This document shows positions 1 to 64,000 of a stretch of DNA of 64,000 nucleotides, one piece after another. The notes beneath the pieces were generated by a model that was given only the letters and a program-made list of their open reading frames with translations, did no database searches and was not told where the DNA came from. The translations under genes were made by a program, and so were the position numbers. Positions within the stretch are counted from its first letter, which is position 1. Each line of letters begins with the position of its first letter. Location of the stretch: positions 224,001 through 288,000 of the forward strand of contig OZ252100.1 in NCBI GenBank assembly GCA_965248435.1, read 5' to 3'. Origin of the DNA: Candidatus Latescibacterota bacterium (GTDB taxonomy: Bacteria > Latescibacterota > UBA2968 > GCA-2709665).

Positions 1-691
1 GCGTGTCTCGGGCCCCGAGTCCGGCCGGGAGCACACCGTGCGTCTCACCAGCCCCCAGGATCGTGTCCCAGAGTTTGGCAACATGCTCGGGTGCGATAAA
101 AATCTCGAACCCGTTCTCCCCGGTATACCCGGACGCGGCGATCAAGGTAGGATATCCTGCTACCTCGCCAGAAGCCACCTGATGAAAGCGAAGTTTAGTC
201 AGATCGATACTGGTGAGCCCTGAAAGGACAGGTTCAGCCTTGGGTCCCTGAAAGGCCAGTAGGGCATAGTCATCGCAGCGATTGCGCACTTCCACGTGCT
301 CAAAATCACCACCAATACCAGAAATTTGGTCCCAGTCCTTCTGAATATTTGCCGCGTTTCCAACAACGAGATATCTCTGCTCTTCGACTCGGTAGACCAT
401 GATATCATCGATGGTGCCGCCTTGCTCGTTCAACAGCATCGAATACTGCAGGTCGCCCAAGCTCAGCCTCCTAACATCATTTGTCGCAATATATTGGATG
501 AAATCTTCGGCACCAGTCCCACGGACCTCAAACTCTCCCATGTGACTGACATCGAACAGCCCGGCGGCTGAACGAACGGCACGGTGCTCCTCTGAGAGGC
601 CACAATACTGCAAGGGCATCTCCCAACCGGCAAAATCCACCATCTTTGCATTCAGAGATCGATGTGTTTCGAATAGGGGAGTCCGGGCCAT
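1..691 (-). CDS. gcvT: Glycine cleavage system aminomethyltransferase T (5' part; runs off window start)
   Basis: Manual translation of the minus strand from ATG 691: MARTPLFETHRSLNAKMVDFAGWEMPLQY...GYTGENGFEIF...AGLGARDT. Confidence 0.93.
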   Translation of the reverse strand, partial: MARTPLFETHRSLNAKMVDFAGWEMPLQYCGLSEEHRAVRSAAGLFDVSHMGEFEVRGTGAEDFIQYIATNDVRRLSLGDLQYSMLLNEQGGTIDDIMVYRVEEQRYLVVGNAANIQKDWDQISGIGGDFEHVEVRNRCDDYALLAFQGPKAEPVLSGLTSIDLTKLRFHQVASGEVAGYPTLIAASGYTGENGFEIFIAPEHVAKLWDTILGAGETHGVLPAGLGARDT

Positions 692-895
692 TAGTACCTC
701 AAAAAAGGGTTTTAGTTGGAGCATTTCGCTGGCTAATAATAGCATTGGAATGCCCAGGATCCATCCAAAAACTGTGGTGCCATCATAGTTTCTTCGCTGG
801 AATTTCTATGGTTGCGAACAGGAAAAGGTTGACTTTTATAATAATTATATAAATATTATAGTAATAAAGCGGATCTTCAGAACCAGGAGGCAAGA

Positions 896-1564
896 ATGAA
901 TTTACGAAGGAACGAAGCCGAAACTTCCAGCTTGAACATCCCCCAGGCGGCAAAAGTGCTTAAAGTAACGGACAAAACGATAAGAAACTACATAGATCGC
1001 GGATTCCTCCGGGCAGAGAAGTGGAACGGTTCCTGGAGAATCGAGAAGGGGACTCTACTGGAACTATACTGGAAAAAATATGGTAATACGATGGAATCAT
1101 CGTCTCTCGAGAGAAATTATGTCCAGGTTCCACTCGGCGAATACGATTGGCTCCAACGGCAGTCCGGTCAGCTTGAGGCCTCAGAGCGCCTTGTGGAAGG
1201 GCTGAAGGCGGATTTGGAGCGCTCCCTGAGCAAAGTCACGGAGTTGGAAGCATCTTCGGCTTCGGGTTGGACAGAGGCCCGTACCCAGCGTGAGGAAAAG
1301 GGAGTCCTCGAAAAGGAGCTGAAGACCGTTCGACGCCGTGAACGGCAGGTGAGTCTAAAGCTACTTGCAAGCTCTGACAAACTGGTGACGATTCGAGCCG
1401 CAGAGCAGGAAGCTCGGAATGAGATTAAGGAGCTCGAGGACGAGAATAGGGAGATGAAAAGGCGGATTGAAACGCAGGAGGGGGAACTGAAGCGGTACGG
1501 TGAAAGGTTAAGGACGAGGAGAAACAGACAAAGGAGGATGTCGAGATTGGGAGATTACTCTTAA
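896..1564 (+). CDS. MerR/excisionase-like HTH protein with long C-terminal coiled coil
   Basis: N-term LNIPQAAKVLKVTDKTIRNYIDRGFLRAEK; E/K/R-rich heptads; AGGAGG RBS. Confidence 0.75.
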   Translation: MNLRRNEAETSSLNIPQAAKVLKVTDKTIRNYIDRGFLRAEKWNGSWRIEKGTLLELYWKKYGNTMESSSLERNYVQVPLGEYDWLQRQSGQLEASERLVEGLKADLERSLSKVTELEASSASGWTEARTQREEKGVLEKELKTVRRRERQVSLKLLASSDKLVTIRAAEQEARNEIKELEDENREMKRRIETQEGELKRYGERLRTRRNRQRRMSRLGDYS

Positions 1565-1954
1565 GGGGGCACAGCAGCATTGAGGGGGCCTGCGGGTCCT
1601 CTTGAGGGGATTCTTCTCGCGAAGATGCCGCAAAATCAACGATGTCCGCGTCTTCAATGTAGGGAGTTGTCGCAACGCGCCGGATCTCTTTCATCTTAAG
1701 GAGGATGTCGGTGATCCTGTGCCCAGCCTCTACAATGTCTGGAGCCGCTCCCGTTCAGACCCATTCGGGTTTGACTTCGCCAGAAGGATGTCCGCCATTT
1801 CCATGATTACTGTCAGCGGCTGGTTGATTTCATGGGCGGCCGCACCGGCCGTTTGGGTCAGCACCCGCAATTTCTGAACCTCGTGGTGTGCCTCTTCAGC
1901 CTGTTTGATTTGTGAGATGTCCTCGGCGATCCCGGCGATATGTCTGAATCTCAC
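1560..1954 (-). pseudogene. Remnant or frameshifted PAC-HisKA fragment
   Basis: GIAEDISQIKQAEE...AAAHEINQPLTVI (H-box) continues after a 1-nt shift at ~1735 as IVEAGHRITDILLKMKEIRRVATTPY..IVDF; N-terminus absent; end approximate. Confidence 0.6.
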
Positions 1955-2100
1955 AAGTTTACATAATGTATCTTATACTCCCTTTCAAGATGTGCCGCCA
2001 CGGGGCCGAATAAACCCCAACATCTTGTGTGCCAGAAATATAGACCAACGCCGTTTTTAAGTCAAGCACGTTTCCGTAACCGCGCCCGAATCAACCAGCG

Positions 2101-2340
2101 TTACGCGAGCTCCTCCAGCGAGGTTTCCGTCGGGGCGGTGGCTTTCGGTTTCGCTGCTGGGGTTCCGGGAATCGGAGAGCTTTCTTCCCACGTCGGATTA
2201 TCGCGGAGAAAACTCTGTGCTGACATACGGTACACTGTTCCATCGTCACAGACAACGATTGTCCACCCGTGTTGGTCCGTAGCGAGCCCGACTGGCTTTC
2301 TCATTTTGCCTCCTCCTATGGGTAGGATGACACTACGCAA
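2101..2340 (-). CDS. Small hypothetical protein (likely start ATG ~2304)
   Basis: ORF with AGGAGG upstream of MRKPVGLATDQHGWTIVVCDDGTVY...WEESSPIPGT. Confidence 0.5.
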   Translation of the reverse strand: MRSVILPIGGGKMRKPVGLATDQHGWTIVVCDDGTVYRMSAQSFLRDNPTWEESSPIPGTPAAKPKATAPTETSLEELA

Positions 2341-2373
2341 AAAAATTGTGGTTGGTTCGGTGCCGAGTGCTTT

Positions 2374-2598
2374 TTATCTCTTGGGTAGGTGGACGATGTC
2401 GCCCACGATGAGAAACCTTTCACCTTTCTGAAAATCAAGACTCATAGTAGGCTTCAGTTCAGCTCCCCTCGCCCAAATGTGGATACCGGCTTCGCCGCCA
2501 TCGCATTGGTATGTTACTCCGGGGTTTCCTTCACCGAAGCACTGTTCGAAGCTACCATTTGTCTGAATCCTCTCGCACCTAATGATTTCATGGTTCAC
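2374..2598 (-). CDS. Small hypothetical protein
   Basis: 74-aa ORF with AAAGGAG RBS before GTG. Confidence 0.45.
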   Translation of the reverse strand: MNHEIIRCERIQTNGSFEQCFGEGNPGVTYQCDGGEAGIHIWARGAELKPTMSLDFQKGERFLIVGDIVHLPKR

Positions 2599-2617
2599 AG
2601 CAGACTCCTTTCAGGGT

Positions 2618-2653
2618 AAAAGAAAAGGAGGGCCCTCTACTTGAGGGCCCTCC
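2618..2653 (-). terminator. Intrinsic terminator, minus strand
   Basis: GGAGGGCCCTC-aagta-GAGGGCCCTCC followed by TTTTCTTTT on the minus strand. Confidence 0.75.
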
Positions 2654-3144
2654 CAACCTCAGTTGCTTAGAATGTAGGTCGAATCCCCATCCCCGTCAAG
2701 GGGCTAGATTCACCCGGTATTCCCCTGCTTTTCCGTGAACTCACCTATGCCTGCGAGGTTGAACCTTGACAAGGATGGCCTCCTGTTCTAGATTCGTTTC
2801 AGAACGTCTGTGATGCCCCCAGGGATAACGACCCGGGGTCCCAGCTTGCGATAAAGACGTAACGGAGTAGCCGTACACTCCCGCCAGCGGGAATGCAGAC
2901 GACCGGGTTGCCACTGCATTTGGCGGCTTAAGAGTCTGCCGACCGAAGGGACCTGGGCAACCTTGATGGGGATTCGTCGAACGCGGCTGAGTAGAGAGGC
3001 CGCCCGATGAACGATCGGACAGGACCCAAGGCAACTCTACGGTTTGGGCTTGCTCGATGCTCTGAACCTACGGCCGTAGGTGTCAGGGCGAAATTGGACC
3101 TCCGAATGCTTTCAAATGGTTCGGGACCGGTCCCGAACTTAATC

Positions 3145-3249
3145 ATGGGAATTATCACAATGATTAGGTTCGAAATCCGGGTCAAGGTGAAGGGAAACTC
3201 AGTCGTCAAGTTGCTATTGGCGATTACAGCAGCCCTCTCGTTGGCCTAA
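3145..3249 (+). CDS. Candidate 29-34 aa hydrophobic peptide (type I toxin-like)
   Basis: (MGIIT)MIRFEIRVKVKGNSVVKLLLAITAALSLA*; stop lies 6 nt before the terminator; no clear SD. Confidence 0.35.
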   Translation: MGIITMIRFEIRVKVKGNSVVKLLLAITAALSLA

Positions 3250-3255
3250 AATGCC

Positions 3256-3293
3256 GGACGGCTGATCGTGCAGATCGGCCGTCCCTTTCTTTG
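3256..3293 (+). terminator. Intrinsic terminator, plus strand
   Basis: GGACGGCTGATC-gtgca-GATCGGCCGTCC-CTTTCTTTG. Confidence 0.7.
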
Positions 3294-3345
3294 TTCCCTA
3301 CTCGGTTTCCCTTGATCTGAGCAGCTCATTGCGCAGTGTCCCCTA

Positions 3346-4020
3346 CTACAATGAGAGCATTTCCAATTCCAGTTTGGCTGTCCTTGCGTGCGACGTGTTT
3401 GAGTAGGTCTTTGTGATTCTCTTCAGAAGAAGGGCCTGTTTCTCCAAATCTCCGGCCAACCCGGAACACCTGGCAGCGTGCCTGAGGGCCAGCGGCGCAT
3501 AGGGCGAAGATTGATATGCATCCGCATAGGCGACGTAACTGGTAATCGCACCTGAGTAATCTTCCCGTTCCTCAAGGCAGGCGGCCACACCTGAAGTAGC
3601 CCCATATCCCAACGCGCCCCCATCGCCATAGGCGGCCAGGTATGTTTCATAGGCGGCCTGTGCCTCGGGAAATCGACCCAGTTCGAAGTAAAGATTTCCG
3701 AGTATGATCGTGGCGTGACCAGCCTCGGGGTTTCCTTTGTATTCAGCCGCGATGCTCTCTGCCTGCAGGATCGCCTCCCCCGTCTTTCCCTGATAGAGCG
3801 CGATCCGGACTTCACCGAACGCATCTATGACTTCATTCGCCTGTGTTTCAGATCGCTGTTGGAACAACGTAGCAATCAGGATGATGACCAGAACCGCCGC
3901 AGCGACCGCCAGGAGTTTAACATACTCCTTTTGGATGTAGCCCCAGATCTTCAGGGCCCAGATCAAGAATTCATCCTGTTTGATCTCTTTTCTGGTCAGT
4001 CGCTTTCTTGCTCTTTGCAT
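3346..4020 (-). CDS. Membrane-anchored TPR protein (YfgM-like)
   Basis: RKRLTRKEIKQDEF N-term, single TM helix, TPR repeats (LGNLYFELGRFPEAQAAYE). Confidence 0.8.
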   Translation of the reverse strand: MQRARKRLTRKEIKQDEFLIWALKIWGYIQKEYVKLLAVAAAVLVIILIATLFQQRSETQANEVIDAFGEVRIALYQGKTGEAILQAESIAAEYKGNPEAGHATIILGNLYFELGRFPEAQAAYETYLAAYGDGGALGYGATSGVAACLEEREDYSGAITSYVAYADAYQSSPYAPLALRHAARCSGLAGDLEKQALLLKRITKTYSNTSHARTAKLELEMLSL

Positions 4021-4169
4021 TTGTGTTGGCCCCTGATCATTGTGTGGCTTCCGCTAGAAGCGTTTATTTTTGTGCTAGTTAGGCTCAATATAGAAAAAAC
4101 CGACAGGGGTGGCAAGGTAAAACAGCCACGGGAAAAGAGTTTCTCTACTTGACGCCTTTCTGGGATAGA

Positions 4170-4203
4170 AAAACCCCCGGGCCATTCGGATAGCCCGGGG
4201 GGA
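4170..4203 (-). terminator. Terminator downstream of flagellin 1
   Basis: CCCCCGGGC...GCCCGGGGG stem with A-run on + (U-run on -). Confidence 0.65.
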
Positions 4204-4230
4204 AGCGACCAGCGGTCTTTGGAAAAGATG

Positions 4231-5427
4231 CTACTGAAGCAGTGTGAGCGCGTTCTGCGGGACTGCGTTTGCCTGCGCAAGCAATGCCGTGCTGGACTGC
4301 ACGAGAATTTGATTGCGTGTGAAATCTGAGACCTCTTCCGCGACATCCGTGTCCCGGATGATAGACTCAGAGGCCTGCATGTTCTCGATAGACACGTTGT
4401 TGTTTGCGATCGTGTGTTCAAGTCTGTTTTGCTGGGCCCCGAGGTCTCCCCTCGTCCGGGAGACGATGTCAATCGACAGGTCCAGTGCGGAAATGGCGGC
4501 GCGGGCCCCAAGCAATGTGCTTAAAGATTGACCACTCAGATTCAACGTTGTGCCGCTCGCACTCAGGTCGTTGATATTGAGCTCTACCCGATCTACGACC
4601 TGGGCGTCCGGGCCGACCTGGATACTCCCCCCGACACCTTGATCCACGACGAGTACGCGCCCGTCCAGGTCTCCGTCCCGGTAGCCGTCCGATGCCGGGT
4701 TTGCGCCGGCGGCGGCTCTTCGACCAGACAAGACCAGCTGAATTCCAAGCCTGTCGAAATTCGCGACAACCGACGAACCGGACGCAACCACCCCACCCAG
4801 CGCGTCATTATCCAGCGCCGTCCCGATGTCTATGGTTTGAGAGGCGATCCCGTTGCCGAGTGTAATTTCATTGTCCGCGGTACTGGAGTCGATGAAAACG
4901 TAGGTTCCGGCCTCTGCCGCGGTCAGATTGACATCGACAACCCCGGTTGTTGTAGACGCGGTCGCGCTAGAGACGTCAACATCTTTATTGACCGTGTTTC
5001 CAAAGCCTTTCAATATGGTGTTGTCATTGTAGCTCGTGGAACTCGCGATCCTGTCGATCTCCGTGACCAGCTGAACGAATTCCGCATTGATGGCGTCCCG
5101 GTTGTTGTCATTGACCGTCGAGGACGCAGACTGCACAGCCAGTGTCCGCATCCTGATCAGCATGTCGCTGACTTCGTTCAGCGCCCCCTCAGCCGTCTGG
5201 ATCAGGTTGGACCCCTGCTCTGCGTTCCGGGTCCCCTGGACCAGCCCGCCGATTTGTGCGCGGAAGCCCTCAGATACGGTGAGCCCGGAGGGGTCATCTG
5301 CACCGCGGTTGATACGAAGACCAGAAGATAGCCTCTCTAGATTCGTTCCCAGCCCACGGCTGTTGATACCGAGGTGTCGCTGGGAATTCATGGCCATAAT
5401 GTTGTGGTTTACGATCAACGCCGACAT
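4231..5427 (-). CDS. fliC: Flagellin (paralog 1)
   Basis: LERLSSGLRINRGADDPSGL...QTAEGAL N-term; RGDLGAQQNRL...IRDTDVAEE...LLAQAN C-term; AAGGAGG RBS. Confidence 0.96.
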   Translation of the reverse strand: MSALIVNHNIMAMNSQRHLGINSRGLGTNLERLSSGLRINRGADDPSGLTVSEGFRAQIGGLVQGTRNAEQGSNLIQTAEGALNEVSDMLIRMRTLAVQSASSTVNDNNRDAINAEFVQLVTEIDRIASSTSYNDNTILKGFGNTVNKDVDVSSATASTTTGVVDVNLTAAEAGTYVFIDSSTADNEITLGNGIASQTIDIGTALDNDALGGVVASGSSVVANFDRLGIQLVLSGRRAAAGANPASDGYRDGDLDGRVLVVDQGVGGSIQVGPDAQVVDRVELNINDLSASGTTLNLSGQSLSTLLGARAAISALDLSIDIVSRTRGDLGAQQNRLEHTIANNNVSIENMQASESIIRDTDVAEEVSDFTRNQILVQSSTALLAQANAVPQNALTLLQ

Positions 5428-5520
5428 GCCCAACCTCCTTGTGGGGGGCCTTAGACTACCAGTGTGTGCATCCGTGCTCAGGTCGTCAGTGTATCAAGTG
5501 ATACCAGTTCGTTTGTTTTA

Positions 5521-5548
5521 CTATCGGTCTATCCCTCTTAGTCCTTTA
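5521..5548 (-). promoter_or_regulatory. Sigma28 (FliA)-type promoter of flagellin 1
   Basis: TAAA-N16-ACCGATAG vs consensus TAAA-N15-GCCGATAA. Confidence 0.65.
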
Positions 5549-5637
5549 GCAGAATTTTACTTTACGTCGGAGCTTGAATTGGCTACTCTTTTGGTATAGT
5601 CCTCGAATCTCCAAATTTATGATGGATCTAATATAAT

Positions 5638-6768
5638 ATGGCCGATTCAATGGATTTGCCGCTTGCAAAGGGAGCCTCCTTAGAAGAGATTCTGGATGAG
5701 TTCACCATAGAATCAGCCTCCGGGGATCTCTGGGCGGGCCTCTCTGGGGACCGGATCAAGTGCTACGCCTGCGGTCATCGATGCAACATACCCCCGGGAC
5801 GCAGGGGAATCTGCAAGGTTCGTTTCAACCGGGATGGCAAATTGCGGGTCCCGTGGGGATATGTTGGCGGTTTCCAATGTGACCCAACGGAGAAAAAGCC
5901 CTTTTTCCACGTCCATCCAGGGTCTAACACTTTGACTTTTGGTATGTTAGGCTGTGATCTGCACTGTTCTTATTGCCAGAATTGGCTGACTTCGCAGGCG
6001 CTCAGGGATTCCGCTGCCGTCTCTGCCCCACGTGAAATCTCTGCAGAAACGCTGATTTCAAAGGGGGTCCGGCTTGACCCCGTAATGGTGGCCAGCTCCT
6101 ACAACGAGCCGTTGATCACATCCGAATGGGCGGTTGAGGTCTTCAGGCACGCAAGAACGGCAGGCATCAAAACGGCCTTCGTGTCGAATGGAAACGCCAC
6201 GCCCGAGGTCCTGGACTACCTCAGACCCTGGACCGATTGCTACAAAATCGACCTCAAGACGATGTCGGATCGCAACTACAGAAAGCTGGGCGGTGTTCTT
6301 AAGAACGTGCTGGACACGATCAAGATGGTTTATGAGCGAGGGTTTTGGATGGAGATCGTAACCCTCCTCGTACCGGATTGGAACAGCTCTGAAGCGGAAT
6401 TGCGAGACGCGGCGCAGTTTCTCGGATCGATTTCTCCGGAGATTCCCTGGCACGTCACCGCCTTTCATAAGGATTACAAGATGACGGAGCCGGATAATGC
6501 ATCAGCCAAACTCCTTGTCCGGGCGGCCGAAATCGGGAAGGAGGCCGGTCTCAGCTATGTCTATGCGGGCAACCTTCCAGGGCAGGTTGGGGCATTTGAG
6601 AACACCTGGTGTCCGGGTTGCGATGGGCTTCTCGTCCAGCGAACCGGATTTTCGGTCGGACAGGTCAGGATCGGGGAGGATGGGTGCTGCCCGGACTGCG
6701 GCCGAATCACACCTGGGTTCTGGGGCAGGGTTGAGCGGAAGGGAGACGGATCTGTAAGGGCGCTTTGA
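5638..6768 (+). CDS. amrS: AmmeMemoRadiSam system radical SAM enzyme
   Basis: C..C.H.C.I..G..G.C.VR.N, DP.EKKP.FH, GCDLHCSYCQNW, PWHVTAFH, YVYAGN. Confidence 0.88.
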   Translation: MADSMDLPLAKGASLEEILDEFTIESASGDLWAGLSGDRIKCYACGHRCNIPPGRRGICKVRFNRDGKLRVPWGYVGGFQCDPTEKKPFFHVHPGSNTLTFGMLGCDLHCSYCQNWLTSQALRDSAAVSAPREISAETLISKGVRLDPVMVASSYNEPLITSEWAVEVFRHARTAGIKTAFVSNGNATPEVLDYLRPWTDCYKIDLKTMSDRNYRKLGGVLKNVLDTIKMVYERGFWMEIVTLLVPDWNSSEAELRDAAQFLGSISPEIPWHVTAFHKDYKMTEPDNASAKLLVRAAEIGKEAGLSYVYAGNLPGQVGAFENTWCPGCDGLLVQRTGFSVGQVRIGEDGCCPDCGRITPGFWGRVERKGDGSVRAL

Positions 6769-6794
6769 GCCAACACCTTCCATATAAAGAATAA

Positions 6795-6838
6795 GGAAGG
6801 GGGCCTCATCATCACCAAGAGGCCCCCTTCCCTTTTTC
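6795..6838. terminator. Terminator between convergent genes
   Basis: GGAAGGGGGCCTC...GAGGCCCCCTTCC-CTTTTT. Confidence 0.7.
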
Positions 6839-6854
6839 CTGAGATGTTTCTTCT

Positions 6855-7697
6855 TTAGCCTGCAGATGTTTCATTCAATGCGTCGACCGCTCCCTGCAAG
6901 AAATCGTGTGCCTGAACGGCGAGTTCGTCGATTTCCTCTTCGCCCCTGGACTGGGTCCCATGAAGCCTTTCGACCATCACGGGACCTGAAAATCGGTTCA
7001 TTTTGAGAAGCCGGAGGATTCTGACGAAATCAACGCTCCCCTGGCCTGGAACAGGGAAGTCTTCCTCCCCCTTCTGGCCACGATGATCGGTGGCACACAG
7101 GGCCCCGAGATGTGGAAGCACGTGAAGGATGTCCACTTCGGGGCTCAGACCCTGTAAGAACCGCACCGTTCCTGGGTCATAGCAGGATTCCATCCAGCGA
7201 GAACCGACCTTGCTCAGCGTAGCCCTCAGAACGGGTCCGTGCGCCGTGTTCCCGGTGTGAGATTTGAGCAAGATCTTGACATTGTTCTCCTCCGCATAGG
7301 GAAGAATTTGAGACATCCGGCTAAGGAATTGTGCCTCCAGGGAGGCTGCTTCCTCCGGATCACTCTCTGTCGGGGTCCCATCCGTCAACAAAAGCCCAAT
7401 TTCCAGCAGCTGGGCCTGATCTATCCTTTTCTTGAAGTCTTCTACGCCTGTCTCCCCTGTCCAGTTCGCATACAAGATGACGGGCTTGAGCGAAAGGGCG
7501 TCCAGCTTGATCTGGATCTCCCTGGCGCCGTCCTGGCCTCCCCCCAAGGACTGAAACTCGTCCCCTTCGTTGCTAGAACCCAGACCCACGTATTCGAAGC
7601 CGGCTGACTTGATCCCATCAAGGGCGCGGTCGATCCCGAACGAAGCCCAGGGCGAGGTAAAACAACCGATTTTCCAATCCATCTCAAATGTTCCCAC
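6855..7697 (-). CDS. Sugar phosphate isomerase/epimerase (xylose isomerase-like TIM barrel)
   Basis: AGFEYVGL, YDPG, PGQGSVDFVRILRLL..FSGPVMVE. Confidence 0.8.
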   Translation of the reverse strand: MGTFEMDWKIGCFTSPWASFGIDRALDGIKSAGFEYVGLGSSNEGDEFQSLGGGQDGAREIQIKLDALSLKPVILYANWTGETGVEDFKKRIDQAQLLEIGLLLTDGTPTESDPEEAASLEAQFLSRMSQILPYAEENNVKILLKSHTGNTAHGPVLRATLSKVGSRWMESCYDPGTVRFLQGLSPEVDILHVLPHLGALCATDHRGQKGEEDFPVPGQGSVDFVRILRLLKMNRFSGPVMVERLHGTQSRGEEEIDELAVQAHDFLQGAVDALNETSAG

Positions 7698-7791
7698 CTG
7701 AAAGGTGTCGTACTCTCAACAGAAGTGACGAAGTATAATCCGCCCGGGGGTAATTGTCAAGGAGCGCTTGGCAGAATTTTCGAGATAGTGT

Positions 7792-7819
7792 TCAAGAATC
7801 GCTCAAGCGCCGCCGATAT
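7792..7819 (+). promoter_or_regulatory. Sigma28-type promoter of flagellin 2
   Basis: TCAA-N16-GCCGATAT. Confidence 0.65.
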
Positions 7820-7899
7820 ACCTCGTATGCCCGGTAAACACCCGGATGTGGGAGTCCGGGTTAAGATCGGGAACACCACTTACTTGCCAGTTGTGACAC

Positions 7900-9090
7900 A
7901 TGCCAATCCGTATCAACAACAACATTCCTGCGATTAACTCGCAGCGAATCCTGAATATCACAAACCGGGATGTCAAACTCCGCGTGGAGCGACTCTCCTC
8001 CGGTTTGAGGGTCAACCGAGCGGCAGATGACGCAGCCGGTTTAAGCGTATCAGAAGGACTGCGTGGAGAAATCAGTGGATTTGCTCAGGGCATCAGAAAC
8101 TCTGAACAGGCCATTGACCTGGTGCAGACTGCCGAGGGCGCTCTCAGCGAGATGAGCGCCATCATACTCAGGATGCGTGAACTAGCGGTGCAATCTGCCT
8201 CGTCTACAGTGAATGACCAGAATCGGGAAGCGATCAACGCGGAATTTGCCCAGCTGGTAACCGAAATCGACCGGATCGCTCAGGTGACGAGCTACAACAA
8301 TACCGCTTTGCTGGCTGGGTTCGGAAATACGGTCGATGAAGCTACTTCTTCGGCGGTCACATCCAGTGCAACGACAGGCGTGGCCGATATTCAGATCAGT
8401 GGTGCGGGGGTTGGGAATTACACGTTCATAGATTCTTCTACGGGCGACAACGAAATCACATTGGGTAACGGGGTTGCATCTCAAACAATCGATGTCGGAC
8501 GAGCCCTGGACAACGATGGAGTTAGCGGCGTGGTGGCATCGGGCAGCGCAATCATCGCCAACTTCGACCGCCTCGGAATCCAGTTGACGTTAAGTGGGCA
8601 GCGCGCTGCTCAGGGTGTGACCCCGGCAACCGACGGATATCGCGATGGAGACCTGGATTCGGAAACCCTGGTTGTCAGCCAGGGCGCAGGCGGCGCCTTC
8701 CAGGTAGGGCCCGACGATACAGCGGTGCACCGGTTGCAGCTCAGCATATCAAGTATGCGTACATCTGACACGACTCTGAACCTGAGTGGATTATCGATAT
8801 CGTCACGCGCCTCTGCTCAAGGCGCCATCGGCTCGATCGATAACTCCATCAACCAGCTCAGCCGCACACGGGGTGACCTTGGGGCTATTCAGAATCGCCT
8901 CTCGACAAACATCAAGGCCAACGGGGTGATGCTGGAAAACGACCAGACTTCAGAATCGACGATTCGAGATGCAGACATTGCAGAGGAGGTTACTTCGTTC
9001 GCGCGAGGCCAGATTCTCATCCAGTCGGGTCTTGCAGCCTTCGCGCAGGCCAATATCACAGCCGCAACGGGTTTATCACTGCTCTCATAA
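7900..9090 (+). CDS. fliC: Flagellin (paralog 2)
   Basis: ERLSSGLRVNRAADDAAGL, QTAEGAL, RGDLGAIQNRL, IRDADIAEE; central region clearly homologous to paralog 1. Confidence 0.96.
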   Translation: MPIRINNNIPAINSQRILNITNRDVKLRVERLSSGLRVNRAADDAAGLSVSEGLRGEISGFAQGIRNSEQAIDLVQTAEGALSEMSAIILRMRELAVQSASSTVNDQNREAINAEFAQLVTEIDRIAQVTSYNNTALLAGFGNTVDEATSSAVTSSATTGVADIQISGAGVGNYTFIDSSTGDNEITLGNGVASQTIDVGRALDNDGVSGVVASGSAIIANFDRLGIQLTLSGQRAAQGVTPATDGYRDGDLDSETLVVSQGAGGAFQVGPDDTAVHRLQLSISSMRTSDTTLNLSGLSISSRASAQGAIGSIDNSINQLSRTRGDLGAIQNRLSTNIKANGVMLENDQTSESTIRDADIAEEVTSFARGQILIQSGLAAFAQANITAATGLSLLS

Positions 9091-9169
9091 GCGCGTTTTC
9101 GATTGTCGGTAGAGATGGTTGGAATCAGGGATGAAACGACCGCCATCTTTTGATTGCCGCCCGAGCCCC

Positions 9170-9190
9170 AAGGAAGGGGCTTTTTTATTG
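9170..9190 (+). terminator. Probable terminator after flagellin 2 (coordinates approximate)
   Basis: AGCCCC-aaggaa-GGGGCT-TTTTT around 9163-9187. Confidence 0.5.
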
Positions 9191-9265
9191 CCACTTGACA
9201 CACCTCGGACATGCTGCATATTCTTAGCAGGAGATGAGGGTCTTCAAATTCCGTGGAGGGCGGAC

Positions 9266-9490
9266 ATGGTCCAGCAAATACGTGTGAAGTTCGGAACAAC
9301 GGTAGAGGAGTTGAAGAAACAGATTCTGAATCTGTCCGAGCAGTGTGGTTGGGATAAATCGCGGGTCCGCTTCGTTATCGACATGGACTCGTGTACTGTA
9401 AAAGAAACCGCCTATGCCGTCTCAGACAGTTCTTCAGAGCTTCCTCTCCATCCGGGCGGGCCGGACGCTGTTCAAAGCCTGGCGTCCTGA
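9266..9490 (+). CDS. Small hypothetical protein
   Basis: GGAGG RBS then MVQQIRVKFGTTVEELKKQILNL...; TTGACA..CATATT promoter-like motif upstream. Confidence 0.55.
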   Translation: MVQQIRVKFGTTVEELKKQILNLSEQCGWDKSRVRFVIDMDSCTVKETAYAVSDSSSELPLHPGGPDAVQSLAS

Positions 9491-9500
9491 ATCATTTTGC

Positions 9501-9527
9501 TAAACCGCCCTATCATTCTGCCGATAA
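9501..9527 (+). promoter_or_regulatory. Consensus sigma28 promoter with no downstream + strand CDS
   Basis: TAAA-ccgccctatcattct(15)-GCCGATAA, exact match to the FliA consensus. Confidence 0.7.
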
Positions 9528-9529
9528 AA

Positions 9530-9603
9530 TAACTGGCAAGTGTGTGTCGGTGTTTCTATTTCCCCGAGCGTCGATCTCCCAAGGATCGGCGCTTTATTTT
9601 TTC
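9530..9603 (+). ncRNA. Candidate sigma28-dependent sRNA complementary to both flagellin leaders
   Basis: Promoter 9501-9527; terminator AGCGTCGATC/GATCGGCGCT-TTATTTTTT (9567-9602); 11-nt perfect complement to 7882-7892. Confidence 0.55.
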
Positions 9604-9614
9604 TCTCTGTCCGC

Positions 9615-10763
9615 CTACCAATTCGTGAAGGATCCGTCCTCCCGAAACCAGTGCGGGCCCTCCCAGAACTCGAAGGACTCCTTTGCCATATCCTCATTGA
9701 ACTCCACGCCGAGTCCGGGGCCTTCCGGCAAGGGATAAGAACTGCCTTTCAGCCGATGCTGCACCGGGAAGAAGTCATCACCGAACGTAAATTCGTGCTT
9801 CCGGTCTTCAAGCCAGGCGAAGTTGGCGACTGCTGCGCCAAAGTGGATGTGTGCTGCTGTGCTGATCGGTCCAAGGGGATTGTGCGGCATCATATCAATG
9901 TAATGGGCCTCGCTCCAGCCGGCGACCTTCATTCCCTCTGTAAATCCCCCGACGTTGCAGATGTCGATTCTCGCGAAATTGGTCAGCCCCTTCTCGATGT
10001 AGGGCAAGAAGGCCCATTTGCTCGAAAACTCCTCCCCTATCGCCATGGGCGTCCGGGTCATTTGACGCAACGTCGCATAGGCATCCGGAGTTTCGCAACG
10101 AATCGGTTCTTCCAGAAAGTCGAGTGTCCCCTCTGGCATCCGCTGACAGAATGAGGCGGCCTCGGCGACACTCAATCGGTGGTGATAGTCGATTCCGAGC
10201 ACAGGAGCCAACCCCACTTCCTCCCGGACGGCAGCCATCCATTCCGCGGATAGAGCGATGGACTCGCGGGGCTCGAAGCGGTTTTCGTTGTCCTGCGCTC
10301 CGGGGTGCGCAGGCATGAAGCGAATCACGCTCCAGCCTTCCTTGATCAGATCCACTGCCTCTTTGATCACTTCGGGGCCTTCAAGGGGTTTATCGGAGGT
10401 TACAAAGCATGGCACGGCGTGGCGCTGGGCACCGCCAAGCAGTTGATAGACTGGCACATCCAGCTTCCTGGCAACCAGGTCGTGCAGGGCGATGTCGATC
10501 GCGGAAATGGCTCCAGTCAGGATCCGGCCCCCTTCGAAATACTGGCCCCGGTAGAGTTCCTGCCAGAGGGCCCCTATGCGCATCGGATCCTTGCCAAGCA
10601 GAAATTCTCTGAAATGTTTGACTGCTCCGGCCACTGCCAGTTCTCTGCCAGACACCCCGGCTTCTCCCCACCCGTAGTAGCCTTCATCCGTTTCCACCTT
10701 CAAAACAAACTGATTTCTCTTACCCACCCATACGGGATATGACTTGATCTCTGTGATCTTCAT
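9615..10763 (-). CDS. Mandelate racemase/acid-sugar (galactonate-like) dehydratase, enolase superfamily
   Basis: VETDEGYYGWGE, SAIDIALHDL, IDYHHR, FLEEP, IGEE, PHNP, PGLGVE. Confidence 0.9.
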   Translation of the reverse strand: MKITEIKSYPVWVGKRNQFVLKVETDEGYYGWGEAGVSGRELAVAGAVKHFREFLLGKDPMRIGALWQELYRGQYFEGGRILTGAISAIDIALHDLVARKLDVPVYQLLGGAQRHAVPCFVTSDKPLEGPEVIKEAVDLIKEGWSVIRFMPAHPGAQDNENRFEPRESIALSAEWMAAVREEVGLAPVLGIDYHHRLSVAEAASFCQRMPEGTLDFLEEPIRCETPDAYATLRQMTRTPMAIGEEFSSKWAFLPYIEKGLTNFARIDICNVGGFTEGMKVAGWSEAHYIDMMPHNPLGPISTAAHIHFGAAVANFAWLEDRKHEFTFGDDFFPVQHRLKGSSYPLPEGPGLGVEFNEDMAKESFEFWEGPHWFREDGSFTNW

Positions 10764-10801
10764 TTCTCCTCCTCGCGTTCGCGTCTTTTAAGTTGACGAG
10801 C

Positions 10802-11944
10802 TCACCAGTTTGTGTATGTGCCATCCCGCCGATGCCAGTGAGTGAGCTCCCAGAACTCGTAGGATTGTTTCTGGGCCTCCTCTTCGTTGAATTCTACACC
10901 GAGCCCGGCCCCCTTGGGCAACGGGAATTCCGTTCCTGCCAGCTCGGGCTGGACGGGAAAGAGTTTACGATCGAATTTGCGAGCGAAGGTCTCGAGCCAG
11001 GCAAAGTTGGGGACAGCGGCGCCAAAGTGGATGCCCGCAGCTGTGCTGATCGGTCCCAGCGGGTTGTGGGGCATCATATTTATGTAGTGGGCTTCGCTCC
11101 ATCCGGCCACCTTCATCGCCTCCGTAAATCCTCCGACGTTGCAGATGTCTACCCTTGCGAAGTTTGTCAAACCTTTCTCGATGTAGGGTAAGAAAGCCCA
11201 TTTGCTCGAAAACTCCTCCCCTATCGCCATTGGAAGCTCGGTCATTTGACGCAAGGCAGCGTAGGCATCTGGGGTCTCACAACGGATCGGCTCTTCAAGA
11301 AAGTCTATCGTCCCGGCGGGGAGTCGCTGACAGAAGGAGGCGGCCTCGGCAACATTCAACCGATGGTGGTAGTCGATTCCAAGCACGACGGACGGCCCGA
11401 TCTCCTCACGAACCGCCACAGCCCACTCCGCAATCAGGGCGATCGATTCCCTGGGCTCGAACAGTCCGCTGCCCTCCACGTAGTCCCGGGGCTCCGTGGT
11501 GTATCGGATGATGTTCCACCCCTCCTGGATGAGACGTTTGGTATCGCTTACTGCTTCTGGACCATTCAGAGGCTTCGACGTGATGAAGCAAGGCACAGAA
11601 TCACGCTGGGCTCCACCCAGAAGTTGGTAAACCGGAACATCCAATTTCTTCGCGACAAGGTCGTGAAGCGCAATATCGATCGCAGAAATGGCCCCAGTCA
11701 GGATTCGGCCGCCCTCGAAGTACTGGCCCCGGTATAACTCCTGACAGAGGGCCCCTATGCGCATCGGATCCTTCCCGATGAGAAATTCTCTGAAGTGCTT
11801 GACGGCGCCCACTACACCCAGCTCACGGCTGCATACACCGGCCTCGCCCCAGCCATAATATCCCTCATCCGTCTCCACTTTCAGGACAAGCTGGTTCTGG
11901 TCGCCAACGCGAACGGGATAGGTCTTCACGTCCGTAATTTTCAT
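10802..11944 (-). CDS. Mandelate racemase/acid-sugar dehydratase, tandem paralog
   Basis: Same motifs as the neighbour, long identical peptide stretches. Confidence 0.9.
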   Translation of the reverse strand: MKITDVKTYPVRVGDQNQLVLKVETDEGYYGWGEAGVCSRELGVVGAVKHFREFLIGKDPMRIGALCQELYRGQYFEGGRILTGAISAIDIALHDLVAKKLDVPVYQLLGGAQRDSVPCFITSKPLNGPEAVSDTKRLIQEGWNIIRYTTEPRDYVEGSGLFEPRESIALIAEWAVAVREEIGPSVVLGIDYHHRLNVAEAASFCQRLPAGTIDFLEEPIRCETPDAYAALRQMTELPMAIGEEFSSKWAFLPYIEKGLTNFARVDICNVGGFTEAMKVAGWSEAHYINMMPHNPLGPISTAAGIHFGAAVPNFAWLETFARKFDRKLFPVQPELAGTEFPLPKGAGLGVEFNEEEAQKQSYEFWELTHWHRRDGTYTNW

Positions 11945-12120
11945 GTCTCCCCCAATTTCTGGCCTTTCGGTTTGTCAGAAGAATAACACGGGGGGGCCGG
12001 GAACAGAAATGGAATCATCTTGCCCTTGGTGCAAGGCTCGTACACTCAAAAATAGAAAAAGAGCCACATCATTCTCGATGTGGCCCGGTCCTGGAGAGAT
12101 GGGATCGTGAATCTCCCCCT

Positions 12121-12558
12121 CTAACTCCCTTTGTCTTGACCTGTCTTGCTGAAAATTCGTGTATCTGCCCCATAACGGCCTGAGCCGCATAGAAAGATAC
12201 AGAGGGCAGCCGACAAATACACAAGCGCCAGTTCCTTTTCACGAAGGGGGTCGTGCAGGTGCTGACCGAATGCTGCGACAGACATCGTGCACAGGATAAA
12301 GAAAGAAGCCGGGCGAGTGGCCAGGCCGAGGATGAGTAAGATGCCGCCGACAAATTCGGAAAGACCGGCGGCCCAGGCGAAGACTTCTGGCAAGGGGAAT
12401 CCCAGATTCGCCACACCCTCGATAAACCCTGGCATGCGGCCTCCTAAAACCTTTCCAAAACCGTGATATGCCATTCCCGATCCGAAGGTAACACGCAGGA
12501 TCAGCAGTCCCCCATCGATCCAGCGCACCTCGGTCAGCCAGTAACTGATTCGCTTCAT
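12121..12558 (-). CDS. DoxX family membrane protein
   Basis: LLILRVTFG..MAYHGFGK, EFVGGILLILGLATRPA, GRYGAD. Confidence 0.9.
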   Translation of the reverse strand: MKRISYWLTEVRWIDGGLLILRVTFGSGMAYHGFGKVLGGRMPGFIEGVANLGFPLPEVFAWAAGLSEFVGGILLILGLATRPASFFILCTMSVAAFGQHLHDPLREKELALVYLSAALCIFLCGSGRYGADTRIFSKTGQDKGS

Positions 12559-12609
12559 CCCGGTCCTCTCGTGTCGTAATCGTGAATCGGCCTACCGAAG
12601 TTCAGTAAG

Positions 12610-13818
12610 TCACTCTGGCCGAACGACAAGAACCCGGTCGTCGTTGGCGGCAGGAACCCCGCGGCCGTCACGGTTGCTCGTCGCCAGGTAGACTTCGCCT
12701 TCGGGGCCCACAAGGACGTCCCGCAGGCGACCGAATTCGTCTTGAAAGTGGATCTCCTCCGCCTGGACAGCCGTTCCGTCATCGGAAAGCCGCAGCTGGA
12801 TCAACGCGGCGAACTTCAAGGTGGTAAAAAGCAGGCTGCCATTCCAGGCCGAAATCAGGTCGGAATCGTAGAAATCCGCCCCGGAAGGCGCGATGGTGGG
12901 TGTCCAGGCTGCTATCGGTTCGGCAACATTGTTCTCCGCGCAAAAGGTTTGTTCATTCAGTCCGGAGACGTCGTTATCGCAAAAGCCGTGGACATCTGGC
13001 CAGCCATAATTCCGACCGATCTCTACTATGTTGACCTCGTCATTGTCACGGGGACCGTGCTCGGTGATATAAGGCATTCGGGTTTCTGGATGGAAGACGA
13101 GACCCTGAGGATTGCGATGACCGTAAGAGAATATGAGCGAACCGAAAGGATTGTCAAATGCAGGGGTCCCATCCAGATTGAGACGGAGCACCTTGCCGGC
13201 CAACGAGGAAAGATTCTGGGCAAGCGCGGCCTCGCTCGCGTCGCCTGTCGTCATGTAGAGCAAACCATCCGGGCCGACGGCGAGCCTGGAACCATCGTGA
13301 TTGGAAGCACCGGGGATGTCCTCGAGAAGGGTCTCGGGGTTGGAAAGACTGACACCATTATAGGTCATCCGGATCAGTCGATTTCGGATTCCGCTCCCGC
13401 TCTGATAGGAATATGCCAGATAAACAAAGGGCTGCGAACCAAATTCGGGATGAAAGGCCATGCCCATCAGACCGCTTTCGCTCAGTTCGAAGGCATCGAC
13501 TTGCCCGACTTGTGTCCTCTCACCATTGGCGGGATCAATCCTGGAAATGGCCCCTTTCCGTTCTGTTACCCAGACCATCTGGTCCGGCCCCCAGGCAAGA
13601 TCCCAGGGGGTATCCAGTCCGGAACTCAGCGTCGATACGCTCAAGGACTGGGGTGTCTGCGGAGGGGCCTCCTCACCTTCGGTCGAGTCGCCTGAATCGC
13701 TCGAGGATCCACCGGGCCCCAATGGATCAGTCGGGACGTTCCCACATCCCGAAGGGAGCCCAAGCAGCAATGAAAGCACCCAGATTATTGATCTGACATT
13801 CGTGATTAGGCTCTTCAT
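12610..13818 (-). CDS. PQQ-dependent sugar (glucose/sorbosone) dehydrogenase, probable lipoprotein
   Basis: PWDLAWGPD, ESGLMGMAFHP, HDGSRL, YGHRNPQG, EHGP..DEVN, GRLRDV..GPEG. Confidence 0.9.
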   Translation of the reverse strand: MKSLITNVRSIIWVLSLLLGLPSGCGNVPTDPLGPGGSSSDSGDSTEGEEAPPQTPQSLSVSTLSSGLDTPWDLAWGPDQMVWVTERKGAISRIDPANGERTQVGQVDAFELSESGLMGMAFHPEFGSQPFVYLAYSYQSGSGIRNRLIRMTYNGVSLSNPETLLEDIPGASNHDGSRLAVGPDGLLYMTTGDASEAALAQNLSSLAGKVLRLNLDGTPAFDNPFGSLIFSYGHRNPQGLVFHPETRMPYITEHGPRDNDEVNIVEIGRNYGWPDVHGFCDNDVSGLNEQTFCAENNVAEPIAAWTPTIAPSGADFYDSDLISAWNGSLLFTTLKFAALIQLRLSDDGTAVQAEEIHFQDEFGRLRDVLVGPEGEVYLATSNRDGRGVPAANDDRVLVVRPE

Positions 13819-13879
13819 GGCTACTTTCAGATACGACTGTCCTGCCCAGAAGTTGCGGAAGAAATCGTAGCCTAGGGAA

Positions 13880-15454
13880 TTAGTTCAGATTCGAAGGGAG
13901 AGATTCTCTAAGAACCCTCTTCAGTACCTGTCCCTTCGTGCCTTTGGGCAGAGTTTCCTGGAAGGCGATTCTACGAGGATATTTGTAGGCAGCCAATCTA
14001 TTCTTACAATGCGCGATCAATTCCTCCGCTGTTGCCATCGTCTCCGAACTCATTACAACAACAGCTACGACCTCTTCCCCACAAGCCGCATCTGAAATCC
14101 CGATGACGGCTGACTCTGTCACCGCAGGATGGGAAATGAGGACGTCCTCGACCTCACGGGGATACACACTATACCCGTTGCGTAAGATTGTATCCTTCTT
14201 TCGATCGATTACGAAGAGGTGGTCCCCGGCGTCCAGGTAGCCGATGTCGCCCGTGTGAAACCATCCTGCACGCATCACCGCGGATGTGGTTTCTGGGTCC
14301 CTGAAATAGCCCTTCATAACTGGATCTCCAAGCACAACGATTTCTCCCGGTGTGCCACGTGGAAGTTCCGTTTCGTGATCGTCGACGATTCGAACTTTCA
14401 CTCCAGATATTGGTTTGCCGACACTGCCAGGCTTTCCTGGCGTCCCTGCCGTGCAAGAGGCGACCACGGGCGAAGTCTCGGAAAGGCCATACCCCACCAA
14501 AATCTCCGCATCGAACTCCTTTCTAAATGCTTCCACCGATCCTTCTGAAATCGGCGCTCCTCCCACGAGACAATACAGAAGCGTCGAGGGGACCTCCTTG
14601 TGGGATCTTGCATAGTCAAGAAGGGAGACGATCATGGAGGGAACAGCGGCAGCAAGGGTGATTCGATCCTCGTGGATTTTCCGAACAGCAAGTTCTGCCG
14701 AGAAACGGGGAAGGAGGGAAACCGCGGCTCCATGAAACAGTGACGCGTTCTGCAGGCAGGTCTGCCCAAAACTGTGAGAAAACGGCAGGGCTGCCAGTAC
14801 GACGTGGCCGGGACCCCAGAATTCCTTCACGCCGCTGCTTTGGATCGTCTCCTCTGAAACCCACCGGGCATTGGAATAGAGGTTGAAATGGGTGATTTCA
14901 GCTCCTTTCGGCTTCCCGGTGGTGCCGGACGTATAGAAGATAACTGCCGTATCGTTTGGCTTTGTGTCCTCCACATCCAAACTCTCTGCGGATGTCTCTA
15001 TGGAAGCGTCGAAATCGAGCGAACCATCGATCGCCCGGGATCGAGAGGATCCTATCGTAAAGAGACGCCGACACGGCTCCGCACGAGCAAACCCTTCAAG
15101 ACCCGCTTCGACCACGCCTTCCCAGAGAACCAGACCTGTGCTGCCGGACCCCGTGAGTATCGACGCAACCTCTTCCCCCGTGAGCAGGGCGTTGAGTGGA
15201 ACAACGATCCCTCCTACCGAGAGGATGCCAAAATAGGCAACCGTAAATTGAGGGATATTCGGCGCCATAATCGCGACTCGGTCGCCGATACCGATGCCGG
15301 TCTTTCTAAGCAGAGTTGCAAATCTCCGACACCTCGATTCCAACTGGCCGTATGAGACGGACTCGCCATCAGAGAGGAGCGCCGGCTCCTGCGAGTATTC
15401 CAGCACAGAGTTGAAAAGGATAGAGGCCAGGTTCAAGACCGACGACCCGCTCAT
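13880..15454 (-). CDS. Long-chain fatty-acid--CoA ligase (AMP-binding)
   Basis: YTSGTTGKPKG, GYGLSET, WFHTGDIG, DRKKD. Confidence 0.92.
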   Translation of the reverse strand: MSGSSVLNLASILFNSVLEYSQEPALLSDGESVSYGQLESRCRRFATLLRKTGIGIGDRVAIMAPNIPQFTVAYFGILSVGGIVVPLNALLTGEEVASILTGSGSTGLVLWEGVVEAGLEGFARAEPCRRLFTIGSSRSRAIDGSLDFDASIETSAESLDVEDTKPNDTAVIFYTSGTTGKPKGAEITHFNLYSNARWVSEETIQSSGVKEFWGPGHVVLAALPFSHSFGQTCLQNASLFHGAAVSLLPRFSAELAVRKIHEDRITLAAAVPSMIVSLLDYARSHKEVPSTLLYCLVGGAPISEGSVEAFRKEFDAEILVGYGLSETSPVVASCTAGTPGKPGSVGKPISGVKVRIVDDHETELPRGTPGEIVVLGDPVMKGYFRDPETTSAVMRAGWFHTGDIGYLDAGDHLFVIDRKKDTILRNGYSVYPREVEDVLISHPAVTESAVIGISDAACGEEVVAVVVMSSETMATAEELIAHCKNRLAAYKYPRRIAFQETLPKGTKGQVLKRVLRESLPSNLN

Positions 15455-15466
15455 CTCTCCTCTCCA

Positions 15467-16210
15467 TCAATCCATCCAGATTCCGCCGTTGACATCCAGG
15501 ACCTCTCCGGTGATATAATCAGATTCGCTTGACGCCAGGAAGAGGGCCGCGTTCGCGACCTCCTCCGGCTCTCCCCTTCGATGCTTAAGGACGATGGATG
15601 CATCGCCAGAAGGCGGATGAGCACGGGTCATTTCCGTCTTGATGATGCCGGGGGAGAGAGCATTTACGCAGATCCCGTGCGGGCCCAGTTCCTTCGCCAA
15701 GGAGAAGGTGTATGCGGACACTGCGGCCTTCGATGCAGCGTAAGGGGGACTTGCGGAGACTCCGCCGGTCTTCGCCGCCATGGAGGAAAGATTGATGATC
15801 TTTCCAGACCCTCTCTCGATCATCTCGTCCATGACGGCCCGGCAGCAAAGAAAGACACCTTTGATGTTCACGGCGAGCATTCGGTCCCACTCCTCTTCTG
15901 GACAGTCCGCCGTGGTATACCGGCTGTGGATCCCGGCATTGTTTATGAGGATGTCGATTCGAGAAAAGGCATTTCGGGTCATCGCCACCATCTCGCGCAC
16001 ACTGTCCCCGCTGGAGACATCCACGCTCATTCCAATGGAACGCCCGCCTTCACTCTGGATGGCATCGGCAACCGACAGGGCCCCCTCTGAATTCAGGTCT
16101 GCCACGCCCACGGAGGCGCCCTCACTTGCAAATCGTTCTGCAATGGCCCTTCCGATTCCCTGGGCAGCTCCGGTGACCAGCGCAACCTTGTCCTTAAGCC
16201 GGTCCATCAC
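15467..16210 (-). CDS. SDR family oxidoreductase (FabG-like)
   Basis: TGAAQGIG, NNAG, YAASK, ITGEVLDVNGG. Confidence 0.92.
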   Translation of the reverse strand: MMDRLKDKVALVTGAAQGIGRAIAERFASEGASVGVADLNSEGALSVADAIQSEGGRSIGMSVDVSSGDSVREMVAMTRNAFSRIDILINNAGIHSRYTTADCPEEEWDRMLAVNIKGVFLCCRAVMDEMIERGSGKIINLSSMAAKTGGVSASPPYAASKAAVSAYTFSLAKELGPHGICVNALSPGIIKTEMTRAHPPSGDASIVLKHRRGEPEEVANAALFLASSESDYITGEVLDVNGGIWMD

Positions 16211-16248
16211 TCACCTGATCTATTAATGCCCGACGATGACCACATTTC

Positions 16249-16989
16249 TCAGTCCATCCAGATTCCACCGTTGATATCAAGAACTTCTCCGGTGATGTAA
16301 TCCGATTCGCTTGAAGCCAGGAAGAGGACCGCGTTCGCGACCTCTTCAGGCTCCCCCTTCCTCTTGTTCAGTACGACCGATTCCAGTACGGAGGGGGGAT
16401 GATTTCGGGTCATCTCGGTGTTGATGATGCCCGGGCATACTGCATTTACGCAGATTCCGTGCGGGCCCAGTTCCTTGGCCAGGGAGAAGGTATAGGCCGA
16501 AACAGCCGCCTTGGAGGCGACATATGCGGGGCTGGCGGCGAGCCCACCCGTCTTTGCGGCCAGGGAGGAAAAGTTGATGATCTTGCCCGATCCGCGTTCG
16601 ATCATTCCAGCCATAACGGCTCGACAGCAGAGGAAGACACCCTTCAAGTTTATCGCAAGCACACGGTCCCACTCTTCCTCCGGACAGTTGGCAGTTGTAT
16701 ATTGCTTGAACACGCCGGCGCTGTTGACGAGAATATCGACCCTAGAAAAGCGCTCTATTGTGTGAGCCACCATTTCGCGTACGCTATCGCCTCTCGTTAC
16801 ATCCACTCCAAAGCCAAGGGCTTCGGCACCTGTATGCTGAATGTCCTTGGCAACCGTATGGGCACCTTCATAGTTGATATCGGCTACAGCGACCGCCGCG
16901 CCTTCGCGAGCAAAGCGTTCGGAGATGGCCTTTCCAAGCCCCTGGGCCCCGCCTGTAATCAGTGCGACCTGTTCTTCCAATCTGCCCAT
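16249..16989 (-). CDS. SDR family oxidoreductase, tandem paralog
   Basis: TGGAQGLG, YVASK, ITGEVLDINGG. Confidence 0.92.
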   Translation of the reverse strand: MGRLEEQVALITGGAQGLGKAISERFAREGAAVAVADINYEGAHTVAKDIQHTGAEALGFGVDVTRGDSVREMVAHTIERFSRVDILVNSAGVFKQYTTANCPEEEWDRVLAINLKGVFLCCRAVMAGMIERGSGKIINFSSLAAKTGGLAASPAYVASKAAVSAYTFSLAKELGPHGICVNAVCPGIINTEMTRNHPPSVLESVVLNKRKGEPEEVANAVLFLASSESDYITGEVLDINGGIWMD

Positions 16990-17262
16990 ATCGTTGACCT
17001 CTTGTACGATTTAATGGTGACTTGAAAAAGCGCGCGTAAACTAAGCGAGCCGGAATCAAAAGTCAAGCAGCTCTCCGATCCAGGTACAATTATATACTAA
17101 TCAATGACTTATACAACATACGCAGAAGTGAAAAAACGAACGGTCCTTGACCGCGGGACTTTGAAAATGTGCGTATCCTCTAGTAAATTTTTATCTTGCG
17201 CCTTATTGTCACCTGACTCTATATTATCGCCGTTCGTTTAGGCAGGAAAAGGGAGGGTTCGG

Positions 17263-17634
17263 ATGACTACGACGAAAAAGGATTTGGCTTTAAAGATATC
17301 CGAAAGGCTCGGTGTCAAGAAGCAACTGGCCTATGAAGTGGTAGACACGCTCTTTAAGGGAATGCGAGAACGTCTCATCTCTGGAGACAGAATCGAGATT
17401 CGAGGTTTCGGTGTCCTCGGTGTCAAAGATACTAAACCGAAACCTGCGGCGCGCAACCCAAGAACGGGCGAAATTGTCTACGTGCCTGCGAGGAAGAAAA
17501 GCTATTTCAAGGCAGGCGTACTCATCAAGAAGGCACTTCACGAACCTCTAGAAAACAGAGAGGAAGTGCAGAAACCTCTGGAGCCGGCGCGGGAAGGCTC
17601 CGGTGAGGTCGGAGGGAGTCCGGGCCAAACTTAG
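17263..17634 (+). CDS. Integration host factor beta/HU-family DNA-binding protein
   Basis: TKKDLA, GDRIEIRGFG, ARNPRTGE. Confidence 0.9.
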   Translation: MTTTKKDLALKISERLGVKKQLAYEVVDTLFKGMRERLISGDRIEIRGFGVLGVKDTKPKPAARNPRTGEIVYVPARKKSYFKAGVLIKKALHEPLENREEVQKPLEPAREGSGEVGGSPGQT

Positions 17635-17717
17635 TCTGATATATACCTTGAAACGCTTAGGGGGGCGCGGTCGATGCACCGCGCCCCCCTTCTATTATAG
17701 TCCTAAGATTAGAAAAA

Positions 17718-19127
17718 TTAATGAAATACGACGTTTTTCAGCTCGGTCATTTCCTCCACGGCATATTTTGGCCCTTCCTTGCCCATTCCACTATCCTTCA
17801 GACCTCCGTAAGGCATCAGATCGGCTCTCCATTGCGGTCCCCAATTCACCATCAGGTTGCCGGAATGGACCTTTCGCACAAACTGGATCGCCCAGTCCAA
17901 ATTCTGGGTGAACAGCGCCGCGCTCAGCCCGTAGTTCGTGTCGTTCGCCATGGCAATCGCCTCTTCGATCGTCTCAAATCTAGTGAGTGCAACTGCCGGA
18001 CCGAACAGCTCATCGCGTGAGACCCGCATGTCTGGATCGACGTCCGCCAGGATCGTGGGTGTGTGCATGGTCCCCTCACGACTGCCGCCCGTAACGATCC
18101 GAGCACCCTGTTCCTGTGCCTCGACGATCCATTCGTTTACACGTACAGCATCACTTTCCCGGATCATTGGTCCCATAGTCACATCGCCGTTCGTCGGATT
18201 TCCTGTTTTGAGCCCCTCGACCTTCGGCGTGAGGACATCGATGAAATCTCCGTAGACCTGTTGATTGACCAGGATCCTCTGTGCGGATATGCAAACCTGA
18301 CCCGCGTTTGCGAATCCTGTGGCCGCGGTTGCCGCAGCTACCTTTTCAAGGTCGGCATCGGGCATAACGATAAGCGGTGCATTCGAGCCGAGCTCCATGG
18401 TTACCTTCTTTAGTCCGGCGACGTGACAGATGTGCTCACCCACATCGCGACTTCCGGTGAAGGAGATCTTCCTTACTCGGGGATCGCTACAAAGCGCGTC
18501 ACCGATCTGCCCACCGGAGCCCGTAACGCATTGGATGGCCTCTGGTGGTAGGCCTGCCTCAAGCAGCAGTTCCGTGAGCTTGAGGGCAGATAGGGGTGTA
18601 TCCGTTGCGGGTTTGATAATGACCGAATTTCCGGCAGCGAGGGCAGGGCCGACCTTATGACAGACAAGATTGAGCGGGAAGTTGAACGGCGTGATGGCCA
18701 CAACCACGCCGCACGGTACCCGAAGCGTAAACCCGAATTTTCCGGCACCGTTCGCACCGCCATCTAGAGGAAGCGTCTCGCCATACAGTCGCTTTGCCTC
18801 TTCTGCGGACAGCGTCATCGTTTCAACGGCCCTCGCTGCTTCGCCCTTGCCCTCTGCATCCGTTTTTCCCTCCTCCAGAGTAATAGTCCTTCCGAAGTCG
18901 TCCAGACGTTCTTCCATCAATTCCGCGGCACGGTGCAATATTTGGTAACGCTCATATCCCGGCATCGCTGCCATGATCTCGGCCCCTCTGACCGCGGCCG
19001 CGAGCGCCGATTTGATATCCGCCTCATCCCCCTTCGGCACCGTGTCGATGACCGAGCCATCGAACGGATTCAAGACCTCTATCTTCTCTGCCTTGTCCGT
19101 CCACGCTCCATTCAGATGCATCTTCAT
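17718..19127 (-). CDS. Aldehyde dehydrogenase family protein
   Basis: ITPFNFP, FTGS, MELGSNAP, AGQVCIS, ELFGP. Confidence 0.93.
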   Translation of the reverse strand: MKMHLNGAWTDKAEKIEVLNPFDGSVIDTVPKGDEADIKSALAAAVRGAEIMAAMPGYERYQILHRAAELMEERLDDFGRTITLEEGKTDAEGKGEAARAVETMTLSAEEAKRLYGETLPLDGGANGAGKFGFTLRVPCGVVVAITPFNFPLNLVCHKVGPALAAGNSVIIKPATDTPLSALKLTELLLEAGLPPEAIQCVTGSGGQIGDALCSDPRVRKISFTGSRDVGEHICHVAGLKKVTMELGSNAPLIVMPDADLEKVAAATAATGFANAGQVCISAQRILVNQQVYGDFIDVLTPKVEGLKTGNPTNGDVTMGPMIRESDAVRVNEWIVEAQEQGARIVTGGSREGTMHTPTILADVDPDMRVSRDELFGPAVALTRFETIEEAIAMANDTNYGLSAALFTQNLDWAIQFVRKVHSGNLMVNWGPQWRADLMPYGGLKDSGMGKEGPKYAVEEMTELKNVVFH

Positions 19128-20065
19128 GTCGCTCCTCCTCCGTGTGAGTTTCTTTTGATAACGATATAGCTGATGTCGTCCTCTGGTTTGCCGAATTCGA
19201 TTAGGTCTTCCTTGATGCTCTGAAAGATCTCTCTGGCCGATCGATCCTTCACCTCTCGAAGTTTCGTTTCCAGGTGATTCGGGAAGTACTCCTCATCTCC
19301 CTTTGTGTGCTCTGAAAGGCCGTCTGTGTAGAGCAGGAGGATATCCCCTTCCGCCATCAGTTTAATTTGATAGACTTGATATTTGGTCTTGTAGCCCAGG
19401 ACGCTCTGGGTTGCCCGCTTGTCGATATCCTCCTGAGAAGGAAGCGTACCGATCGGCGGAAAGGTCGTCAGCAGTTCTTCGTTGAAGTCTACGAATTGAT
19501 CGTGATGACTTGAAAAGAAGAGGGGCATGGGATGGGCAGCTGAGATGAACTTGAACATTCCTTCCTCGGAGATCTCGCCGTAGATCATCGTCAGAAATTT
19601 GGTCACGCTGGAAGAGTTGTAGAAGCGGGTATTGATGTTTTCGAACAATCTTTCGGTGATATTCCCAGAATGGTCCAACTCATAGATTGCCCCGAGCAAA
19701 AAGGCCTGGTGCAACATGGCCGCCAGTAGGGCATCAGTGATTTGATGGCCCGAAACGTCGAGTAAGGCCATTCCGGCTTTTCTCCGGCATCCTTTCAATT
19801 GAGCTTCCACCTCGTCGCGCCCGGCCTCGTGGGCGTGTTGTATCCTGGCCTCAAGGTCGTAGCGCTTCTTAAAATCCAGATAAATGATGTGGTCGCCTCC
19901 GATCACGCCATTCAGGGGCATGGACTCCCCAAAGAGTTCAATTCCGGAGAGACTGGGCAGGTTTCCCGAAGAGGGCGTCAGGGCCTTGGCGATATCCTGG
20001 AAATTTTCCAGCTCGCCCGTCAACCTCCTCAAGGATTTTCTTACTTCCTCAATGATATCTTCCAT
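19124..20065 (-). CDS. Stand-alone PP2C/SpoIIE-family phosphatase
   Basis: IGGDH, LDVSGH, LYTDGLSE, EDDIS; stop overlaps the ALDH start. Confidence 0.85.
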   Translation of the reverse strand: MEDIIEEVRKSLRRLTGELENFQDIAKALTPSSGNLPSLSGIELFGESMPLNGVIGGDHIIYLDFKKRYDLEARIQHAHEAGRDEVEAQLKGCRRKAGMALLDVSGHQITDALLAAMLHQAFLLGAIYELDHSGNITERLFENINTRFYNSSSVTKFLTMIYGEISEEGMFKFISAAHPMPLFFSSHHDQFVDFNEELLTTFPPIGTLPSQEDIDKRATQSVLGYKTKYQVYQIKLMAEGDILLLYTDGLSEHTKGDEEYFPNHLETKLREVKDRSAREIFQSIKEDLIEFGKPEDDISYIVIKRNSHGGGAT

Positions 20066-20260
20066 CTATTCGACCAAATAGAAGTTGAGTTTTTCCGAAA
20101 AAAACGGGAGAAAGTCCGCGTCCGACGTATAAGATACACGGAAACCGGGACCGTTACAAATCTTCTTTATCCCATAAAGGCAAAAGGCCGGTGCGAAGTG
20201 AAGAAGGGGGCACTGTTCAGCTTCACAGCGCCCCCTCCGCTCACCTGATGGAACTAACGA

Positions 20261-20524
20261 TCAGGCCTGTGCCTCCTCTTCCTCCATTTCGGCGTTGCCG
20301 TTGGAAGTCAGGTGCTCGTAGGCTTTGTTCAGAACAAGAACCGCTTTAGGGAGGTCGTTGACGTTCAAACTACTGGACGTTTTCCAATCCCCTTCCTTGT
20401 CCCGATAACGCTTCTGGAATGAGACGTTTCGGACACTGAACGTTTCTTTACCACGATTGTATTCATTTTCGAATACCGAAGCGCTGCAAGCACCGTTCCT
20501 GAACGTAATCTCGGGCTGTGCCAT
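20261..20524 (-). CDS. Small hypothetical protein, possibly PC4/SSB-like nucleic-acid binding
   Basis: SASVFEN, KRYRDKEGDWKTSSS, NDLPKA, acidic tail; strong AAAGGAGG RBS. Confidence 0.6.
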   Translation of the reverse strand: MAQPEITFRNGACSASVFENEYNRGKETFSVRNVSFQKRYRDKEGDWKTSSSLNVNDLPKAVLVLNKAYEHLTSNGNAEMEEEEAQA

Positions 20525-20559
20525 CTGTTTCACCTCCTTTCTGTGATAGAAGTGACTGA

Positions 20560-23500
20560 CTACTTCATTAGTGCCATCCGTACGGTTGAGATTCCCTCAT
20601 CTGTCTGTATCCGGAGAAGGTAGAGCCCTGACCCTACCCGTCTACCCCTATCATCTTTTCCGTCCCACACAACCCTGTGATGGCCGACCGTGGTATTTCC
20701 CCTGATCAGATACCTGACCGGCTGGCCCAGCAGATTGTAGACCGACAGTTGGACAAAGCCGCCCGGCGAGTGAAATCCAACAATCGTGCGAGCATTGAAG
20801 GGATTTGGTCTGGGCCCTTGAACCTGAGTGACAGCCGCGGTGTCTTCCTGAGTGGTATGTACGGGTCCAGATACTTGTGTATTCACAAGCCTTTCAGGTA
20901 GGCCTGGAGAGAAGGACCGTGCTGAGACGCTATTGTGAGGTACCCACTCTCCGGGCAGACCGGGGTCTCGCACGAGGGAGGCACCCGCTCGCCCTCCCCT
21001 GTACTGGAGATCGATGAGGGTGTCTGGACCAGACGGCGCAACGAGTAGAAGGCGATCTGACTCCCCAAGCCCGTTCCCGATACGGCCCCCGGCAGAGAAC
21101 CGCCCTGACCTCGCATCGGACACCCCTCCCCCAAAGAGCGTCACCCTACTCGCTGACGATATGAGCGATCCGTCAGGAAACTCGAAAGGCTTACCATCGT
21201 CATCGCCCAGTGTCCATCCCTGAAGGTTCAAGGGACGCGGCCCCCGGAAGGAGAGTTCTATGTATTGATCTTCAAACGGATCAAGCAGGGCATCTCCGTT
21301 CATATCCTGGGGTGGGTCGACCATGATCTCGGCAATCTGGATATCCGGCGCAGATAAAACAATTATCTGATAGGCAAGAATCAGATCTTGAAGACCGTTT
21401 GTGCTGATAGACACCGATACCGTTCTCTCCCCTTCGTCCCCCTTGTTCGGTCTCCAGACCAGCCCCAGACCGCTCTGTTCAACAACCGGCCCTCCATCCG
21501 CCTGAACCTCCACGCCGGTTGGCGGAACGAATGGCCATCGCCACGTAAGGCCGACATAGGCCGAATCTTTCGGCGATCCTTGCAGGATCTGTTCCTGTGC
21601 CAGGACACGAATTCTGAACCGCTGCTCGGACCGTGCCCAACCATCGCTTGCCTCAAGCTCCACGTCAGCGTGACCAGCATCTTTCTGGGCGGGTGTGCCC
21701 GCTAGCTGGTCCGCCGCAAGCGTCAACCAATCCGGAATCACAGGAGCACTCAAGTGAACGCTGTCTTCTTCCGAGTCGCTCACGCTTACCCGGTATAGAT
21801 ACTGCAACCCCACAACAGCGGTCGTTTCTGGCCAGGAGGAGATGATCGGAGGCAGGTTTTGCACTGGTTCTGGAGGTTCAGAAATGTCCTGACCGCTCGC
21901 ACGACCCTCATTGCGGCCCCCAGTGCCGGGAGTGGGTGGTGGTTGCCCATCTTCCGGGGAATGGCTATCCTCTTCCAGGTCGACGGTTCCGGCCGTTTCC
22001 GACTTCAGACTATCTTTGCGTTCGAAGAGAAGCTCATCCGTAACAATTTCTATTGTGACTGTACGGGCAAACTGCCCTTCGACTGTGACCTTTACCGAGG
22101 TCACCCCCGATCGTAGGCCGCTGACCATTCCAACCTGATCCACTCCTGCGATGAGCGAATCCGCAACTGACCAGTCGACAAGCCGGGTAAGTTCCTGTTG
22201 CGAGTCGTCAGTAAACGTCCCGAAGGCCAGGAGTTGACCGGACGCTCCGACTTCCAGCACCAGAGTGTCAGGCATCGTGTCGAGACGCACGAGGTGGGTT
22301 CTTGCCCTTCCGGGCGACAACCGACCCCTTCCAGGCAGCCGGTCGTGCGGGCGGAGGATTCCTCCCCGCGCGTTCACCCAGGAGACCCCTCTATGGCCTT
22401 TGTTATATCGAATTTGGTCCAGGGTGTCACCCCCCGTCTCCGAAATCAGCAGAACCCTGTCGCCCCCGTTGGACAGACCGTCTCCGATCCTCCCATCGTC
22501 TGTAAACACCTTCCCTGGCACTGCGAGTGGATCGCCCCCACCGAATAGCGCGACGAACTCACCTGGTTGGAGGACCATCCCTTCTGGAAATTTGAATTGA
22601 CGGTCCACGGAGACGTCATCGTCCCCCAGGCGCCAATGCGAGAGGTCAGCCGGCTCAGTGTCGGAGTTCCAGAGCTCGACGAATTCGTCTTCGAACGGGT
22701 GTCGGACACCGTCTCCGTTAGCGTCCCCCTCTGGTCCCAAAGCGGGATCGGCGTAAATTTCACTGATGATGACACCTTTCGGTCGAATTCGTAGAGATCT
22801 GTCATCCACAGGAAGCTTTTCTCTCTCAGAGAGAATGCCCGAGCGCATCCAATCTCGCGGTCGGCCCGGTGAAAAGGGGGCTTGCCCAGCGTGGTCCGCG
22901 TGGGGGATCCACCGACGTCCCCGGGGCACGAGGGACTGATTCAAATCCCCATCCACGGTATAGCTCGCGAACGCAACTGTGTCTGAAAACACAGGATCGA
23001 ACAACAGGAGGATATCCCCTGAGTTCGTCAGCCCGTTCCCGATGCTGCCGTCGTCTGCAAAAACAAGCCCCGGTATTTTCTGGTGGCTGCCGCCCCCAAA
23101 AAGGACAGACCTTTCTCCTGGCTCGAGAAGAGTTCCTTCCGGGAAAGTGAATCGCCCCGCTTCCGAAACGTCATCGTCGCTTAGCTGCCATCCGCCAATC
23201 GGTACGGGATGTTCATCCTGGTTGAGGATTTCCACGAATTCGTCTGCTGTTCCGTCGCGCTCGCCGTCACCGTTTGCGTCGCCTGCTGGGCCAGGAGGAG
23301 GATCCGCCAGAATCTCGGAGATAACAATCGCGGGCCGATTTGTAACGAGTACAGTAAAGGCCTGCCTGCCTTCCCGCCCCTGGGGATTGGGCGCGAATAG
23401 GATGAACGAGAAGGTACCGGATTTCTCGGGGCGCCACGTGATCCCCCCCGTCACTGGGTTCACCTGGACGCCCTCAGCGTTGGTTGCGACCCACGCCCTT

Positions 23501-25356
23501 CCGCCGTAGAGGTGTAAAATCTTGGGCAGGTAGGCATAGAGCACGCCGACCCGGGCGTGCCCGGGAGGATCTCCTAAGATGAGGGGCTGACGAGCCGGAG
23601 GGTGATGGATCCTGATTCTTCTCTGGGCCGAAAACGTATGCCAGGCCGCCGAAAGGTCTGCCATACCGGGCGATATCCCGAGCAATTCTCCCCCTTCGTC
23701 TACCTGGAGAAGCGAGGAGTCCGCCTCCCATAGGACCTCGTGTGTTACATCTACTTCGTCCCCGTCGCTGTATTGTGCGAGCGCTGTGGCTGCAATCGAT
23801 TCCCCGATCACGAGGGACCCTACCCCTTCGATCTGCAGACCAACCGCCGTAGGGCGTTCGATTCCGGGCGAAAATTCACCTTTTCCCGGGAACGCATTGT
23901 GGCGTACGAATATGCCCATCTCGTCCAGGGCCAGCGATGTGTTCAGGTTCGATTTCGCCGTATACTCAACTCGCGCGATCGTGTCCCCGGCGGTTGGATC
24001 GATCAAAAGCAAGACATCCCCTGAATTCGCGAGTCCGTTTCCGATACTGCCGTCGTCGCTGAACACCTTTCCGGGTATCCCCTCAGGCTCTCCTCCCCCG
24101 AAGAGTACGGCGCGTTCTCCGGCCTTGAGCTCAGCAGTGGAAGGAAAGCGAAACCGCCGAGTTTCGGAGACATCGTCGTCACTCAAACTCCATCCGCCGA
24201 TCGCGACCGTTTCTGATCCCAGATTGGCGATCTCCACGAATTCGTCTTCTCGTCCATTTCGTGTTCCGTCCCGATTGACATCACCCAGGTCGCCGTCCGG
24301 AGGATCTGCAAGGATTTCATCAATGACAACTCTCGGAATCAATGCTGGGAGTGGAAGTTCTGGGGGTATATTTAAGTAGAACTCTATGGTCACTGTTCCA
24401 GATCGACTGATGACAGGCAGGGACTTACCGTTGGGGCCCACCAGGGTGGTGGACTCCAATCGGATCGGGATTTCGGCTGGATCTGCGGAAGCAGCGATCA
24501 GGACCCAAACACGCATCACAGACCCTTCGCCAGGCAAGATGAGGGAACCTCCTGAAAGGTCCATCAACACCACCCTCGCCCCGTCTCCACCCTTCGACGC
24601 ACCGTGGGCGTTCAACGCGTCTGCTCTGCCCGTAGATTCGACGCGCACGAAGCTCAGCGCAGGGTTCACCCAAACAAGATCGGCCTGGAATCCGGCGACT
24701 GATTCCACGTTTTTTGAACTGATTTCAATCACCACCGTTTCTCCGGGATACCCTGTTGTCCTGCTGAGGCTCAACTCGTTCCCGGATAAGACCACGCCCC
24801 CGTGAACCCGAGCAGGGGTGATCATCTCCGGAGGGCGTTGATTGTCTGTCATGTTGGCCTCCACCAGATTCAACGGGTGGAAACCATCCATTGCATCTGA
24901 GCTCACCTCGAAATGGACGCGACCGATGGCATCTTCTCCAGGAGGGATAGGGCTGCCAAGGTCAGGATCGAGCATCATTACCTTGAGGGAATCGCTTTCT
25001 ATCCGTGAGTAGACGGACACTCCAGATGCCCTGCCCACCGACTCAACAACGATCGAGTCAAAGGTTCTCCGGTTCAGCGTCATCGTCCAAGAAATCCCCG
25101 TGACTGGAAATTCGTTCTTCAATCGGACCTCTACAGAGCCAGAGTCTCCCCGCGAGGCAATTTGCTGCCCAACAGACAGGGTGTCGGATCGTGAAGATGC
25201 GTTTTGCGCGAAGGAGATCACCACGGTGAGGCCTGTGAAGATCGCAATCAGACTTCGCTTTGTCTTATCGCAGCAGGAGCATTTTGACCACGCCGCGGTA
25301 GTCCGCGATCTCAAGACAGGCAAGATAAACCCCACTCCCAACTTCCCGCCCTTCAC
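20560..25356 (-). CDS. Large secreted protein: 2 cohesin-like domains, 4 lamin-tail-like domains, Ig domains, FlgD/T9SS-like C-term (start uncertain)
   Basis: Repeated I.EI.ADPP..GD.NGDG..DEFVE; N-term LSVG..GSVEVRLKN / GYPGETVVIEI..VAGFQAD; PNPFN..WDGKD..GSGLYL. Confidence 0.8.
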   Translation of the reverse strand: MKGGKLGVGFILPVLRSRTTAAWSKCSCCDKTKRSLIAIFTGLTVVISFAQNASSRSDTLSVGQQIASRGDSGSVEVRLKNEFPVTGISWTMTLNRRTFDSIVVESVGRASGVSVYSRIESDSLKVMMLDPDLGSPIPPGEDAIGRVHFEVSSDAMDGFHPLNLVEANMTDNQRPPEMITPARVHGGVVLSGNELSLSRTTGYPGETVVIEISSKNVESVAGFQADLVWVNPALSFVRVESTGRADALNAHGASKGGDGARVVLMDLSGGSLILPGEGSVMRVWVLIAASADPAEIPIRLESTTLVGPNGKSLPVISRSGTVTIEFYLNIPPELPLPALIPRVVIDEILADPPDGDLGDVNRDGTRNGREDEFVEIANLGSETVAIGGWSLSDDDVSETRRFRFPSTAELKAGERAVLFGGGEPEGIPGKVFSDDGSIGNGLANSGDVLLLIDPTAGDTIARVEYTAKSNLNTSLALDEMGIFVRHNAFPGKGEFSPGIERPTAVGLQIEGVGSLVIGESIAATALAQYSDGDEVDVTHEVLWEADSSLLQVDEGGELLGISPGMADLSAAWHTFSAQRRIRIHHPPARQPLILGDPPGHARVGVLYAYLPKILHLYGGRAWVATNAEGVQVNPVTGGITWRPEKSGTFSFILFAPNPQGREGRQAFTVLVTNRPAIVISEILADPPPGPAGDANGDGERDGTADEFVEILNQDEHPVPIGGWQLSDDDVSEAGRFTFPEGTLLEPGERSVLFGGGSHQKIPGLVFADDGSIGNGLTNSGDILLLFDPVFSDTVAFASYTVDGDLNQSLVPRGRRWIPHADHAGQAPFSPGRPRDWMRSGILSEREKLPVDDRSLRIRPKGVIISEIYADPALGPEGDANGDGVRHPFEDEFVELWNSDTEPADLSHWRLGDDDVSVDRQFKFPEGMVLQPGEFVALFGGGDPLAVPGKVFTDDGRIGDGLSNGGDRVLLISETGGDTLDQIRYNKGHRGVSWVNARGGILRPHDRLPGRGRLSPGRARTHLVRLDTMPDTLVLEVGASGQLLAFGTFTDDSQQELTRLVDWSVADSLIAGVDQVGMVSGLRSGVTSVKVTVEGQFARTVTIEIVTDELLFERKDSLKSETAGTVDLEEDSHSPEDGQPPPTPGTGGRNEGRASGQDISEPPEPVQNLPPIISSWPETTAVVGLQYLYRVSVSDSEEDSVHLSAPVIPDWLTLAADQLAGTPAQKDAGHADVELEASDGWARSEQRFRIRVLAQEQILQGSPKDSAYVGLTWRWPFVPPTGVEVQADGGPVVEQSGLGLVWRPNKGDEGERTVSVSISTNGLQDLILAYQIIVLSAPDIQIAEIMVDPPQDMNGDALLDPFEDQYIELSFRGPRPLNLQGWTLGDDDGKPFEFPDGSLISSASRVTLFGGGVSDARSGRFSAGGRIGNGLGESDRLLLVAPSGPDTLIDLQYRGGRAGASLVRDPGLPGEWVPHNSVSARSFSPGLPERLVNTQVSGPVHTTQEDTAAVTQVQGPRPNPFNARTIVGFHSPGGFVQLSVYNLLGQPVRYLIRGNTTVGHHRVVWDGKDDRGRRVGSGLYLLRIQTDEGISTVRMALMK

Positions 25357-27483
25357 GATCCAGACCGTCCCAAGGTATCTCGTAAGCTCCAGGTGTCAGG
25401 GACGCATCCAGCAGGGTTACGACCTCTTGACCCAGCGCTGAAAATATGCGCAGCACCACCCTCTCATCTCCAGTGAGGACCACGGGCAGAATCGTAGACG
25501 CATTGAACGGATTCGGGTGATTTTGCTCGAGATCGTCACCTTGGGTCCCAGCCACGCTTTCCCTGAGGTCCAACGGATTCCCCTGGAAATCCACGGCCTG
25601 GATCTCTGTCAAATGACCTTTCCAGATGCTATGTCCGGATTCTGGATCTTCCGGATTTGAAAACTGGACACAGATTTCATTGTCGTCCGATCTCATTCCT
25701 TGGGGTGTCAACGCGTAGCCCACTAGCCTGGTTTTTCCATCAGGCGTTTCCGTGACAAGCAGTTCACCCTGATGCTTGCCTTCCAAGCGAGCCTTTTCGA
25801 TCAGCCCATCGAACTCGGCGTAAAACGCACGCAAAGGAAGCGGCACTTTCATCTTCAGTTTCGAGCCCTCGATTCGCCACTCCACGACTCTCGTTCCGGC
25901 CGATTTGCTTCCCCCTATTGGAGCACCCAGGATTCGATTGACCAACTTTGCGAGATCAATGATGTCAACCTTTCCGTCCCGATCCAGATCAGAGGCTTTC
26001 GATTCGAAGCTTGAAGGCGCAGGAGGCTCGCCCAGGATCAGGTGAACCAGCCGAACTGCGTCAAGCAGGTCATACGATCCGTCTCCATTCAGGTCTCCGG
26101 CACCTGCAACACGAATGGATGCATCTACCCGAAGTTGATCCAGTCCAACGGAAACTGTCGCGAACCCTTCGTCGCGAGCGAGAAGCCAGTTCCCACTAAG
26201 AGGCGTGGCAACGGATGAATCCGAACTCACCCAATCCATCCCGCTCACAAGAGCCTGCCGAGAGTCATCCGGATAAACGCCCTCTACACGGAACAACATC
26301 GAATCCTGTGCCAGGATGAGCGTATCTAGAGGAGTGAGCGCAAGCCTTGAAAATGCGGGCAAGTCGACACGGATACGGGCTTCAGGAGACGTAATTCCTG
26401 CGATCCGTGCCGTGACGCCGACCTCTCCTGGTGAAATGGCAAGTGCAAGGCTATCGTTTACCCGCAAAACGGTGGCATCCGTGACCGAAAAGAGGAGACC
26501 TTCGGACAAAGAGGATCTGCTGGCATCCGTGAACAGGCCTGAAGTACCAAATACGAAACTTGAACCGATCTCGAGCGAGGTATCCAAAGGTGATAGTTCA
26601 ATCTCCGAAAGCACGATTCGTGGTTTTCCCGGAGAAAATCGACTCCCTTTGCCTGGCAGGTCTGCGTGAAATGCAAATCCCCCACGGCCCTCCGGATTCC
26701 TGATCAGTGACTGATCCTTTCCTGCCTCAGAGCCGTATTCCGCCCAGGCCACGGTGTCGCCGTCTGCGATGAGGAAAACACCATCTCCTGAATTGCTCAA
26801 CCCGCCGCCGATCTTTCCGTCATCGATGAAGACCTTCCCTTCGAACCCGAATGGCTGGCCCCCACCGAACAGAACCAGGCGTTCTCCTGGGTCGGCCCAC
26901 GTCCGATCGGGGAATTGGAATCGGCTTGCTTCAGAGGCTCCGCGGTCGCTGAGTTGCCATCCGCTTATGTTGACCGCGAACCTCCCGATATTGAGGAGTT
27001 CGACAAATTCATCCTCGCTGCTGCTTCGGGTTCCATCCTGGTTTGCATCTCCGCCCTCGCCGGTTGGCGGATCCGCGAGGATCTCGTTGATCACAACTAC
27101 CTCGAATACACCTTCCCCCGCCAGGCTGACATCCAGGCGTCCATCCCCTGTAGACAAGTCCAGTTGTCCCGGATAAAGGCCTGTGTCGGGAGGGGCGAAT
27201 CGAATCAAGACCTCCAAGACCTCGTTCTCATTCAGCAAGACCGGCGCACCGGAAAAGGGCGATTCGGGGAGGTCGTAGGCGGGCCCCGTCAGGTCTGCGG
27301 ATTCGACCAGAAGGGAGCTGACATCCGCATTCCGCAGTCTTAGGGTATCCACGGCGACGCTCCCGAGGCGCACAGGGCCGAACTGGACCTCAGTCTCTTC
27401 CACCACACCACCCGACCATACGGGCCCTGCAGCCCGTTCAGGACCACGCCTACGACGATTGGTAACATCCCAAATCTTCCCAT
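25265..27483 (-). CDS. Secreted ASH + lamin-tail + Ig + dockerin + FlgD/T9SS-like protein (probable frameshift in the signal peptide ~27430)
   Basis: VVINEILADPP; dockerin GDLNGDGSYDLLD..SDLDRDGKVDIIDL; PNPFN; GGAG-RBS ATG at 27483 is out of frame with the ORF ending at 27406. Confidence 0.75.
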
Positions 27484-27772
27484 ATCAACACTCCACACGC
27501 TGACCCCCACGCAAGGTGCGTACCAGGGTGCGGCGGCCTGTCCAACGTGTTATATCTGAATCGGTTATCACCTTCGTGAACACATCGAGGTCACGGTTGG
27601 AATCGAAAGGGGCTTTCAAAAAGGAAGTCACCGCTGAACATAGGGTTCCAAAGGCCGTTCAAGGGAGCAACAAAAAGGCCCCGATCGGATTAACCGGTCG
27701 GGGCCTCTTGGTCAAAAATATTGATTATCTCTTTAGGACTTCGGTCGTTGATTCTCCATTTGCATCGTGCCC

Positions 27773-29371
27773 CTAATTAAACGCACGGGCGAGGTTTTGA
27801 GTCACCCAGGTTTCGTACTTCGAGAAGTTCTTCTGGTACGTGTCCTTCCCCACGATGCCGGTAACCGTTACTGAGAGATTTCCCATTTTGCCCACGGGCA
27901 CGTACATATAGCGATCCGGATCTGACCTCTCTGTCAATTCCGGGACTTCAGGAGGAATGCCCTCCAGCGGCTGGAGCCCGCCATCGGGACCCTTCCTGAA
28001 GATCCTGATGGTATGCGGCGCGAACCAGCCTTCATCATAGATGCAGATTCCGATGTCTCCGCTCAATTCAACCAGATGCTTATGGCCAAGGGAGCCAGCT
28101 GCGACCTTCCCATCAAATTTCACGAGTGCCCGCTTGGGGGCAACGACCTTTGGCTGAGAGTTGCAGAGAGTCACCATGTAGCTCGAGTAGAGACCGTTTC
28201 CGCAATACGAAACCGCCTCGGAAATGATATGAATCGGCCCCGGAGAATTGCGGTCGTTGCTGCGGGTGACGAAGTGTTCGGCAATCGCTACAGGCAGGAT
28301 CTTCCTCAGGTCTTTCTTCTGGAGGATCTTTGTGTCGCTAGAATCCAAAACTTCCGCATCGTCAAGATGAGAACCAAATTCCTTCCTGTAGATCTTCGAA
28401 TCGGGCGAGTCTCCAGAAGCAGTAATTCTGAAGATTCGCTCACAATTCGCAACGCGCTCAAGATCGGAATGGAACAGCACGATATCGACGAGGGACTCAG
28501 AAATTTCCTCGACCTGAGGCGTTTCCGAGACGATCGTTGCCCCCCTCTCTTCGTGGTCTGCGTAAATCGGACACCCCCAAAGTCCGGCGTCGTGCGTGAA
28601 CCCGCCGATGAATATCTCGACCAGTTCCCTCTTGAAGAGCTCCTCCTTCTTTCCTTCCATATCGGAGGAAGAAAACAGTTCAGGCGCTTCCTTCTCCCCC
28701 AGCTCCTCGACGAGCCCCTGCATGGTGATGTTTCCGAAGTAGGTTTCGAACCCGAGGTCGAAAGTGAGCTCCGTTGCCAGACACGCGACGTCCAGACCGT
28801 GTTTGACTGTTTCGGCATCGAGATCATAGGTGCGAATGATATCGAGCACAAGTGGGTTCTGGTTGTCGAAATACTCGTCGATCGCGATTCGGGCCATAGA
28901 CTTGAATTTGTTCAGGGCTTTCTTCAATTCGAAGAGCGACGCCTTTACTTCAGGCCTTTTGAGACCACCGAACGAGATGTTCTGCTCAGCGATGATCCGA
29001 TGAAGGCCCTGTGCTGTAGTGACCAGATCTCTGCCCGATTTTACAACGCGCTTGGAGACATCGCGGGCGCGCTTTTCCAGATTCCGCTCGGTCTCAGGGC
29101 CCAATAACTCTTTGGTCGTCTCGGTGAGTGTTTCGAGTTCCGCCTCGCTTTCAAACAGACGGAGCCTGATTCTCGGGTCTTTGGCTTCAGTGTGATCCCG
29201 AAAGTAGTCGAGGATGCGATAGGTGAGCGGTGAGTCTTGAAGGGCCATTTTCACCCTGGAATTCGGCCCGGCGATGTCCTGCCCAAGCCTCAGAAGGGTC
29301 GACCGGGATTGATCTTCCAGCTTCTTGAGGAGATTTCTTGCCTGGGAAACGTTCAGCCTTCTCTCGACCAT
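27773..29371 (-). CDS. HD-domain-like protein (HD-GYP-like, divergent)
   Basis: HGLDVA, GGFTHDAG, HEERGA, VLFHSD. Confidence 0.6.
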   Translation of the reverse strand: MVERRLNVSQARNLLKKLEDQSRSTLLRLGQDIAGPNSRVKMALQDSPLTYRILDYFRDHTEAKDPRIRLRLFESEAELETLTETTKELLGPETERNLEKRARDVSKRVVKSGRDLVTTAQGLHRIIAEQNISFGGLKRPEVKASLFELKKALNKFKSMARIAIDEYFDNQNPLVLDIIRTYDLDAETVKHGLDVACLATELTFDLGFETYFGNITMQGLVEELGEKEAPELFSSSDMEGKKEELFKRELVEIFIGGFTHDAGLWGCPIYADHEERGATIVSETPQVEEISESLVDIVLFHSDLERVANCERIFRITASGDSPDSKIYRKEFGSHLDDAEVLDSSDTKILQKKDLRKILPVAIAEHFVTRSNDRNSPGPIHIISEAVSYCGNGLYSSYMVTLCNSQPKVVAPKRALVKFDGKVAAGSLGHKHLVELSGDIGICIYDEGWFAPHTIRIFRKGPDGGLQPLEGIPPEVPELTERSDPDRYMYVPVGKMGNLSVTVTGIVGKDTYQKNFSKYETWVTQNLARAFN

Positions 29372-29506
29372 GGATCCCCTGCTTGATTCAGATCGCCGCT
29401 TTCACTTCCTATCTAAATGGATAACAGGTACTTACCGATCAAACCTTAAGACAGAGTCCGAGGAAAGTCAAGACCCGAAACCGGCATGCCGATGGGATTC
29501 GGGTAA

Positions 29507-29548
29507 CAAAAAGACCCCGAAGGTAGAGGCCCTTCGGGGTCTTTTTGT
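29507..29548. terminator. Bidirectional terminator
   Basis: CAAAAAGACCCCGAAGG-tagaggc-CCTTCGGGGTCTTTTTG. Confidence 0.8.
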
Positions 29549-29570
29549 CGGTGCTCGTCTTTCAGCCCTA

Positions 29571-29966
29571 TCAGTCAGCTTCCATTAGAACCGATTTTTT
29601 GGAACCGATTTTCGCTGAACTCGGCTTAACGGCCCCATTCCCCCCAATTGACATCCACTCACTCCAGGGAATGTGCTCTATGAAATCCTGCGCCGACGGG
29701 ATAAATCCTCCGTAGTCCTCTTTCACGTGCTGCTGACCGATATCCCGGACGTCGACCGTCTTCCCGTCGGAGTTCTCGAAGTTTGCATCGAAGACCCTTG
29801 GAAGTACGACGTAGATAAACCAGTTGTTATGGGTTAGACATCTGTGCCTCAGATCTGGAAACGCCGTGTTGCTCGAGTCGATGAACTCGTGAATCTCAAT
29901 GTAGTCTTCCGGCTTTCCACCGAATTTTTTTACAGAACTCCTGGCGTGCTTCCATGGCTTGGACAT
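29571..29966 (-). CDS. DUF6915-like protein
   Basis: MSKPWKHARSSVKKFGGKPEDYIEIHEFIDSS..RHRCLTHN..QQHVKED..IPSAQDF, recalled family pattern. Confidence 0.7.
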   Translation of the reverse strand: MSKPWKHARSSVKKFGGKPEDYIEIHEFIDSSNTAFPDLRHRCLTHNNWFIYVVLPRVFDANFENSDGKTVDVRDIGQQHVKEDYGGFIPSAQDFIEHIPWSEWMSIGGNGAVKPSSAKIGSKKSVLMEAD

Positions 29967-30043
29967 GTCGAGGATCCTCCTCTCTAACTGGTCGATCAGT
30001 AGAATACCCAAAGGGTGTATGACTTACAAGTGGTTTCCATCCG

Positions 30044-33000
30044 TTATCGGATGTGGTCTCCAACGCGCAGCGCCACGCAGGTCAGGTCATCTATCTGGGC
30101 GGCCTCTCCGATGAATCGAGTGACATCGGCCACGATCTTGTCTCTGATGCCTTCGGCAGATGCCCCATCCCTAGCCGCCTCCTGGATGAGTGACACGAGG
30201 CGATCTTGCCCGTAGAAGGCTTCCTGTGAATCCTGGGCCTCTTCGATCCCGTCAGAGGTAAAGACGATGACATCTCCAGGGGTCAGGTCCAGGTCTACAC
30301 TGGAATACAATTCTCTTCCTTCAGGTTTCAAGGGGATCCCGAGGGGCAACCCCGTGAGGCCTAGTGCGCGGACTGACTCGTCGGCCTTGGAGTAATGATA
30401 AACTTCTGGGTTTGCCCCGCTCGCAACGGTCAGTGACTGGCTCGCTGTATCCAGGACACCGATCCCACACGTCACAAACATCTCCATCGGGATCTGGCCA
30501 CGTAAGGACTCGTCCAGTCCGGTCAAGATCTCCATCGCGGACGTCCGACCCCTCGCTTCGTAGCGCAGGATCTCGTTGAAGCGCATCGCAACGGTCGCGG
30601 CCTGCATCCCCTTGCCGGAAACATCTGCGAGGAAGATGCCCACCTTCTGCCTGGCGTCATCCAGATGGAAGAAATTGTAGTAGTCACCCCCGACGTGGTT
30701 GGCCGGAATGCAGATGCCTGAGAGCTCTATGCCTTTAACTTCTGGAGGCGAATCAGGCAGGAGGCCCATCTGCATATCGTGGGCAGTTTGCAGCTCTCGT
30801 TCCATCCCCTCGATCACCTTTTGCTGGGCAGTTTCCACGGCTTTGAAGTCCAGGAAGCGGGCATACCCAAGCGCGACCGCCCCGGCGAAGTCATCGAGCG
30901 TCTGGATCTCCTCCTCAGTGAACTCGTCGCGATCGGAAGTCGTGATCCGGAGCCGCCCATAGCTGGATGCCGGCACTTCCAGAATGGCGGTCTGCTCACT
31001 GCTGCCCTGCCAGGGCTGCCCGACAATAAAGCGTTCAATCGTCTCCAGGTATACGGGTGGGAATGGAGCGGGAATGTGATACGAGTCACTCGTCACTGCG
31101 CCATCAGGATCGATCGTGTAGGTTGTGTAACCGAACCCGTTCGCTTCAAAATAGGCCATGGATGGCTCGTCAACGGGTTCGTTTAGTACATCGATTCCAC
31201 AGGTCTCGAACCGGAGACCGGCCTGATTCAGATCATCGGCCAGGAGCGAAAGGACCTTTTCGAAATCGGACGCCCGCTCCATCGACTGGACCTGTTCCCG
31301 GATGCGCTCAACTGCTCGCTCGCGTAGGAGGTCCTTATTCAGCTGAAATAAATCTTTGTTTGCATCCGACAGCGCCTTGTTGGACTCCTGCAGCCGGCCG
31401 TCCCTGCGAATCACGCGTGTCGTCTGCCAGCCGATCAGAACCACAGCGATGCCCAAAGCGGTCAGCAGTCCGATCCGCTCATAGGGCAGATGCACGGTCA
31501 GCGCCACGGTCGCCGGTGTCTCCGAATACCCCAGATCCCGATCTATCGCCTGTAGCTCAAATGTGTATGTTCCCTGCGGAAGATCCTGATATTCTATACG
31601 ACGGGCGCGTGTGGTCTTCCAGTCCTGCTCATAGCCTTTCAGGCGATATCGATAGACCATCCCGTCCGGGCGGGTTTTGAAGCTCATCCCGTGGAACTCA
31701 AACGAGGTCAGTCCGACCGTGGATGGAAACGCCAGCTCAGGCACCCCTTCGTAGCGGTGGTCGGCCACCACGGCATCTATGAATACCGGCGGAGGGAACG
31801 GTGTGGGGGGACGATAGCGCGTCACACCGTCGGTAGTGCCGAACCAAAGGTCACCGTTGCTGTCCTCGAACCCGGTCCAGACGTAATTGCTCACCAGGCC
31901 GTCCTTGCGTGTGATGTTCTGGAACGTCTTTCCATCATATCGGCTCACGCCGCCGCCGCCCGTGGTGAACCATAGATGCCCCGCGCGGTCCTGGACGATC
32001 CGATGCACGTTGCTTCCCGCCAGCCCGTCTTCTTTTGTGTAAGTGATGAAGTCTTTCCCATCATATCGGCTCACGCCGGCGACGGTGCCAATCCAGATGT
32101 GTCCTGATCGATCCTGCAGGAGGGACCACACCCAATTGCCGGCCAGACCATCTTCTGTGGTGAACGTGGCCCAGGCCTGTCCCGGACTTGCCTCGGGGTC
32201 GTAGCGGCTCACGCCACCACCAAGAGTGCCAAACCAGAGATTGCCCTCCCAATCCTGCGGTGGTGAAAGTCGTCCAGTCCCGCCCCGGACTTGCTCCGGG
32301 GTCGTAGCGGGTCACTCCCCCGACGGTGCCGAACCAGAAGTTCCCCTCCCGATCCTGGAGAATCGAGCTCACTCTATTGTGAGCCAGGCCGTCTTCGGTG
32401 GTGAAGGTGCTCCAGGCTTGCCCCGGACTGGCCCCAGGGTCGTATCGGGACACTCCGCCCGCCCAGGTACCGAACCACAAATTACCCCCCCGATCCTGGA
32501 GAATAGACGTCACATTATTGTGCCCCAGGCCGCCTTCGGTGGTGAAGGTGCTCCAGGCTTGCCCCGGGCTAGCTCCGGGGCCTGTCCCGGCCTCTGAGCC
32601 GGGATCGTAGCGGGTCACTCCCCCGACGGTGCCGAACCAGAAGTTCCCCTCCCGATCCTGGAGAATCGACCTCACTCTATTGTGAGCCAGGCCGTCTTCG
32701 GTGGTGAAGGTGCTCCAGGCTTGCCCCGGACTGGCCCCAGGGTCGTATCGGGACACTCCGCCCGCCCAGGTACCGAACCACAAATTACCCCCCCGATCCA
32801 GGAGAATCGACGGCACGTAATTGTGCCCCAGCCCGTCTTCTGTAGTGAAGGTCGTCCAGGTCTGGCCTTCGTAGCGGCTGACACCACGATTAGTACCAAA
32901 CCAAAGATTCCCGTCCCGGTCCTGAAGCATCGACAATATCGACCGAAATGCGAGCCCATCCGTCTCATCGTAGGTTTGCCAGTGACCTTTCCCGCGTCCC

Positions 33001-33491
33001 GCTGGCACGGCCTTATCAGGGTCGATGACCCCAACCTTGCCGGGGCCTGCAGGTGCCGTGTAGAGTCTAAACGTTCCTCGGATTTGTCCGTCCGGGCGGG
33101 TCGTTCCGAAGGCGGTCCCTAACTCTCGGTACACCTCTAGCCGCGCAGGATCGCTCCGAAGTGCCTTTCCCCTTTTTTTTTCTAGGAACTCAATCGCTGT
33201 CTTCGCTTCAAACAGGCGGCTGAAAACACTGTCTGGCGTCGCACGCCCCTTCACGGCCGATTCTACAAGACCGTGTTTCTTCAGGATCGGAACGACCTTC
33301 TCCTGATAGGCGGCTTCGAACTCGGACATTCGGTCAGGCGGTACCCAGAAGGAGAGCCGCGCGAGAGTGGGAGAACTGTTCGCCCCTCCGGCCTCTCCCG
33401 ACGCCTCGTTGACGACGAGCAACAGGGCGAGGCCGGAAAGGATCAGGGTCCAAAGTATTTTGGACAGACAGACCTGTCTCTTAACGTACAT
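30044..33491 (-). CDS. Two-component-regulator propeller / Y_Y_Y / TM / GAF-like / SpoIIE phosphatase; split by a deletion-frameshift at ~32257
   Basis: QDR.GNLWFGT..GVSRYD repeats, YRYRL.G, VGGDYY, DVSGKG, TSDG, DDLT; the ORFs 32061-33491 and 30044-32212 join. Confidence 0.8.
32298..32860. repeat. Near-identical intragenic direct repeat (~270-300 nt, two propeller blades each)
   Basis: TCGTAGCGGGTCACTCCCCCGACGGTGCCGAACCAGAAGTTCCCCTCCCGATCC... at ~32302 and ~32605. Confidence 0.85.
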
Positions 33492-36400
33492 CAGTCGTGA
33501 TCCTCGACGCGCAGCACGACGCAGGTCAGGTCATCCATCTGAGCGGCCTCTCCGATGAATCGGGTGACATCGGCCACGATCTCGTCTCTAATGCCTTCGG
33601 CAGATGCCCCGTCTCCAACCGCCTCCTGGATGAGCGATGCAAGGCGGTCTTGCCCGTAAAACGCTTCCTGTGTGTCCTGGGCCTCCTCGATGCCGTCCGA
33701 CGTAAACACGATCACGTCTCCGGGGTGCAGATCCAGGTCCACGCTTGAATACAGCTCCTTCCCCTCGGGTCTCAGGGGGATGCCCAGGGGCAATCCCGTC
33801 AGGCCTAGTGCGCGGACTGACGCTTCCACCTTGGAGTAATGATAAACTTCGGGGTTTGCCGCGCTCGCAACGGTCAGCGACCGGCCAGATGTATCCAGCA
33901 CGCCGATCCCACAGGTCACGAACATCTCCATCGGGATCTGGCCACGCAACGACTCATCCAGTCCGGTCAATATCTCCATCGCCGAGGTCCGTCCACGTAC
34001 TTCGTAGCGCAGGATCTCGTTGAATCGCATGGCCACTGTCGCCGCCTGCATCGCCTTTCCGGACACATCGGCGATGAAGATGCCCACTTTCTGCCTGGCT
34101 TCATCCAGATAGAAGAAATTGTAGTAGTCGCCCCCGACGTGGTTCGCCGGGATACAGATGCCTGACAACTCTATGCCTTCAACCTCCGGGGGCGATTCGG
34201 GCAGGAGTCCCATCTGCATATCGTGGGCGGTCTGCAGTTCTCGCTCCATCCCCTCGATGACCTCCTGTTGGGCAGCTTCCACTGCTTTGAAGTCAAGGAA
34301 GCGGGCATAGCCAAGGGCGACGGCCACAGCGAAGTCGTTCAGCGTCCTTATTTCATCCTCGGTGAAATCCTGACGATCCGACGTCGTGATCCGAAGACGG
34401 CCATAACTTGATGCAGGCACTTCGAGAATGGTCGTCTGCTCACTGCGACCCTGCCAGGGCTGCCCCGCAATAAAGCGCTCGATCGTCTCTCGCGTCACAT
34501 CAGGAAATGGCGCTGAAACGTGATAAGATTCGTGCGTCACCGCCCCTTGGGGATCGAGTTTATAGGTTGAGTAGTGGAAACCTTGCTGCTGAAAATAGTC
34601 CATGGATGGCTCGTCAACAGGTTCGTTCAGCACATCGATGCCACAGGTCTCAAATTGGAGACCGGATTGATTCAGATCATCCGCGAGGAGCGAGAGGACC
34701 TTTTCGAAATCAGACGCCTGCTCCATCGACTGGACCTGTTCCCGGATGCGCTCAACCGCCCGCTCACGCAGGAGTTCCTTATTTAGTCCAAACAACTCTT
34801 TGTTTGCATCCGACAGGGCTTTATTAGACTCCCGCAGCCTTCGGTCGCGCCGAACGACTCGACCTGTCTGGAGGCCCATGGCTCCAACTAACACAATCAT
34901 CAGCGCGATAAACCACGGCTGCTGCCAGACCGGAGGGACCACGGTGAAATGCACCTCGTCTGGTGTGGGGTCCTCATTGAAGTCCAGGTCCCGTGCCTTC
35001 ACCTGGAAGGTGTGATCCCCACTGCTCAAGGAGAAGAAGACTTGGCTCGTCTCCCGGGCGAAGGGAGACCACTTGTCTCCATCTAGACGCCAGGCAAACT
35101 GGACCTCATCATCCGAAGTCGCCCGCCATGGATCAGCGCCCCTCCAGGCCAGTGTCATATTGCCCGGCTGGGAGACTTCCTCCAACGCCACCACAATCTC
35201 GGTATTTGGAGGGTCAGGGTCGGGGACATAGCGAGTCGTTATCATGTCAGTCAGACCCTTCCGTTCGACGGGCCTTGCATCAGTGATCCAGACCGCTCCA
35301 TCCCGAGACTGCCGAAGCGATCCCCAAATGAGGTTCACGCGCATTTCTGGAGGGAGGGCCTTTGTCGTCCAGGTCCGCCCGTCGAAGCGGCTGATGCCAT
35401 TTGATGTGGCGGCCCAGACGCTGCCGTCCACTGTCTGAAGGATACCCGTAACCCAGTTGTCCGCCAGCCCGTGTCGAACATCGTAGCGCGTCCACGCCTT
35501 CCCGTTTCCCCCTGAGCCCGGTCCCCGCGTCAGCGGGGAAGGATCATAGTGAAAAGCGCCGTATCGCCGGGTGGCGACCCAGAGGCCACCTTTCTTAGTG
35601 GCATGGCCCGCGTCGGTCCCAAATAAGGGTGTGGCCACTTCCTCGGGCTCGATGACGGGCGTCCAGGTCTGCCCATCGAAGCGGCGTATGCCCCCAGTTC
35701 CTCCGAACCACAGCACCCCATCGGCCGTCTGCGCGGTCCAGTAGGCATAGGGATGCGCATCCGGCGGGGTGTAATGTGTCCAGGTATTTCTGCCGTGCTC
35801 TGAAGCGGAAGGCCCGAATCGAAGCACGCCGCCCAGTCGATCCCGGGCACGTGTCAAGGCTCTGGTTCCGAACCAGAGCGCACCATCCGAGGATTCGTAG
35901 ACATTCGGAAGTCGCCAGGAGAGTCGAGGATGCATCTTGAGGGACCATTGCTTTCCATCGAATCGGGCCGTTGCCGCCGTGCTGTCGTGACTTCCTGCAG
36001 CCCAGAGCTCCCCCTTTCGGGTCGCTATGAGCTCTATAGGCAAATCCATCAACCCATCCTCCACCCCGTAGCGTGTCCAAGTCCTTCCGCCTTGTGCCGA
36101 GCCCGGTCCCCACTTCAGCGGGGGTGGGTCGTAGCGCACCACGCCGCTGTCCTGGGATACAAACCAGAGCGATCCGTCTGGGGTGTCGCACTTGAAGTTC
36201 AAGCCCTCGTAGGTCGTCCACCTGGATGTCCCGAGGTCTAACCTGACAGCCCCCTGACTCAAACTCACCATCCAGAGCGCCCCGTCAGATGCCTCAAGTA
36301 AGCTAAAAGGCACCACCGGAACATCGGGCGGCTTGTAGATTTGCCAAACGCCGTTCCGGTATGCAGACAGGGAGCCGAATGAGCCGGTCCAGAGCGTCCC

Positions 36401-37626
36401 GTCCTTTGTCTCCAGAACGGAAAGCCCCCCAAATACGCCCAACCGGACCTGCGTCCAGTCCTTTCCATCGAACCGATTGACGCCACCCCCAAAGAGGGTC
36501 CAGATTATACCATCCCGGGTTTGGGTGATCCGCGGCGACCCCCCGATTCCCAGGCCGTCTTCCGCGTCGTAAAGCCGCCACGCCGTGGCGTCATTCGGCT
36601 GTGTAGCACGAACATCGTAGCGGACAATCTCCCCACGGTTCAGTCCCAACCAAATCTCCCGCTCCCCGTCTTCGTAGACATCGGAAACCGTGAAAGTATG
36701 GAAGGCCCCTTCCACCTGCTCCCGCGTTAGGGTCACCTCGAATGATTCAGAAAGGCCCGCCCGCTGCACGGTCAACGCTACCGAAGTGCCCGCAGGCCCG
36801 AACACCGAGGGGACTATAGGTCCAAATTGAGGTCTAAGAGCCCGTTCCCTTCGAGGCCGCTCCCCATCAACCGTGAGGATACGGTCCCCTACTTTCAGGC
36901 CCGCGGCCTCTCCGGGTCCCCCCGGTGCGAGCGCCCAGATGACCGCCGGACCGTTTCTAGTTGGTGCTGCCAATACCCCGATCCCTTCACCAGTAAGAAG
37001 GCGATGAGGGCGGGACCACGAACGGGGTTGAGCCACCTTGTCCGGTACGATGAAAAGCCGCACATCGGGCGCCAGCACTCTCAACGCGGCCCCATCTCTT
37101 CCACCGTATAAAGCGTCGCCTGCCCCCGGCTCAGACTTAGCGCACCCCACTCGGTCCCTGCCCACGCGCTCCCATCAGACGCCTCCATCAGATCCCATAT
37201 AGCCCAGGGTAGGTCTCCTTCCGAAGGGAAGACACGGCTCCAGCTACCCTCGCTGAACCGACTGATCCCCATCTCCGTGCCGGCATATAGGCTCCCGTCC
37301 CGCGCCGCTAAGAGCGCTTTTACGCGAGCACCCACCAAGCCCTCCGCCGGGGTATAGACAGTCCAGTTTACCGCGTCGTAGCGCCACACCCCCTCATCCG
37401 TGCCGAACCACATGTTGCCGTCCCTATCTTCGGCCATGCACCGCAACCCCAGCCCCTTCAGTTCCGGGAAGGCGCGCCAGCGCCAGGATTCCAGCACCGG
37501 GTCGGGTCGCACAGGTTGGTAAGGCTGGGCCGACCAGCACTCTGGAACGATTAGCACCAGGGCGAGGCAAGAAAGGACGAACGTTCGAAGCATTTTGGGT
37601 CCAACGATCCTCATTACAACACCCAA
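33491..37626 (-). CDS. Propeller + PDZ sensor / TM / SpoIIE phosphatase paralog; 1-nt frameshift at ~37090
   Basis: ORF 37081-37626 (signal peptide, propeller) joins 33491-37165 if the G4 run in ATGGGGCC were G5; PDZ GIGV..GLKVGDRILTVDG; C-term nearly identical to the neighbour. Confidence 0.8.
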
Positions 37627-37676
37627 TAAAAAAGGGGTATACCGATCTGGTCCAGGTATACCCTCAGACTTGCTGC

Positions 37677-38234
37677 TCAGGTTTGCACCTCGAGTTTAGA
37701 GCCCAAAAAAGTGTCGAACGGGCGTACAGGGGCAAGACCTCTGCCGACTAAGGGTATGGATTTGACGTGGCCGGCGCGGAGCTTTTCGGAAAGATCCGGC
37801 GATGGATCGCCTGCTCCTTTTGAGGCGCTGGCTTCTTGCCGGGAGTTGGCCGGTGGGCCCAGAACTCGCTCGATCTGCTTCTTCAGGTCTTCTATCGTGA
37901 ACGGCTTGGAAATGAAGGCCTGAACGTCGAACGGAGTAAGGTCTTCTTTGATTTGGTCGCTAATGAATGCCGAAACGATCATGACAGGGACATCGAAGCC
38001 TTCTTTTCGCATGAACTTGAGCAGGGAAGGTCCGTCAACTGTCGGCATGTTGAGATCGAGGAGGACCAGATCAGGGCGTCCGTGTTCCAGGGCGTCCACG
38101 GCCTCTGTCCATTGGGACGCGGCGATCGGCTGGTAATTGTGGAGAGTGAGCAGACGCTCGATCGGCTGGAGCACAGTCCGATCATCGTCGATCAGGAGGA
38201 TTTTCTTTGGCCTGGGGGGGACTTCAGCTTGCAC
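37677..38234 (-). CDS. Response regulator receiver protein
   Basis: ILLIDDD, LLDLNMP, VSA, ISKPF. Confidence 0.88.
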   Translation of the reverse strand: MQAEVPPRPKKILLIDDDRTVLQPIERLLTLHNYQPIAASQWTEAVDALEHGRPDLVLLDLNMPTVDGPSLLKFMRKEGFDVPVMIVSAFISDQIKEDLTPFDVQAFISKPFTIEDLKKQIERVLGPPANSRQEASASKGAGDPSPDLSEKLRAGHVKSIPLVGRGLAPVRPFDTFLGSKLEVQT

Positions 38235-38298
38235 AGGTTTGACTCCGCAATTTCATCGTGACCTCACCTTCAGGATATCGGCCATAACGTGTTGAAAA

Positions 38299-38314
38299 AG
38301 CAGTTATTGTGCCA
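38299..38314 (-). promoter_or_regulatory. Sigma54 -24/-12 promoter candidate
   Basis: TGGCACAATAACTGCT upstream of the receiver gene. Confidence 0.6.
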
Positions 38315-38584
38315 AATTAGTTTGTGGAAAACACTTTCACTTCCGTTTTCGTACAACTATCATTTTTTTAACAGTTTATAAGAATAGAAAAACCCATAAA
38401 TCAGTTCCCATTTCCTGAAACAGTGAGGGCTCGTTGACTCATCCCTACCCGTTCTGGCTGAAACCGGCCACAAAGATCCGCTCACCGAAGGTGCTTTGGG
38501 AGACTTACGACCGCAAAAAAATGAGGCATACCTTGCGAAGTATGCCTCCAACCCATCTTAAAGAGAGATCTCTGCTATCTCGTC

Positions 38585-38827
38585 TCAGGCCATGGAGCCA
38601 AGGCCTGGGGGATTGCCGGCCCCATCCAGGTCAGGCAAGAGCACGAATCGATCTATAGAAATTTCTGTGGGTGAATCCCCTCTGAACTTCTCAATGCCCT
38701 TGAACCGCTTCCCAGGTGCCCCACCAAAGACCCAGAGGGCAATCCAAATGAGTGCGACGAGGACGATGAGGACGATGACGTACCCAACAATCTCGCCTGG
38801 CCTCTTCTTCTTGAGCGCTTCCAGCAC
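38585..38827 (-). CDS. Small single-TM hypothetical protein
   Basis: AAGGAGG RBS; KKKRPGEIVGYVIVLIVLVALIWIALWVFGG. Confidence 0.55.
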   Translation of the reverse strand: MLEALKKKRPGEIVGYVIVLIVLVALIWIALWVFGGAPGKRFKGIEKFRGDSPTEISIDRFVLLPDLDGAGNPPGLGSMA

Positions 38828-39015
38828 GGCCACAACCTCCTTTAAAAACACGGCGTTGCCGTCTGTACACAGACAGCATCCCGGCCGCCCCCGACGTCCA
38901 GCTAGGAGTTCAAAAAGGCCACACGATGCGATTGCTACACACAGGAATTTCGGAACTTCCAACCCGAATTGTCAAGCGTTTTCTCAAAAAGTTTCTTTAA
39001 ATCAAGAATGTTAGC

Positions 39016-39861
39016 CTAGTCAGCTGGGGTCTGGAGCAACGGCCGAAGGCTTTGTGGACCCAGGTCCAGTTTCATGTGTGCCGAGACATCGACGGAGACG
39101 AGCCAGACCTCCGGAAGCTGGCGGGAGGCATAAACTTGATAGTGAGCAGCCGGTACTCGCTGGAATCGGTAATATCCATTTGAGTCGACTTGGGCCTTCC
39201 GAATGATGCGACTCTGGAGTTTCTCCCCGATAATCTGAGCGTGCGCCTCTTTCAGACGGGAATTCCGCGAAGACTGGGAATCGCCAAGTCCCTTTACATG
39301 CTCGCGGTTATCAGATATCTGCCGTTCTACTCTGGTCAATCGAGCGCGTGAACGATTCACCCGCTTTTCGAGTGGTATCAATCGGCTACGGATGAAATCC
39401 CGGATCTGTCCCTTGGTCTCCAGTGAAAAGACCTTTCCGCCGTATTGTCTGTCCGTAATCTCCTCGAGTAACCTCTTTGAATCGATGTTCACATCCTCTT
39501 CGGAGAAAACCGGGTTACCCCCGAAGGATTTGAACCGTTTCATATCATCAAACGCGGATCGATAGCGACGCCAATCAGGCTCGTAGTTGGCTCGGACTTT
39601 GGCCAGCGAGGATTGAAGAGATTTCAGGTCTGCGTCTAAAGAATCTTGTCTGCTCTGGGTGTTGAACCCCAGATCTTCCAACTCCCGTCCGTAGTCGTCC
39701 TGGAGTGAGCGGACAAGCTCGAGGGCTCCATCGTCCAGCAGGTTCACTTCTGGAATTTCTCCGGAGACCTGTCCTTCAAGCCTATATGCCGGCTGGCCGC
39801 ACCCAATCGCAAAGAGAGGCGGAAAGCACACGCAGACGACCTGGGTAAGTGATTGCTTCAA
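39016..39861 (-). CDS. Hypothetical lipoprotein with coiled coil
   Basis: LFAIGC lipobox; long ORF. Confidence 0.65.
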   Translation of the reverse strand: MKQSLTQVVCVCFPPLFAIGCGQPAYRLEGQVSGEIPEVNLLDDGALELVRSLQDDYGRELEDLGFNTQSRQDSLDADLKSLQSSLAKVRANYEPDWRRYRSAFDDMKRFKSFGGNPVFSEEDVNIDSKRLLEEITDRQYGGKVFSLETKGQIRDFIRSRLIPLEKRVNRSRARLTRVERQISDNREHVKGLGDSQSSRNSRLKEAHAQIIGEKLQSRIIRKAQVDSNGYYRFQRVPAAHYQVYASRQLPEVWLVSVDVSAHMKLDLGPQSLRPLLQTPAD

Positions 39862-39901
39862 GACATCTATGGGGGTAGCTAATGAATTGACCAGGAGGGA
39901 G

Positions 39902-40219
39902 TTACGAGGACTCGCTTGGGCGGTTCATGATGATTCTACCTTTACGGGCCATCTCCTTCTTCACCTTTTCTATCTCCGTCTTGAGCTCATTTTTCATCGC
40001 CTCCAGCGTCTTGATTTCTTCACCAATCGTTTCGGCTTGACCAGCTGCATCTTTCTTGGCCTGGGTATGACCATCCAATTGGGAATCGTGCTGGTCCCTC
40101 TCGGCCTCGGCCTGTTCGGTCTTGGATCTCCAAACGGGGACCTCTCTAAAGTAGTCTGCCAGAATCTTGAACAGAAATGCCAGGCACCCGACGGCCAAAC
40201 CTAAGAATAAGAATTCCAT
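39902..40219 (-). CDS. Hypothetical membrane-anchored coiled-coil protein
   Basis: N-term TM helix followed by charged heptads. Confidence 0.65.
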   Translation of the reverse strand: MEFLFLGLAVGCLAFLFKILADYFREVPVWRSKTEQAEAERDQHDSQLDGHTQAKKDAAGQAETIGEEIKTLEAMKNELKTEIEKVKKEMARKGRIIMNRPSESS

Positions 40220-40306
40220 TATCTTACACCCTTACTTTTGCGTCTTTGAATTACTGTCTCTAATAATATAGAGAATCAATCACACATACGCAAAACATTT
40301 TCTGGT

Positions 40307-41755
40307 CTAAATCGCCTTCCGATAGCGCGCAGGATTGATCCTGAGCTGATCCCGATACTTTGCCACAGTCCTGCGAGCGATGTCGATGCCTTCTTTCCGC
40401 AGTATATCGGCTATTCGCTGATCGCTCAACGGATTCTGGGTGTCTTCATCCTGGATCATCTTCGCGATTTTGTCCTTGACGGTCTTCGCTGATATGTCCA
40501 GTCCGTTCTCCCGACTCAGGCCTCCGTCGAAAAAGTACTTCAGCTCGAAAACGCCGTGAGGGGTCTGGACATACTTTCCATTGCTGACCCTGCTGATCGT
40601 GGACACGTGCATACTTACTTTATCGGCAACCTCTTGTAGAACCATAGGCTTGAGATGGCCCGGGCCGCGGTCGAAGAACGGCATCTGGTTATCTACGATA
40701 CACCGCATCACTCTGAGCATGGTTGTGCGCCGCTGGTGAATTGCGCTAATGAACCATCGAGCTGAATTGAGCCGATCAACCACAAAACGCTTCGCCTCCT
40801 TGCCCGCTTTTGCGGATTGGCTGAGCAGCGTCCGATAAATTGGACTCACCCGCAGTGAAGGGACATTGCGGTCTGTCAACGTGACGACGTACTCGATACC
40901 GACCTTTTGCACCTCCAGGTCGGGCACAACAAGATTGTGATTCACTCTTGGTTCCGGCGTGAAGCCAGGTTTAGGATTCAGACTTGAAATCATCTCAAGG
41001 GCTTCACTGATCTCTGCCTTTTGAAATCCCTCTGCCCGACAAATCTTGCTGTATCGCCGATTGATCAGGTCGTCGAGGTATTCGCGCACAATAACCATCG
41101 CGGGAGAATCCTCGTGACCCTGATCCCTGAGTTGAATCATCAGACATTCCCGGAGATCCCGAGCGCCCACCCCCGGTGGATCGAAAGTCTGGATGATTTG
41201 CAGGACCCGCTCGACTTCCTCAGGCTCAGTTCCGAGAACATTCGAAATCTCCTCAACCAGCGCCCGTAGAAAGCCGTCCTCGTCAATGTTTCCGATTATG
41301 TATTCGCCAATGGCTCGGTCGGCCTCGGAAAGATTTGTTAACAACAACTGCTCTTTCAATGTCTCTTCCAATGAAGTCTGATTCGCTCCGTTATTCTCCC
41401 ACTCTTCAATGTTTGGGTCGTGTTCTTCGCGCGGGCTGCTATACCCAGAATCATTCAGATAATCGTTCCAGTCGTCTTCATCGAATTCATCCTTATCGAG
41501 ATCTGTATCCTCGAACTCGAGCTCCTCGAGGTCTTCCTCTGATTCCTCATTCTCCTCCGCTTCCTCGGCGGGATCTTCTTCGGTCTCGGTTTCATCCTCA
41601 AGTCGCTCCTCTAACTCAAGGAGCGGATTGATTTGGAGCTCCTGCTGGATCAGCTGTTCAAGCTCCAGCGTGGGCATTTGAAGCAGCCGCAGGGACTGAA
41701 TAAGCTGCGGCGCCATCTTCTGCTGTAGGGATGTCGTTTGTGTTAGACGAATCAT
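40307..41755 (-). CDS. rpoN: RNA polymerase sigma-54 factor
   Basis: PQLIQSLRLLQMP, DPPGVGARDLRECL, RpoN box ARRTVAKYR. Confidence 0.98.
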   Translation of the reverse strand: MIRLTQTTSLQQKMAPQLIQSLRLLQMPTLELEQLIQQELQINPLLELEERLEDETETEEDPAEEAEENEESEEDLEELEFEDTDLDKDEFDEDDWNDYLNDSGYSSPREEHDPNIEEWENNGANQTSLEETLKEQLLLTNLSEADRAIGEYIIGNIDEDGFLRALVEEISNVLGTEPEEVERVLQIIQTFDPPGVGARDLRECLMIQLRDQGHEDSPAMVIVREYLDDLINRRYSKICRAEGFQKAEISEALEMISSLNPKPGFTPEPRVNHNLVVPDLEVQKVGIEYVVTLTDRNVPSLRVSPIYRTLLSQSAKAGKEAKRFVVDRLNSARWFISAIHQRRTTMLRVMRCIVDNQMPFFDRGPGHLKPMVLQEVADKVSMHVSTISRVSNGKYVQTPHGVFELKYFFDGGLSRENGLDISAKTVKDKIAKMIQDEDTQNPLSDQRIADILRKEGIDIARRTVAKYRDQLRINPARYRKAI

Positions 41756-41881
41756 GGGTGCCTAAAACTTGGCGAGTGGTAGATTCAAAAACCGTACCAA
41801 TGGCATGGCTTAGTCAAAAAATAACGAAATTGATCGACCTTAGACAACCCCTTTCTCGCATCATAGGGGAAGGCGCCCGGC

Positions 41882-42631
41882 TCAATCCAGACGGAATCGG
41901 TCCCCCAGGTAATTACTTCTCACCTCCTCATTATCCGCAAGGTCGCGAGGCGTCCCTGAGGTGAGGATTCTTCCTTCTAGCAGGATGTAAGATCGATCCG
42001 TAATCGCAAGCGTCTCCCGGACGTTGTGGTCGGTGACCAAGAGGCCGATATTTCGTGTCTTGAGGTTTGAGACGATCGCCTGAATGTCTTGAACTGCCTT
42101 GGGGTCGATTCCTGCGAACGGTTCGTCCAAGAGCATAAATTTTGGTTCGCGGGCCAACGCACGAGTGATCTCAAGCCTTCGAGCCTCCCCACCCGATAGA
42201 CTGTCCGCGCGCCGTTTCGCGAGACCCGTGAGTCCCAATTCACCCAGGAGTTCTCCCGCTCGTTCTTCTCTTTCTGCACGACTTAGATCCAGGGTTTCAA
42301 GCACGGCCATCACGTTGTCCTGAACGCTCAATCTTCGGAAGACGGAGCGTTCCTGTGCTAGATATCCAATGCCTAGACGCGCGCGGAGATACATCGGCAA
42401 AGTAGTAATCTCCGAATCGCCCAGGAGAATGCGGCCTTGCTGCGGGGAAATGAGTCCGACAATCGTGTGGAACGTGGTGGTCTTGCCCGCACCATTGGGT
42501 CCAAGCAGCCCCACGACTTCCCCTTCACCCACCTCCAGACTGACGTGATCCACCACTCGCTTCTTCCCATACTCTTTGACGATCTTTTCAGTTCTCAGCG
42601 TCACCGCTTCCCTCTTGCCGTTTAGGTGCAT
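41882..42631 (-). CDS. lptB: LPS export ABC transporter ATPase
   Basis: GPNGAGKTT, LSGGE, LLDEPFAGIDP, TDHNVRETL; next to rpoN. Confidence 0.96.
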   Translation of the reverse strand: MHLNGKREAVTLRTEKIVKEYGKKRVVDHVSLEVGEGEVVGLLGPNGAGKTTTFHTIVGLISPQQGRILLGDSEITTLPMYLRARLGIGYLAQERSVFRRLSVQDNVMAVLETLDLSRAEREERAGELLGELGLTGLAKRRADSLSGGEARRLEITRALAREPKFMLLDEPFAGIDPKAVQDIQAIVSNLKTRNIGLLVTDHNVRETLAITDRSYILLEGRILTSGTPRDLADNEEVRSNYLGDRFRLD

Positions 42632-43898
42632 AGCTTCCGTGGACGCCCCCTGTTCCTACGGCCTTTTGAAAGTGGCCTTCAACGAAGTCCAGCTCGATTC
42701 GATCACCGCTCAGAACGACGGTCTCCTGTTCGTTTCCGCTCGGAACGTGCTGGCAGGAGGCCTGTTCTTGGACGACCACACGCTGAACGTGGCCCCCTGC
42801 AAACCGGATCGAGAGAGTTCCCCCCGAGAGATGACTTTCAGCAGTTTGGCCAGGAGGGACATAAGAGACCGATCCCCCCCCTTTCAAAGTCAGGCTGTCG
42901 ACCGTTTCTTCTTTGAATACCAGGCTGATCTCCTGGCCGCTTAGATCTGCCTTTCCCCCACCTTTTAAATCGAAAATCCCGTCCACTCCCTCCCGGGCAT
43001 GAATTTCCATTATTCGAACTCCGTCCAGCCTGACTTCGGACTGTCCTGCGCGGATCGATTTCCGTTCTACGCAGCCGTCCAGGCGGTGTTCGGTAGAAAT
43101 TTCGGTCGAATTCCGTAGGTTGATTTCCCTGATTGCTCCAGAATCAAAACGAACAGACATCACATCGGCTCGCATCTCCACCGACTGCTGTTTCTGGAGC
43201 CAGTCAGCCCTGGCAGATCCCTCCAGACGCAATTCGTCTTCTTCCTGTGAGAACTGTCCAGACACTGCGCTTCCGGAGATATCCGCCTGTCTGAAGGTTA
43301 CGTCACCCGAGAAACGGACCCGTGCACCGCGTTCGGAGAATGCCAGTGAATCGGCATGAACCTTCAATTTGTCACGAGATTCGTCTGCCTGCCGGACCAA
43401 GGCGGCGTGACCGAAGGCCAGGCCAGAGTCGTTTCGCGCATCGTATGTCAGATTCTCAGCCTCCACAGAGAGCCCTTGATCTGTGTAGCGCAGCACGACT
43501 CCCCCACCTGCGCTCAGATGATTCTCATCGAGGCGATAAACCACCTGTTGCGCCATCAAGGCGCCATCCGCATCGCGTGCCACCACGCTGCCTTGAAAGC
43601 GTGCAATCCGGCGCCTGCGGTGGAAGACGAGCGTTTGCGCCTTGATGCTCCTTCGAGAATCCCTTAGAGATATTCCCCCTATGAAACGAACCCGATCTTC
43701 TCCCTCTCGAACACGCGCGGAATCCGCTCCAATGTTGACTTCGCCAAACTCAACGGCGACTCCACCAACATAGATTCTGAGGACGCCTTCCTGTTCCCTG
43801 ATCGTCTGGCTCCGGTCTGCACGAACGGCCTGTTCTGCGTGCAAGATCACAGGACATGCGACGAGGATCAGTGCAAGGTGGAGCTCGAAACGGCTCAT
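42588..43898 (-). CDS. LptA/OstA-like beta-jellyroll protein
   Basis: Signal peptide, repeated OstA-type strands, lies between lptC and lptB. Confidence 0.75.
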   Translation of the reverse strand: MSRFELHLALILVACPVILHAEQAVRADRSQTIREQEGVLRIYVGGVAVEFGEVNIGADSARVREGEDRVRFIGGISLRDSRRSIKAQTLVFHRRRRIARFQGSVVARDADGALMAQQVVYRLDENHLSAGGGVVLRYTDQGLSVEAENLTYDARNDSGLAFGHAALVRQADESRDKLKVHADSLAFSERGARVRFSGDVTFRQADISGSAVSGQFSQEEDELRLEGSARADWLQKQQSVEMRADVMSVRFDSGAIREINLRNSTEISTEHRLDGCVERKSIRAGQSEVRLDGVRIMEIHAREGVDGIFDLKGGGKADLSGQEISLVFKEETVDSLTLKGGGSVSYVPPGQTAESHLSGGTLSIRFAGGHVQRVVVQEQASCQHVPSGNEQETVVLSGDRIELDFVEGHFQKAVGTGGVHGSYAPKRQEGSGDAEN

Positions 43899-43932
43899 TT
43901 TTCGGAAAGCACGGGGGTTAGGTGAGACTCGG

Positions 43933-44478
43933 CTAGCGGTGGAGGCTATCGATCCGGCCGAAGCGGGTAACCACGCGTCTCAGCGTCCAGCGTTTCAGGT
44001 CTGAAGCGGCCTCAAACCCTATTCCTGACTCGACCCCGTCGGGACGACGAATTACGACCTCTCCAGGTCCCACAATCTGTCTGTTTTTTCGACTCCAACT
44101 GAGGGTATCGGTCGCGAGCTGGGTACTGTCTTCTGAAACCAGTAAGACGTCACCAAAGACCACCATGTTCCCCGTCGTCTCATCGATTTCGGCCTTCTGT
44201 GCGGTGAGCTTGGATACGGGTTTGATCCCGAAGGCGTCGTAGAAGACGACTGAAATCCCTCCGTCGAGGGTCGCCTTTCGAGAACTGATGAATTTTTGGA
44301 AATGTTCCGCTGAGATGACGGCTCGCTTTCGACCTTCTTCTGTGAGGACTGTGGTCCACCCCCAGGCCTCCTGGTCCGGTTCTAGACGCTCCGACGGAAG
44401 GCGCCCCGGCGGTTCCACAGTCTCACTACATCCGAGACAGATAGTGCTTAAGATCAGTGTTAATGCCCAGGAGGTCAC
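43933..44478 (-). CDS. lptC: LPS export protein LptC (start approximate)
   Basis: LGC lipobox-like, PDQE, LTAQKA, LATDTLSW, GIGFEA; synteny. Confidence 0.8.
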   Translation of the reverse strand: MTSWALTLILSTICLGCSETVEPPGRLPSERLEPDQEAWGWTTVLTEEGRKRAVISAEHFQKFISSRKATLDGGISVVFYDAFGIKPVSKLTAQKAEIDETTGNMVVFGDVLLVSEDSTQLATDTLSWSRKNRQIVGPGEVVIRRPDGVESGIGFEAASDLKRWTLRRVVTRFGRIDSLHR

Positions 44479-44512
44479 GCAGTAGCGAGCCTTGGCTCCC
44501 CCGGTTGACCCA

Positions 44513-46330
44513 TCAAGACCCAACTCCAACCCCAATGACTTCGTTTGATAGGGGATTATCGATGCTCTTGCGTAAATGCGAGAGGGCTGAATCAACGAAC
44601 CCGAAGAAGAGGGGGGCAGGTTGTTCAAGGTGGGACTTGAACTCGGGGTGGGCCTGTGTGGCGAGGAAAAAGGGATGATTCGGCAATTCGATAAATTCCA
44701 TGAGTTTGGTTCCGTCTTCACGCCTGTGAAATCCGGAGAAGACCAGTCCGTGCTCCTCTAAGAGATCAGAAAACTTCGGGGAAACTTCGTATCTGTGACG
44801 GTGCCGCTCTATGATTGCGCGCTCACTGTCCAGTATCACACCCAGGCGAAAAGCGTCCTCCGGTCTCTGCTTGAGCTGCTCGATGCGCCAGGTGTCTTCC
44901 TCCAGGCGTCCGTTACGTTCGTAGAGATCCAACACGAGGCTGTTTCGTTTGAGGATTGCGGCATACCCACCGAGCCGCATCGTACCGCCATAGCGGCTCT
45001 CCTTGATGACGGCACGCTGGCTGCGTTGAATGTCTATGACCGGACTCGGAGAATCAGGATCGTTTTCAGTTGAGTTGGCCCGTGGGAGCCCGGCTACGTG
45101 TCTTGCATACTCGACCACTGCCATCTGAAGGCCGTAGCAGAGACCAAGAAAGGGAATTCCATTTTCCCGGGCGAATTGAATTGCTTTGACTACTCCTTCT
45201 GAGCCGCCTTCCCCGAACGCACCCGGCACGATGATCCCGTCAAACTCGCCGAGCACGACTTCTACATCTCCATCCTTGAGACGCCTGGAATCGATCCAGG
45301 TAATCTTAACGTTTGTAGAAAGCGACGCGCCCGCGTGCTCGAGTGCCTGATTTACCGAGATGTAAGAGTCGGTTAACTCGTAATCCCCAATCTCAATATA
45401 TTTCCCCACCATGGCTATCTGAACCGTGTGGGAGGGGTTGCGTATCGATTCCACAAGTTTTTTCCAGTTTTCCCAGTCTGGCTCCTCTTTAGGTTCCAGT
45501 TTGAGCAACTCGAGGAGTTTCGACCCCAACTTTTCCTTCTCAAAATCGAGAGGTACTTGATAGAGCGTATCGGCATCCGGGGAGGAGATGATTCGGTCTG
45601 AGGAGATGTTCGCCGAGATTTCAATTTTCCCCTTTCGAACATCATCCAGCGGTCTGACGGCCCTGCAAATCAGAAAATCGGGGAAAATTCCGTGCTCGGT
45701 GAGCAGCCGGATGGAATGCTGAGTCGGTTTCGTCTTCATCTCTTTGATGTGTCCGGGCACCGGAAGATATGTGACCAAAACGTAGACGATGTTGTCCTCT
45801 CCAAGCTCACGCTCAAGCCCCTTCATTGCAAACAGAAAGGGCATGTTTTCGTAATCTCCGATCGTACCGCCAATCTCTACAATAGCGATGTCAAATCCTT
45901 CAGCTGCCTGCCTGACGCGTCTTTGGATCTCGCTCGTAACGTGAGGGATCGGTTCTACGGTTTTCCCCAGATACTCGCCCTTTCTCTCCCGTTCGATGAC
46001 GGCGTGATAGATTTGACCTGTCGTCAGGTTGTTTCGCTTGGGTAGTTCAATGCGCAGAAAGCGTTCATAGTTGCCAAGGTCCTGGTCAATTTCACCCCCA
46101 TCGTCGGTGACCCATACTTCACCGTGTTCAGTAGGACGGAGCGTGCCGGCATCGTAATTCAGATAGGGGTCGATTTTGATCGCAGTCGATTTATAGCCAT
46201 ACTGCTGAAGGATTTTACCTATAGACGCGGTGGAAAGCCCTTTACCTACACCGCTAATTACTCCTCCAGCAACGACGATAAACTTCGTCCCCCGGTAATC
46301 CCGATTCACGAGTTTTCCTCCAGATGGCAC
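44513..46330 (-). CDS. pyrG: CTP synthase
   Basis: GGVISGVGKG, KIDPYLNYDAGT, KTKPTQHS, GLCYGLQ, HPEF. Confidence 0.97.
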   Translation of the reverse strand: MPSGGKLVNRDYRGTKFIVVAGGVISGVGKGLSTASIGKILQQYGYKSTAIKIDPYLNYDAGTLRPTEHGEVWVTDDGGEIDQDLGNYERFLRIELPKRNNLTTGQIYHAVIERERKGEYLGKTVEPIPHVTSEIQRRVRQAAEGFDIAIVEIGGTIGDYENMPFLFAMKGLERELGEDNIVYVLVTYLPVPGHIKEMKTKPTQHSIRLLTEHGIFPDFLICRAVRPLDDVRKGKIEISANISSDRIISSPDADTLYQVPLDFEKEKLGSKLLELLKLEPKEEPDWENWKKLVESIRNPSHTVQIAMVGKYIEIGDYELTDSYISVNQALEHAGASLSTNVKITWIDSRRLKDGDVEVVLGEFDGIIVPGAFGEGGSEGVVKAIQFARENGIPFLGLCYGLQMAVVEYARHVAGLPRANSTENDPDSPSPVIDIQRSQRAVIKESRYGGTMRLGGYAAILKRNSLVLDLYERNGRLEEDTWRIEQLKQRPEDAFRLGVILDSERAIIERHRHRYEVSPKFSDLLEEHGLVFSGFHRREDGTKLMEFIELPNHPFFLATQAHPEFKSHLEQPAPLFFGFVDSALSHLRKSIDNPLSNEVIGVGVGS

Positions 46331-46391
46331 AGAAGAATGTGATTAAAACGAAACCGGCGGCGAACCTTTTCGAGATCACCGCCAGGACTGT

Positions 46392-46679
46392 CTACTCGAT
46401 CACTTTGGGGACCCGAAAATGCCCCATCGCTACACTTGGCGCATTTGAAAGCGCCTCCTCTTGTGTTAGCGAGGGGCGCGGAAGATCCTCTCTGAAGACG
46501 TTCGAGAGGGGGAGGACGTGAGCGGTGGGAACAACATTCGTCGTATCCAGTTTGTCGAGCAAGGCTACGTAGCCGAGTATGCGATTCAAATCCTCAATCA
46601 GGCGCTGCTCATCTTCAGGCGTGAAGGTCAATCGAGACAGCTGACTCACCTTCCGAACGTCTTCCAGGGTAACAGACAT
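46392..46679 (-). CDS. gatC: Asp/Glu-tRNA amidotransferase subunit C
   Basis: VRKVSQLSRL, NVFRED, NAP..FRVPKVIE. Confidence 0.93.
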   Translation of the reverse strand: MSVTLEDVRKVSQLSRLTFTPEDEQRLIEDLNRILGYVALLDKLDTTNVVPTAHVLPLSNVFREDLPRPSLTQEEALSNAPSVAMGHFRVPKVIE

Positions 46680-46765
46680 CGGTCTCGGACTCGAAGAATA
46701 TCGTGGTTTTTGGCTGAACTCTAGGCTAATATGAGCTAATTACCTCGTGAAATCAAGGGGGAATT

Positions 46766-48916
46766 CTAGCTCTCCTCCAGCCGGGCGAATTTTGCGACAA
46801 TCTTCTTGGTAACGCCGCCCTTAAACCTGATCGTCAACTTGGCCGCATCTCCGTGTCCGGTTCGAGATTCGATCTGTCCACGCCCGAACATTGGATGGAC
46901 AACCCAGGTCCCAATGTCATTCCCATCAGGGCCGACCTCTACATCGGGAAAGATCGTGCGCTCAAGGGCTTCCGAATATCCTGAAGGCTTGGAGATGGAT
47001 TCAATGAGGTGCTCGGGGATCTCTTTGAGGAATCGGGACTCCACCCTACCCATCATCCCGCCATAGATTCTCCTTTGAAACGCGTGGGTCAAGATCAACC
47101 TCTCCTTTGCACGCGTGATGCCAACATAAAACAGCCGCCGTTCCTCTTCGGCTGAATCCAACCCGGACTCCTCGTCCTTGATGATCGGAAGCAATCCTTC
47201 TTCCAATCCGCTGACAACCACGACCGGAAATTCCAATCCCTTGGCACAGTGCAGGGTCATCAATGTAACGGCATCACTGGCATCGGACCACTCGTCAACG
47301 TCGGTCAAGAGAGAGACTTCCCTCAGGTAGGCCTCGAGAGAAGGGTCGTCCGTCCTTTCAACAAAATCCTCCAGGGCGGCCAGAAGCTCACGCAGGTTTT
47401 GTGTTTTGGACTCCGCCTCGACCGAACCCAGCTCCGATAGCGCCTCAAGGTAGCCTGTTTGGCTCAATATCTGTGCGGCGAGTTGGTCTGCTGGCAGGAC
47501 ATTCATTTCCTCTCGAAGGCCTTCTATCATTTTCCAGAATGCCACCATTTTTTTCCGAAGCCGGTCCGGGATCTCGCTGATTTCTTCAAGACGAGCAAGC
47601 GCATGGTAGGGCGAGATCCCTTCTCTTCCCGCAAAACTCTCGAGCCGGGCAAGAGAGGTCGCACCAATCCCCCTCCTCGGCGTGTTGATCACGCGCATCA
47701 GACTGATCGAATCGAACGGATTCGCAATCAGGCGCAGGTAGCCTAATACATCCTTCACTTCCTTGCGTTCGTAGAAGCGGACACCCCCTATGATTAAATA
47801 CGGTACTGTTTCCTGACGCAAGCCTTCTTCGAGTGCACGGGACTGCGCGTTCGTCCTATAAAGCACTGCAATGTCTTTGAAGCCATATCCCCCATTCGCC
47901 TTTAGATCTGCAAGCGTTGCCGAGATCCACGCAGCCTCCTCTCTCTCGTCCAAGCAGCGTCTCAGTCGAATTCTCTCCCCTCCAGGACGATCCGTCCAGA
48001 GGTTTTTGCCTTTTCTGCCCAAATTGTTACCGATAACTGCGTTTCCCGCATCCAGAATGATATGAGTCGAGCGGTAGTTTTGCTCGAGCCTGACCACGGC
48101 CGCGTCCGGATAGTCCTCTTCAAACTCAAGTATGTTTCTGATGTCGGCGCCCCGCCAGGCGTAGATGCTTTGATCGTCATCCCCCACGACGCAGACATTC
48201 TTGTGCTTCTGCGATAACAGGTTGATCAGGAGATACTGAGGCCTGTTGGTATCCTGGTATTCGTCGATCAGACAATACTGGAACCGCTGGTGATAACGCT
48301 CCAGGATATCGGAATCGTCACGGAGCAGATTGACTGAAATCGTCAGCAAATCGTCGAAGTCCAGGGCATTATTTTGGAGCAGCGCTGTCTGATACTGGCG
48401 ATAGATTCGTGCAATTTGTTGTTCGTAGTACCCCCCCGCTTGTCGCGCAAACGCATCCGGATTCACCATCTTGTTCTTTTCCTGGCTGATGCGACCTCGT
48501 ATCTGTTTTGGGGGATATTGTTTGTCAGAGAGTTCCTGATCTCGGATGACATGCCTGAGCAGGGCGAGCTGGTCGTCTGAATCGTAAATGGCGAAGTTGG
48601 ATTTATACCCGAAAAATGGCGCTTCCGTACGAAGCATCCGTGCGCAGATTGAATGAAAGGTACCGATCCACATCCCACGGCTGGACCTGTTCAACAATGA
48701 CTCTACCCGTTTTCGCATTTCATCTGCAGCTTTGTTCGTGAAGGTCATCGCGATGATTTGAGCCGGGGGAACACCGAGCTCTCCGATGAGATATGCGATC
48801 CTGTGTGTCAACACGCGGGTTTTGCCCGAGCCCGCACCTGCCAATACCAGAAGCGGTCCGTCAACCGAACGGACCGCCCTTAACTGTTGCTCGTTAAGTT
48901 CTTTCAGCATAGACAT
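46766..48916 (-). CDS. pcrA: ATP-dependent DNA helicase PcrA/UvrD
   Basis: AGAGSGKT, DEYQDTN, LEQNYRST, AKGLEF, EERRLFYVGITRA. Confidence 0.95.
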   Translation of the reverse strand: MSMLKELNEQQLRAVRSVDGPLLVLAGAGSGKTRVLTHRIAYLIGELGVPPAQIIAMTFTNKAADEMRKRVESLLNRSSRGMWIGTFHSICARMLRTEAPFFGYKSNFAIYDSDDQLALLRHVIRDQELSDKQYPPKQIRGRISQEKNKMVNPDAFARQAGGYYEQQIARIYRQYQTALLQNNALDFDDLLTISVNLLRDDSDILERYHQRFQYCLIDEYQDTNRPQYLLINLLSQKHKNVCVVGDDDQSIYAWRGADIRNILEFEEDYPDAAVVRLEQNYRSTHIILDAGNAVIGNNLGRKGKNLWTDRPGGERIRLRRCLDEREEAAWISATLADLKANGGYGFKDIAVLYRTNAQSRALEEGLRQETVPYLIIGGVRFYERKEVKDVLGYLRLIANPFDSISLMRVINTPRRGIGATSLARLESFAGREGISPYHALARLEEISEIPDRLRKKMVAFWKMIEGLREEMNVLPADQLAAQILSQTGYLEALSELGSVEAESKTQNLRELLAALEDFVERTDDPSLEAYLREVSLLTDVDEWSDASDAVTLMTLHCAKGLEFPVVVVSGLEEGLLPIIKDEESGLDSAEEERRLFYVGITRAKERLILTHAFQRRIYGGMMGRVESRFLKEIPEHLIESISKPSGYSEALERTIFPDVEVGPDGNDIGTWVVHPMFGRGQIESRTGHGDAAKLTIRFKGGVTKKIVAKFARLEES

Positions 48917-48934
48917 TCGCTACCAGATCAGAGA

Positions 48935-49999
48935 TTACCTCGCTGCGGATCGCCCCCAACTCCGCCTCCTCGCCAACCGGGTCTGACGTTTCGCGCGTTC
49001 GTGTTCCTTCGCCGTTCGGGAGAAAACGTGAGAGCCGTCTCCGCGGGCCACGAAATAGAGATACGCCACGTCGGCTGGATAGAGGGCCGAATCGAGGGAG
49101 GCCTCGCCAGGGCTCAAGATTGGGCCTGGGGGCAACCCCCGATGTCGATAGGTATTGTAAGGTGAATCCACGTGATAGTCTCTGTAGAACAGGCGACGAG
49201 GTCCGTCGGAGATTGCATACTGTACCGTGGGATCTGCTTGCAAACGCATGTTGCGTTTCAGGCGGTTGTGGTAAACAGCGGCAATCATCGGGCGTTCGTC
49301 GTTCAATTGAGCCTCTCCTTCGACAATTGAGGCTAAGGACACGGCTTCGTGAACGGTCAAACCCAATTCTCGAGCTCGGTCAATCATATTCGAGTCGAAA
49401 ATCTTGAAGAAATGCTTGACCATCATATCGACGACATCCTCTTCCTCCATCGCGACCGAGAACCTGTAGGTCTCAGGAAAGAGATAGCCTTCAAGGGTCC
49501 CGGCATCCACGCCCAATTTTCTACAGAACTTGGGGTCTGAAGTAATTTGGAACAGTTTCTGGAGATCGAGGTCGAGTGCATCTGCCAGGACCTTTACCGT
49601 TGACTCCCGCCTCAACCCCTCCTTGATGGTGACTTCAATCATCACATCTTCAGGACGCTCCAATTCCTCCAATACCCGCCAGGTGCTCATTCCCCCGTGG
49701 AAGGAATGGAGTCCGGCCTTAATACGTCGACTGGTTCCCTTGATAGAGGCGAAGCCCATCAGCAGATTCGGGCTCCGAATAACCCCTTCCTGGTAAAGCA
49801 TTTGCGAAATTTGCGAGACGAGCATCCCCTTTTTGATCTTGACATCGGCACGGGCTATTCCCGTTGGACGGTTCAGGCTATATATTGACGCTGTAACACC
49901 AATGGCCGCTCCCAATAGCGCGACCACGATGATGACGGTAGCGCGACGAAGCGTAAGTCCGTTCCACGGTTTGAAGTCCTGGAGGTTCATGAAGTTCAT
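48935..49999 (-). CDS. mltG: Endolytic transglycosylase
   Basis: LEGYLFPETY, LASIVEGE, LQADPT, SPYNTY..GLPPGPI. Confidence 0.95.
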   Translation of the reverse strand: MNFMNLQDFKPWNGLTLRRATVIIVVALLGAAIGVTASIYSLNRPTGIARADVKIKKGMLVSQISQMLYQEGVIRSPNLLMGFASIKGTSRRIKAGLHSFHGGMSTWRVLEELERPEDVMIEVTIKEGLRRESTVKVLADALDLDLQKLFQITSDPKFCRKLGVDAGTLEGYLFPETYRFSVAMEEEDVVDMMVKHFFKIFDSNMIDRARELGLTVHEAVSLASIVEGEAQLNDERPMIAAVYHNRLKRNMRLQADPTVQYAISDGPRRLFYRDYHVDSPYNTYRHRGLPPGPILSPGEASLDSALYPADVAYLYFVARGDGSHVFSRTAKEHERAKRQTRLARRRSWGRSAAR

Positions 50000-50443
50000 C
50001 TATTCTGTGCTACATCCGCTACTGGAATCCCGTGACCGTCTCTGCAGGTAACTACCAAGCAAGAGTGTGGCTGCAATCCGATCCACTTCACCCTTCCTTT
50101 TGCCCCGCTTGGTTTTCATTTCATTCATAGAACGTTTTGCGGATACGGTGGTGAGCCGCTCATCCCAACCGGTTACCGCCAGGCCGGTCTCCTCTCGCAA
50201 AGCTTCGGCAAAAGCATTGGCAGCGGCAGCCATCGGTCCGCTGCTTCCATCCATGTTGAGCGGCAGCCCGACGACGATTTCCTGGACCTTCCAATGCGCA
50301 GCAGTTTCAGCTACGGCTCGCAGGGCTTCCGTGACCCCATTAACCTGGACTGTTGGAATTCCCTGGGCCGTCAAACCCAACTCGTCGCTCACGGCAAGGC
50401 CGATTCGCCGCCTGCCGAAATCAACTGCAAGGATTCTCTCCAA
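50000..50443 (-). CDS. ruvX: YqgF/RuvX pre-16S rRNA nuclease
   Basis: ILAVDFGRRRIGLAVSD, VVGLPLNMDG, DERLTT, DRIAA. Confidence 0.93.
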   Translation of the reverse strand: MERILAVDFGRRRIGLAVSDELGLTAQGIPTVQVNGVTEALRAVAETAAHWKVQEIVVGLPLNMDGSSGPMAAAANAFAEALREETGLAVTGWDERLTTVSAKRSMNEMKTKRGKRKGEVDRIAATLLLGSYLQRRSRDSSSGCSTE

Positions 50444-50552
50444 AACAAAACCAATATAGAAAAAGCGGAGCGCACGGCACAGCCCGTCGGATCTTCTCCG
50501 GCATCTGTGGCCCTGCATTCCGCTCCAGAGGGGCATCTTTAATGATCTCTAG

Positions 50553-51044
50553 CTATAAAGATTCCTGAGACGCTGTCTCTTTTCCATAACCTCCTTGTGA
50601 AGATGCGGTACCAGGTCTCGCGCCCAAGGGCTCCCGGACTTGGCACTCGCAAGGAGGTTTTCGACAAGCTCCTCCAGTTCAACGATATGGGCCTGAAGTG
50701 CACGCATCTCAACCACGGATTGCCCCGTTTCGTCCGTCTGTGCCAGGTTTACCGAATGGCAAGTAAGGCATCGAGTTCTTGGAATCCGGTCCCGATCTTC
50801 CCCAGAGGTTTCGCAGGATTGATGAGATCTGAACGCTCATTCGTCGCTTCCTGTTTTTGAGACAGAGTTTCCGAATGATCTTTCGGGATGTCCTCTTTGG
50901 TTCTTCCCTCACTAAATCAGCCGCGCTCATACCCAGTTCGTGAGCGTGGTTCATCAGATTAGAGAACGCCTCAACGTCAAGAGGGTCGCTCAAACAGGAT
51001 AGAATCTGTTCGTCCTCTGTGTAATCAGTAGTGTTTTCCGACAT
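50553..51044 (-). CDS. Hypothetical Cys-containing protein, probably frameshifted at ~50840
   Basis: MSENTTDY...KLCLKNRKRR continues in another frame as AFRSHQSCE..RCLTCHSVN..LEELVENLL..ESL*. Confidence 0.5.
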
Positions 51045-51198
51045 AGGAAACCTTCGTCCTGCTCGCAACGAATGAATTATACTCCGGAGCAACCCCTTTG
51101 TCAAGGCGCCAGTCGACGGGGTCGCCATTTCGAATCAATAAAAAAAGAGGCACGGGTTCACGCCCCTGCCCCCAAGGATCATCGCCGAAAACGAGAAC

Positions 51199-53214
51199 CT
51201 ATTTTGCCTTTTCCTCTTCCTTCTGTTCTTCTTCCTTCTTTCCAACGTCCTGCTTCTTTCCATCGTCGCGAAAACTCTCTTCTTTTGCCCTGTCGTGGCC
51301 GAAGAGAAGCTGGAGGGATTTATGACACTCGATGAACCATGAGTTCTCTGTGTACGGTGTGATCTGTTCCCACTTATCGTAGTCGTTCGTGTCTCTAGAA
51401 AAATTATCCGAGATAGGATTGTAGATGTATTCCAGCCCCAATGAAGTAATCTGGAGTTCTTCATCCTCTTTGTTTCGGGAGGTCCTAAACCTGGCAACCC
51501 TGCAGACCACCGGTATCCTGAAAGGCAGATAGGGTTCGAATTCTTTGGTGTCGCTACGGAAAAAGTTCAGAACGGGATAGAGATTGAGCAAAACTGCGTT
51601 TTTCTGGAGCGCTTCCACTTTGTCCGTAAAACTCATCTCGTCGTAACCGTCCCCGACGAGATATTTCAAGAAGGACTCGCCCTGTGTTTCCGCGCCTTGT
51701 ACCTGGGCACCCCCCACGCCGAAGTTCAACAACTCCACCTGGAACCCATCTTCCTGCCTGATAAATTCGCGATCGTCCAGCTCGCGGGACCGAGCATCTT
51801 CGTATGGAATCGGTTTCAGGGTCATGTTCTCAACCCCGATATCTGTTACTTCCGCAGGCATGAGAAATTGACGCATCGTAATAACATCTCCGCTCGCTAG
51901 ACCATGAGCGGAGGAGAAACCTACAAGGACACGGTCATTGTCAAAATCTCCGACCACAGACTTCTTCCGCCGCCGCTGCTGCCAGATTTTCCCTTCTCGT
52001 GTGAGGATATGGTACCGATCCTGAATCTCCTCCAACGCGCGAAGTCTGCGGGAGTCCATCGCCCCGCCTGATTTGGCGGCAAGCTGACGTTCAGCGACAC
52101 TCGTATCCTTTGGCTGTTTTTTTATGAAGATCTTCGGCAGTATCGTTGCCTGCTGAGCACCGACAACGTTGAAATGTGCCAATCCTTCGAGGCTTGAGCG
52201 ATTCAACTTGTCAAGAAACGGTTTGCTCACATAACATATACGTTTCTCAGTCGGGTTGTTGACCATGCAAGCCATGAAGAACTCAACAATTCCTTCCAGC
52301 TTTTCTGTTCCTCTGACCTCCTCTACCTCTTTGTTGGCGTACGGAGTAATCTGAATGTCCTCGGAGGTTATCGTCTGGCTGAGAACCCCCTTCTCGGGGA
52401 TTTCGAGGTTTGTCCTGCTGGCGTAGACCTGAAACTGAATTTCACTTCGGATTCTCAGGTGGCCGAACCCGATTTTGTGAGTGTAACGAACATATCTGCG
52501 TTTGTCTCGTTTTCGTACATCTGTCAAGGGTTTGACGCAGTATCCCACGCCAAAACGCGGTGTGAGCTCTATGCTTCGGAAGCGGGTTGGATTAAAACGT
52601 TCCGAAATCTGACAGTCGAGCTCGTAGGGGATGCGCTGAGAGAAGAATCTGAGCCGGATCACCTCTCCGAGTCCAAGGGCCTCTTCGGCTTCGGCTCCCT
52701 GTGGGCCTGCCCGTTTACCATCGCCTTCAGAATAGGCATCCTTGCTTCTCGAATCCCCTTGTCGACTCGTCCTAACTGTATCCGGATCAACATCTTCTTC
52801 ATCTTCAGACTGACCATCGAATCCTTCTGGTGACTCCTCTTCTTCTTCGATGTCTTCTTCGGCCTCTTCATCTGTAAAGCCTTCTCCCAGGCCGGCAGTT
52901 GGGGCCTCAGAGATGATTTCGGCCAAACTCGAGTCCCCTCCTACGCCGCTTCCTAATTTCATACCTGTTGGCGTAGTAATAAATATCATGTTTTCGTGCA
53001 TAAACACCGTCTCATCCCTGACTCGGAAGACGTCCACCTGACCGTAATCATCCAACTTTTCGTTTCCGGTGGCGTCTCTGATCAGGGTGCAGTTCGCAGT
53101 CGTCAACTCCAACCGATCGAGGTTGTTCACGACATCCTTGATCGTGAGCTTCCGCTTTCGCCCTTTTCCGACGGCGATCTGCTTTTCGCCCTTAAATAGA
53201 GAACTGAAGAGCAT
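51199..53214 (-). CDS. Hypothetical protein with PilZ-like motifs
   Basis: 671-aa ORF; KRRYVR and LNFGVGG; acidic linker. Confidence 0.7.
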   Translation of the reverse strand: MLFSSLFKGEKQIAVGKGRKRKLTIKDVVNNLDRLELTTANCTLIRDATGNEKLDDYGQVDVFRVRDETVFMHENMIFITTPTGMKLGSGVGGDSSLAEIISEAPTAGLGEGFTDEEAEEDIEEEEESPEGFDGQSEDEEDVDPDTVRTSRQGDSRSKDAYSEGDGKRAGPQGAEAEEALGLGEVIRLRFFSQRIPYELDCQISERFNPTRFRSIELTPRFGVGYCVKPLTDVRKRDKRRYVRYTHKIGFGHLRIRSEIQFQVYASRTNLEIPEKGVLSQTITSEDIQITPYANKEVEEVRGTEKLEGIVEFFMACMVNNPTEKRICYVSKPFLDKLNRSSLEGLAHFNVVGAQQATILPKIFIKKQPKDTSVAERQLAAKSGGAMDSRRLRALEEIQDRYHILTREGKIWQQRRRKKSVVGDFDNDRVLVGFSSAHGLASGDVITMRQFLMPAEVTDIGVENMTLKPIPYEDARSRELDDREFIRQEDGFQVELLNFGVGGAQVQGAETQGESFLKYLVGDGYDEMSFTDKVEALQKNAVLLNLYPVLNFFRSDTKEFEPYLPFRIPVVCRVARFRTSRNKEDEELQITSLGLEYIYNPISDNFSRDTNDYDKWEQITPYTENSWFIECHKSLQLLFGHDRAKEESFRDDGKKQDVGKKEEEQKEEEKAK

Positions 53215-53510
53215 CGCGCAAACTCGGTCCCGAATCTCAGTTTCGAGTGAATGCCCTTGTGGATTGGTCGATCCACCATTAGGGCACTATTAACCAAGTA
53301 AATATATATTAATAGTGAGGCCTCGGTCAAGGCCTCATTGAGCCGAACTGGCAATAATCTAAGGTACATATGTATGTTGGAGCAAGCAGAATCTCTCCCC
53401 CGTGCCGTCCAATCTCCTGAAAACCCTTGACCCCTGCAACCGCGCTTGCTAGATTGGTCGCCTGCGGGTTGACTGATCGTGAAAGAACAGGTAGAAGGCA
53501 AGCGCTCAAT

Positions 53511-53873
53511 ATGCCCCACACGATCCTGATTGTTGACGACGATGCAATCGTTCGCCAGGCGTTACGCACGATATTGCGTCACGCAGGGTATGAGACGGTC
53601 GAGGCCCAAAACGGGAAGGAAGCCCTCCAGAAGATCCATCTGGTGGATTATCAACTGATCACGATGGACGTGGCGATGGATGGGCTTGACGGCGTGGACA
53701 CCGTTTCGGTGATCAAGGGCGAACAGGATGTTCCGATCATCGCCATCTCGGCTTTCCTGACGGAAGAGATCAGCGAAGACCTGCGTGCTCGAGGCGTGGA
53801 TCATCTTTTAGAAAAGCCCTTTTCCCGGGCAGATGTCCTTAACGTGGTACGTCGTGCCTTAGGCGAAGCGTAA
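53511..53873 (+). CDS. Stand-alone response regulator receiver
   Basis: ILIVDDD, TMDVAM, ISA, LEKPF. Confidence 0.9.
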   Translation: MPHTILIVDDDAIVRQALRTILRHAGYETVEAQNGKEALQKIHLVDYQLITMDVAMDGLDGVDTVSVIKGEQDVPIIAISAFLTEEISEDLRARGVDHLLEKPFSRADVLNVVRRALGEA

Positions 53874-53879
53874 CCGACC

Positions 53880-54329
53880 GTGGCGACCCGGGAGCATCTC
53901 GATCTCATCCGACAGGGAGTGGATGTCTGGAACGAATGGCGGAAGAAGAATCCTGACAAGCCCGGAGATCTTATCGGGGCCGAACTGAGTCAACTGGATC
54001 TCGGCGGGGCGGACTTATCTGGCTCCGATTTCAGGGGTGCGTTCTTTTTCGATGCGGACTTAAGTTCCGCGAATCTTTCGAGCGCATTGCTGGGAGGCGC
54101 CAACTTTCGCAACACGAACCTGGAGGGCGCAGACTTCACGGACGCCAATCTTCGCGGCGCGAACTTCATGAATGCGAATCTGAGCGGAACAAATTTTAGC
54201 GGGGCGGAGTTCAGTGCGGTATATTTGCGTGGGGTGGATCTCTCAGAATCAGGAAACCTCACTCAAGAACAGATCCAGTCGGCATTCACGGATGTAGAAA
54301 CGAAACTTCCGGATCATTTAGACAAATAG
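53880..54329 (+). CDS. Pentapeptide repeat protein
   Basis: EHLDLIRQGVDVWNEWR then A(D/N)L/F repeats. Confidence 0.92.
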   Translation: MATREHLDLIRQGVDVWNEWRKKNPDKPGDLIGAELSQLDLGGADLSGSDFRGAFFFDADLSSANLSSALLGGANFRNTNLEGADFTDANLRGANFMNANLSGTNFSGAEFSAVYLRGVDLSESGNLTQEQIQSAFTDVETKLPDHLDK

Positions 54330-54409
54330 GGGTCAAACTCAATTTATGTTTCATCAACCGCCGGGACTTGCTCCTAAAGTGAGCAAAAACGTGAAAGGTG
54401 TGTGTGCCT

Positions 54410-54880
54410 ATGACGATTCGCAAAGGTGTTTTCGTTATCGGTGTGTCATTGCTGCTTGCACAATCCTTTGGATGCCATAGTCGCTCAGCAATAAATACAG
54501 GGAGGCTGAAGAGCCAGGCAGCGGTAAAGGGAGAGAAACCCGAGAGCCAGTTAGCGATAAAGGGAAAGAAACAGAAAAAAAGCGTTGAATTCAGTGATTT
54601 GCGCCAGGGGATGCGCGTACGTATAAAACTCGATCCGAAGAGCAAGGTACCCTATTCGAGAGAATTCAAGGTGCGGGGATTCGAGTGTTTTGTGAGGCGC
54701 ATAGAGTCGAACACGGTCTGGGTCGATATGATCAAGGGGTTGGTCGAGTTCGAGATCCCTTCGAAGGATATTCGGAGCATCGAATACCTGGGACTCGAAT
54801 TCGAGGAATCCTTAATCGAGTGGCCGGCGCTCTACATCCCGGCTACCTTGACCGCCCTGCTCCTGCTCATGGGGCAATGA
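54410..54880 (+). CDS. Hypothetical lipoprotein with C-terminal hydrophobic segment
   Basis: LLLAQSFGC lipobox. Confidence 0.55.
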   Translation: MTIRKGVFVIGVSLLLAQSFGCHSRSAINTGRLKSQAAVKGEKPESQLAIKGKKQKKSVEFSDLRQGMRVRIKLDPKSKVPYSREFKVRGFECFVRRIESNTVWVDMIKGLVEFEIPSKDIRSIEYLGLEFEESLIEWPALYIPATLTALLLLMGQ

Positions 54881-55134
54881 CAAAAAAGGCCTTCGACTCT
54901 AGGGCCTGATACGGGATTGACGATCCTCCCTGTTTAAATGAGAGCCTCCATATAGATTTGGGGGCTCTTTCATTTTCGTGCCGTCCGCACGCACCTCCCA
55001 CGTGATCGTGATGACTGCAAAGCGCACCCTTCTGTTCTTATCAATGGTGCGATTATGTTCTGCTCTTCATAGAACAGGCAGCTAAAGGCTCCGGAGGACC
55101 GCCTTCAGGGCCTTGGTGCTTCTGTCACTACATC

Positions 55135-55434
55135 TCACGTCGAGTTCGCGTCTTCAAGCTTCCAGCCGGTGAGGAACCCTCCATCGGGATGCGGCTCCGC
55201 CCACGCCAGGCGGACGGTGAGACAGATGTTCAGACGCTCCTCGCGATTCGGGGTGTAGCCCTTGCGCCTGAAGATGTCGACGGCGTCAGTGCGGATCTGT
55301 AAGCCGGAGGTGCTGATGTCCACCATTTCGATGTCGTGATAGCCTTCGCCGTTCATCTGCGCGGTCAGGTTTAACTCGAAGCGTGCATTTTTGCGCCGCT
55401 CACGGTCCGAAACATTCCCGTCACTCACCTGCAT
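55135..55434 (-). CDS. PilZ domain protein
   Basis: ERRKNARF and DISTSG; AAAGGAG RBS. Confidence 0.85.
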   Translation of the reverse strand: MQVSDGNVSDRERRKNARFELNLTAQMNGEGYHDIEMVDISTSGLQIRTDAVDIFRRKGYTPNREERLNICLTVRLAWAEPHPDGGFLTGWKLEDANST

Positions 55435-55449
55435 ATCTACTCCTTTCAG

Positions 55450-58040
55450 TTACTTGCTCTCCCATCGGTCAACGAAAACAAGGAAGTCACCGAAATCGAC
55501 ATTTCCCTTCTCATCAAGGTCAAAATCCGGGTTCATCGTCCCAAAATTCTGCTTGAAAACTGGAAGTCTAAGAGGTCCAACGCCGCGTCTTTGTTAAAGT
55601 CGGGTCCCAAAGCTGCACTTGCGGCAAGTGTAATAGCAGTCGGACTCTCTGGGCCGTTGTGGACGATCTCCAGAAGCTCACTAACCGTCCCTGGGATTGA
55701 GGTTTCAAAAGTAACCTCTATCGTCTGCGTTTCACCGGTAAGTATAGAGAATGCTGTGGAAGATACCGTAAAAAGTTTACTGGTCGAGATGATTTCCGAA
55801 ATCGCCAGGTCCGCACTGCCGTGGTTGGATAGATCAAAGGTCAGTTGCCTGGTCTCGTTCAATTCCACATCTCCGAAGTCGAGCGTGCTGACGGATTTGC
55901 TGAGCACTGACTGAACCCCTAAGCCTGAGATGTCTAGTTTGGACAGCCCGCCGGGGCCATCGTGAACCAATGTGATCACGGCCGTAGTCTCTCCCGCGGT
56001 TTGTGGGCTAAAGATGACGGCGATGGTATCGATTTCTCCCCCGGACAATACCAGTGAGTCCACCAACACCGTGAATGCGGAATCGGAGGATTGGATTTGG
56101 GTTATCGCCAGGCTGTCGATGCCCGCGTTGTGAACCGTGAACATCCCAGTTCCGGTGTCTCGGACGGAGACGCTTCCGATGTCCAGAGAATCGGGTGATA
56201 CGGTAATCGAGCGCTGGACACCTGTTCCGGTCAGTGAGACGACCGACGGCGAGCCGGACGCGTTGTGCGCGATCGAAAGCTGCGCCGAATGGCTACCCCG
56301 TGATGATGGAGCATACTCGACCGGCACTTCTTCGCTGCTCCCCGGGTCTACCCGAAAGCTCATTCTAGAGACCGAGAAGCTTGCCCCGTCCGGTCCCGTG
56401 ACGGTGATGTCCGAGATGTCCAACGCGACATTCCCGGGATTCGATACGCTGAGCGGCATGATGACCGTGGACCCGACATTGACCTCATCAAAGGACAAAG
56501 AACCCGGCACAGAAAAGGACGCGGCCATTCCGGTTCCGCTCAAAGTCACTTCCTTTGGGCTTCCAGGTCCATTGTAGTAGATGAGGAGGGACGCGCTTTT
56601 GGGGCCGTAGGATCTTGGCGAAAACCCGACTCCCAGAGGCCTGCTGAACCCTGCGCCCACGCCAAAGTTCACTGCCATGCGCCAGAAATGAGACCTGTCG
56701 GGCCCAGAGAGAACGATGTCGGTTACGGTCAAAGGGGTATTCCCGGTATTTTCGATCGTAAGTTCCTGAGTGACTTCAGCGTCAACGTCCACTTCACCGA
56801 AGTCCAGCGTGGCCGAGATAACGAAAGAAGCGGGTTCCTCAACCACAATAGATCCAGAAGATTCCCCTGATCCAGAAGACTCCCCTGATCCAGAAGATTC
56901 CCCTGATCCAGAAGACTCCCCTGATCCAGAAGACTCCCCTGACCCAGAAGACTCCCCTGACCCAGAAGACTCCTCCGTGCCGCTGCCACTCAGGGCCACG
57001 CTGGTGGGACTGCCCGAAGCATTGTGCGTGATGTCGATAGAAGCTGCTTTGGAACCGAGGGAAGTTGGAGCGAGGGTTACGGTCACGCCGTGACTCTGTC
57101 CTGCAGTTACGGTGAAAGAGGTGGGAGAAGCCGAAAATTCAGCCGCGTCTGTGCCCGATAGGGCGATGTTCGAGACGATCAAATCGGCGTTTCCAGAATT
57201 GGATACCGTGAGTGTTTGGGTGTCGGAGGCACCGACCGCAAGCTCGCCGAAGCTCAGGGAGGGCAAAACGGAAATCGACGGCGCCGCAGCGGTTCCGGTC
57301 CCACTCACAGCCACGCTTGTAAGGCCGGCATGCGCGATGTCGAGAGAAGCGGTTTTGGACGCTGACGAGGTCGGAGAAAAAGTCACGTTTACGTTCTGGC
57401 TCTGCCCTGAGCTCACCGTGAAAGCGGCAGGGGAAACTGAAAACTCCGCTGCGTCCGCACCCGATAGGGTGATGTTCGAGACGGTCAAATCGGAGTTCCC
57501 GATGTTGGACACGGTGAGCGTCAGGCTACTGGATCCGCCTACGGCCACGTTGCCAAAGCTCAAAGAAGAGGAAACTGAGATTATGGGAAGGTTGGTCCCC
57601 CTACCCTTCACAGACACCGAAGTGGGGCTGCCAACAGCATTGTGGGTAATGGAAAGCGTTTCGTTCTTTTGCGCTGGGTTGGTCGGTATGAACGTAACTG
57701 TCACGTCTTGACTGCTCGACGGGGCGACGCTGAGGGTCGTCGTTGAAACGGTATACACTCCGTCGCTGGATGTTATGTCTGAAACATCCAGCGTTGTACT
57801 ACCCGTATTAGAAACGGTGAGGGTCAAAGTGGATGGTTGTCCGATGGGTACAACGCCAAAATCCAGGGTGCCTGGAACAGAGATATCGGGAGCTGCCTCT
57901 GCGGGACTCAGGAGCGGAGCAGTCAGCATCAAGAGGAACAATGATAGAGGAACGGTTACCGGCTTCCAACCGAGCCCTGAATTACGATGATTTTTCGAGG
58001 ATTGACCGAGCGGTAGGTGCTTGAAATCGACTGCTGACAT
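55450..58040 (-). CDS. Secreted multi-ASH (choice-of-anchor D) Ig protein with C-terminal dockerin/EF-hand pair (1-nt frameshift ~55563)
   Basis: About 7 repeats L.FG.V.VG..LTVSN.G..L.VS.I; DFNKDAALDLLDF then, in another frame, VFKQNFG..DFDLDEKGNVDFGDFLVF*. Confidence 0.8.
56851..56976. repeat. 18-nt tandem repeat x7 encoding GESSGS linker
   Basis: GA(T/C)CCAGAAGA(C/T)TCCCCT units. Confidence 0.95.
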
Positions 58041-58048
58041 TCTCTCCC

Positions 58049-58909
58049 TTAATGTCTGACGTTCCAGAGGACGATGAGGTTTGTCACGAGTCGTGCGATT
58101 GCCTTGTCGACGGATATCCGGTCTTTGGAGCTCATTACCAGGGCCTGCAGGATCGTATCTTCCAGCTCTCGAACGTTTCCCGGCCAGGGATAGGCCTGGA
58201 TGAGTATGATCACCTCGGGTGTAATTTCCGGCGAGCGGCATTCGACATCTTGAGCATAGGTCGCCAAAAAATGGCTGGTCAGTAAGGAGATGTCTGCCTC
58301 TCGCTCCCGGAGTGGGGGCAGGTTGATGAGAAATAGACTGAGCCGGTGGAACAGGTCTGAACGAAACTTTCCCAGTTTCATCCGTTCTCGCAGATCGACA
58401 TTCGTGGCCGCGATCAGTCTGAAATCCACCTGAATCGGCTCAGTTCCGTCCACGGGGATCACGACACGGTCGTGGATCGCGAGGAGCAGTCTCTGCTGCA
58501 ATGCAGGGCTCAGTTCCTTGATCCGCTCGAGAAAGAGCGTACCCCCTTCGGCCTGCTCGATCGCACCCGCGAGGCCCATCCCTTCGTGTCCAAACAGCTC
58601 ATTCTCCAACATCGACTCCGTCAGGAGACCGCAGTTGATCGCAACGAAATCCCCTTCGCCACTGCGACTCCGCGCATGGATCGCGCGCGCCACGAGCTCT
58701 TTGCCCGTACCCTCTTCCCCCAGAATCAGCGCTGTGGCAAAACCCTCTTTCAATCTGCGGATCCACCCATGCACGCGCTGCATCTCCTGGCTGACCCCCA
58801 CCAGTCGCTCGAAGGATTCCCGATCGTCCACCTGAGGACCTGCCAGGCAGATATCCCTGGTCTTCCGCCCGACTTCATCCTCTTTCGTTAACAGCATCTC
58901 GATCGACAT
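58049..58909 (-). CDS. Sigma54-interaction AAA+ domain protein, degenerate (no GAFTGA, no obvious HTH)
   Basis: GEEGTGKELVARAIH, ENELFGHE, FRSDLFHRL, WPGNVREL. Confidence 0.85.
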   Translation of the reverse strand: MSIEMLLTKEDEVGRKTRDICLAGPQVDDRESFERLVGVSQEMQRVHGWIRRLKEGFATALILGEEGTGKELVARAIHARSRSGEGDFVAINCGLLTESMLENELFGHEGMGLAGAIEQAEGGTLFLERIKELSPALQQRLLLAIHDRVVIPVDGTEPIQVDFRLIAATNVDLRERMKLGKFRSDLFHRLSLFLINLPPLREREADISLLTSHFLATYAQDVECRSPEITPEVIILIQAYPWPGNVRELEDTILQALVMSSKDRISVDKAIARLVTNLIVLWNVRH

Positions 58910-58971
58910 TGGAAACCCCCTTGGGTTCTGATGTGTGCACGTTCACTCGGCGCACGTGACTGCTATCACAA

Positions 58972-58987
58972 AGCAGTTTCTGTACCA
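58972..58987 (-). promoter_or_regulatory. Sigma54 promoter candidate
   Basis: TGGTACAGAAACTGCT upstream of the AAA+ gene. Confidence 0.5.
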
Positions 58988-59698
58988 ATGAAGTTGCCTG
59001 ACGGGGCCACGAAACAGAGGCGCACACATCTTCAATGGTTCAAGATAGTTGCGAAACCCTGCCTGAAACGCGTTTGACCTGACTTCCCTGGACGTTGTAG
59101 CATATGGTGAAAGTTGGTGGTTCATATGAATCGTTCTGGCGGATATCTACCGGTTCGAAACAAGTCTAGAGTCGCTGCTGAGGTCAGGAACTCGGTGTTG
59201 GATTCTGTCCATGGGTTTGTTTGCGCGAAAAGAGATCGAGTTGGCTTGGATGTGTGAGCGCAGTCACTTAATAGGAAATACTGTGCCAGCATAGTTGGCT
59301 ACAAACAAAAAGGGTGGCCTAGCTTTCGCAAGGCCACCTATCTCCCATCAATTCTAAATGAGTAATGAAATTATGGATCTTCTATTGAGTATGCGCCTCC
59401 CCTGATGTTTGTGGATCTTTAGATGAAATTTCTAACACATTTCCGAGCTCGGAACCCACTGTTTCTTGCGTAACATCCAGTATCATCCTGGGGCTTATCA
59501 ATTGTGAAACGGTTATGGTTGATCCCGAACGTTATGGTGTATATCCACCAATCCGGCATCTTCTGGGACCAGTTCCGAAGGTGCTTCGTTCGTCCTTCGG
59601 GGCACGAGGTTTTGGGGGGTATCGGCAAAGCCGCTCCTACAATTCACGAGGTTTCATACACCGACCACCTACGAATCTGGCATAACGACTAAAGCAGG

Positions 59699-59714
59699 TG
59701 GCACGCCACTTGCA
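59699..59714 (+). promoter_or_regulatory. Sigma54 promoter
   Basis: TGGCACGCCACTTGCA, consensus TGGCAC-N5-TTGC. Confidence 0.75.
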
Positions 59715-59816
59715 TGATTATCCTGGGTCTTGTTGAGGGACGCACGGCCTTAACCTACTCCAAATCTGTGATGACGCAATTCAGGAACCCGGGTGGCAAC
59801 AAGGAGGAAGATTGAC

Positions 59817-61433
59817 ATGGCTAGCCAAACGCTAACCGCTTGTGAGAACGCAGTAGATTTGTCGCAGCTTGGGCGAACCTTGGGCGAAGTCTTTTCTAAA
59901 CAGAGCACTTTCTGCGATGGCAAAGAAGAGCTACAGAACTTTGTAGATCACTTTCCAGATGGCGTGGCCCTTTTGAACGAGGATATGCGCCTGATCATGG
60001 CCAACCGCGCCGCCCAAGACTATCTTCCGAGGTTATGTGACGCAAAGGAAGGGCAGGTGATCTCACAGGTCGGTCCACATCCCATTCGTGATTTGCCTAA
60101 ACGTAGCGAGGAAGGTTCACCCGTCAGGATACAACTGAATGGTCAAGAAACAAGGACCTTTGAGGTAGAACTGAGGGAAATGGCCAAACCCAGTGGCGCC
60201 TGGATCTTGCTGATCAGAGAGGTGACACTCGAGGAAGAACTTAGGGTTCGGGCACAGCTTCAAGCGAAACTTGCGGCGGTAGGTCAGCTTTCAGCGGGAA
60301 TTGCCCACGATTTCAACAATATGTTGACTGTCATCATGGGGTTTGCGGAGCTGCTTGGCATGCGAGCGGATGTTCCTGAAACCGCGAAGCAAAGATTGAA
60401 GATGATCGTTTCCCAGGGTCATCGTGGCGAGCAGCTCATTCGCCAGATTCTGGACTTCAGTCGACAGACCTCTGTGCAAAGACGGCCGGTCGATCTTGTG
60501 CCGTTTCTCGGGGAAGCGGTGAAGCTGCTTGAGCGTACGCTACCCGAGACGATAGAGGTTGTGAGTGAAGTGCGGGGCGGAGAGTCCATCGTCAACGCAA
60601 ATCTGACCCAACTCCAGCAGGTTATTACCAACGTTGCATTTAATGCCCGGGATGCGATGCCAGGCGGCGGCGGGCTCAGGTTCGAACTCGCTCATTTGAA
60701 TTTGGAGCCAGGCAATACACTGAAGATACGCACATACAGCACTCCCATCGTGCCTGAGGTGGGGCCTGGAGATTGGGTCGTGCTTACCGTAAGCGATACA
60801 GGCGAGGGAATGTCATCAGACGTGATGTCACGCATTTTTGAGCCCTTCTATACGACAAAAAAAACAGGGGAGGGCACGGGTCTTGGACTGTCGCAGGTCT
60901 ATGGCATCGTGAAGCAGCACGGGGGCTACATCGACGTAGACAGCGTTATGGGAAAAGGCACAACGCTAAGGATTTATCTGCCGCGGATCACAGAGAAAGC
61001 GGCCTCCCCAAGTGAGGATATCGATGAGGACCTTTCTGAAGGCCAGGGCGAAACGATCCTGCTGGTAGAGGATCAAGACATCGTGGCAGAAGTAATTAAG
61101 GCCATGCTTGAGGACCTGAATTATCGAGTGTTGACTGCGCCAGACGGATCCAAGGCATTGCTCACACTGGATGACCACGAAGACGAAATAGGCCTGGTAC
61201 TGAGTGACGTGGTGATGCCGAACATGGGGGGCCTGGAACTGGCAGAAGCGCTTGTAGAACGGGCCCCCAATATGCCCATCGTCATGATGACCGGGTATAA
61301 GGTTGGCGAAGAAGAAGGTGTCTCGTTCCCGGCCGAAATTGAGGCATACATGGAGAAACCTGTTGGGCTGCTGAAGCTTTCACGGGTTATCAGCAGGGCA
61401 CTGAAAAGTCGGAAGGCGCAGAGGCCCGCTTGA
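59817..61433 (+). CDS. Hybrid PAS histidine kinase/receiver
   Basis: AHDFNNML, NARDAM, DTGEG, FYTTK..GTGLGLS, LLVED, SDVVMP. Confidence 0.93.
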   Translation: MASQTLTACENAVDLSQLGRTLGEVFSKQSTFCDGKEELQNFVDHFPDGVALLNEDMRLIMANRAAQDYLPRLCDAKEGQVISQVGPHPIRDLPKRSEEGSPVRIQLNGQETRTFEVELREMAKPSGAWILLIREVTLEEELRVRAQLQAKLAAVGQLSAGIAHDFNNMLTVIMGFAELLGMRADVPETAKQRLKMIVSQGHRGEQLIRQILDFSRQTSVQRRPVDLVPFLGEAVKLLERTLPETIEVVSEVRGGESIVNANLTQLQQVITNVAFNARDAMPGGGGLRFELAHLNLEPGNTLKIRTYSTPIVPEVGPGDWVVLTVSDTGEGMSSDVMSRIFEPFYTTKKTGEGTGLGLSQVYGIVKQHGGYIDVDSVMGKGTTLRIYLPRITEKAASPSEDIDEDLSEGQGETILLVEDQDIVAEVIKAMLEDLNYRVLTAPDGSKALLTLDDHEDEIGLVLSDVVMPNMGGLELAEALVERAPNMPIVMMTGYKVGEEEGVSFPAEIEAYMEKPVGLLKLSRVISRALKSRKAQRPA

Positions 61434-61640
61434 GGGATATCCAAAACCTCTGATTTCCACCAGTTCGAGCGACCCCCTCCGGCCCTCAAAGGTCACTCGA
61501 TCCTGTTGCAAAAGGTACGGGTTCGAGGTATCATGGACGGTGCAAAGCGGAAATGGATGGACAGTTTATTGACACTCAAGGCAAAACAACAAACGGCTCC
61601 CAGAAGGGAGCCGCAATCAATTCTCTTACAATCCGTTAAG

Positions 61641-61716
61641 TGGTACCCCTGGCGGGAGTCGAACCCACGACCAACGGATTAGGAATCCGCTGCTCTATCC
61701 TCTGAGCTACAGGGGC
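61641..61716 (-). tRNA. tRNA-Arg(CCT)
   Basis: GCCCCTGTAGCTCAGAGGATAGAGCAGCGGATT-CCT-AATCCGTTGGTCGTGGGTTCGACTCCCGCCAGGGGTACCA. Confidence 0.96.
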
Positions 61717-61746
61717 ACGTTTTCCAAAAACTGCAATATAACTCGA

Positions 61747-62127
61747 TTGGTGGACGTGTCAAGCGTGGCCAAGAAAATCTTAGTCGTGGACGATGAAGAG
61801 GAGATGCGGCAGTTTATGACAGACGTACTAACGGGGGCGGGATACGACGTCATTCCACCTGTAGACAGCTACGCAGCTTTGGAGCTCGCCCAAACAGAAG
61901 CCTACGACCTCATCATTCTCGACGATGAGATGCCACTTCTTGACGGACGATCGTTGGTCAAGATTCTCAGGGAATCCGGCGTCCAAACGCCGGTCATTTT
62001 TCTCTCCGGCGCATCAGAATCGGAGGGACTCGAGCCATCTCGGCAGCTGGCTGTCAATGAAGTTATACGCAAACCTTTTCGGGTCGGTCAACTGTTGGAT
62101 TCCACGAATAGTATTCTAACCTCATGA
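61747..62127 (+). CDS. Stand-alone response regulator receiver (start may be GTG 61765)
   Basis: ILVVDDE, ILDDEMP, LSG, IRKPF. Confidence 0.88.
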   Translation: MVDVSSVAKKILVVDDEEEMRQFMTDVLTGAGYDVIPPVDSYAALELAQTEAYDLIILDDEMPLLDGRSLVKILRESGVQTPVIFLSGASESEGLEPSRQLAVNEVIRKPFRVGQLLDSTNSILTS

Positions 62128-62637
62128 ATACTGAATCAGAGCGAAGACGCCACGATCGCCCAGCTTTTTTCTCCCCTCCAGGAAAGCCAATTCGATCAAG
62201 AACGCGATTTCAACGATCTCTCCCTTCAGCTCCTCTACGAGTCTGCACGACGCCTCCATCGTCCCCCCAGTCGCCAGCAGGTCGTCAACCATAAGTACTT
62301 TCTGTCCAGGGTGAATGGCGTCCCTGTGAATCTCCACGCTATCTGTCCCGTACTCCAGTTCGTAGGATGCCGAGATCGTTTCGGCGGGTAATTTCCCCGG
62401 CTTTCGGATAGGAACGAACCCGGCCTCGAGTTCCAGCGCCAGTGTCGCCCCGAAAATGAATCCCCGGGCTTCCACGCCCGTAACGACTTCGATCCCCTCG
62501 TGCCGATACCGGTCTCCCAGCTGTCTAATCGACTGTTTGAAGGCTTCACCATTCGACAGAAGCGTCGTGATGTCCTTGAAGAGGATTCCCTGTTTTGGGA
62601 AGTCCGGGATATCGCGGATCAAACTGGATAGGTCCAA
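62122..62637 (-). CDS. apt: Adenine phosphoribosyltransferase
   Basis: IPDFPKQGILFKDIT, EARGF, LEYG, VDDLLATGGT. Confidence 0.97.
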   Translation of the reverse strand: MDLSSLIRDIPDFPKQGILFKDITTLLSNGEAFKQSIRQLGDRYRHEGIEVVTGVEARGFIFGATLALELEAGFVPIRKPGKLPAETISASYELEYGTDSVEIHRDAIHPGQKVLMVDDLLATGGTMEASCRLVEELKGEIVEIAFLIELAFLEGRKKLGDRGVFALIQYS

Positions 62638-62649
62638 GAAAGTTTCCTC

Positions 62650-62925
62650 TCAGAAGCGAATGTCGAAATCGGATTCTCCGGCTTTGGTTTGATGCGGATC
62701 TGTGTTTACGGAGAGGACGCGCGCGCCGGGCGGTCCTAGTTTGATCGCCTCTACAAACTCGGACACCGCATCTTCCACCCCCTCGACCTCCAGCTCCACA
62801 TCCCCATCGGGCCTGTTTCTCACATATCCTACCAGGCCGAGCTGCCTTGCCTTGCTCTGTGTAAAGAATCGGAACCCGACACCCTGGACACGCCCGCATA
62901 CCCTTGCGTGGATTCGGATCGACAT
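62650..62925 (-). CDS. acyP: Acylphosphatase
   Basis: GRVQGVGFR, GYVRNRPDGDVE, GPPGARV. Confidence 0.93.
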   Translation of the reverse strand: MSIRIHARVCGRVQGVGFRFFTQSKARQLGLVGYVRNRPDGDVELEVEGVEDAVSEFVEAIKLGPPGARVLSVNTDPHQTKAGESDFDIRF

Positions 62926-64000
62926 TACGAGGCCATACTGCCGCCCGCCTTCACGTCTTCCCACAGGATCTCGACAGGATGCCGCGCGAACCGCTCCGTG
63001 GCGTGCGCGATCTGCTGTCGGCAGGAAAAGCCCGGAGCCGCGATCTCAACCTCCGGTCCGGCCTCCCGGACAGCCTTCAGGAGCCGATCTTCACCTACCT
63101 TCAGTGAGACCTCGTACTTTTCGGCCTCGTAGCCGAACGCACCGGCCATACCACAGCATCCCGAGTCGATCGCACTTGCTGTATAACCCTGAGGGATGGC
63201 GAGCGCCGCCAGCGTAGATTCAATCCCCCATAGGGCCTTCTGGTGGCAATGGCCGTGCACGAGGATCTCCTTCCTGGTCTCGGAAAATGGCAGCTGAAGT
63301 TTCCCGCCTTCGTTTAGCAGATTCAAATACTCCTCAGCGGTGTAAGTGTTTTCAGAAATCGCTCGGGCTCTGGGATCCTGTGTCAGATCCAGGTAATCGT
63401 CCTTCAGCATCGAGACACAGCTGGGTTCGATGCCAACGATCGGATAGCCCATCCGAGTCAGATCATAGAGGCTCGCGACATTGAAATCCACGTGTGTCTT
63501 CACCTCTTCAACCATTCCGCTGGAGAGCATCGGCCTTCCACAGCAAACTTTCGAAGGAAGCAGGACCTCGTGTCCCGCCGTTTCAAACAACCTCGTGGCC
63601 GCAACGCCGATCTCGGGATGGTTGTAGGTCATATACGTGTCGTGGAACAGGACGACTTTGCGCTCACTTTTCAAGCCTTTGTGCCTTGCGAACCAATCCG
63701 TGAAGGGTTCTCTGGCAAACGGAGGCAGAGACCGCTTCGGGGCAATCCCAAGCTCCTTGAGCACCAGGCGACTCACGCTGCTGGAAGACAGTCTGTTCGC
63801 AAGCGGCGCGAACGAACAGCCAATCTTGTTGACCAGTTCGATATTCCCGAAAAGCCACGACCGCAAGGGCCTCCCGTGCGCCTTGTAATAATGAGAAAGG
63901 AACTCGTACTTGATCTTGGCCATGTCCACGTTCGACGGGCATTCTGCCTTACAGGCCTTGCACTCGAGACAGAGGCCCAGAACCTCGTAGAGCCTTTTGT
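62925..64000 (-). CDS. FAD/Fe-S oxidoreductase (YdiJ/GlcF-like), C-terminal part
   Basis: CLECKACKAECP, CCGRP, EPSC, HGHCHQ, CCGMAG, GFSCRQQI. Confidence 0.88.
   Translation of the reverse strand, partial: KRLYEVLGLCLECKACKAECPSNVDMAKIKYEFLSHYYKAHGRPLRSWLFGNIELVNKIGCSFAPLANRLSSSSVSRLVLKELGIAPKRSLPPFAREPFTDWFARHKGLKSERKVVLFHDTYMTYNHPEIGVAATRLFETAGHEVLLPSKVCCGRPMLSSGMVEEVKTHVDFNVASLYDLTRMGYPIVGIEPSCVSMLKDDYLDLTQDPRARAISENTYTAEEYLNLLNEGGKLQLPFSETRKEILVHGHCHQKALWGIESTLAALAIPQGYTASAIDSGCCGMAGAFGYEAEKYEVSLKVGEDRLLKAVREAGPEVEIAAPGFSCRQQIAHATERFARHPVEILWEDVKAGGSMAS

Follow-up and report, generated by a model that had tools for sequence, protein, structure and literature searches.

The window, the 64,000-nucleotide stretch of Candidatus Latescibacterota DNA analysed here, holds a strain-specific insertion of about 1.36 kb (1986–3345) that carries all of the features from 2101 to 3293 described below. 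It was delimited by comparison with the same-genus genome G001 and the metagenome contig L042, in both of which a conserved motif of about 30 nt and the stop codon of a TPR gene lie about 25–55 nt apart. The motif (GTTTACATAATGTATCTTAT.., 1954–1985) is the left edge of the sequence shared with relatives on alignment, being 97% identical over 32 nt in genome G004 and 90% identical over 29 nt in G001, with a core that is invariant in all four of the aligned genomes. On the right the insertion is anchored by a minus-strand gene for a membrane-anchored protein (3346–4020; TPR_21/TPR_16 by Pfam), which has orthologues in 38 of 40 relatives and is convergent to the plus-strand unit that concerns us here. 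L042, whose TPR protein is 93% identical to that of the window, is a closer relative than G001, and its homology stops exactly at the TPR stop codon; a TPR protein 96% identical to the window’s is encoded on two ENA contigs. A truncated histidine kinase gene occupies 1730–1954, and the content at the insertion site differs among G001, G004 and G002.

Two small genes lie on the minus strand of the insertion. The first, s67 (2101–2304, 67 aa, Shine–Dalgarno sequence GGAGGAGG), is the sole part of the insertion with relatives: 33 were found at E ≤ 1e-3 among 1.84 billion representative proteins, with the conserved pattern RKPVG..VVCDDGSVW..W..PIPGT. The family is patchy, occurring on two viral contigs and in 2 of the 167 other genomes of the phylum. 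A codon score of −0.21 was obtained for a 79-aa reading of s67, and the idea that s79 is a truncated DUF7448 protein was dropped, as the 67-aa small-protein family explains the shared CDDGTVY motif. s67 is a genuine gene with a foreign composition. The second, s74 (2374–2598, 74 aa, GTG start, Shine–Dalgarno sequence AAAGGAG), is an orphan ORF that public sources call as a gene; it had no relatives among 5.8 billion proteins, and its codon score (−0.19) resembles those of spurious or foreign ORFs. Neither protein matched a toxin or defence family. Beside seven loci homologous to s67 we found no s74-like gene and no RNA-like DNA, and a rough test, using a regression borrowed from the window, revealed no consistent structured region there.

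The genome carries one copy of the insertion, whose composition and codon use are unlike those of the host. The stretch 1200–4200 was present in one piece, with no differences and no joints, in contigs of four runs, so the assembly is sound; these four, the runs found to hold the stretch, come from one sample of one study and none is listed as RNA. The insertion showed neither attachment-site repeats nor terminal inverted repeats, and no phage structural, integrase or repressor gene was found nearby. A MITE with 12-bp terminal repeats was rejected, there being no second copy and, by eye, no target duplication. The best reading of 1986–3345 is a horizontally acquired cassette, probably from a phage or other mobile element, because it is absent from the syntenic site in G001 and L042 and because the s67 family is patchy and also found on viral contigs. 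If the insertion is very recent, it may be too young for any function in this host to show in its folds.

Signals for transcription were found on both strands. Directly upstream of the s74 ribosome-binding site is a minus-strand terminator-like hairpin (2626–2654, 12 bp, tail TTTCTTTTAC), and a promoter scan placed a promoter-like site (TTGACG-17-TACATT, 9/12) on the same strand at 2671–2699, facing s74 and s67. The strongest promoter-like match of 2600–3345 (TTGACA-17-TAGATT at 2766–2794, a consensus match at 10 of 12 positions) is on the plus strand, the orientation of the hairpins and terminator described below, and implies a transcription start near 2801; matches of such quality arise about 1.2 times per 2.2 kb in shuffled sequence. 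An intrinsic plus-strand terminator with a 12-bp stem and CTTTCTTTG was recognized at 3256–3293, both by terminator scan and in the sequence, and bears out the U-tailed terminator, here placed at 3256–3284 with the tail CTTTCTTTGT, with which the earlier note had closed its unit. With the minus-strand tail GGCATTTTAGG, this terminator may also be the stop for the convergent TPR gene. Of the promoter and intrinsic terminator expected of a stand-alone intergenic sRNA gene, the terminator here is strong and the putative promoter is a 10/12 consensus match only.

That note had read 2680–3293 as a single ornate RNA of about 600 nt. Taken whole, the 614-nt unit folds better than shuffled sequence on the plus strand (z −4.53, 0 of 20 shuffles as good; z −2.10 on the minus strand), but it consists of two unlike halves, 2680–2976 on the 5′ side and 2977–3255 with the terminator 3256–3293 on the 3′ side, and the unusual folding is confined to the last ~310 bases only.

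The 3′ half is an array of seven hairpins on the plus strand (2983–3003, 3004–3018, 3020–3052, 3059–3089, 3096–3133, 3134–3172 and 3179–3247 in the minimum free energy (MFE) fold), so that the consecutive hairpins listed earlier between 2983 and 3247 were recovered. Region 2977–3255 gave z −4.56 on the plus strand, with none of 200 shuffles equal, against −2.04 on the minus strand (5 of 200), and the putative transcript 2801–3293 gave −5.08 (0 of 100). When 300-nt segments were folded across the 64 kb at 638 positions on both strands (1276 folds), 3001–3300 on the plus strand had the lowest GC-corrected energy of all (z −3.56, rank 1 of 1276), and second place went to a tandem repeat that is coding rather than to an RNA. 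Under normality, a set of 1276 overlapping folds should yield about 0.2 values this low, and against the window’s own background the hairpin region is extreme, not a wild outlier. Its fold is also well defined: the plus-strand ensemble diversity of 2977–3255 was 20.8, compared with 64.6 ± 20.3 for background windows, of which 2 of 296 were equally low, and the MFE and centroid structures were nearly identical. The strand asymmetry of 2901–3200 was the third largest among the 638 positions, 11 of the 91 MFE pairs are G-U, in agreement with the claim that wobbles favour the plus strand, and the z of 2977–3255 fell from −4.56 under RNA energy parameters to −2.69 under DNA parameters. The hairpin region has one match in its own genome, itself (blastn-short added chance 14–20-mers), and a dispersed repeat or REP element was rejected on this single copy. 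Tandem Repeats Finder (minimum score 30) reported none in 1500–3500, and a separate repeat search turned up no family of direct repeats.

The 5′ half (2680–2976), by contrast, is indistinguishable from chance. Its z was −1.82 on the plus strand (11 of 200 shuffles as good) and −2.15 on the minus strand (6 of 200), so that it has no plus-strand preference and folds slightly better on the other strand, where its ensemble diversity is also lower (26.7, against 76.2 on the plus strand); 300-nt windows within 2701–3000 had GC-corrected z values of −0.2 to −1.6. The perfect 12-bp pair said to close this domain (CGAATCCCCATC at 2680–2691 with GATGGGGATTCG at 2965–2976) is there, as are CCGCCA 2881 with TGGCGG 2921 and AATGCAG 2892 with CTGCATT 2914, while the stem 2832–2842/2948–2957 has some pairing but is imperfect and unused by the MFE fold. 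The window holds five perfect inverted repeats of at least 12 bp within 320 nt, compared with 1.6 ± 1.2 in 30 dinucleotide shuffles; the remaining four are short-looped, and a single long-range 12-mer is therefore the chance expectation, and such a repeat in 64 kb occurs at about chance frequency. The proposed −10 box TAGAAT is likewise present at 2668–2673, but no −35 element accompanies it and 2668 went unflagged in the promoter scan, making it weak evidence for a start near 2680; the best promoter-like site falls within the claimed 5′ domain, at odds with a single 600-nt transcript. By eye, tRNA-like ends could be made out at 2677 (GGTCGAATCC) and 3166 (GGTTCGAAATCC), but ARAGORN and the tRNA and tmRNA models were negative.

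Searches for known or related RNAs drew a blank. The sole Rfam 15 match in the window was a tRNA (61644–61716), and the best match of a permissive scan of 2300–3600 reached E 0.76 and 20.8 bits, against a gathering score of 47; the models searched include those for OLE, ROOL, GOLLD, RNase P, tmRNA, group I and II introns and riboswitches. ARAGORN found nothing in the region. A divergent RNase P RNA or tmRNA was rejected, none being detected here and both being present elsewhere in the genome (C1:1134632–1135012, 303 bits, and C1:3129673–3130034, 206 bits, respectively), as the earlier note had argued from the lack of their motifs. The region’s DNA had no match in 60 relatives and no real match in the 167 other genomes of the phylum, where three matches of 29–41 nt (E 0.006–0.01) were at chance level; sensitive blastn and nhmmer found nothing in 24 syntenic loci and, in three 12-kb loci, matched only the motif 1954–1985. 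Phage and plasmid searches with the region were blank. The covariance model R1 (3055–3250, a single sequence entered twice) recovered no sequence but itself in the host genome, one match (17.5 bits, E 0.05) in 100 relatives and, in seven loci, no hit under E 0.07. Since no homologue was found anywhere, neither by nhmmer, as the earlier note had proposed, nor otherwise, there is no covariation and no sign of selection. The other suggestion, a very long regulatory leader or riboswitch, fails on gene order: no plus-strand gene precedes the terminator, and after it (3256–3293) comes the convergent TPR gene (3346–4020, minus strand).

We tentatively favour a reading of the plus-strand unit as a mobile-element-borne, independently transcribed structured RNA of about 490 nt, starting from the promoter-like site at 2766–2794. 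The cassette 1986–3345, found in this lineage only, would comprise two divergent units. On the minus strand, the promoter-like site 2699–2671 would be followed by a 5′ hairpin and then by s74 and s67. Plus-strand transcription would start near 2801 and run through about 175 nt of loosely folded RNA and the seven hairpins (2977–3255) to the terminator (3256–3293), so that the folded core would be the 3′ ~310 nt and not the 614-nt unit. A stable non-coding RNA of about 490 nt would thereby have come in with the cassette, transcribed independently, and its most plausible role would be as a regulator or stabiliser of the cassette’s own divergent genes.

The region could instead be inert debris: non-coding remnants of a mobile element (former terminators or processing sites, for example, or the edge of an operon), carried in with s74 and s67 and with no RNA role in the host, of which only the last hairpin matters, as the TPR terminator. 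We hold this to be possible, if somewhat doubtful. Such an origin would fit a region that is missing from the nearest relatives and has no related sequence in any collection searched, a locus that is decaying and variable (the truncated histidine kinase and the differing content in G001, G004 and G002), a 5′ half at chance level and a background-corrected z (−3.56) that is extreme, not overwhelming. However, seven consecutive stable hairpins, a strand-specific G-U excess and a well-defined ensemble are unexpected of neutral DNA, the signal is greater under RNA than under DNA energy rules, and the promoter-like site and terminator bracket the stretch in the right orientation.

We also weighed whether the plus-strand unit is a small-protein gene, with the hairpins as mRNA structure. 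ORF80 (3007–3249, 80 codons) lies within the hairpin array and would be preceded by a 5′ UTR of about 200 nt; it has GAGAGG 7 nt before its ATG, is the sole ORF of at least 20 codons led by a Shine–Dalgarno sequence on the plus strand of 2660–3300, and stops 7 nt before the terminator stem, so a small-protein gene with its own terminator suits the layout just as well. At −0.156, the codon score of ORF80 is not below that of the 79-aa reading of s67, but it lies within the range of spurious ORFs (−0.22 ± 0.17, against a mean of +0.20 for native genes and a 5th percentile of −0.008 for true coding chunks). The protein collection containing this genome’s called genes lacks the exact ORF80, no relatives were found among 5.8 billion proteins, and translated ORF80 and ORF97 found nothing in three contig collections (genome_contigs, metagenome_contigs and viral_contigs). 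Three overlapping ORFs of 80, 93 and 97 aa in the 750-nt gap are about the chance count at the local G+C content, and all three score as spurious on the codon model and are without a match in Pfam, PHROGs, PADLOC or NCBIfam, which upholds the original view that there is no convincing long ORF. An AlphaFold2 model of ORF80 made without an alignment was uninformative (mean pLDDT 49.9). The gene would, moreover, be the most structured 300 nt of the whole window. Coding by this region is unlikely, ORF80 is probably not coding, and we consider the mRNA reading unlikely.

A more ambitious version makes the plus-strand unit (~2801–3293) the first to be sampled from a family of structured RNAs, about 0.5 kb long and borne by mobile elements, that would travel with phage-type DNA as ROOL and GOLLD do; the unit’s relatives would then be missing only through sparse sampling of the phylum (168 species genomes) and its phages. 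This seems to us quite unlikely.

We regard as highly unlikely a minus-strand reading in which a leader or antitoxin-like RNA runs from 2976 to 2655, ends at the terminator 2654–2626 and controls read-through into s74 and s67, as in an attenuator or a type III toxin–antitoxin-like layout. A strong minus-strand terminator does stand immediately ahead of the s74 ribosome-binding site and leaves no space for a promoter behind it, and folding of the 5′ domain is no poorer on this strand (z −2.15, diversity 26.7). Against this, there are no tandem repeats and no riboswitch or leader match, z is only −2.15, neither s74 nor s67 matches a toxin or defence family, and the sole minus-strand promoter-like site (2699–2671) would start transcription about 10 nt before the hairpin, which leaves no leader; the plus-strand bias of 2977–3255 would also be left unexplained.

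Hardly credible is the original model, a ~614-nt RNA of a new OLE/ROOL/GOLLD-like class that starts from TAGAAT near 2680 and is closed by the 12-bp helix: the pairings exist (2832–2842/2948–2957 imperfectly), the whole unit folds well on the plus strand, Rfam has no match, and ROOL and GOLLD are linked to phages (PMC12286853) and this stretch lies in a probably mobile insertion, but the z score derives entirely from the 3′ half, the 5′ ensemble is ill-defined, the helix is at chance frequency, TAGAAT lacks a −35 partner with the best promoter-like site inside the domain, and conservation, by which those classes are defined, is wholly absent.

If the ~490-nt RNA that we favour is transcribed, it would illustrate cleanly how a structured non-coding RNA can be brought in by a very small mobile cassette, in a phylum that has received little study, and the search for that phylum’s phage RNAs could start from it. 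It would at best be a one-off mobile-element RNA, not a new conserved class of large RNA, and it does not bear on what large bacterial RNAs do. The value of the analysis is mostly corrective, in that what was claimed as a 600-nt ornate RNA comes down to about 310 nt of hairpins in strain-specific DNA, and the signs that persuade the eye, namely the −10 box and the perfect long-range helix of 12 bp, prove to be at chance level.

Among known systems, what defines OLE, ROOL and GOLLD is structure that many genomes conserve, with covariation, and these RNAs have multi-stem junctions and pseudoknots (PMC12286853). The locus resembles them in extending over several hundred nucleotides with many stems and no coding capacity, and resembles ROOL and GOLLD in its link to mobile or phage DNA. 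Unlike them, its reliable part is a plain row of hairpins with no Rfam model match and zero homologues; 2680–2976 shows no long-range multi-junction fold beyond chance stability, no homologue was found in which a structure could be conserved with covariation, and the two nearest of the relatives examined lack the stretch at this site, all of which speaks against the kinship first proposed.

Hairpins in succession, a terminator at their end and flagellin genes in the vicinity also recall the multi-hairpin, protein-binding CsrB/RsmZ sponge RNAs, but the array has no Rfam match and no GGA enrichment (7 observed, 6.1 ± 2.1 expected); none of the seven GGA in the hairpin RNA is unpaired in the MFE fold and one is in ANGGA, and the sponge was rejected. 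Integron attC sites, with RYYYAAC/GTTRRRY cores, were rejected too, by eye only, on hairpin flanks unlike those cores. In type III (ToxIN-like) toxin–antitoxin systems the antitoxin is a tandem repeat array. The cassette shares with them a non-coding stretch, a terminator and a small protein gene on one strand (here the minus strand), but it has no tandem repeats, s74 has no toxin match and the structure signal is on the opposite strand.

Compared with typical base-pairing sRNAs, the candidate is longer (~490 nt) and has more hairpins. Phages insert self-contained units known as morons, and prophage remnants carry sRNA genes such as DicF. Unlike these, the cassette has no phage structural, integrase or repressor gene nearby; like them, it offers a compact unit between a promoter-like site and a terminator in DNA absent from close relatives, adjoining a small gene, s67, whose family occurs on viral contigs. 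As an element-borne RNA, the plus-strand RNA would be akin to those of prophage remnants and to gene-plus-signal units that phages insert.

The candidate RNA (2680-3293, plus strand, 614 nt) lies within 2599-3345, a gap of 747 nt. The gap is flanked by two ORFs on the minus strand, the 74-aa orphan s74 at 2374-2598 and, at 3346-4020, the gene of a TPR_21/TPR_16 protein. The sequence does contain the elements that the earlier note described: TAGAAT (2668-2673), a 12-bp helix without mismatches between 2680-2691 and 2965-2976, two short nested stems (2881/2921 and 2892/2914), successive hairpins spanning 2983-3247 and an intrinsic plus-strand terminator (3256-3284, tail CTTTCTTTGT). The region belongs to no known family in the scans made: Rfam 15 gave no match at the candidate RNA at gathering score, and a permissive scan of 2300-3600 returned a best E of 0.76, far under threshold. 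ARAGORN found neither a tRNA nor a tmRNA in the region, and the genome's own RNase P RNA and tmRNA were located elsewhere; the note had seen no hallmark motifs of either here.

As a whole, the unit folded better than shuffles on the plus strand (z -4.53, 0/20 as good) and less clearly on the minus strand (z -2.10). Splitting it traced this signal to one half, 2977-3255, with z -4.56 on the plus strand (0/200 shuffles) and -2.04 on the minus (5/200). For 2680-2976, which the 12-bp helix encloses, the values were -1.82 (11/200) and -2.15 (6/200), respectively. Five perfect inverted repeats of at least 12 bp within 320 nt occur in the window, against 1.6 +/- 1.2 in 30 dinucleotide shuffles; the other four are hairpins with short loops, so that the single long-range 12-mer matches chance expectation. 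What had been observed is thus real for the 3' half, whereas the 5' half and its helix are at chance level.

When 300-nt segments at 638 window positions were folded on each strand, 1276 folds in all, and their energies corrected for G+C by regression, 3001-3300(+) came lowest in energy, with z -3.56, extreme among overlapping folds yet no overwhelming outlier; the 5' half was unremarkable. Ensemble diversity was 20.8 for the 3' half and 64.6 +/- 20.3 for background windows, of which only 2 of 296 were as low; for the 5' half (plus strand) it was 76.2. The plus-strand preference of the 3' half is genuine: 11 of its 91 pairs are G-U, as the note's appeal to wobbles had it, and the strand asymmetry in energy at 2901-3200 ranks third of 638 positions (G+T-corrected). 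Under DNA energy rules the signal was weaker (z -2.69 plus, -1.22 minus). The second-ranked fold, 56701-57000(-), covers about seven tandem copies (about 56850-56990, minus) of an 18-nt GGGGAGTCTTCTGGATCA-like unit within a 902-aa ORF (55533-58241); its 'structured' signal is a repeat artefact, not RNA.

A promoter scan of 2600-3345 passed over TAGAAT, which had been proposed as a -10 box. Only three sites reached at least 8/12 matches, which are consensus matches and no proof of use: TTGACA-17-TAGATT (2766-2794, plus, 10/12), ATTACA-18-TAAAAT (3223-3252, plus, 9/12) and TTGACG-17-TACATT (2699-2671, minus, 9/12). The first and last form a divergent pair. From a putative start near 2801, the plus-strand RNA would be ~490 nt long; the fold of the corresponding segment, 2801-3293, has a z-score of -5.08 (0/100). 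At 2654-2626 the minus strand has a strong hairpin of high stability that, with its U-run, resembles a terminator. It stands directly before the s74 ribosome-binding site, only ~10 nt past the point where minus-strand transcription is predicted to begin, and might act as an attenuator or 5' stabiliser.

The genome contains the gap sequence only once; the sequence was not found in 60 relatives or in 167 other genomes of the phylum (short chance-level matches only), an absence that synteny attributes to an insertion. In G001, a genome of the same genus, gcvT is followed by an HTH_17 gene, ~370 nt, the TPR gene and a radical-SAM gene. A conserved ~30-nt motif (window 1954-1985) is separated from the TPR stop by about 25-55 nt in G001 and in metagenome contig L042 (93% identity between its TPR protein and that of the window), and L042-window similarity stops exactly at that stop codon. 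Because the motif almost adjoins the stop there, 1986-3345 (about 1.36 kb) is extra relative to these two nearest relatives examined, and is, judged by synteny, an insertion limited to this lineage. It contains s67 (described below), s74, the minus-strand hairpin, the candidate RNA and the plus-strand terminator; neither flanking direct repeats nor terminal inverted repeats were found at its edges. Another relative, G004, carries two large unrelated minus-strand genes (363 and 1184 aa) between motif and TPR gene (L037 2540-7248), so the position is variable. A flagellin-like gene (4231-5433, minus; paralog at 7900-9090, plus) between the TPR and radical-SAM genes is missing there in G001, a further sign of a variable neighbourhood. 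Another strain's TPR protein, 96% identical, is on two ENA contigs.

The motif itself, GTTTACATAATGTATCTTAT.., contains the palindrome TACATAATGTA and is invariant over three genomes of two genera, G001 and G004 included, and L042 (locus L036 7445-7473, L037 2432-2463, L042 about 869-893). It is always near an HTH_17 or TPR gene, recurs on contigs of a second organism from the same sample, and is probably an operator or promoter. Directly abutting it is a truncated histidine kinase, a 74-aa ORF (1730-1954, minus) that retains the HisKA dimerisation/phospho-acceptor segment alone; in L042 a PAS-like start apparently follows the motif on the same strand (by eye only). Farther along, two adjacent ORFs of ~380 aa (9615-10763 and 10802-11944, both minus) with nearly identical N-termini (MKIT..VETDEGYYGWGEAG) look like tandem paralogs.

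Within the insertion, ORF 2101-2340 is a real gene if read from an SD-led ATG at 2304 (s67, 2101-2304, minus, 67 aa). It has 33 relatives at E<=1e-3 (HMMER, 1.84 billion representatives) and is part of a family of small proteins (50-75 aa) that has no name. Seventeen small relatives (51-127 aa) were aligned, showing a conserved RKPVG..VVCDDGSVW..W..PIPGT; the 16 left out were proteins of at least 286 aa, among them P0008 and P0009, NHL-repeat proteins by Pfam, and three short ones (P0033, P0039, P0040). The seven small relatives scanned against Pfam gave no match. A search of 5.8 billion proteins returned no relative of s74. Members of the s67 family turned up on 2 viral contigs and in 2 of the phylum's 167 other genomes, with several copies there. 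From this patchiness, together with the foreign codon use and the absence of relatives, the insertion looks like a mobile cassette, probably derived from a phage. Seven s67-family loci elsewhere had nothing like s74 or the RNA region alongside.

We prefer, tentatively, to read the cassette as two divergent units, of which the plus-strand one is a stable non-coding RNA of ~490 nt with its own transcription. The seven-hairpin array would be its folded core and the intrinsic terminator its 3' end; such an RNA would be borne by the element, as are those of prophage remnants and of self-contained inserted units. We infer its transcription and start site, and it may have some regulatory role toward s74 and s67. 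Inert, hairpin-rich debris of the element is a serious, somewhat less probable rival.

A plus-strand mRNA for ORF80 (3007-3249, plus) is improbable. The gap holds three overlapping ORFs of 80-97 aa, none matching Pfam, PHROGs, PADLOC or NCBIfam and none present as a called gene in the protein collection. ORF80 is the only one with an SD-like motif (GAGAGG); its stop lies 7 nt from the terminator, and no relative of it appeared among 5.8 billion proteins. Under a phase-specific Markov codon model trained on 930 long ORFs of the genome, it scored -0.156 bits per codon and the two minus-strand ORFs -0.31 and -0.23, against +0.20 +/- 0.12 for true coding chunks (5th percentile -0.008) and -0.22 +/- 0.17 for spurious ORFs, which upholds the earlier verdict of no convincing long ORF. 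We keep coding as a minor possibility because the real neighbour s67 also scores low (-0.21, 79-aa reading). A minus-strand leader or type-III-like arrangement is less probable again, since there are no tandem repeats and the position of the only minus-strand promoter-like site speaks against it. The 614-nt ornate RNA first proposed, with its 5' half at chance level, is very improbable.

The note's interpretation survives as an unclassified plus-strand structured element with a terminator; its alternative, a long regulatory leader, fails outright because no plus-strand gene lies downstream. What defines OLE, ROOL and GOLLD is a complex structure, conserved and backed by covariation; prophages and phages encode ROOL, and GOLLD is expressed more strongly during phage lysis (PMC12286853). 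The candidate stretch is like these in size and in its link to mobile DNA, but it matches none of their Rfam models, shows no long-range architecture beyond chance and lacks homologs. It is therefore not a member of these classes, nor demonstrably a new RNA of such a kind. A CsrB-type sponge was also rejected (7 GGA observed against 6.1 +/- 2.1 expected, 0/7 unpaired). The closest concept for the candidate unit is a small self-contained inserted unit.

Follow-up and report, generated by a model that had tools for sequence, protein, structure and literature searches.

Experimental evidence for small RNAs that adjust how much flagellin is made comes exclusively from Campylobacter and a small number of cultured Proteobacteria. 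In Vibrio cholerae and V. parahaemolyticus, the cited accounts describe FlaX, a sigma54-dependent RNA of about 265 nt that is cut by RNase E out of flaA's 3′ UTR and stabilised by ProQ; it pairs with the flaB 5′ UTR at the ribosome-binding site and at further sites, represses translation and alters filament composition (PMC11879080; bioRxiv 10.64898/2026.08.28.747715). E. coli FliX and MotR are sigma28-dependent, and FliX, which comes from the flagellin locus, is described there as being processed from the fliC 3′ UTR, pairing inside coding sequences (fliC and the S10 operon mRNAs) and lowering both fliC mRNA and flagellin (PMC10578931). For Campylobacter jejuni, overexpression of the FliA-dependent CJnc170 (FlmR) is described as reducing flagellar length and motility, and CJnc230 (FlmE) as targeting flgM and a flagella-interaction regulator (PMC11187230).

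The locus described here belongs to an uncultured marine bacterium of Candidatus Latescibacterota. Judged from its sequence, it would encode an sRNA of a new family, equipped with its own promoter and terminator, which under sigma28 control would repress flagellin-2 by pairing with the flagellin-2 leader; on balance, we hold this reading to be probable. Like FlaX, as far as the accounts of that RNA go, the present RNA is encoded downstream of a flagellin gene and is predicted to pair with the 5′ UTR of a flagellin paralogue. Unlike FlaX, it is only about 70 nt long, has its own sigma28 promoter and belongs to a genome in which neither ProQ nor Hfq was found; moreover, whereas FlaX targets a different flagellin locus, the RNA of this unrelated phylum would target the flagellin immediately upstream. 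With FliX and MotR as described, it shares sigma28 dependence, here deduced from the promoter motif, and would share feedback inside the flagellar regulon. FliX and MotR are Hfq-dependent. The present RNA differs from FliX in its predicted 5′ UTR pairing, in being a putative primary transcript and in the failure to find Hfq in the genome. In contrast to the 3′ UTR-derived FlaX and FliX, it is separated from flagellin-2 by a terminator (9163–9182) and by a 74-aa ORF, and its own promoter is conserved. CJnc170 offers a likeness as a FliA-type sRNA within the flagellar regulon, whereas CJnc230 differs in its described targets, the target here being, by prediction, a flagellin leader; neither has synteny in common with the present RNA, and both are set apart from it by their descriptions rather than by sequence. 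Campylobacter is not known to have Hfq, and sigma28-dependent ncRNA paralogues reportedly occur in that genus. By analogy, Vibrio FlaX is the closest functional analogue, and the RNA is best regarded as a new family that would work like the known flagellar sRNAs with an architecture of its own. The full-text literature on Latescibacter combined with sRNA, small RNA or flagellin yielded no report of such an RNA.

The window, that is, the whole stretch of 64,000 nt analysed, contains two divergent flagellin genes, flagellin-1 (4231–5433, minus strand) and flagellin-2 (7900–9090, plus strand; Pfam Flagellin_N and Flagellin_C, ATG at 7900). An AmmeMemoRadiSam-type radical SAM enzyme (5638–6768, plus strand) is encoded between the divergent flagellins in the genome carrying the locus (G000) and in two relatives, G004 and G038; a sugar-isomerase-like gene, of the xylose-isomerase-like TIM-barrel type (6855–7697, minus strand), also lies there in two of these three. 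The corresponding loci of the relatives are L021:3706–5415, L021:5596–6471 and L022:7899–8975, and the G004 copy carries an intein. These genes may point to flagellin modification. Downstream of flagellin-2 and its terminator follow a sigma70-like site (9195–9224), the 74-aa orphan ORF (9266–9490, plus strand), which has a GGAGG ribosome site and is linked to its neighbours by synteny only, and a sigma28 (FliA)-type promoter (9501–9527, plus strand) of exact consensus, with the -35 box TAAA at 9501–9504, a 15-nt spacer and the -10 box GCCGATAA at 9520–9527. The predicted sRNA (9529–9602, plus strand) would start between 9529 and 9535 and end within a U-tract, giving a length of about 68–74 nt. 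It comprises an unstructured 5′ targeting region (9529–9566) and an intrinsic terminator (9566–9602) made of a 12-bp stem with a 5-nt loop (9566–9594) and a T-run to 9602. According to the annotation of the window, no plus-strand gene lies downstream of the element; the next gene, of the MR_MLE family (9615–10763, minus strand), is convergent with it.

Homologs of the element were found in other flagellated members of the phylum. With positions 9491–9614 as query against 41 related genomes, BLAST returned clear matches in four (G004, G038, G005 and G037), including one of another genus (G004; 84% identity over 93 nt, E 2.4e-20, as against 62–65% protein identity of the flanking genes) and one of another family (G038; E 4.3e-11). 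A covariance model built from 8 sequences was searched over 151 genomes of the phylum; 8 genomes, every one of family f1 or f2, gave strong full-length matches (E <= 2.7e-11). Nineteen other weak matches in that scan cover the hairpin half only and were discarded, as were weak apparently full-length matches in G036 and G091, which are ordinary terminators. A pattern scan of metagenome contigs yielded 37 loci, among them 7 strong model matches, 5 of which were new sequences; in two metagenome runs, further contigs of other organisms match positions 9515–9608 only. Altogether, 15 distinct homologs are known from flagellated Latescibacterota genomes and metagenome contigs, with full-length model scores of 58.8–88 bits. 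The order of divergent flagellin-1, flagellin-2, 74-aa ORF and sRNA is constant across the loci. Flagellin_N was detected in 7 of the 41 relatives, and 5 of these 7 carry the sRNA. The other 34 lack flagellin altogether and have no sRNA either, G001 of the same genus among them. As far as searched, the family is confined to flagellated members of one Candidatus Latescibacterota order.

Three features, its promoter, its terminator and its core, single the element out as an RNA gene that is probably expressed. The exact TAAA-N15-GCCGATAA motif occurs twice in the 11.3 M strand positions of the 5.67-Mb genome, the second copy (C1:5499910) being located upstream of a different flagellin gene, and TAAA-N15/16-GCCGATA precedes flagellin paralogues at C1:1555686, 1650316 and 5499910. 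A FliA ortholog is encoded in the genome (FliA_WhiG, 281.8 bits against a cut-off of 189.6). Sigma28-type motifs are also present upstream of five of the six flagellin paralogues. Base counting predicts about 0.7 exact motifs per genome by chance, which leaves room for the view that the motif is a chance match and that no separate RNA exists, the hairpin serving to terminate the small ORF and the convergent gene. Such a view would accommodate the position of the element between the stop codon of the ORF (9490) and the shared terminator, as well as the fact that the only RNA-library contig of the region begins upstream of the motif, at 9489. It is hardly compatible with the behaviour of the promoter among the homologs: TAAA and GCCGATA are kept at a distance of 15–16 nt in 12 of the 15, two more having a single mismatch and only G005 being degenerate, while the spacer sequence diverges; the -10 box and the invariant RNA core are 9–10 nt apart in 14 of the 15 (5 nt in G005). 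Furthermore, conservation of the 40 nt from promoter to hairpin exceeds that of the flanking genes, and G126 retains both promoter and RNA though the upstream small ORF is missing. We therefore regard the absence of a separate RNA as highly improbable.

The contig just mentioned comes from a marine RNA library. It is a single contig of 151 nt on 9489–9632 that overruns both predicted ends, gives no strand, start or end and may derive from DNA; the remaining 1.9-kb stretch has no cover in this library, which says nothing about expression of the flagellin or of the ORF.

The sequence and structure of the element agree with a non-coding RNA. Folding of the 74-nt stretch yields -23.3 kcal/mol (z -3.05), a value equalled by 3 of 200 shuffles. 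In the alignment of 8 sequences, the 5′ region contains 11 consecutive invariant columns, CAAGTGTGTGT, and the core CAAGUGUGUGU is invariant; the wider core, GGCAAGUGUGUGU(GU)YGGUG, which is accompanied by a UUCCCC box, is nearly invariant, yet the neighbouring proteins are just 53–65% identical. Over 15 sequences, 98.9% of the terminator cells are paired and 6 of the 12 pairs have changed on both sides, a degree of covariation reached by none of 500 shuffles. The sRNA contains no AUG, and the GU repeat of the core occurs as (GU)4 or (GU)5 among the homologs, a 2-nt indel that would break any frame and thus argues against coding. This change in repeat length is not compensated in the leader. 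In the likely source sample, one contig has an additional GT behind 9539 (within 9538–9547), at a depth of 10.5 of 68.9. Rfam 15 gave no match at E <= 1 for positions 1–20000 of the window, and nothing relevant at two other sigma28-associated loci. Taken together, these data make it very probable that the sRNA gene is real, and 9529–9602 is best described as a conserved sRNA gene of a new family whose transcript is predicted from sequence. The original prediction, which had been made from this one stretch of DNA, thus stands with regard to its central object: the exact motif at 9501–9527, the lack of a plus-strand gene behind it and the roughly 70 nt leading to a U-tailed terminator are all present, and the proposal that an orphan sigma28 promoter drives an sRNA is now backed by 15 homologs with conserved -35 and -10 boxes and a covarying terminator. 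It was likewise right in placing the RNA in a lineage unrelated to the gammaproteobacteria with known flagellar sRNAs; the lineage, Latescibacterota, is indeed distant from them. Two pairings that it had pointed out were found as well, and lead to the question of the target.

The predicted target is the 5′ UTR of flagellin-2. AACTGGCAAGT (9531–9541) is the exact reverse complement of ACTTGCCAGTT (7882–7892), 7 nt before the ATG at 7900, and GGTGTTTC (9549–9556) pairs with GGAACACC (7870–7877), one G-U included. By RNAduplex, nucleotides 1–40 of the sRNA lie on leader positions 7856–7895 (plus strand), a predicted binding site that ends 4 nt before the ATG. The leader is preceded by a sigma28-type promoter (7792–7818, plus strand; TCAA-N16-GCCGATAT) that is conserved in the orthologous loci and reads TCAAGATTCGNTCAAG...CCGATAT in an alignment of 8 leaders. 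The promoter also contains a TCAAG-N6-TCAAG direct repeat (leader region 7792–7899), and the leader a conserved 5′ element, CGUAGACCGGGAAAC.

The complementarity was evaluated by two tests. When the first ~40 nt of the sRNA were matched by RNAduplex with the cognate leaders of six genomes (300 shuffles each), the site in G000 reached -42.0 kcal/mol (z -4.4, 0 of 300 shuffles equal), and a second run gave -40.4 kcal/mol (z -4.9, 0 of 200). Values for the relatives were -38.1 kcal/mol in G004 (z -3.8, 0/300), -44.5 in G038 (z -3.8, 0/300), -35.5 in G144 (z -2.3, 5/300), -26.1 in G126 (z -1.1, 43/300) and -25.9 in G128 (z -1.1, 46/300). The stricter test compared the longest contiguous helix with that of dinucleotide-shuffled leaders (500 shuffles each). 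Helices of 12–14 bp, equalled by at most 10 of 500 shuffles, were found for five of the eight flagellin-2 leaders, counts that are not independent since the genomes are related: 12 bp in G000 (10/500) and G004 (4/500), 13 bp in G038 (7/500) and L087 (2/500), and 14 bp in L093 (0/500). G144 (10 bp, 43/500) and G126 (10 bp, 101/500) are marginal, and G128 (7 bp, 390/500) is at chance level. Dimer folding with intramolecular structure allowed gave net energies of -10 to -32 kcal/mol and placed the sRNA 5′ end beside the start codon in all six cognate pairs. Among the eight flagellin-family leaders of G000, that of flagellin-2 alone was significant (z -4.9, 0/200), the other seven ranging from -0.8 to +1.4. 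The leader site is also missing where the RNA is missing: in G036, a flagellin-2-type gene with a promoter of the same type is followed by an ordinary terminator, the model, run with filters off, finds no sRNA there, and the ACACAC..GGCCA site has disappeared from the leader, which forms duplexes with nine family sRNAs at shuffle level only (-14.7 to -25.9). These data make flagellin-2 a likely direct target.

The same cannot be said of flagellin-1. The original prediction had the RNA pair with both flagellin leaders and thereby set the ratio of two flagellins, citing GCACACACTGGTAGT at 5469–5455 on the minus strand, which does form a 9-bp helix, one G-U included, with the sRNA. In G000, however, this leader scores z -0.3 to -0.5, and an equal helix arises in 180 of 500 leader shuffles; of seven genomes, six have z values from +0.05 to -1.3 and one, G144, has -2.3, and in the contiguous-helix test none of the seven flagellin-1 leaders was significant (174–490 of 500 shuffles). 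Hence, of the double pairing, the half concerning flagellin-2 was upheld (z -4.4 to -4.9, recurring in relatives), while that concerning flagellin-1 is at chance level. Moreover, G000 encodes six flagellin paralogues, besides two FlgK/FlgL-like genes, and only flagellin-2 is credible as a target, so that speaking of two flagellins was incomplete. An RNA acting on both leaders is accordingly very doubtful, even though action on flagellin-2 alone would still shift flagellin ratios. Covariation between seed and leader, which the original prediction had named as a check, gave a divided answer. One pair of the UGGC/GCCA helix is C-G in five genomes, U-A in G126, which is compensatory, and C.A, hence broken and unrepaired, in G128 and L087. 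Comparing G000 with G004, one finds a C-to-U substitution on the sRNA side (GGUGUUUC to GGUGUUUU) and a matching G-to-A on the leader side. In a 6x6 cross-matrix, in which one leader had been trimmed too short, three of the six leaders were bound best by their cognate sRNA, and one was bound worst by it; a general preference for cognate over non-cognate partners is absent from the dimer energies.

A weak preference of this kind might be expected if the RNA, though real, bore its complementarity to flagellin-2 as a relic, left for instance by inverted duplication of the leader, and had another function such as binding the 74-aa protein or other RNAs. The small ORF does adjoin the RNA in 12 of 14 assessable loci, and a second sigma28-associated non-coding locus (G000:C1:2904438–2904469, on a would-be plus-strand transcript) comes close to flagellin-2 in the strength of its pairing with the sRNA (-39.9 kcal/mol). 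Nevertheless, the patches used for pairing differ by lineage: G000 relies on nt 1–12, G004 on the GGUGUUUUUAUU stretch, and G038, L087 and L093 on the GUGUGUGUCGGUG core. Such a pattern resembles maintained pairing, with turnover under selection, rather than decay, without amounting to proof. The retention of the RNA without the ORF in G126 and the absence of the leader site in G036, where the RNA is absent, also speak against a relic, which we find improbable.

The specificity of the pairing was considered on the scale of the genome by a scan in which a 7-mer-seed prefilter was followed by RNAduplex. Among 13,256 sequence windows holding a 7-nt seed, 13,254 of them non-self, the flagellin-2 site ranks 10th of the latter; nine unrelated sites outscore it, energies of -38 to -44 kcal/mol being common in this 57% GC genome, where energy by itself is a poor guide to rank. 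However, only 2 of the top 400 sites, this one included, are located at most 200 nt downstream from any of the 43 sigma28-like motifs. Perfect 11-nt complements to the sRNA 5′ region are not rare either, with 80 matches genome-wide, 28 of which are the RNA's own antisense; the expectation per 75-nt leader is ~5e-4. Complements of 12–14 nt at C1:5539905, 1905230, 4800855 and 4677838 of G000 fall in coding or otherwise unremarkable sequence and were set aside. With regard to the second non-coding locus, two sigma28-like motifs face each other there across ~315 nt without an ORF (G000:C1:2904360–2904726, L107:161–527), and in G038 its promoter together with the GGGGAUAGGGAG start is conserved to 85%. 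Comparable GGAUAGGG starts come after sigma28-like motifs at C1:1304660, 3498848 and 4229530.

If the RNA acts on flagellin-2, its most plausible mode of action would be as follows. FliA (sigma28) would transcribe both flagellin-2 and the sRNA, and the single-stranded 5′ ~40 nt of the latter would pair across positions -44 to -4 of the flagellin-2 leader, thereby occluding the ribosome-binding region and blocking 30S binding; RNase III might cleave the long duplex as well. By switching on a flagellin together with its repressor, sigma28 would establish an incoherent feed-forward loop, in which, relative to the five other flagellins, less flagellin-2 would be made or it would be made later. Given flagellin-2 as the direct target, we consider repression the fairly probable effect, inferring the direction from the position of the site. 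Alternatively, the RNA may pair with the leader and activate translation, for instance by opening an inhibitory structure or by creating a standby site. In this respect, flagellin-2 is the sole one of the six paralogues without an AAGGAGG Shine-Dalgarno sequence adjoining the start, and its orthologs have a GGAGG-like box 55–75 nt upstream of the start, which suggests an unusual mode of initiation. Vibrio FlaX, in the account cited here, both represses and activates flagellins (bioRxiv 10.64898/2026.08.28.747715). On the other hand, pairing from -44 to -4 falls within the region that the 30S subunit usually covers, or next to it. When the leader is folded by itself, the ACACAC/UGGCCA site stays largely unpaired and the start codon is not consistently sequestered, which favours repression over activation, although these folds are not conserved enough to exclude the latter. 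On this evidence, activation appears unlikely, and repression remains the reading that we prefer.

Such repression would probably have to proceed without the usual helpers. Hfq (PF17209) and ProQ (PF04352) gave no match in G000, which is 97.5% complete, under conditions where the control genomes were matched, and neither CsrA nor FliW was found in that genome. That none of the four was found agrees with an RNA that does without a chaperone and depends on long pairing. The 74-aa ORF next to the RNA is intact in 12 of the 14 assessable loci, frameshifted in G087 and absent in G126, and has 19 invariant residues among 12 sequences. It is represented by only 2 clusters in a collection of 5.8 billion proteins, has no Pfam or NCBIfam match, and its AlphaFold2 model (mean pLDDT 63.2) has no Foldseek match in the PDB at E <= 0.001. 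It is tempting to imagine the sRNA and this protein as a dedicated two-part post-transcriptional checkpoint for flagellin-2, in which the RNA would silence through ~40 nt of antisense-like pairing and the protein, which is hardly known from anywhere else, would act as its chaperone or antagonist, the pair being a functional stand-in for the CsrA-FliW partner switch; we rate this idea as speculative and rather unlikely to be correct.

Should the preferred reading, repression of flagellin-2 by an sRNA under sigma28 control, be true, Candidatus Latescibacterota would gain its first proposed regulatory sRNA. That would also mean that the same logic as in the known systems, with an RNA from a flagellin locus acting on the leader of a paralogous flagellin, arose independently in an uncultured lineage of the FCB group without known RNA chaperones. 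The 70-nt RNA and the 75-nt leader form a compact pair that could be tested in a heterologous host, and that may prove useful for the study of both chaperone-independent regulation and the control of multi-flagellin filaments.
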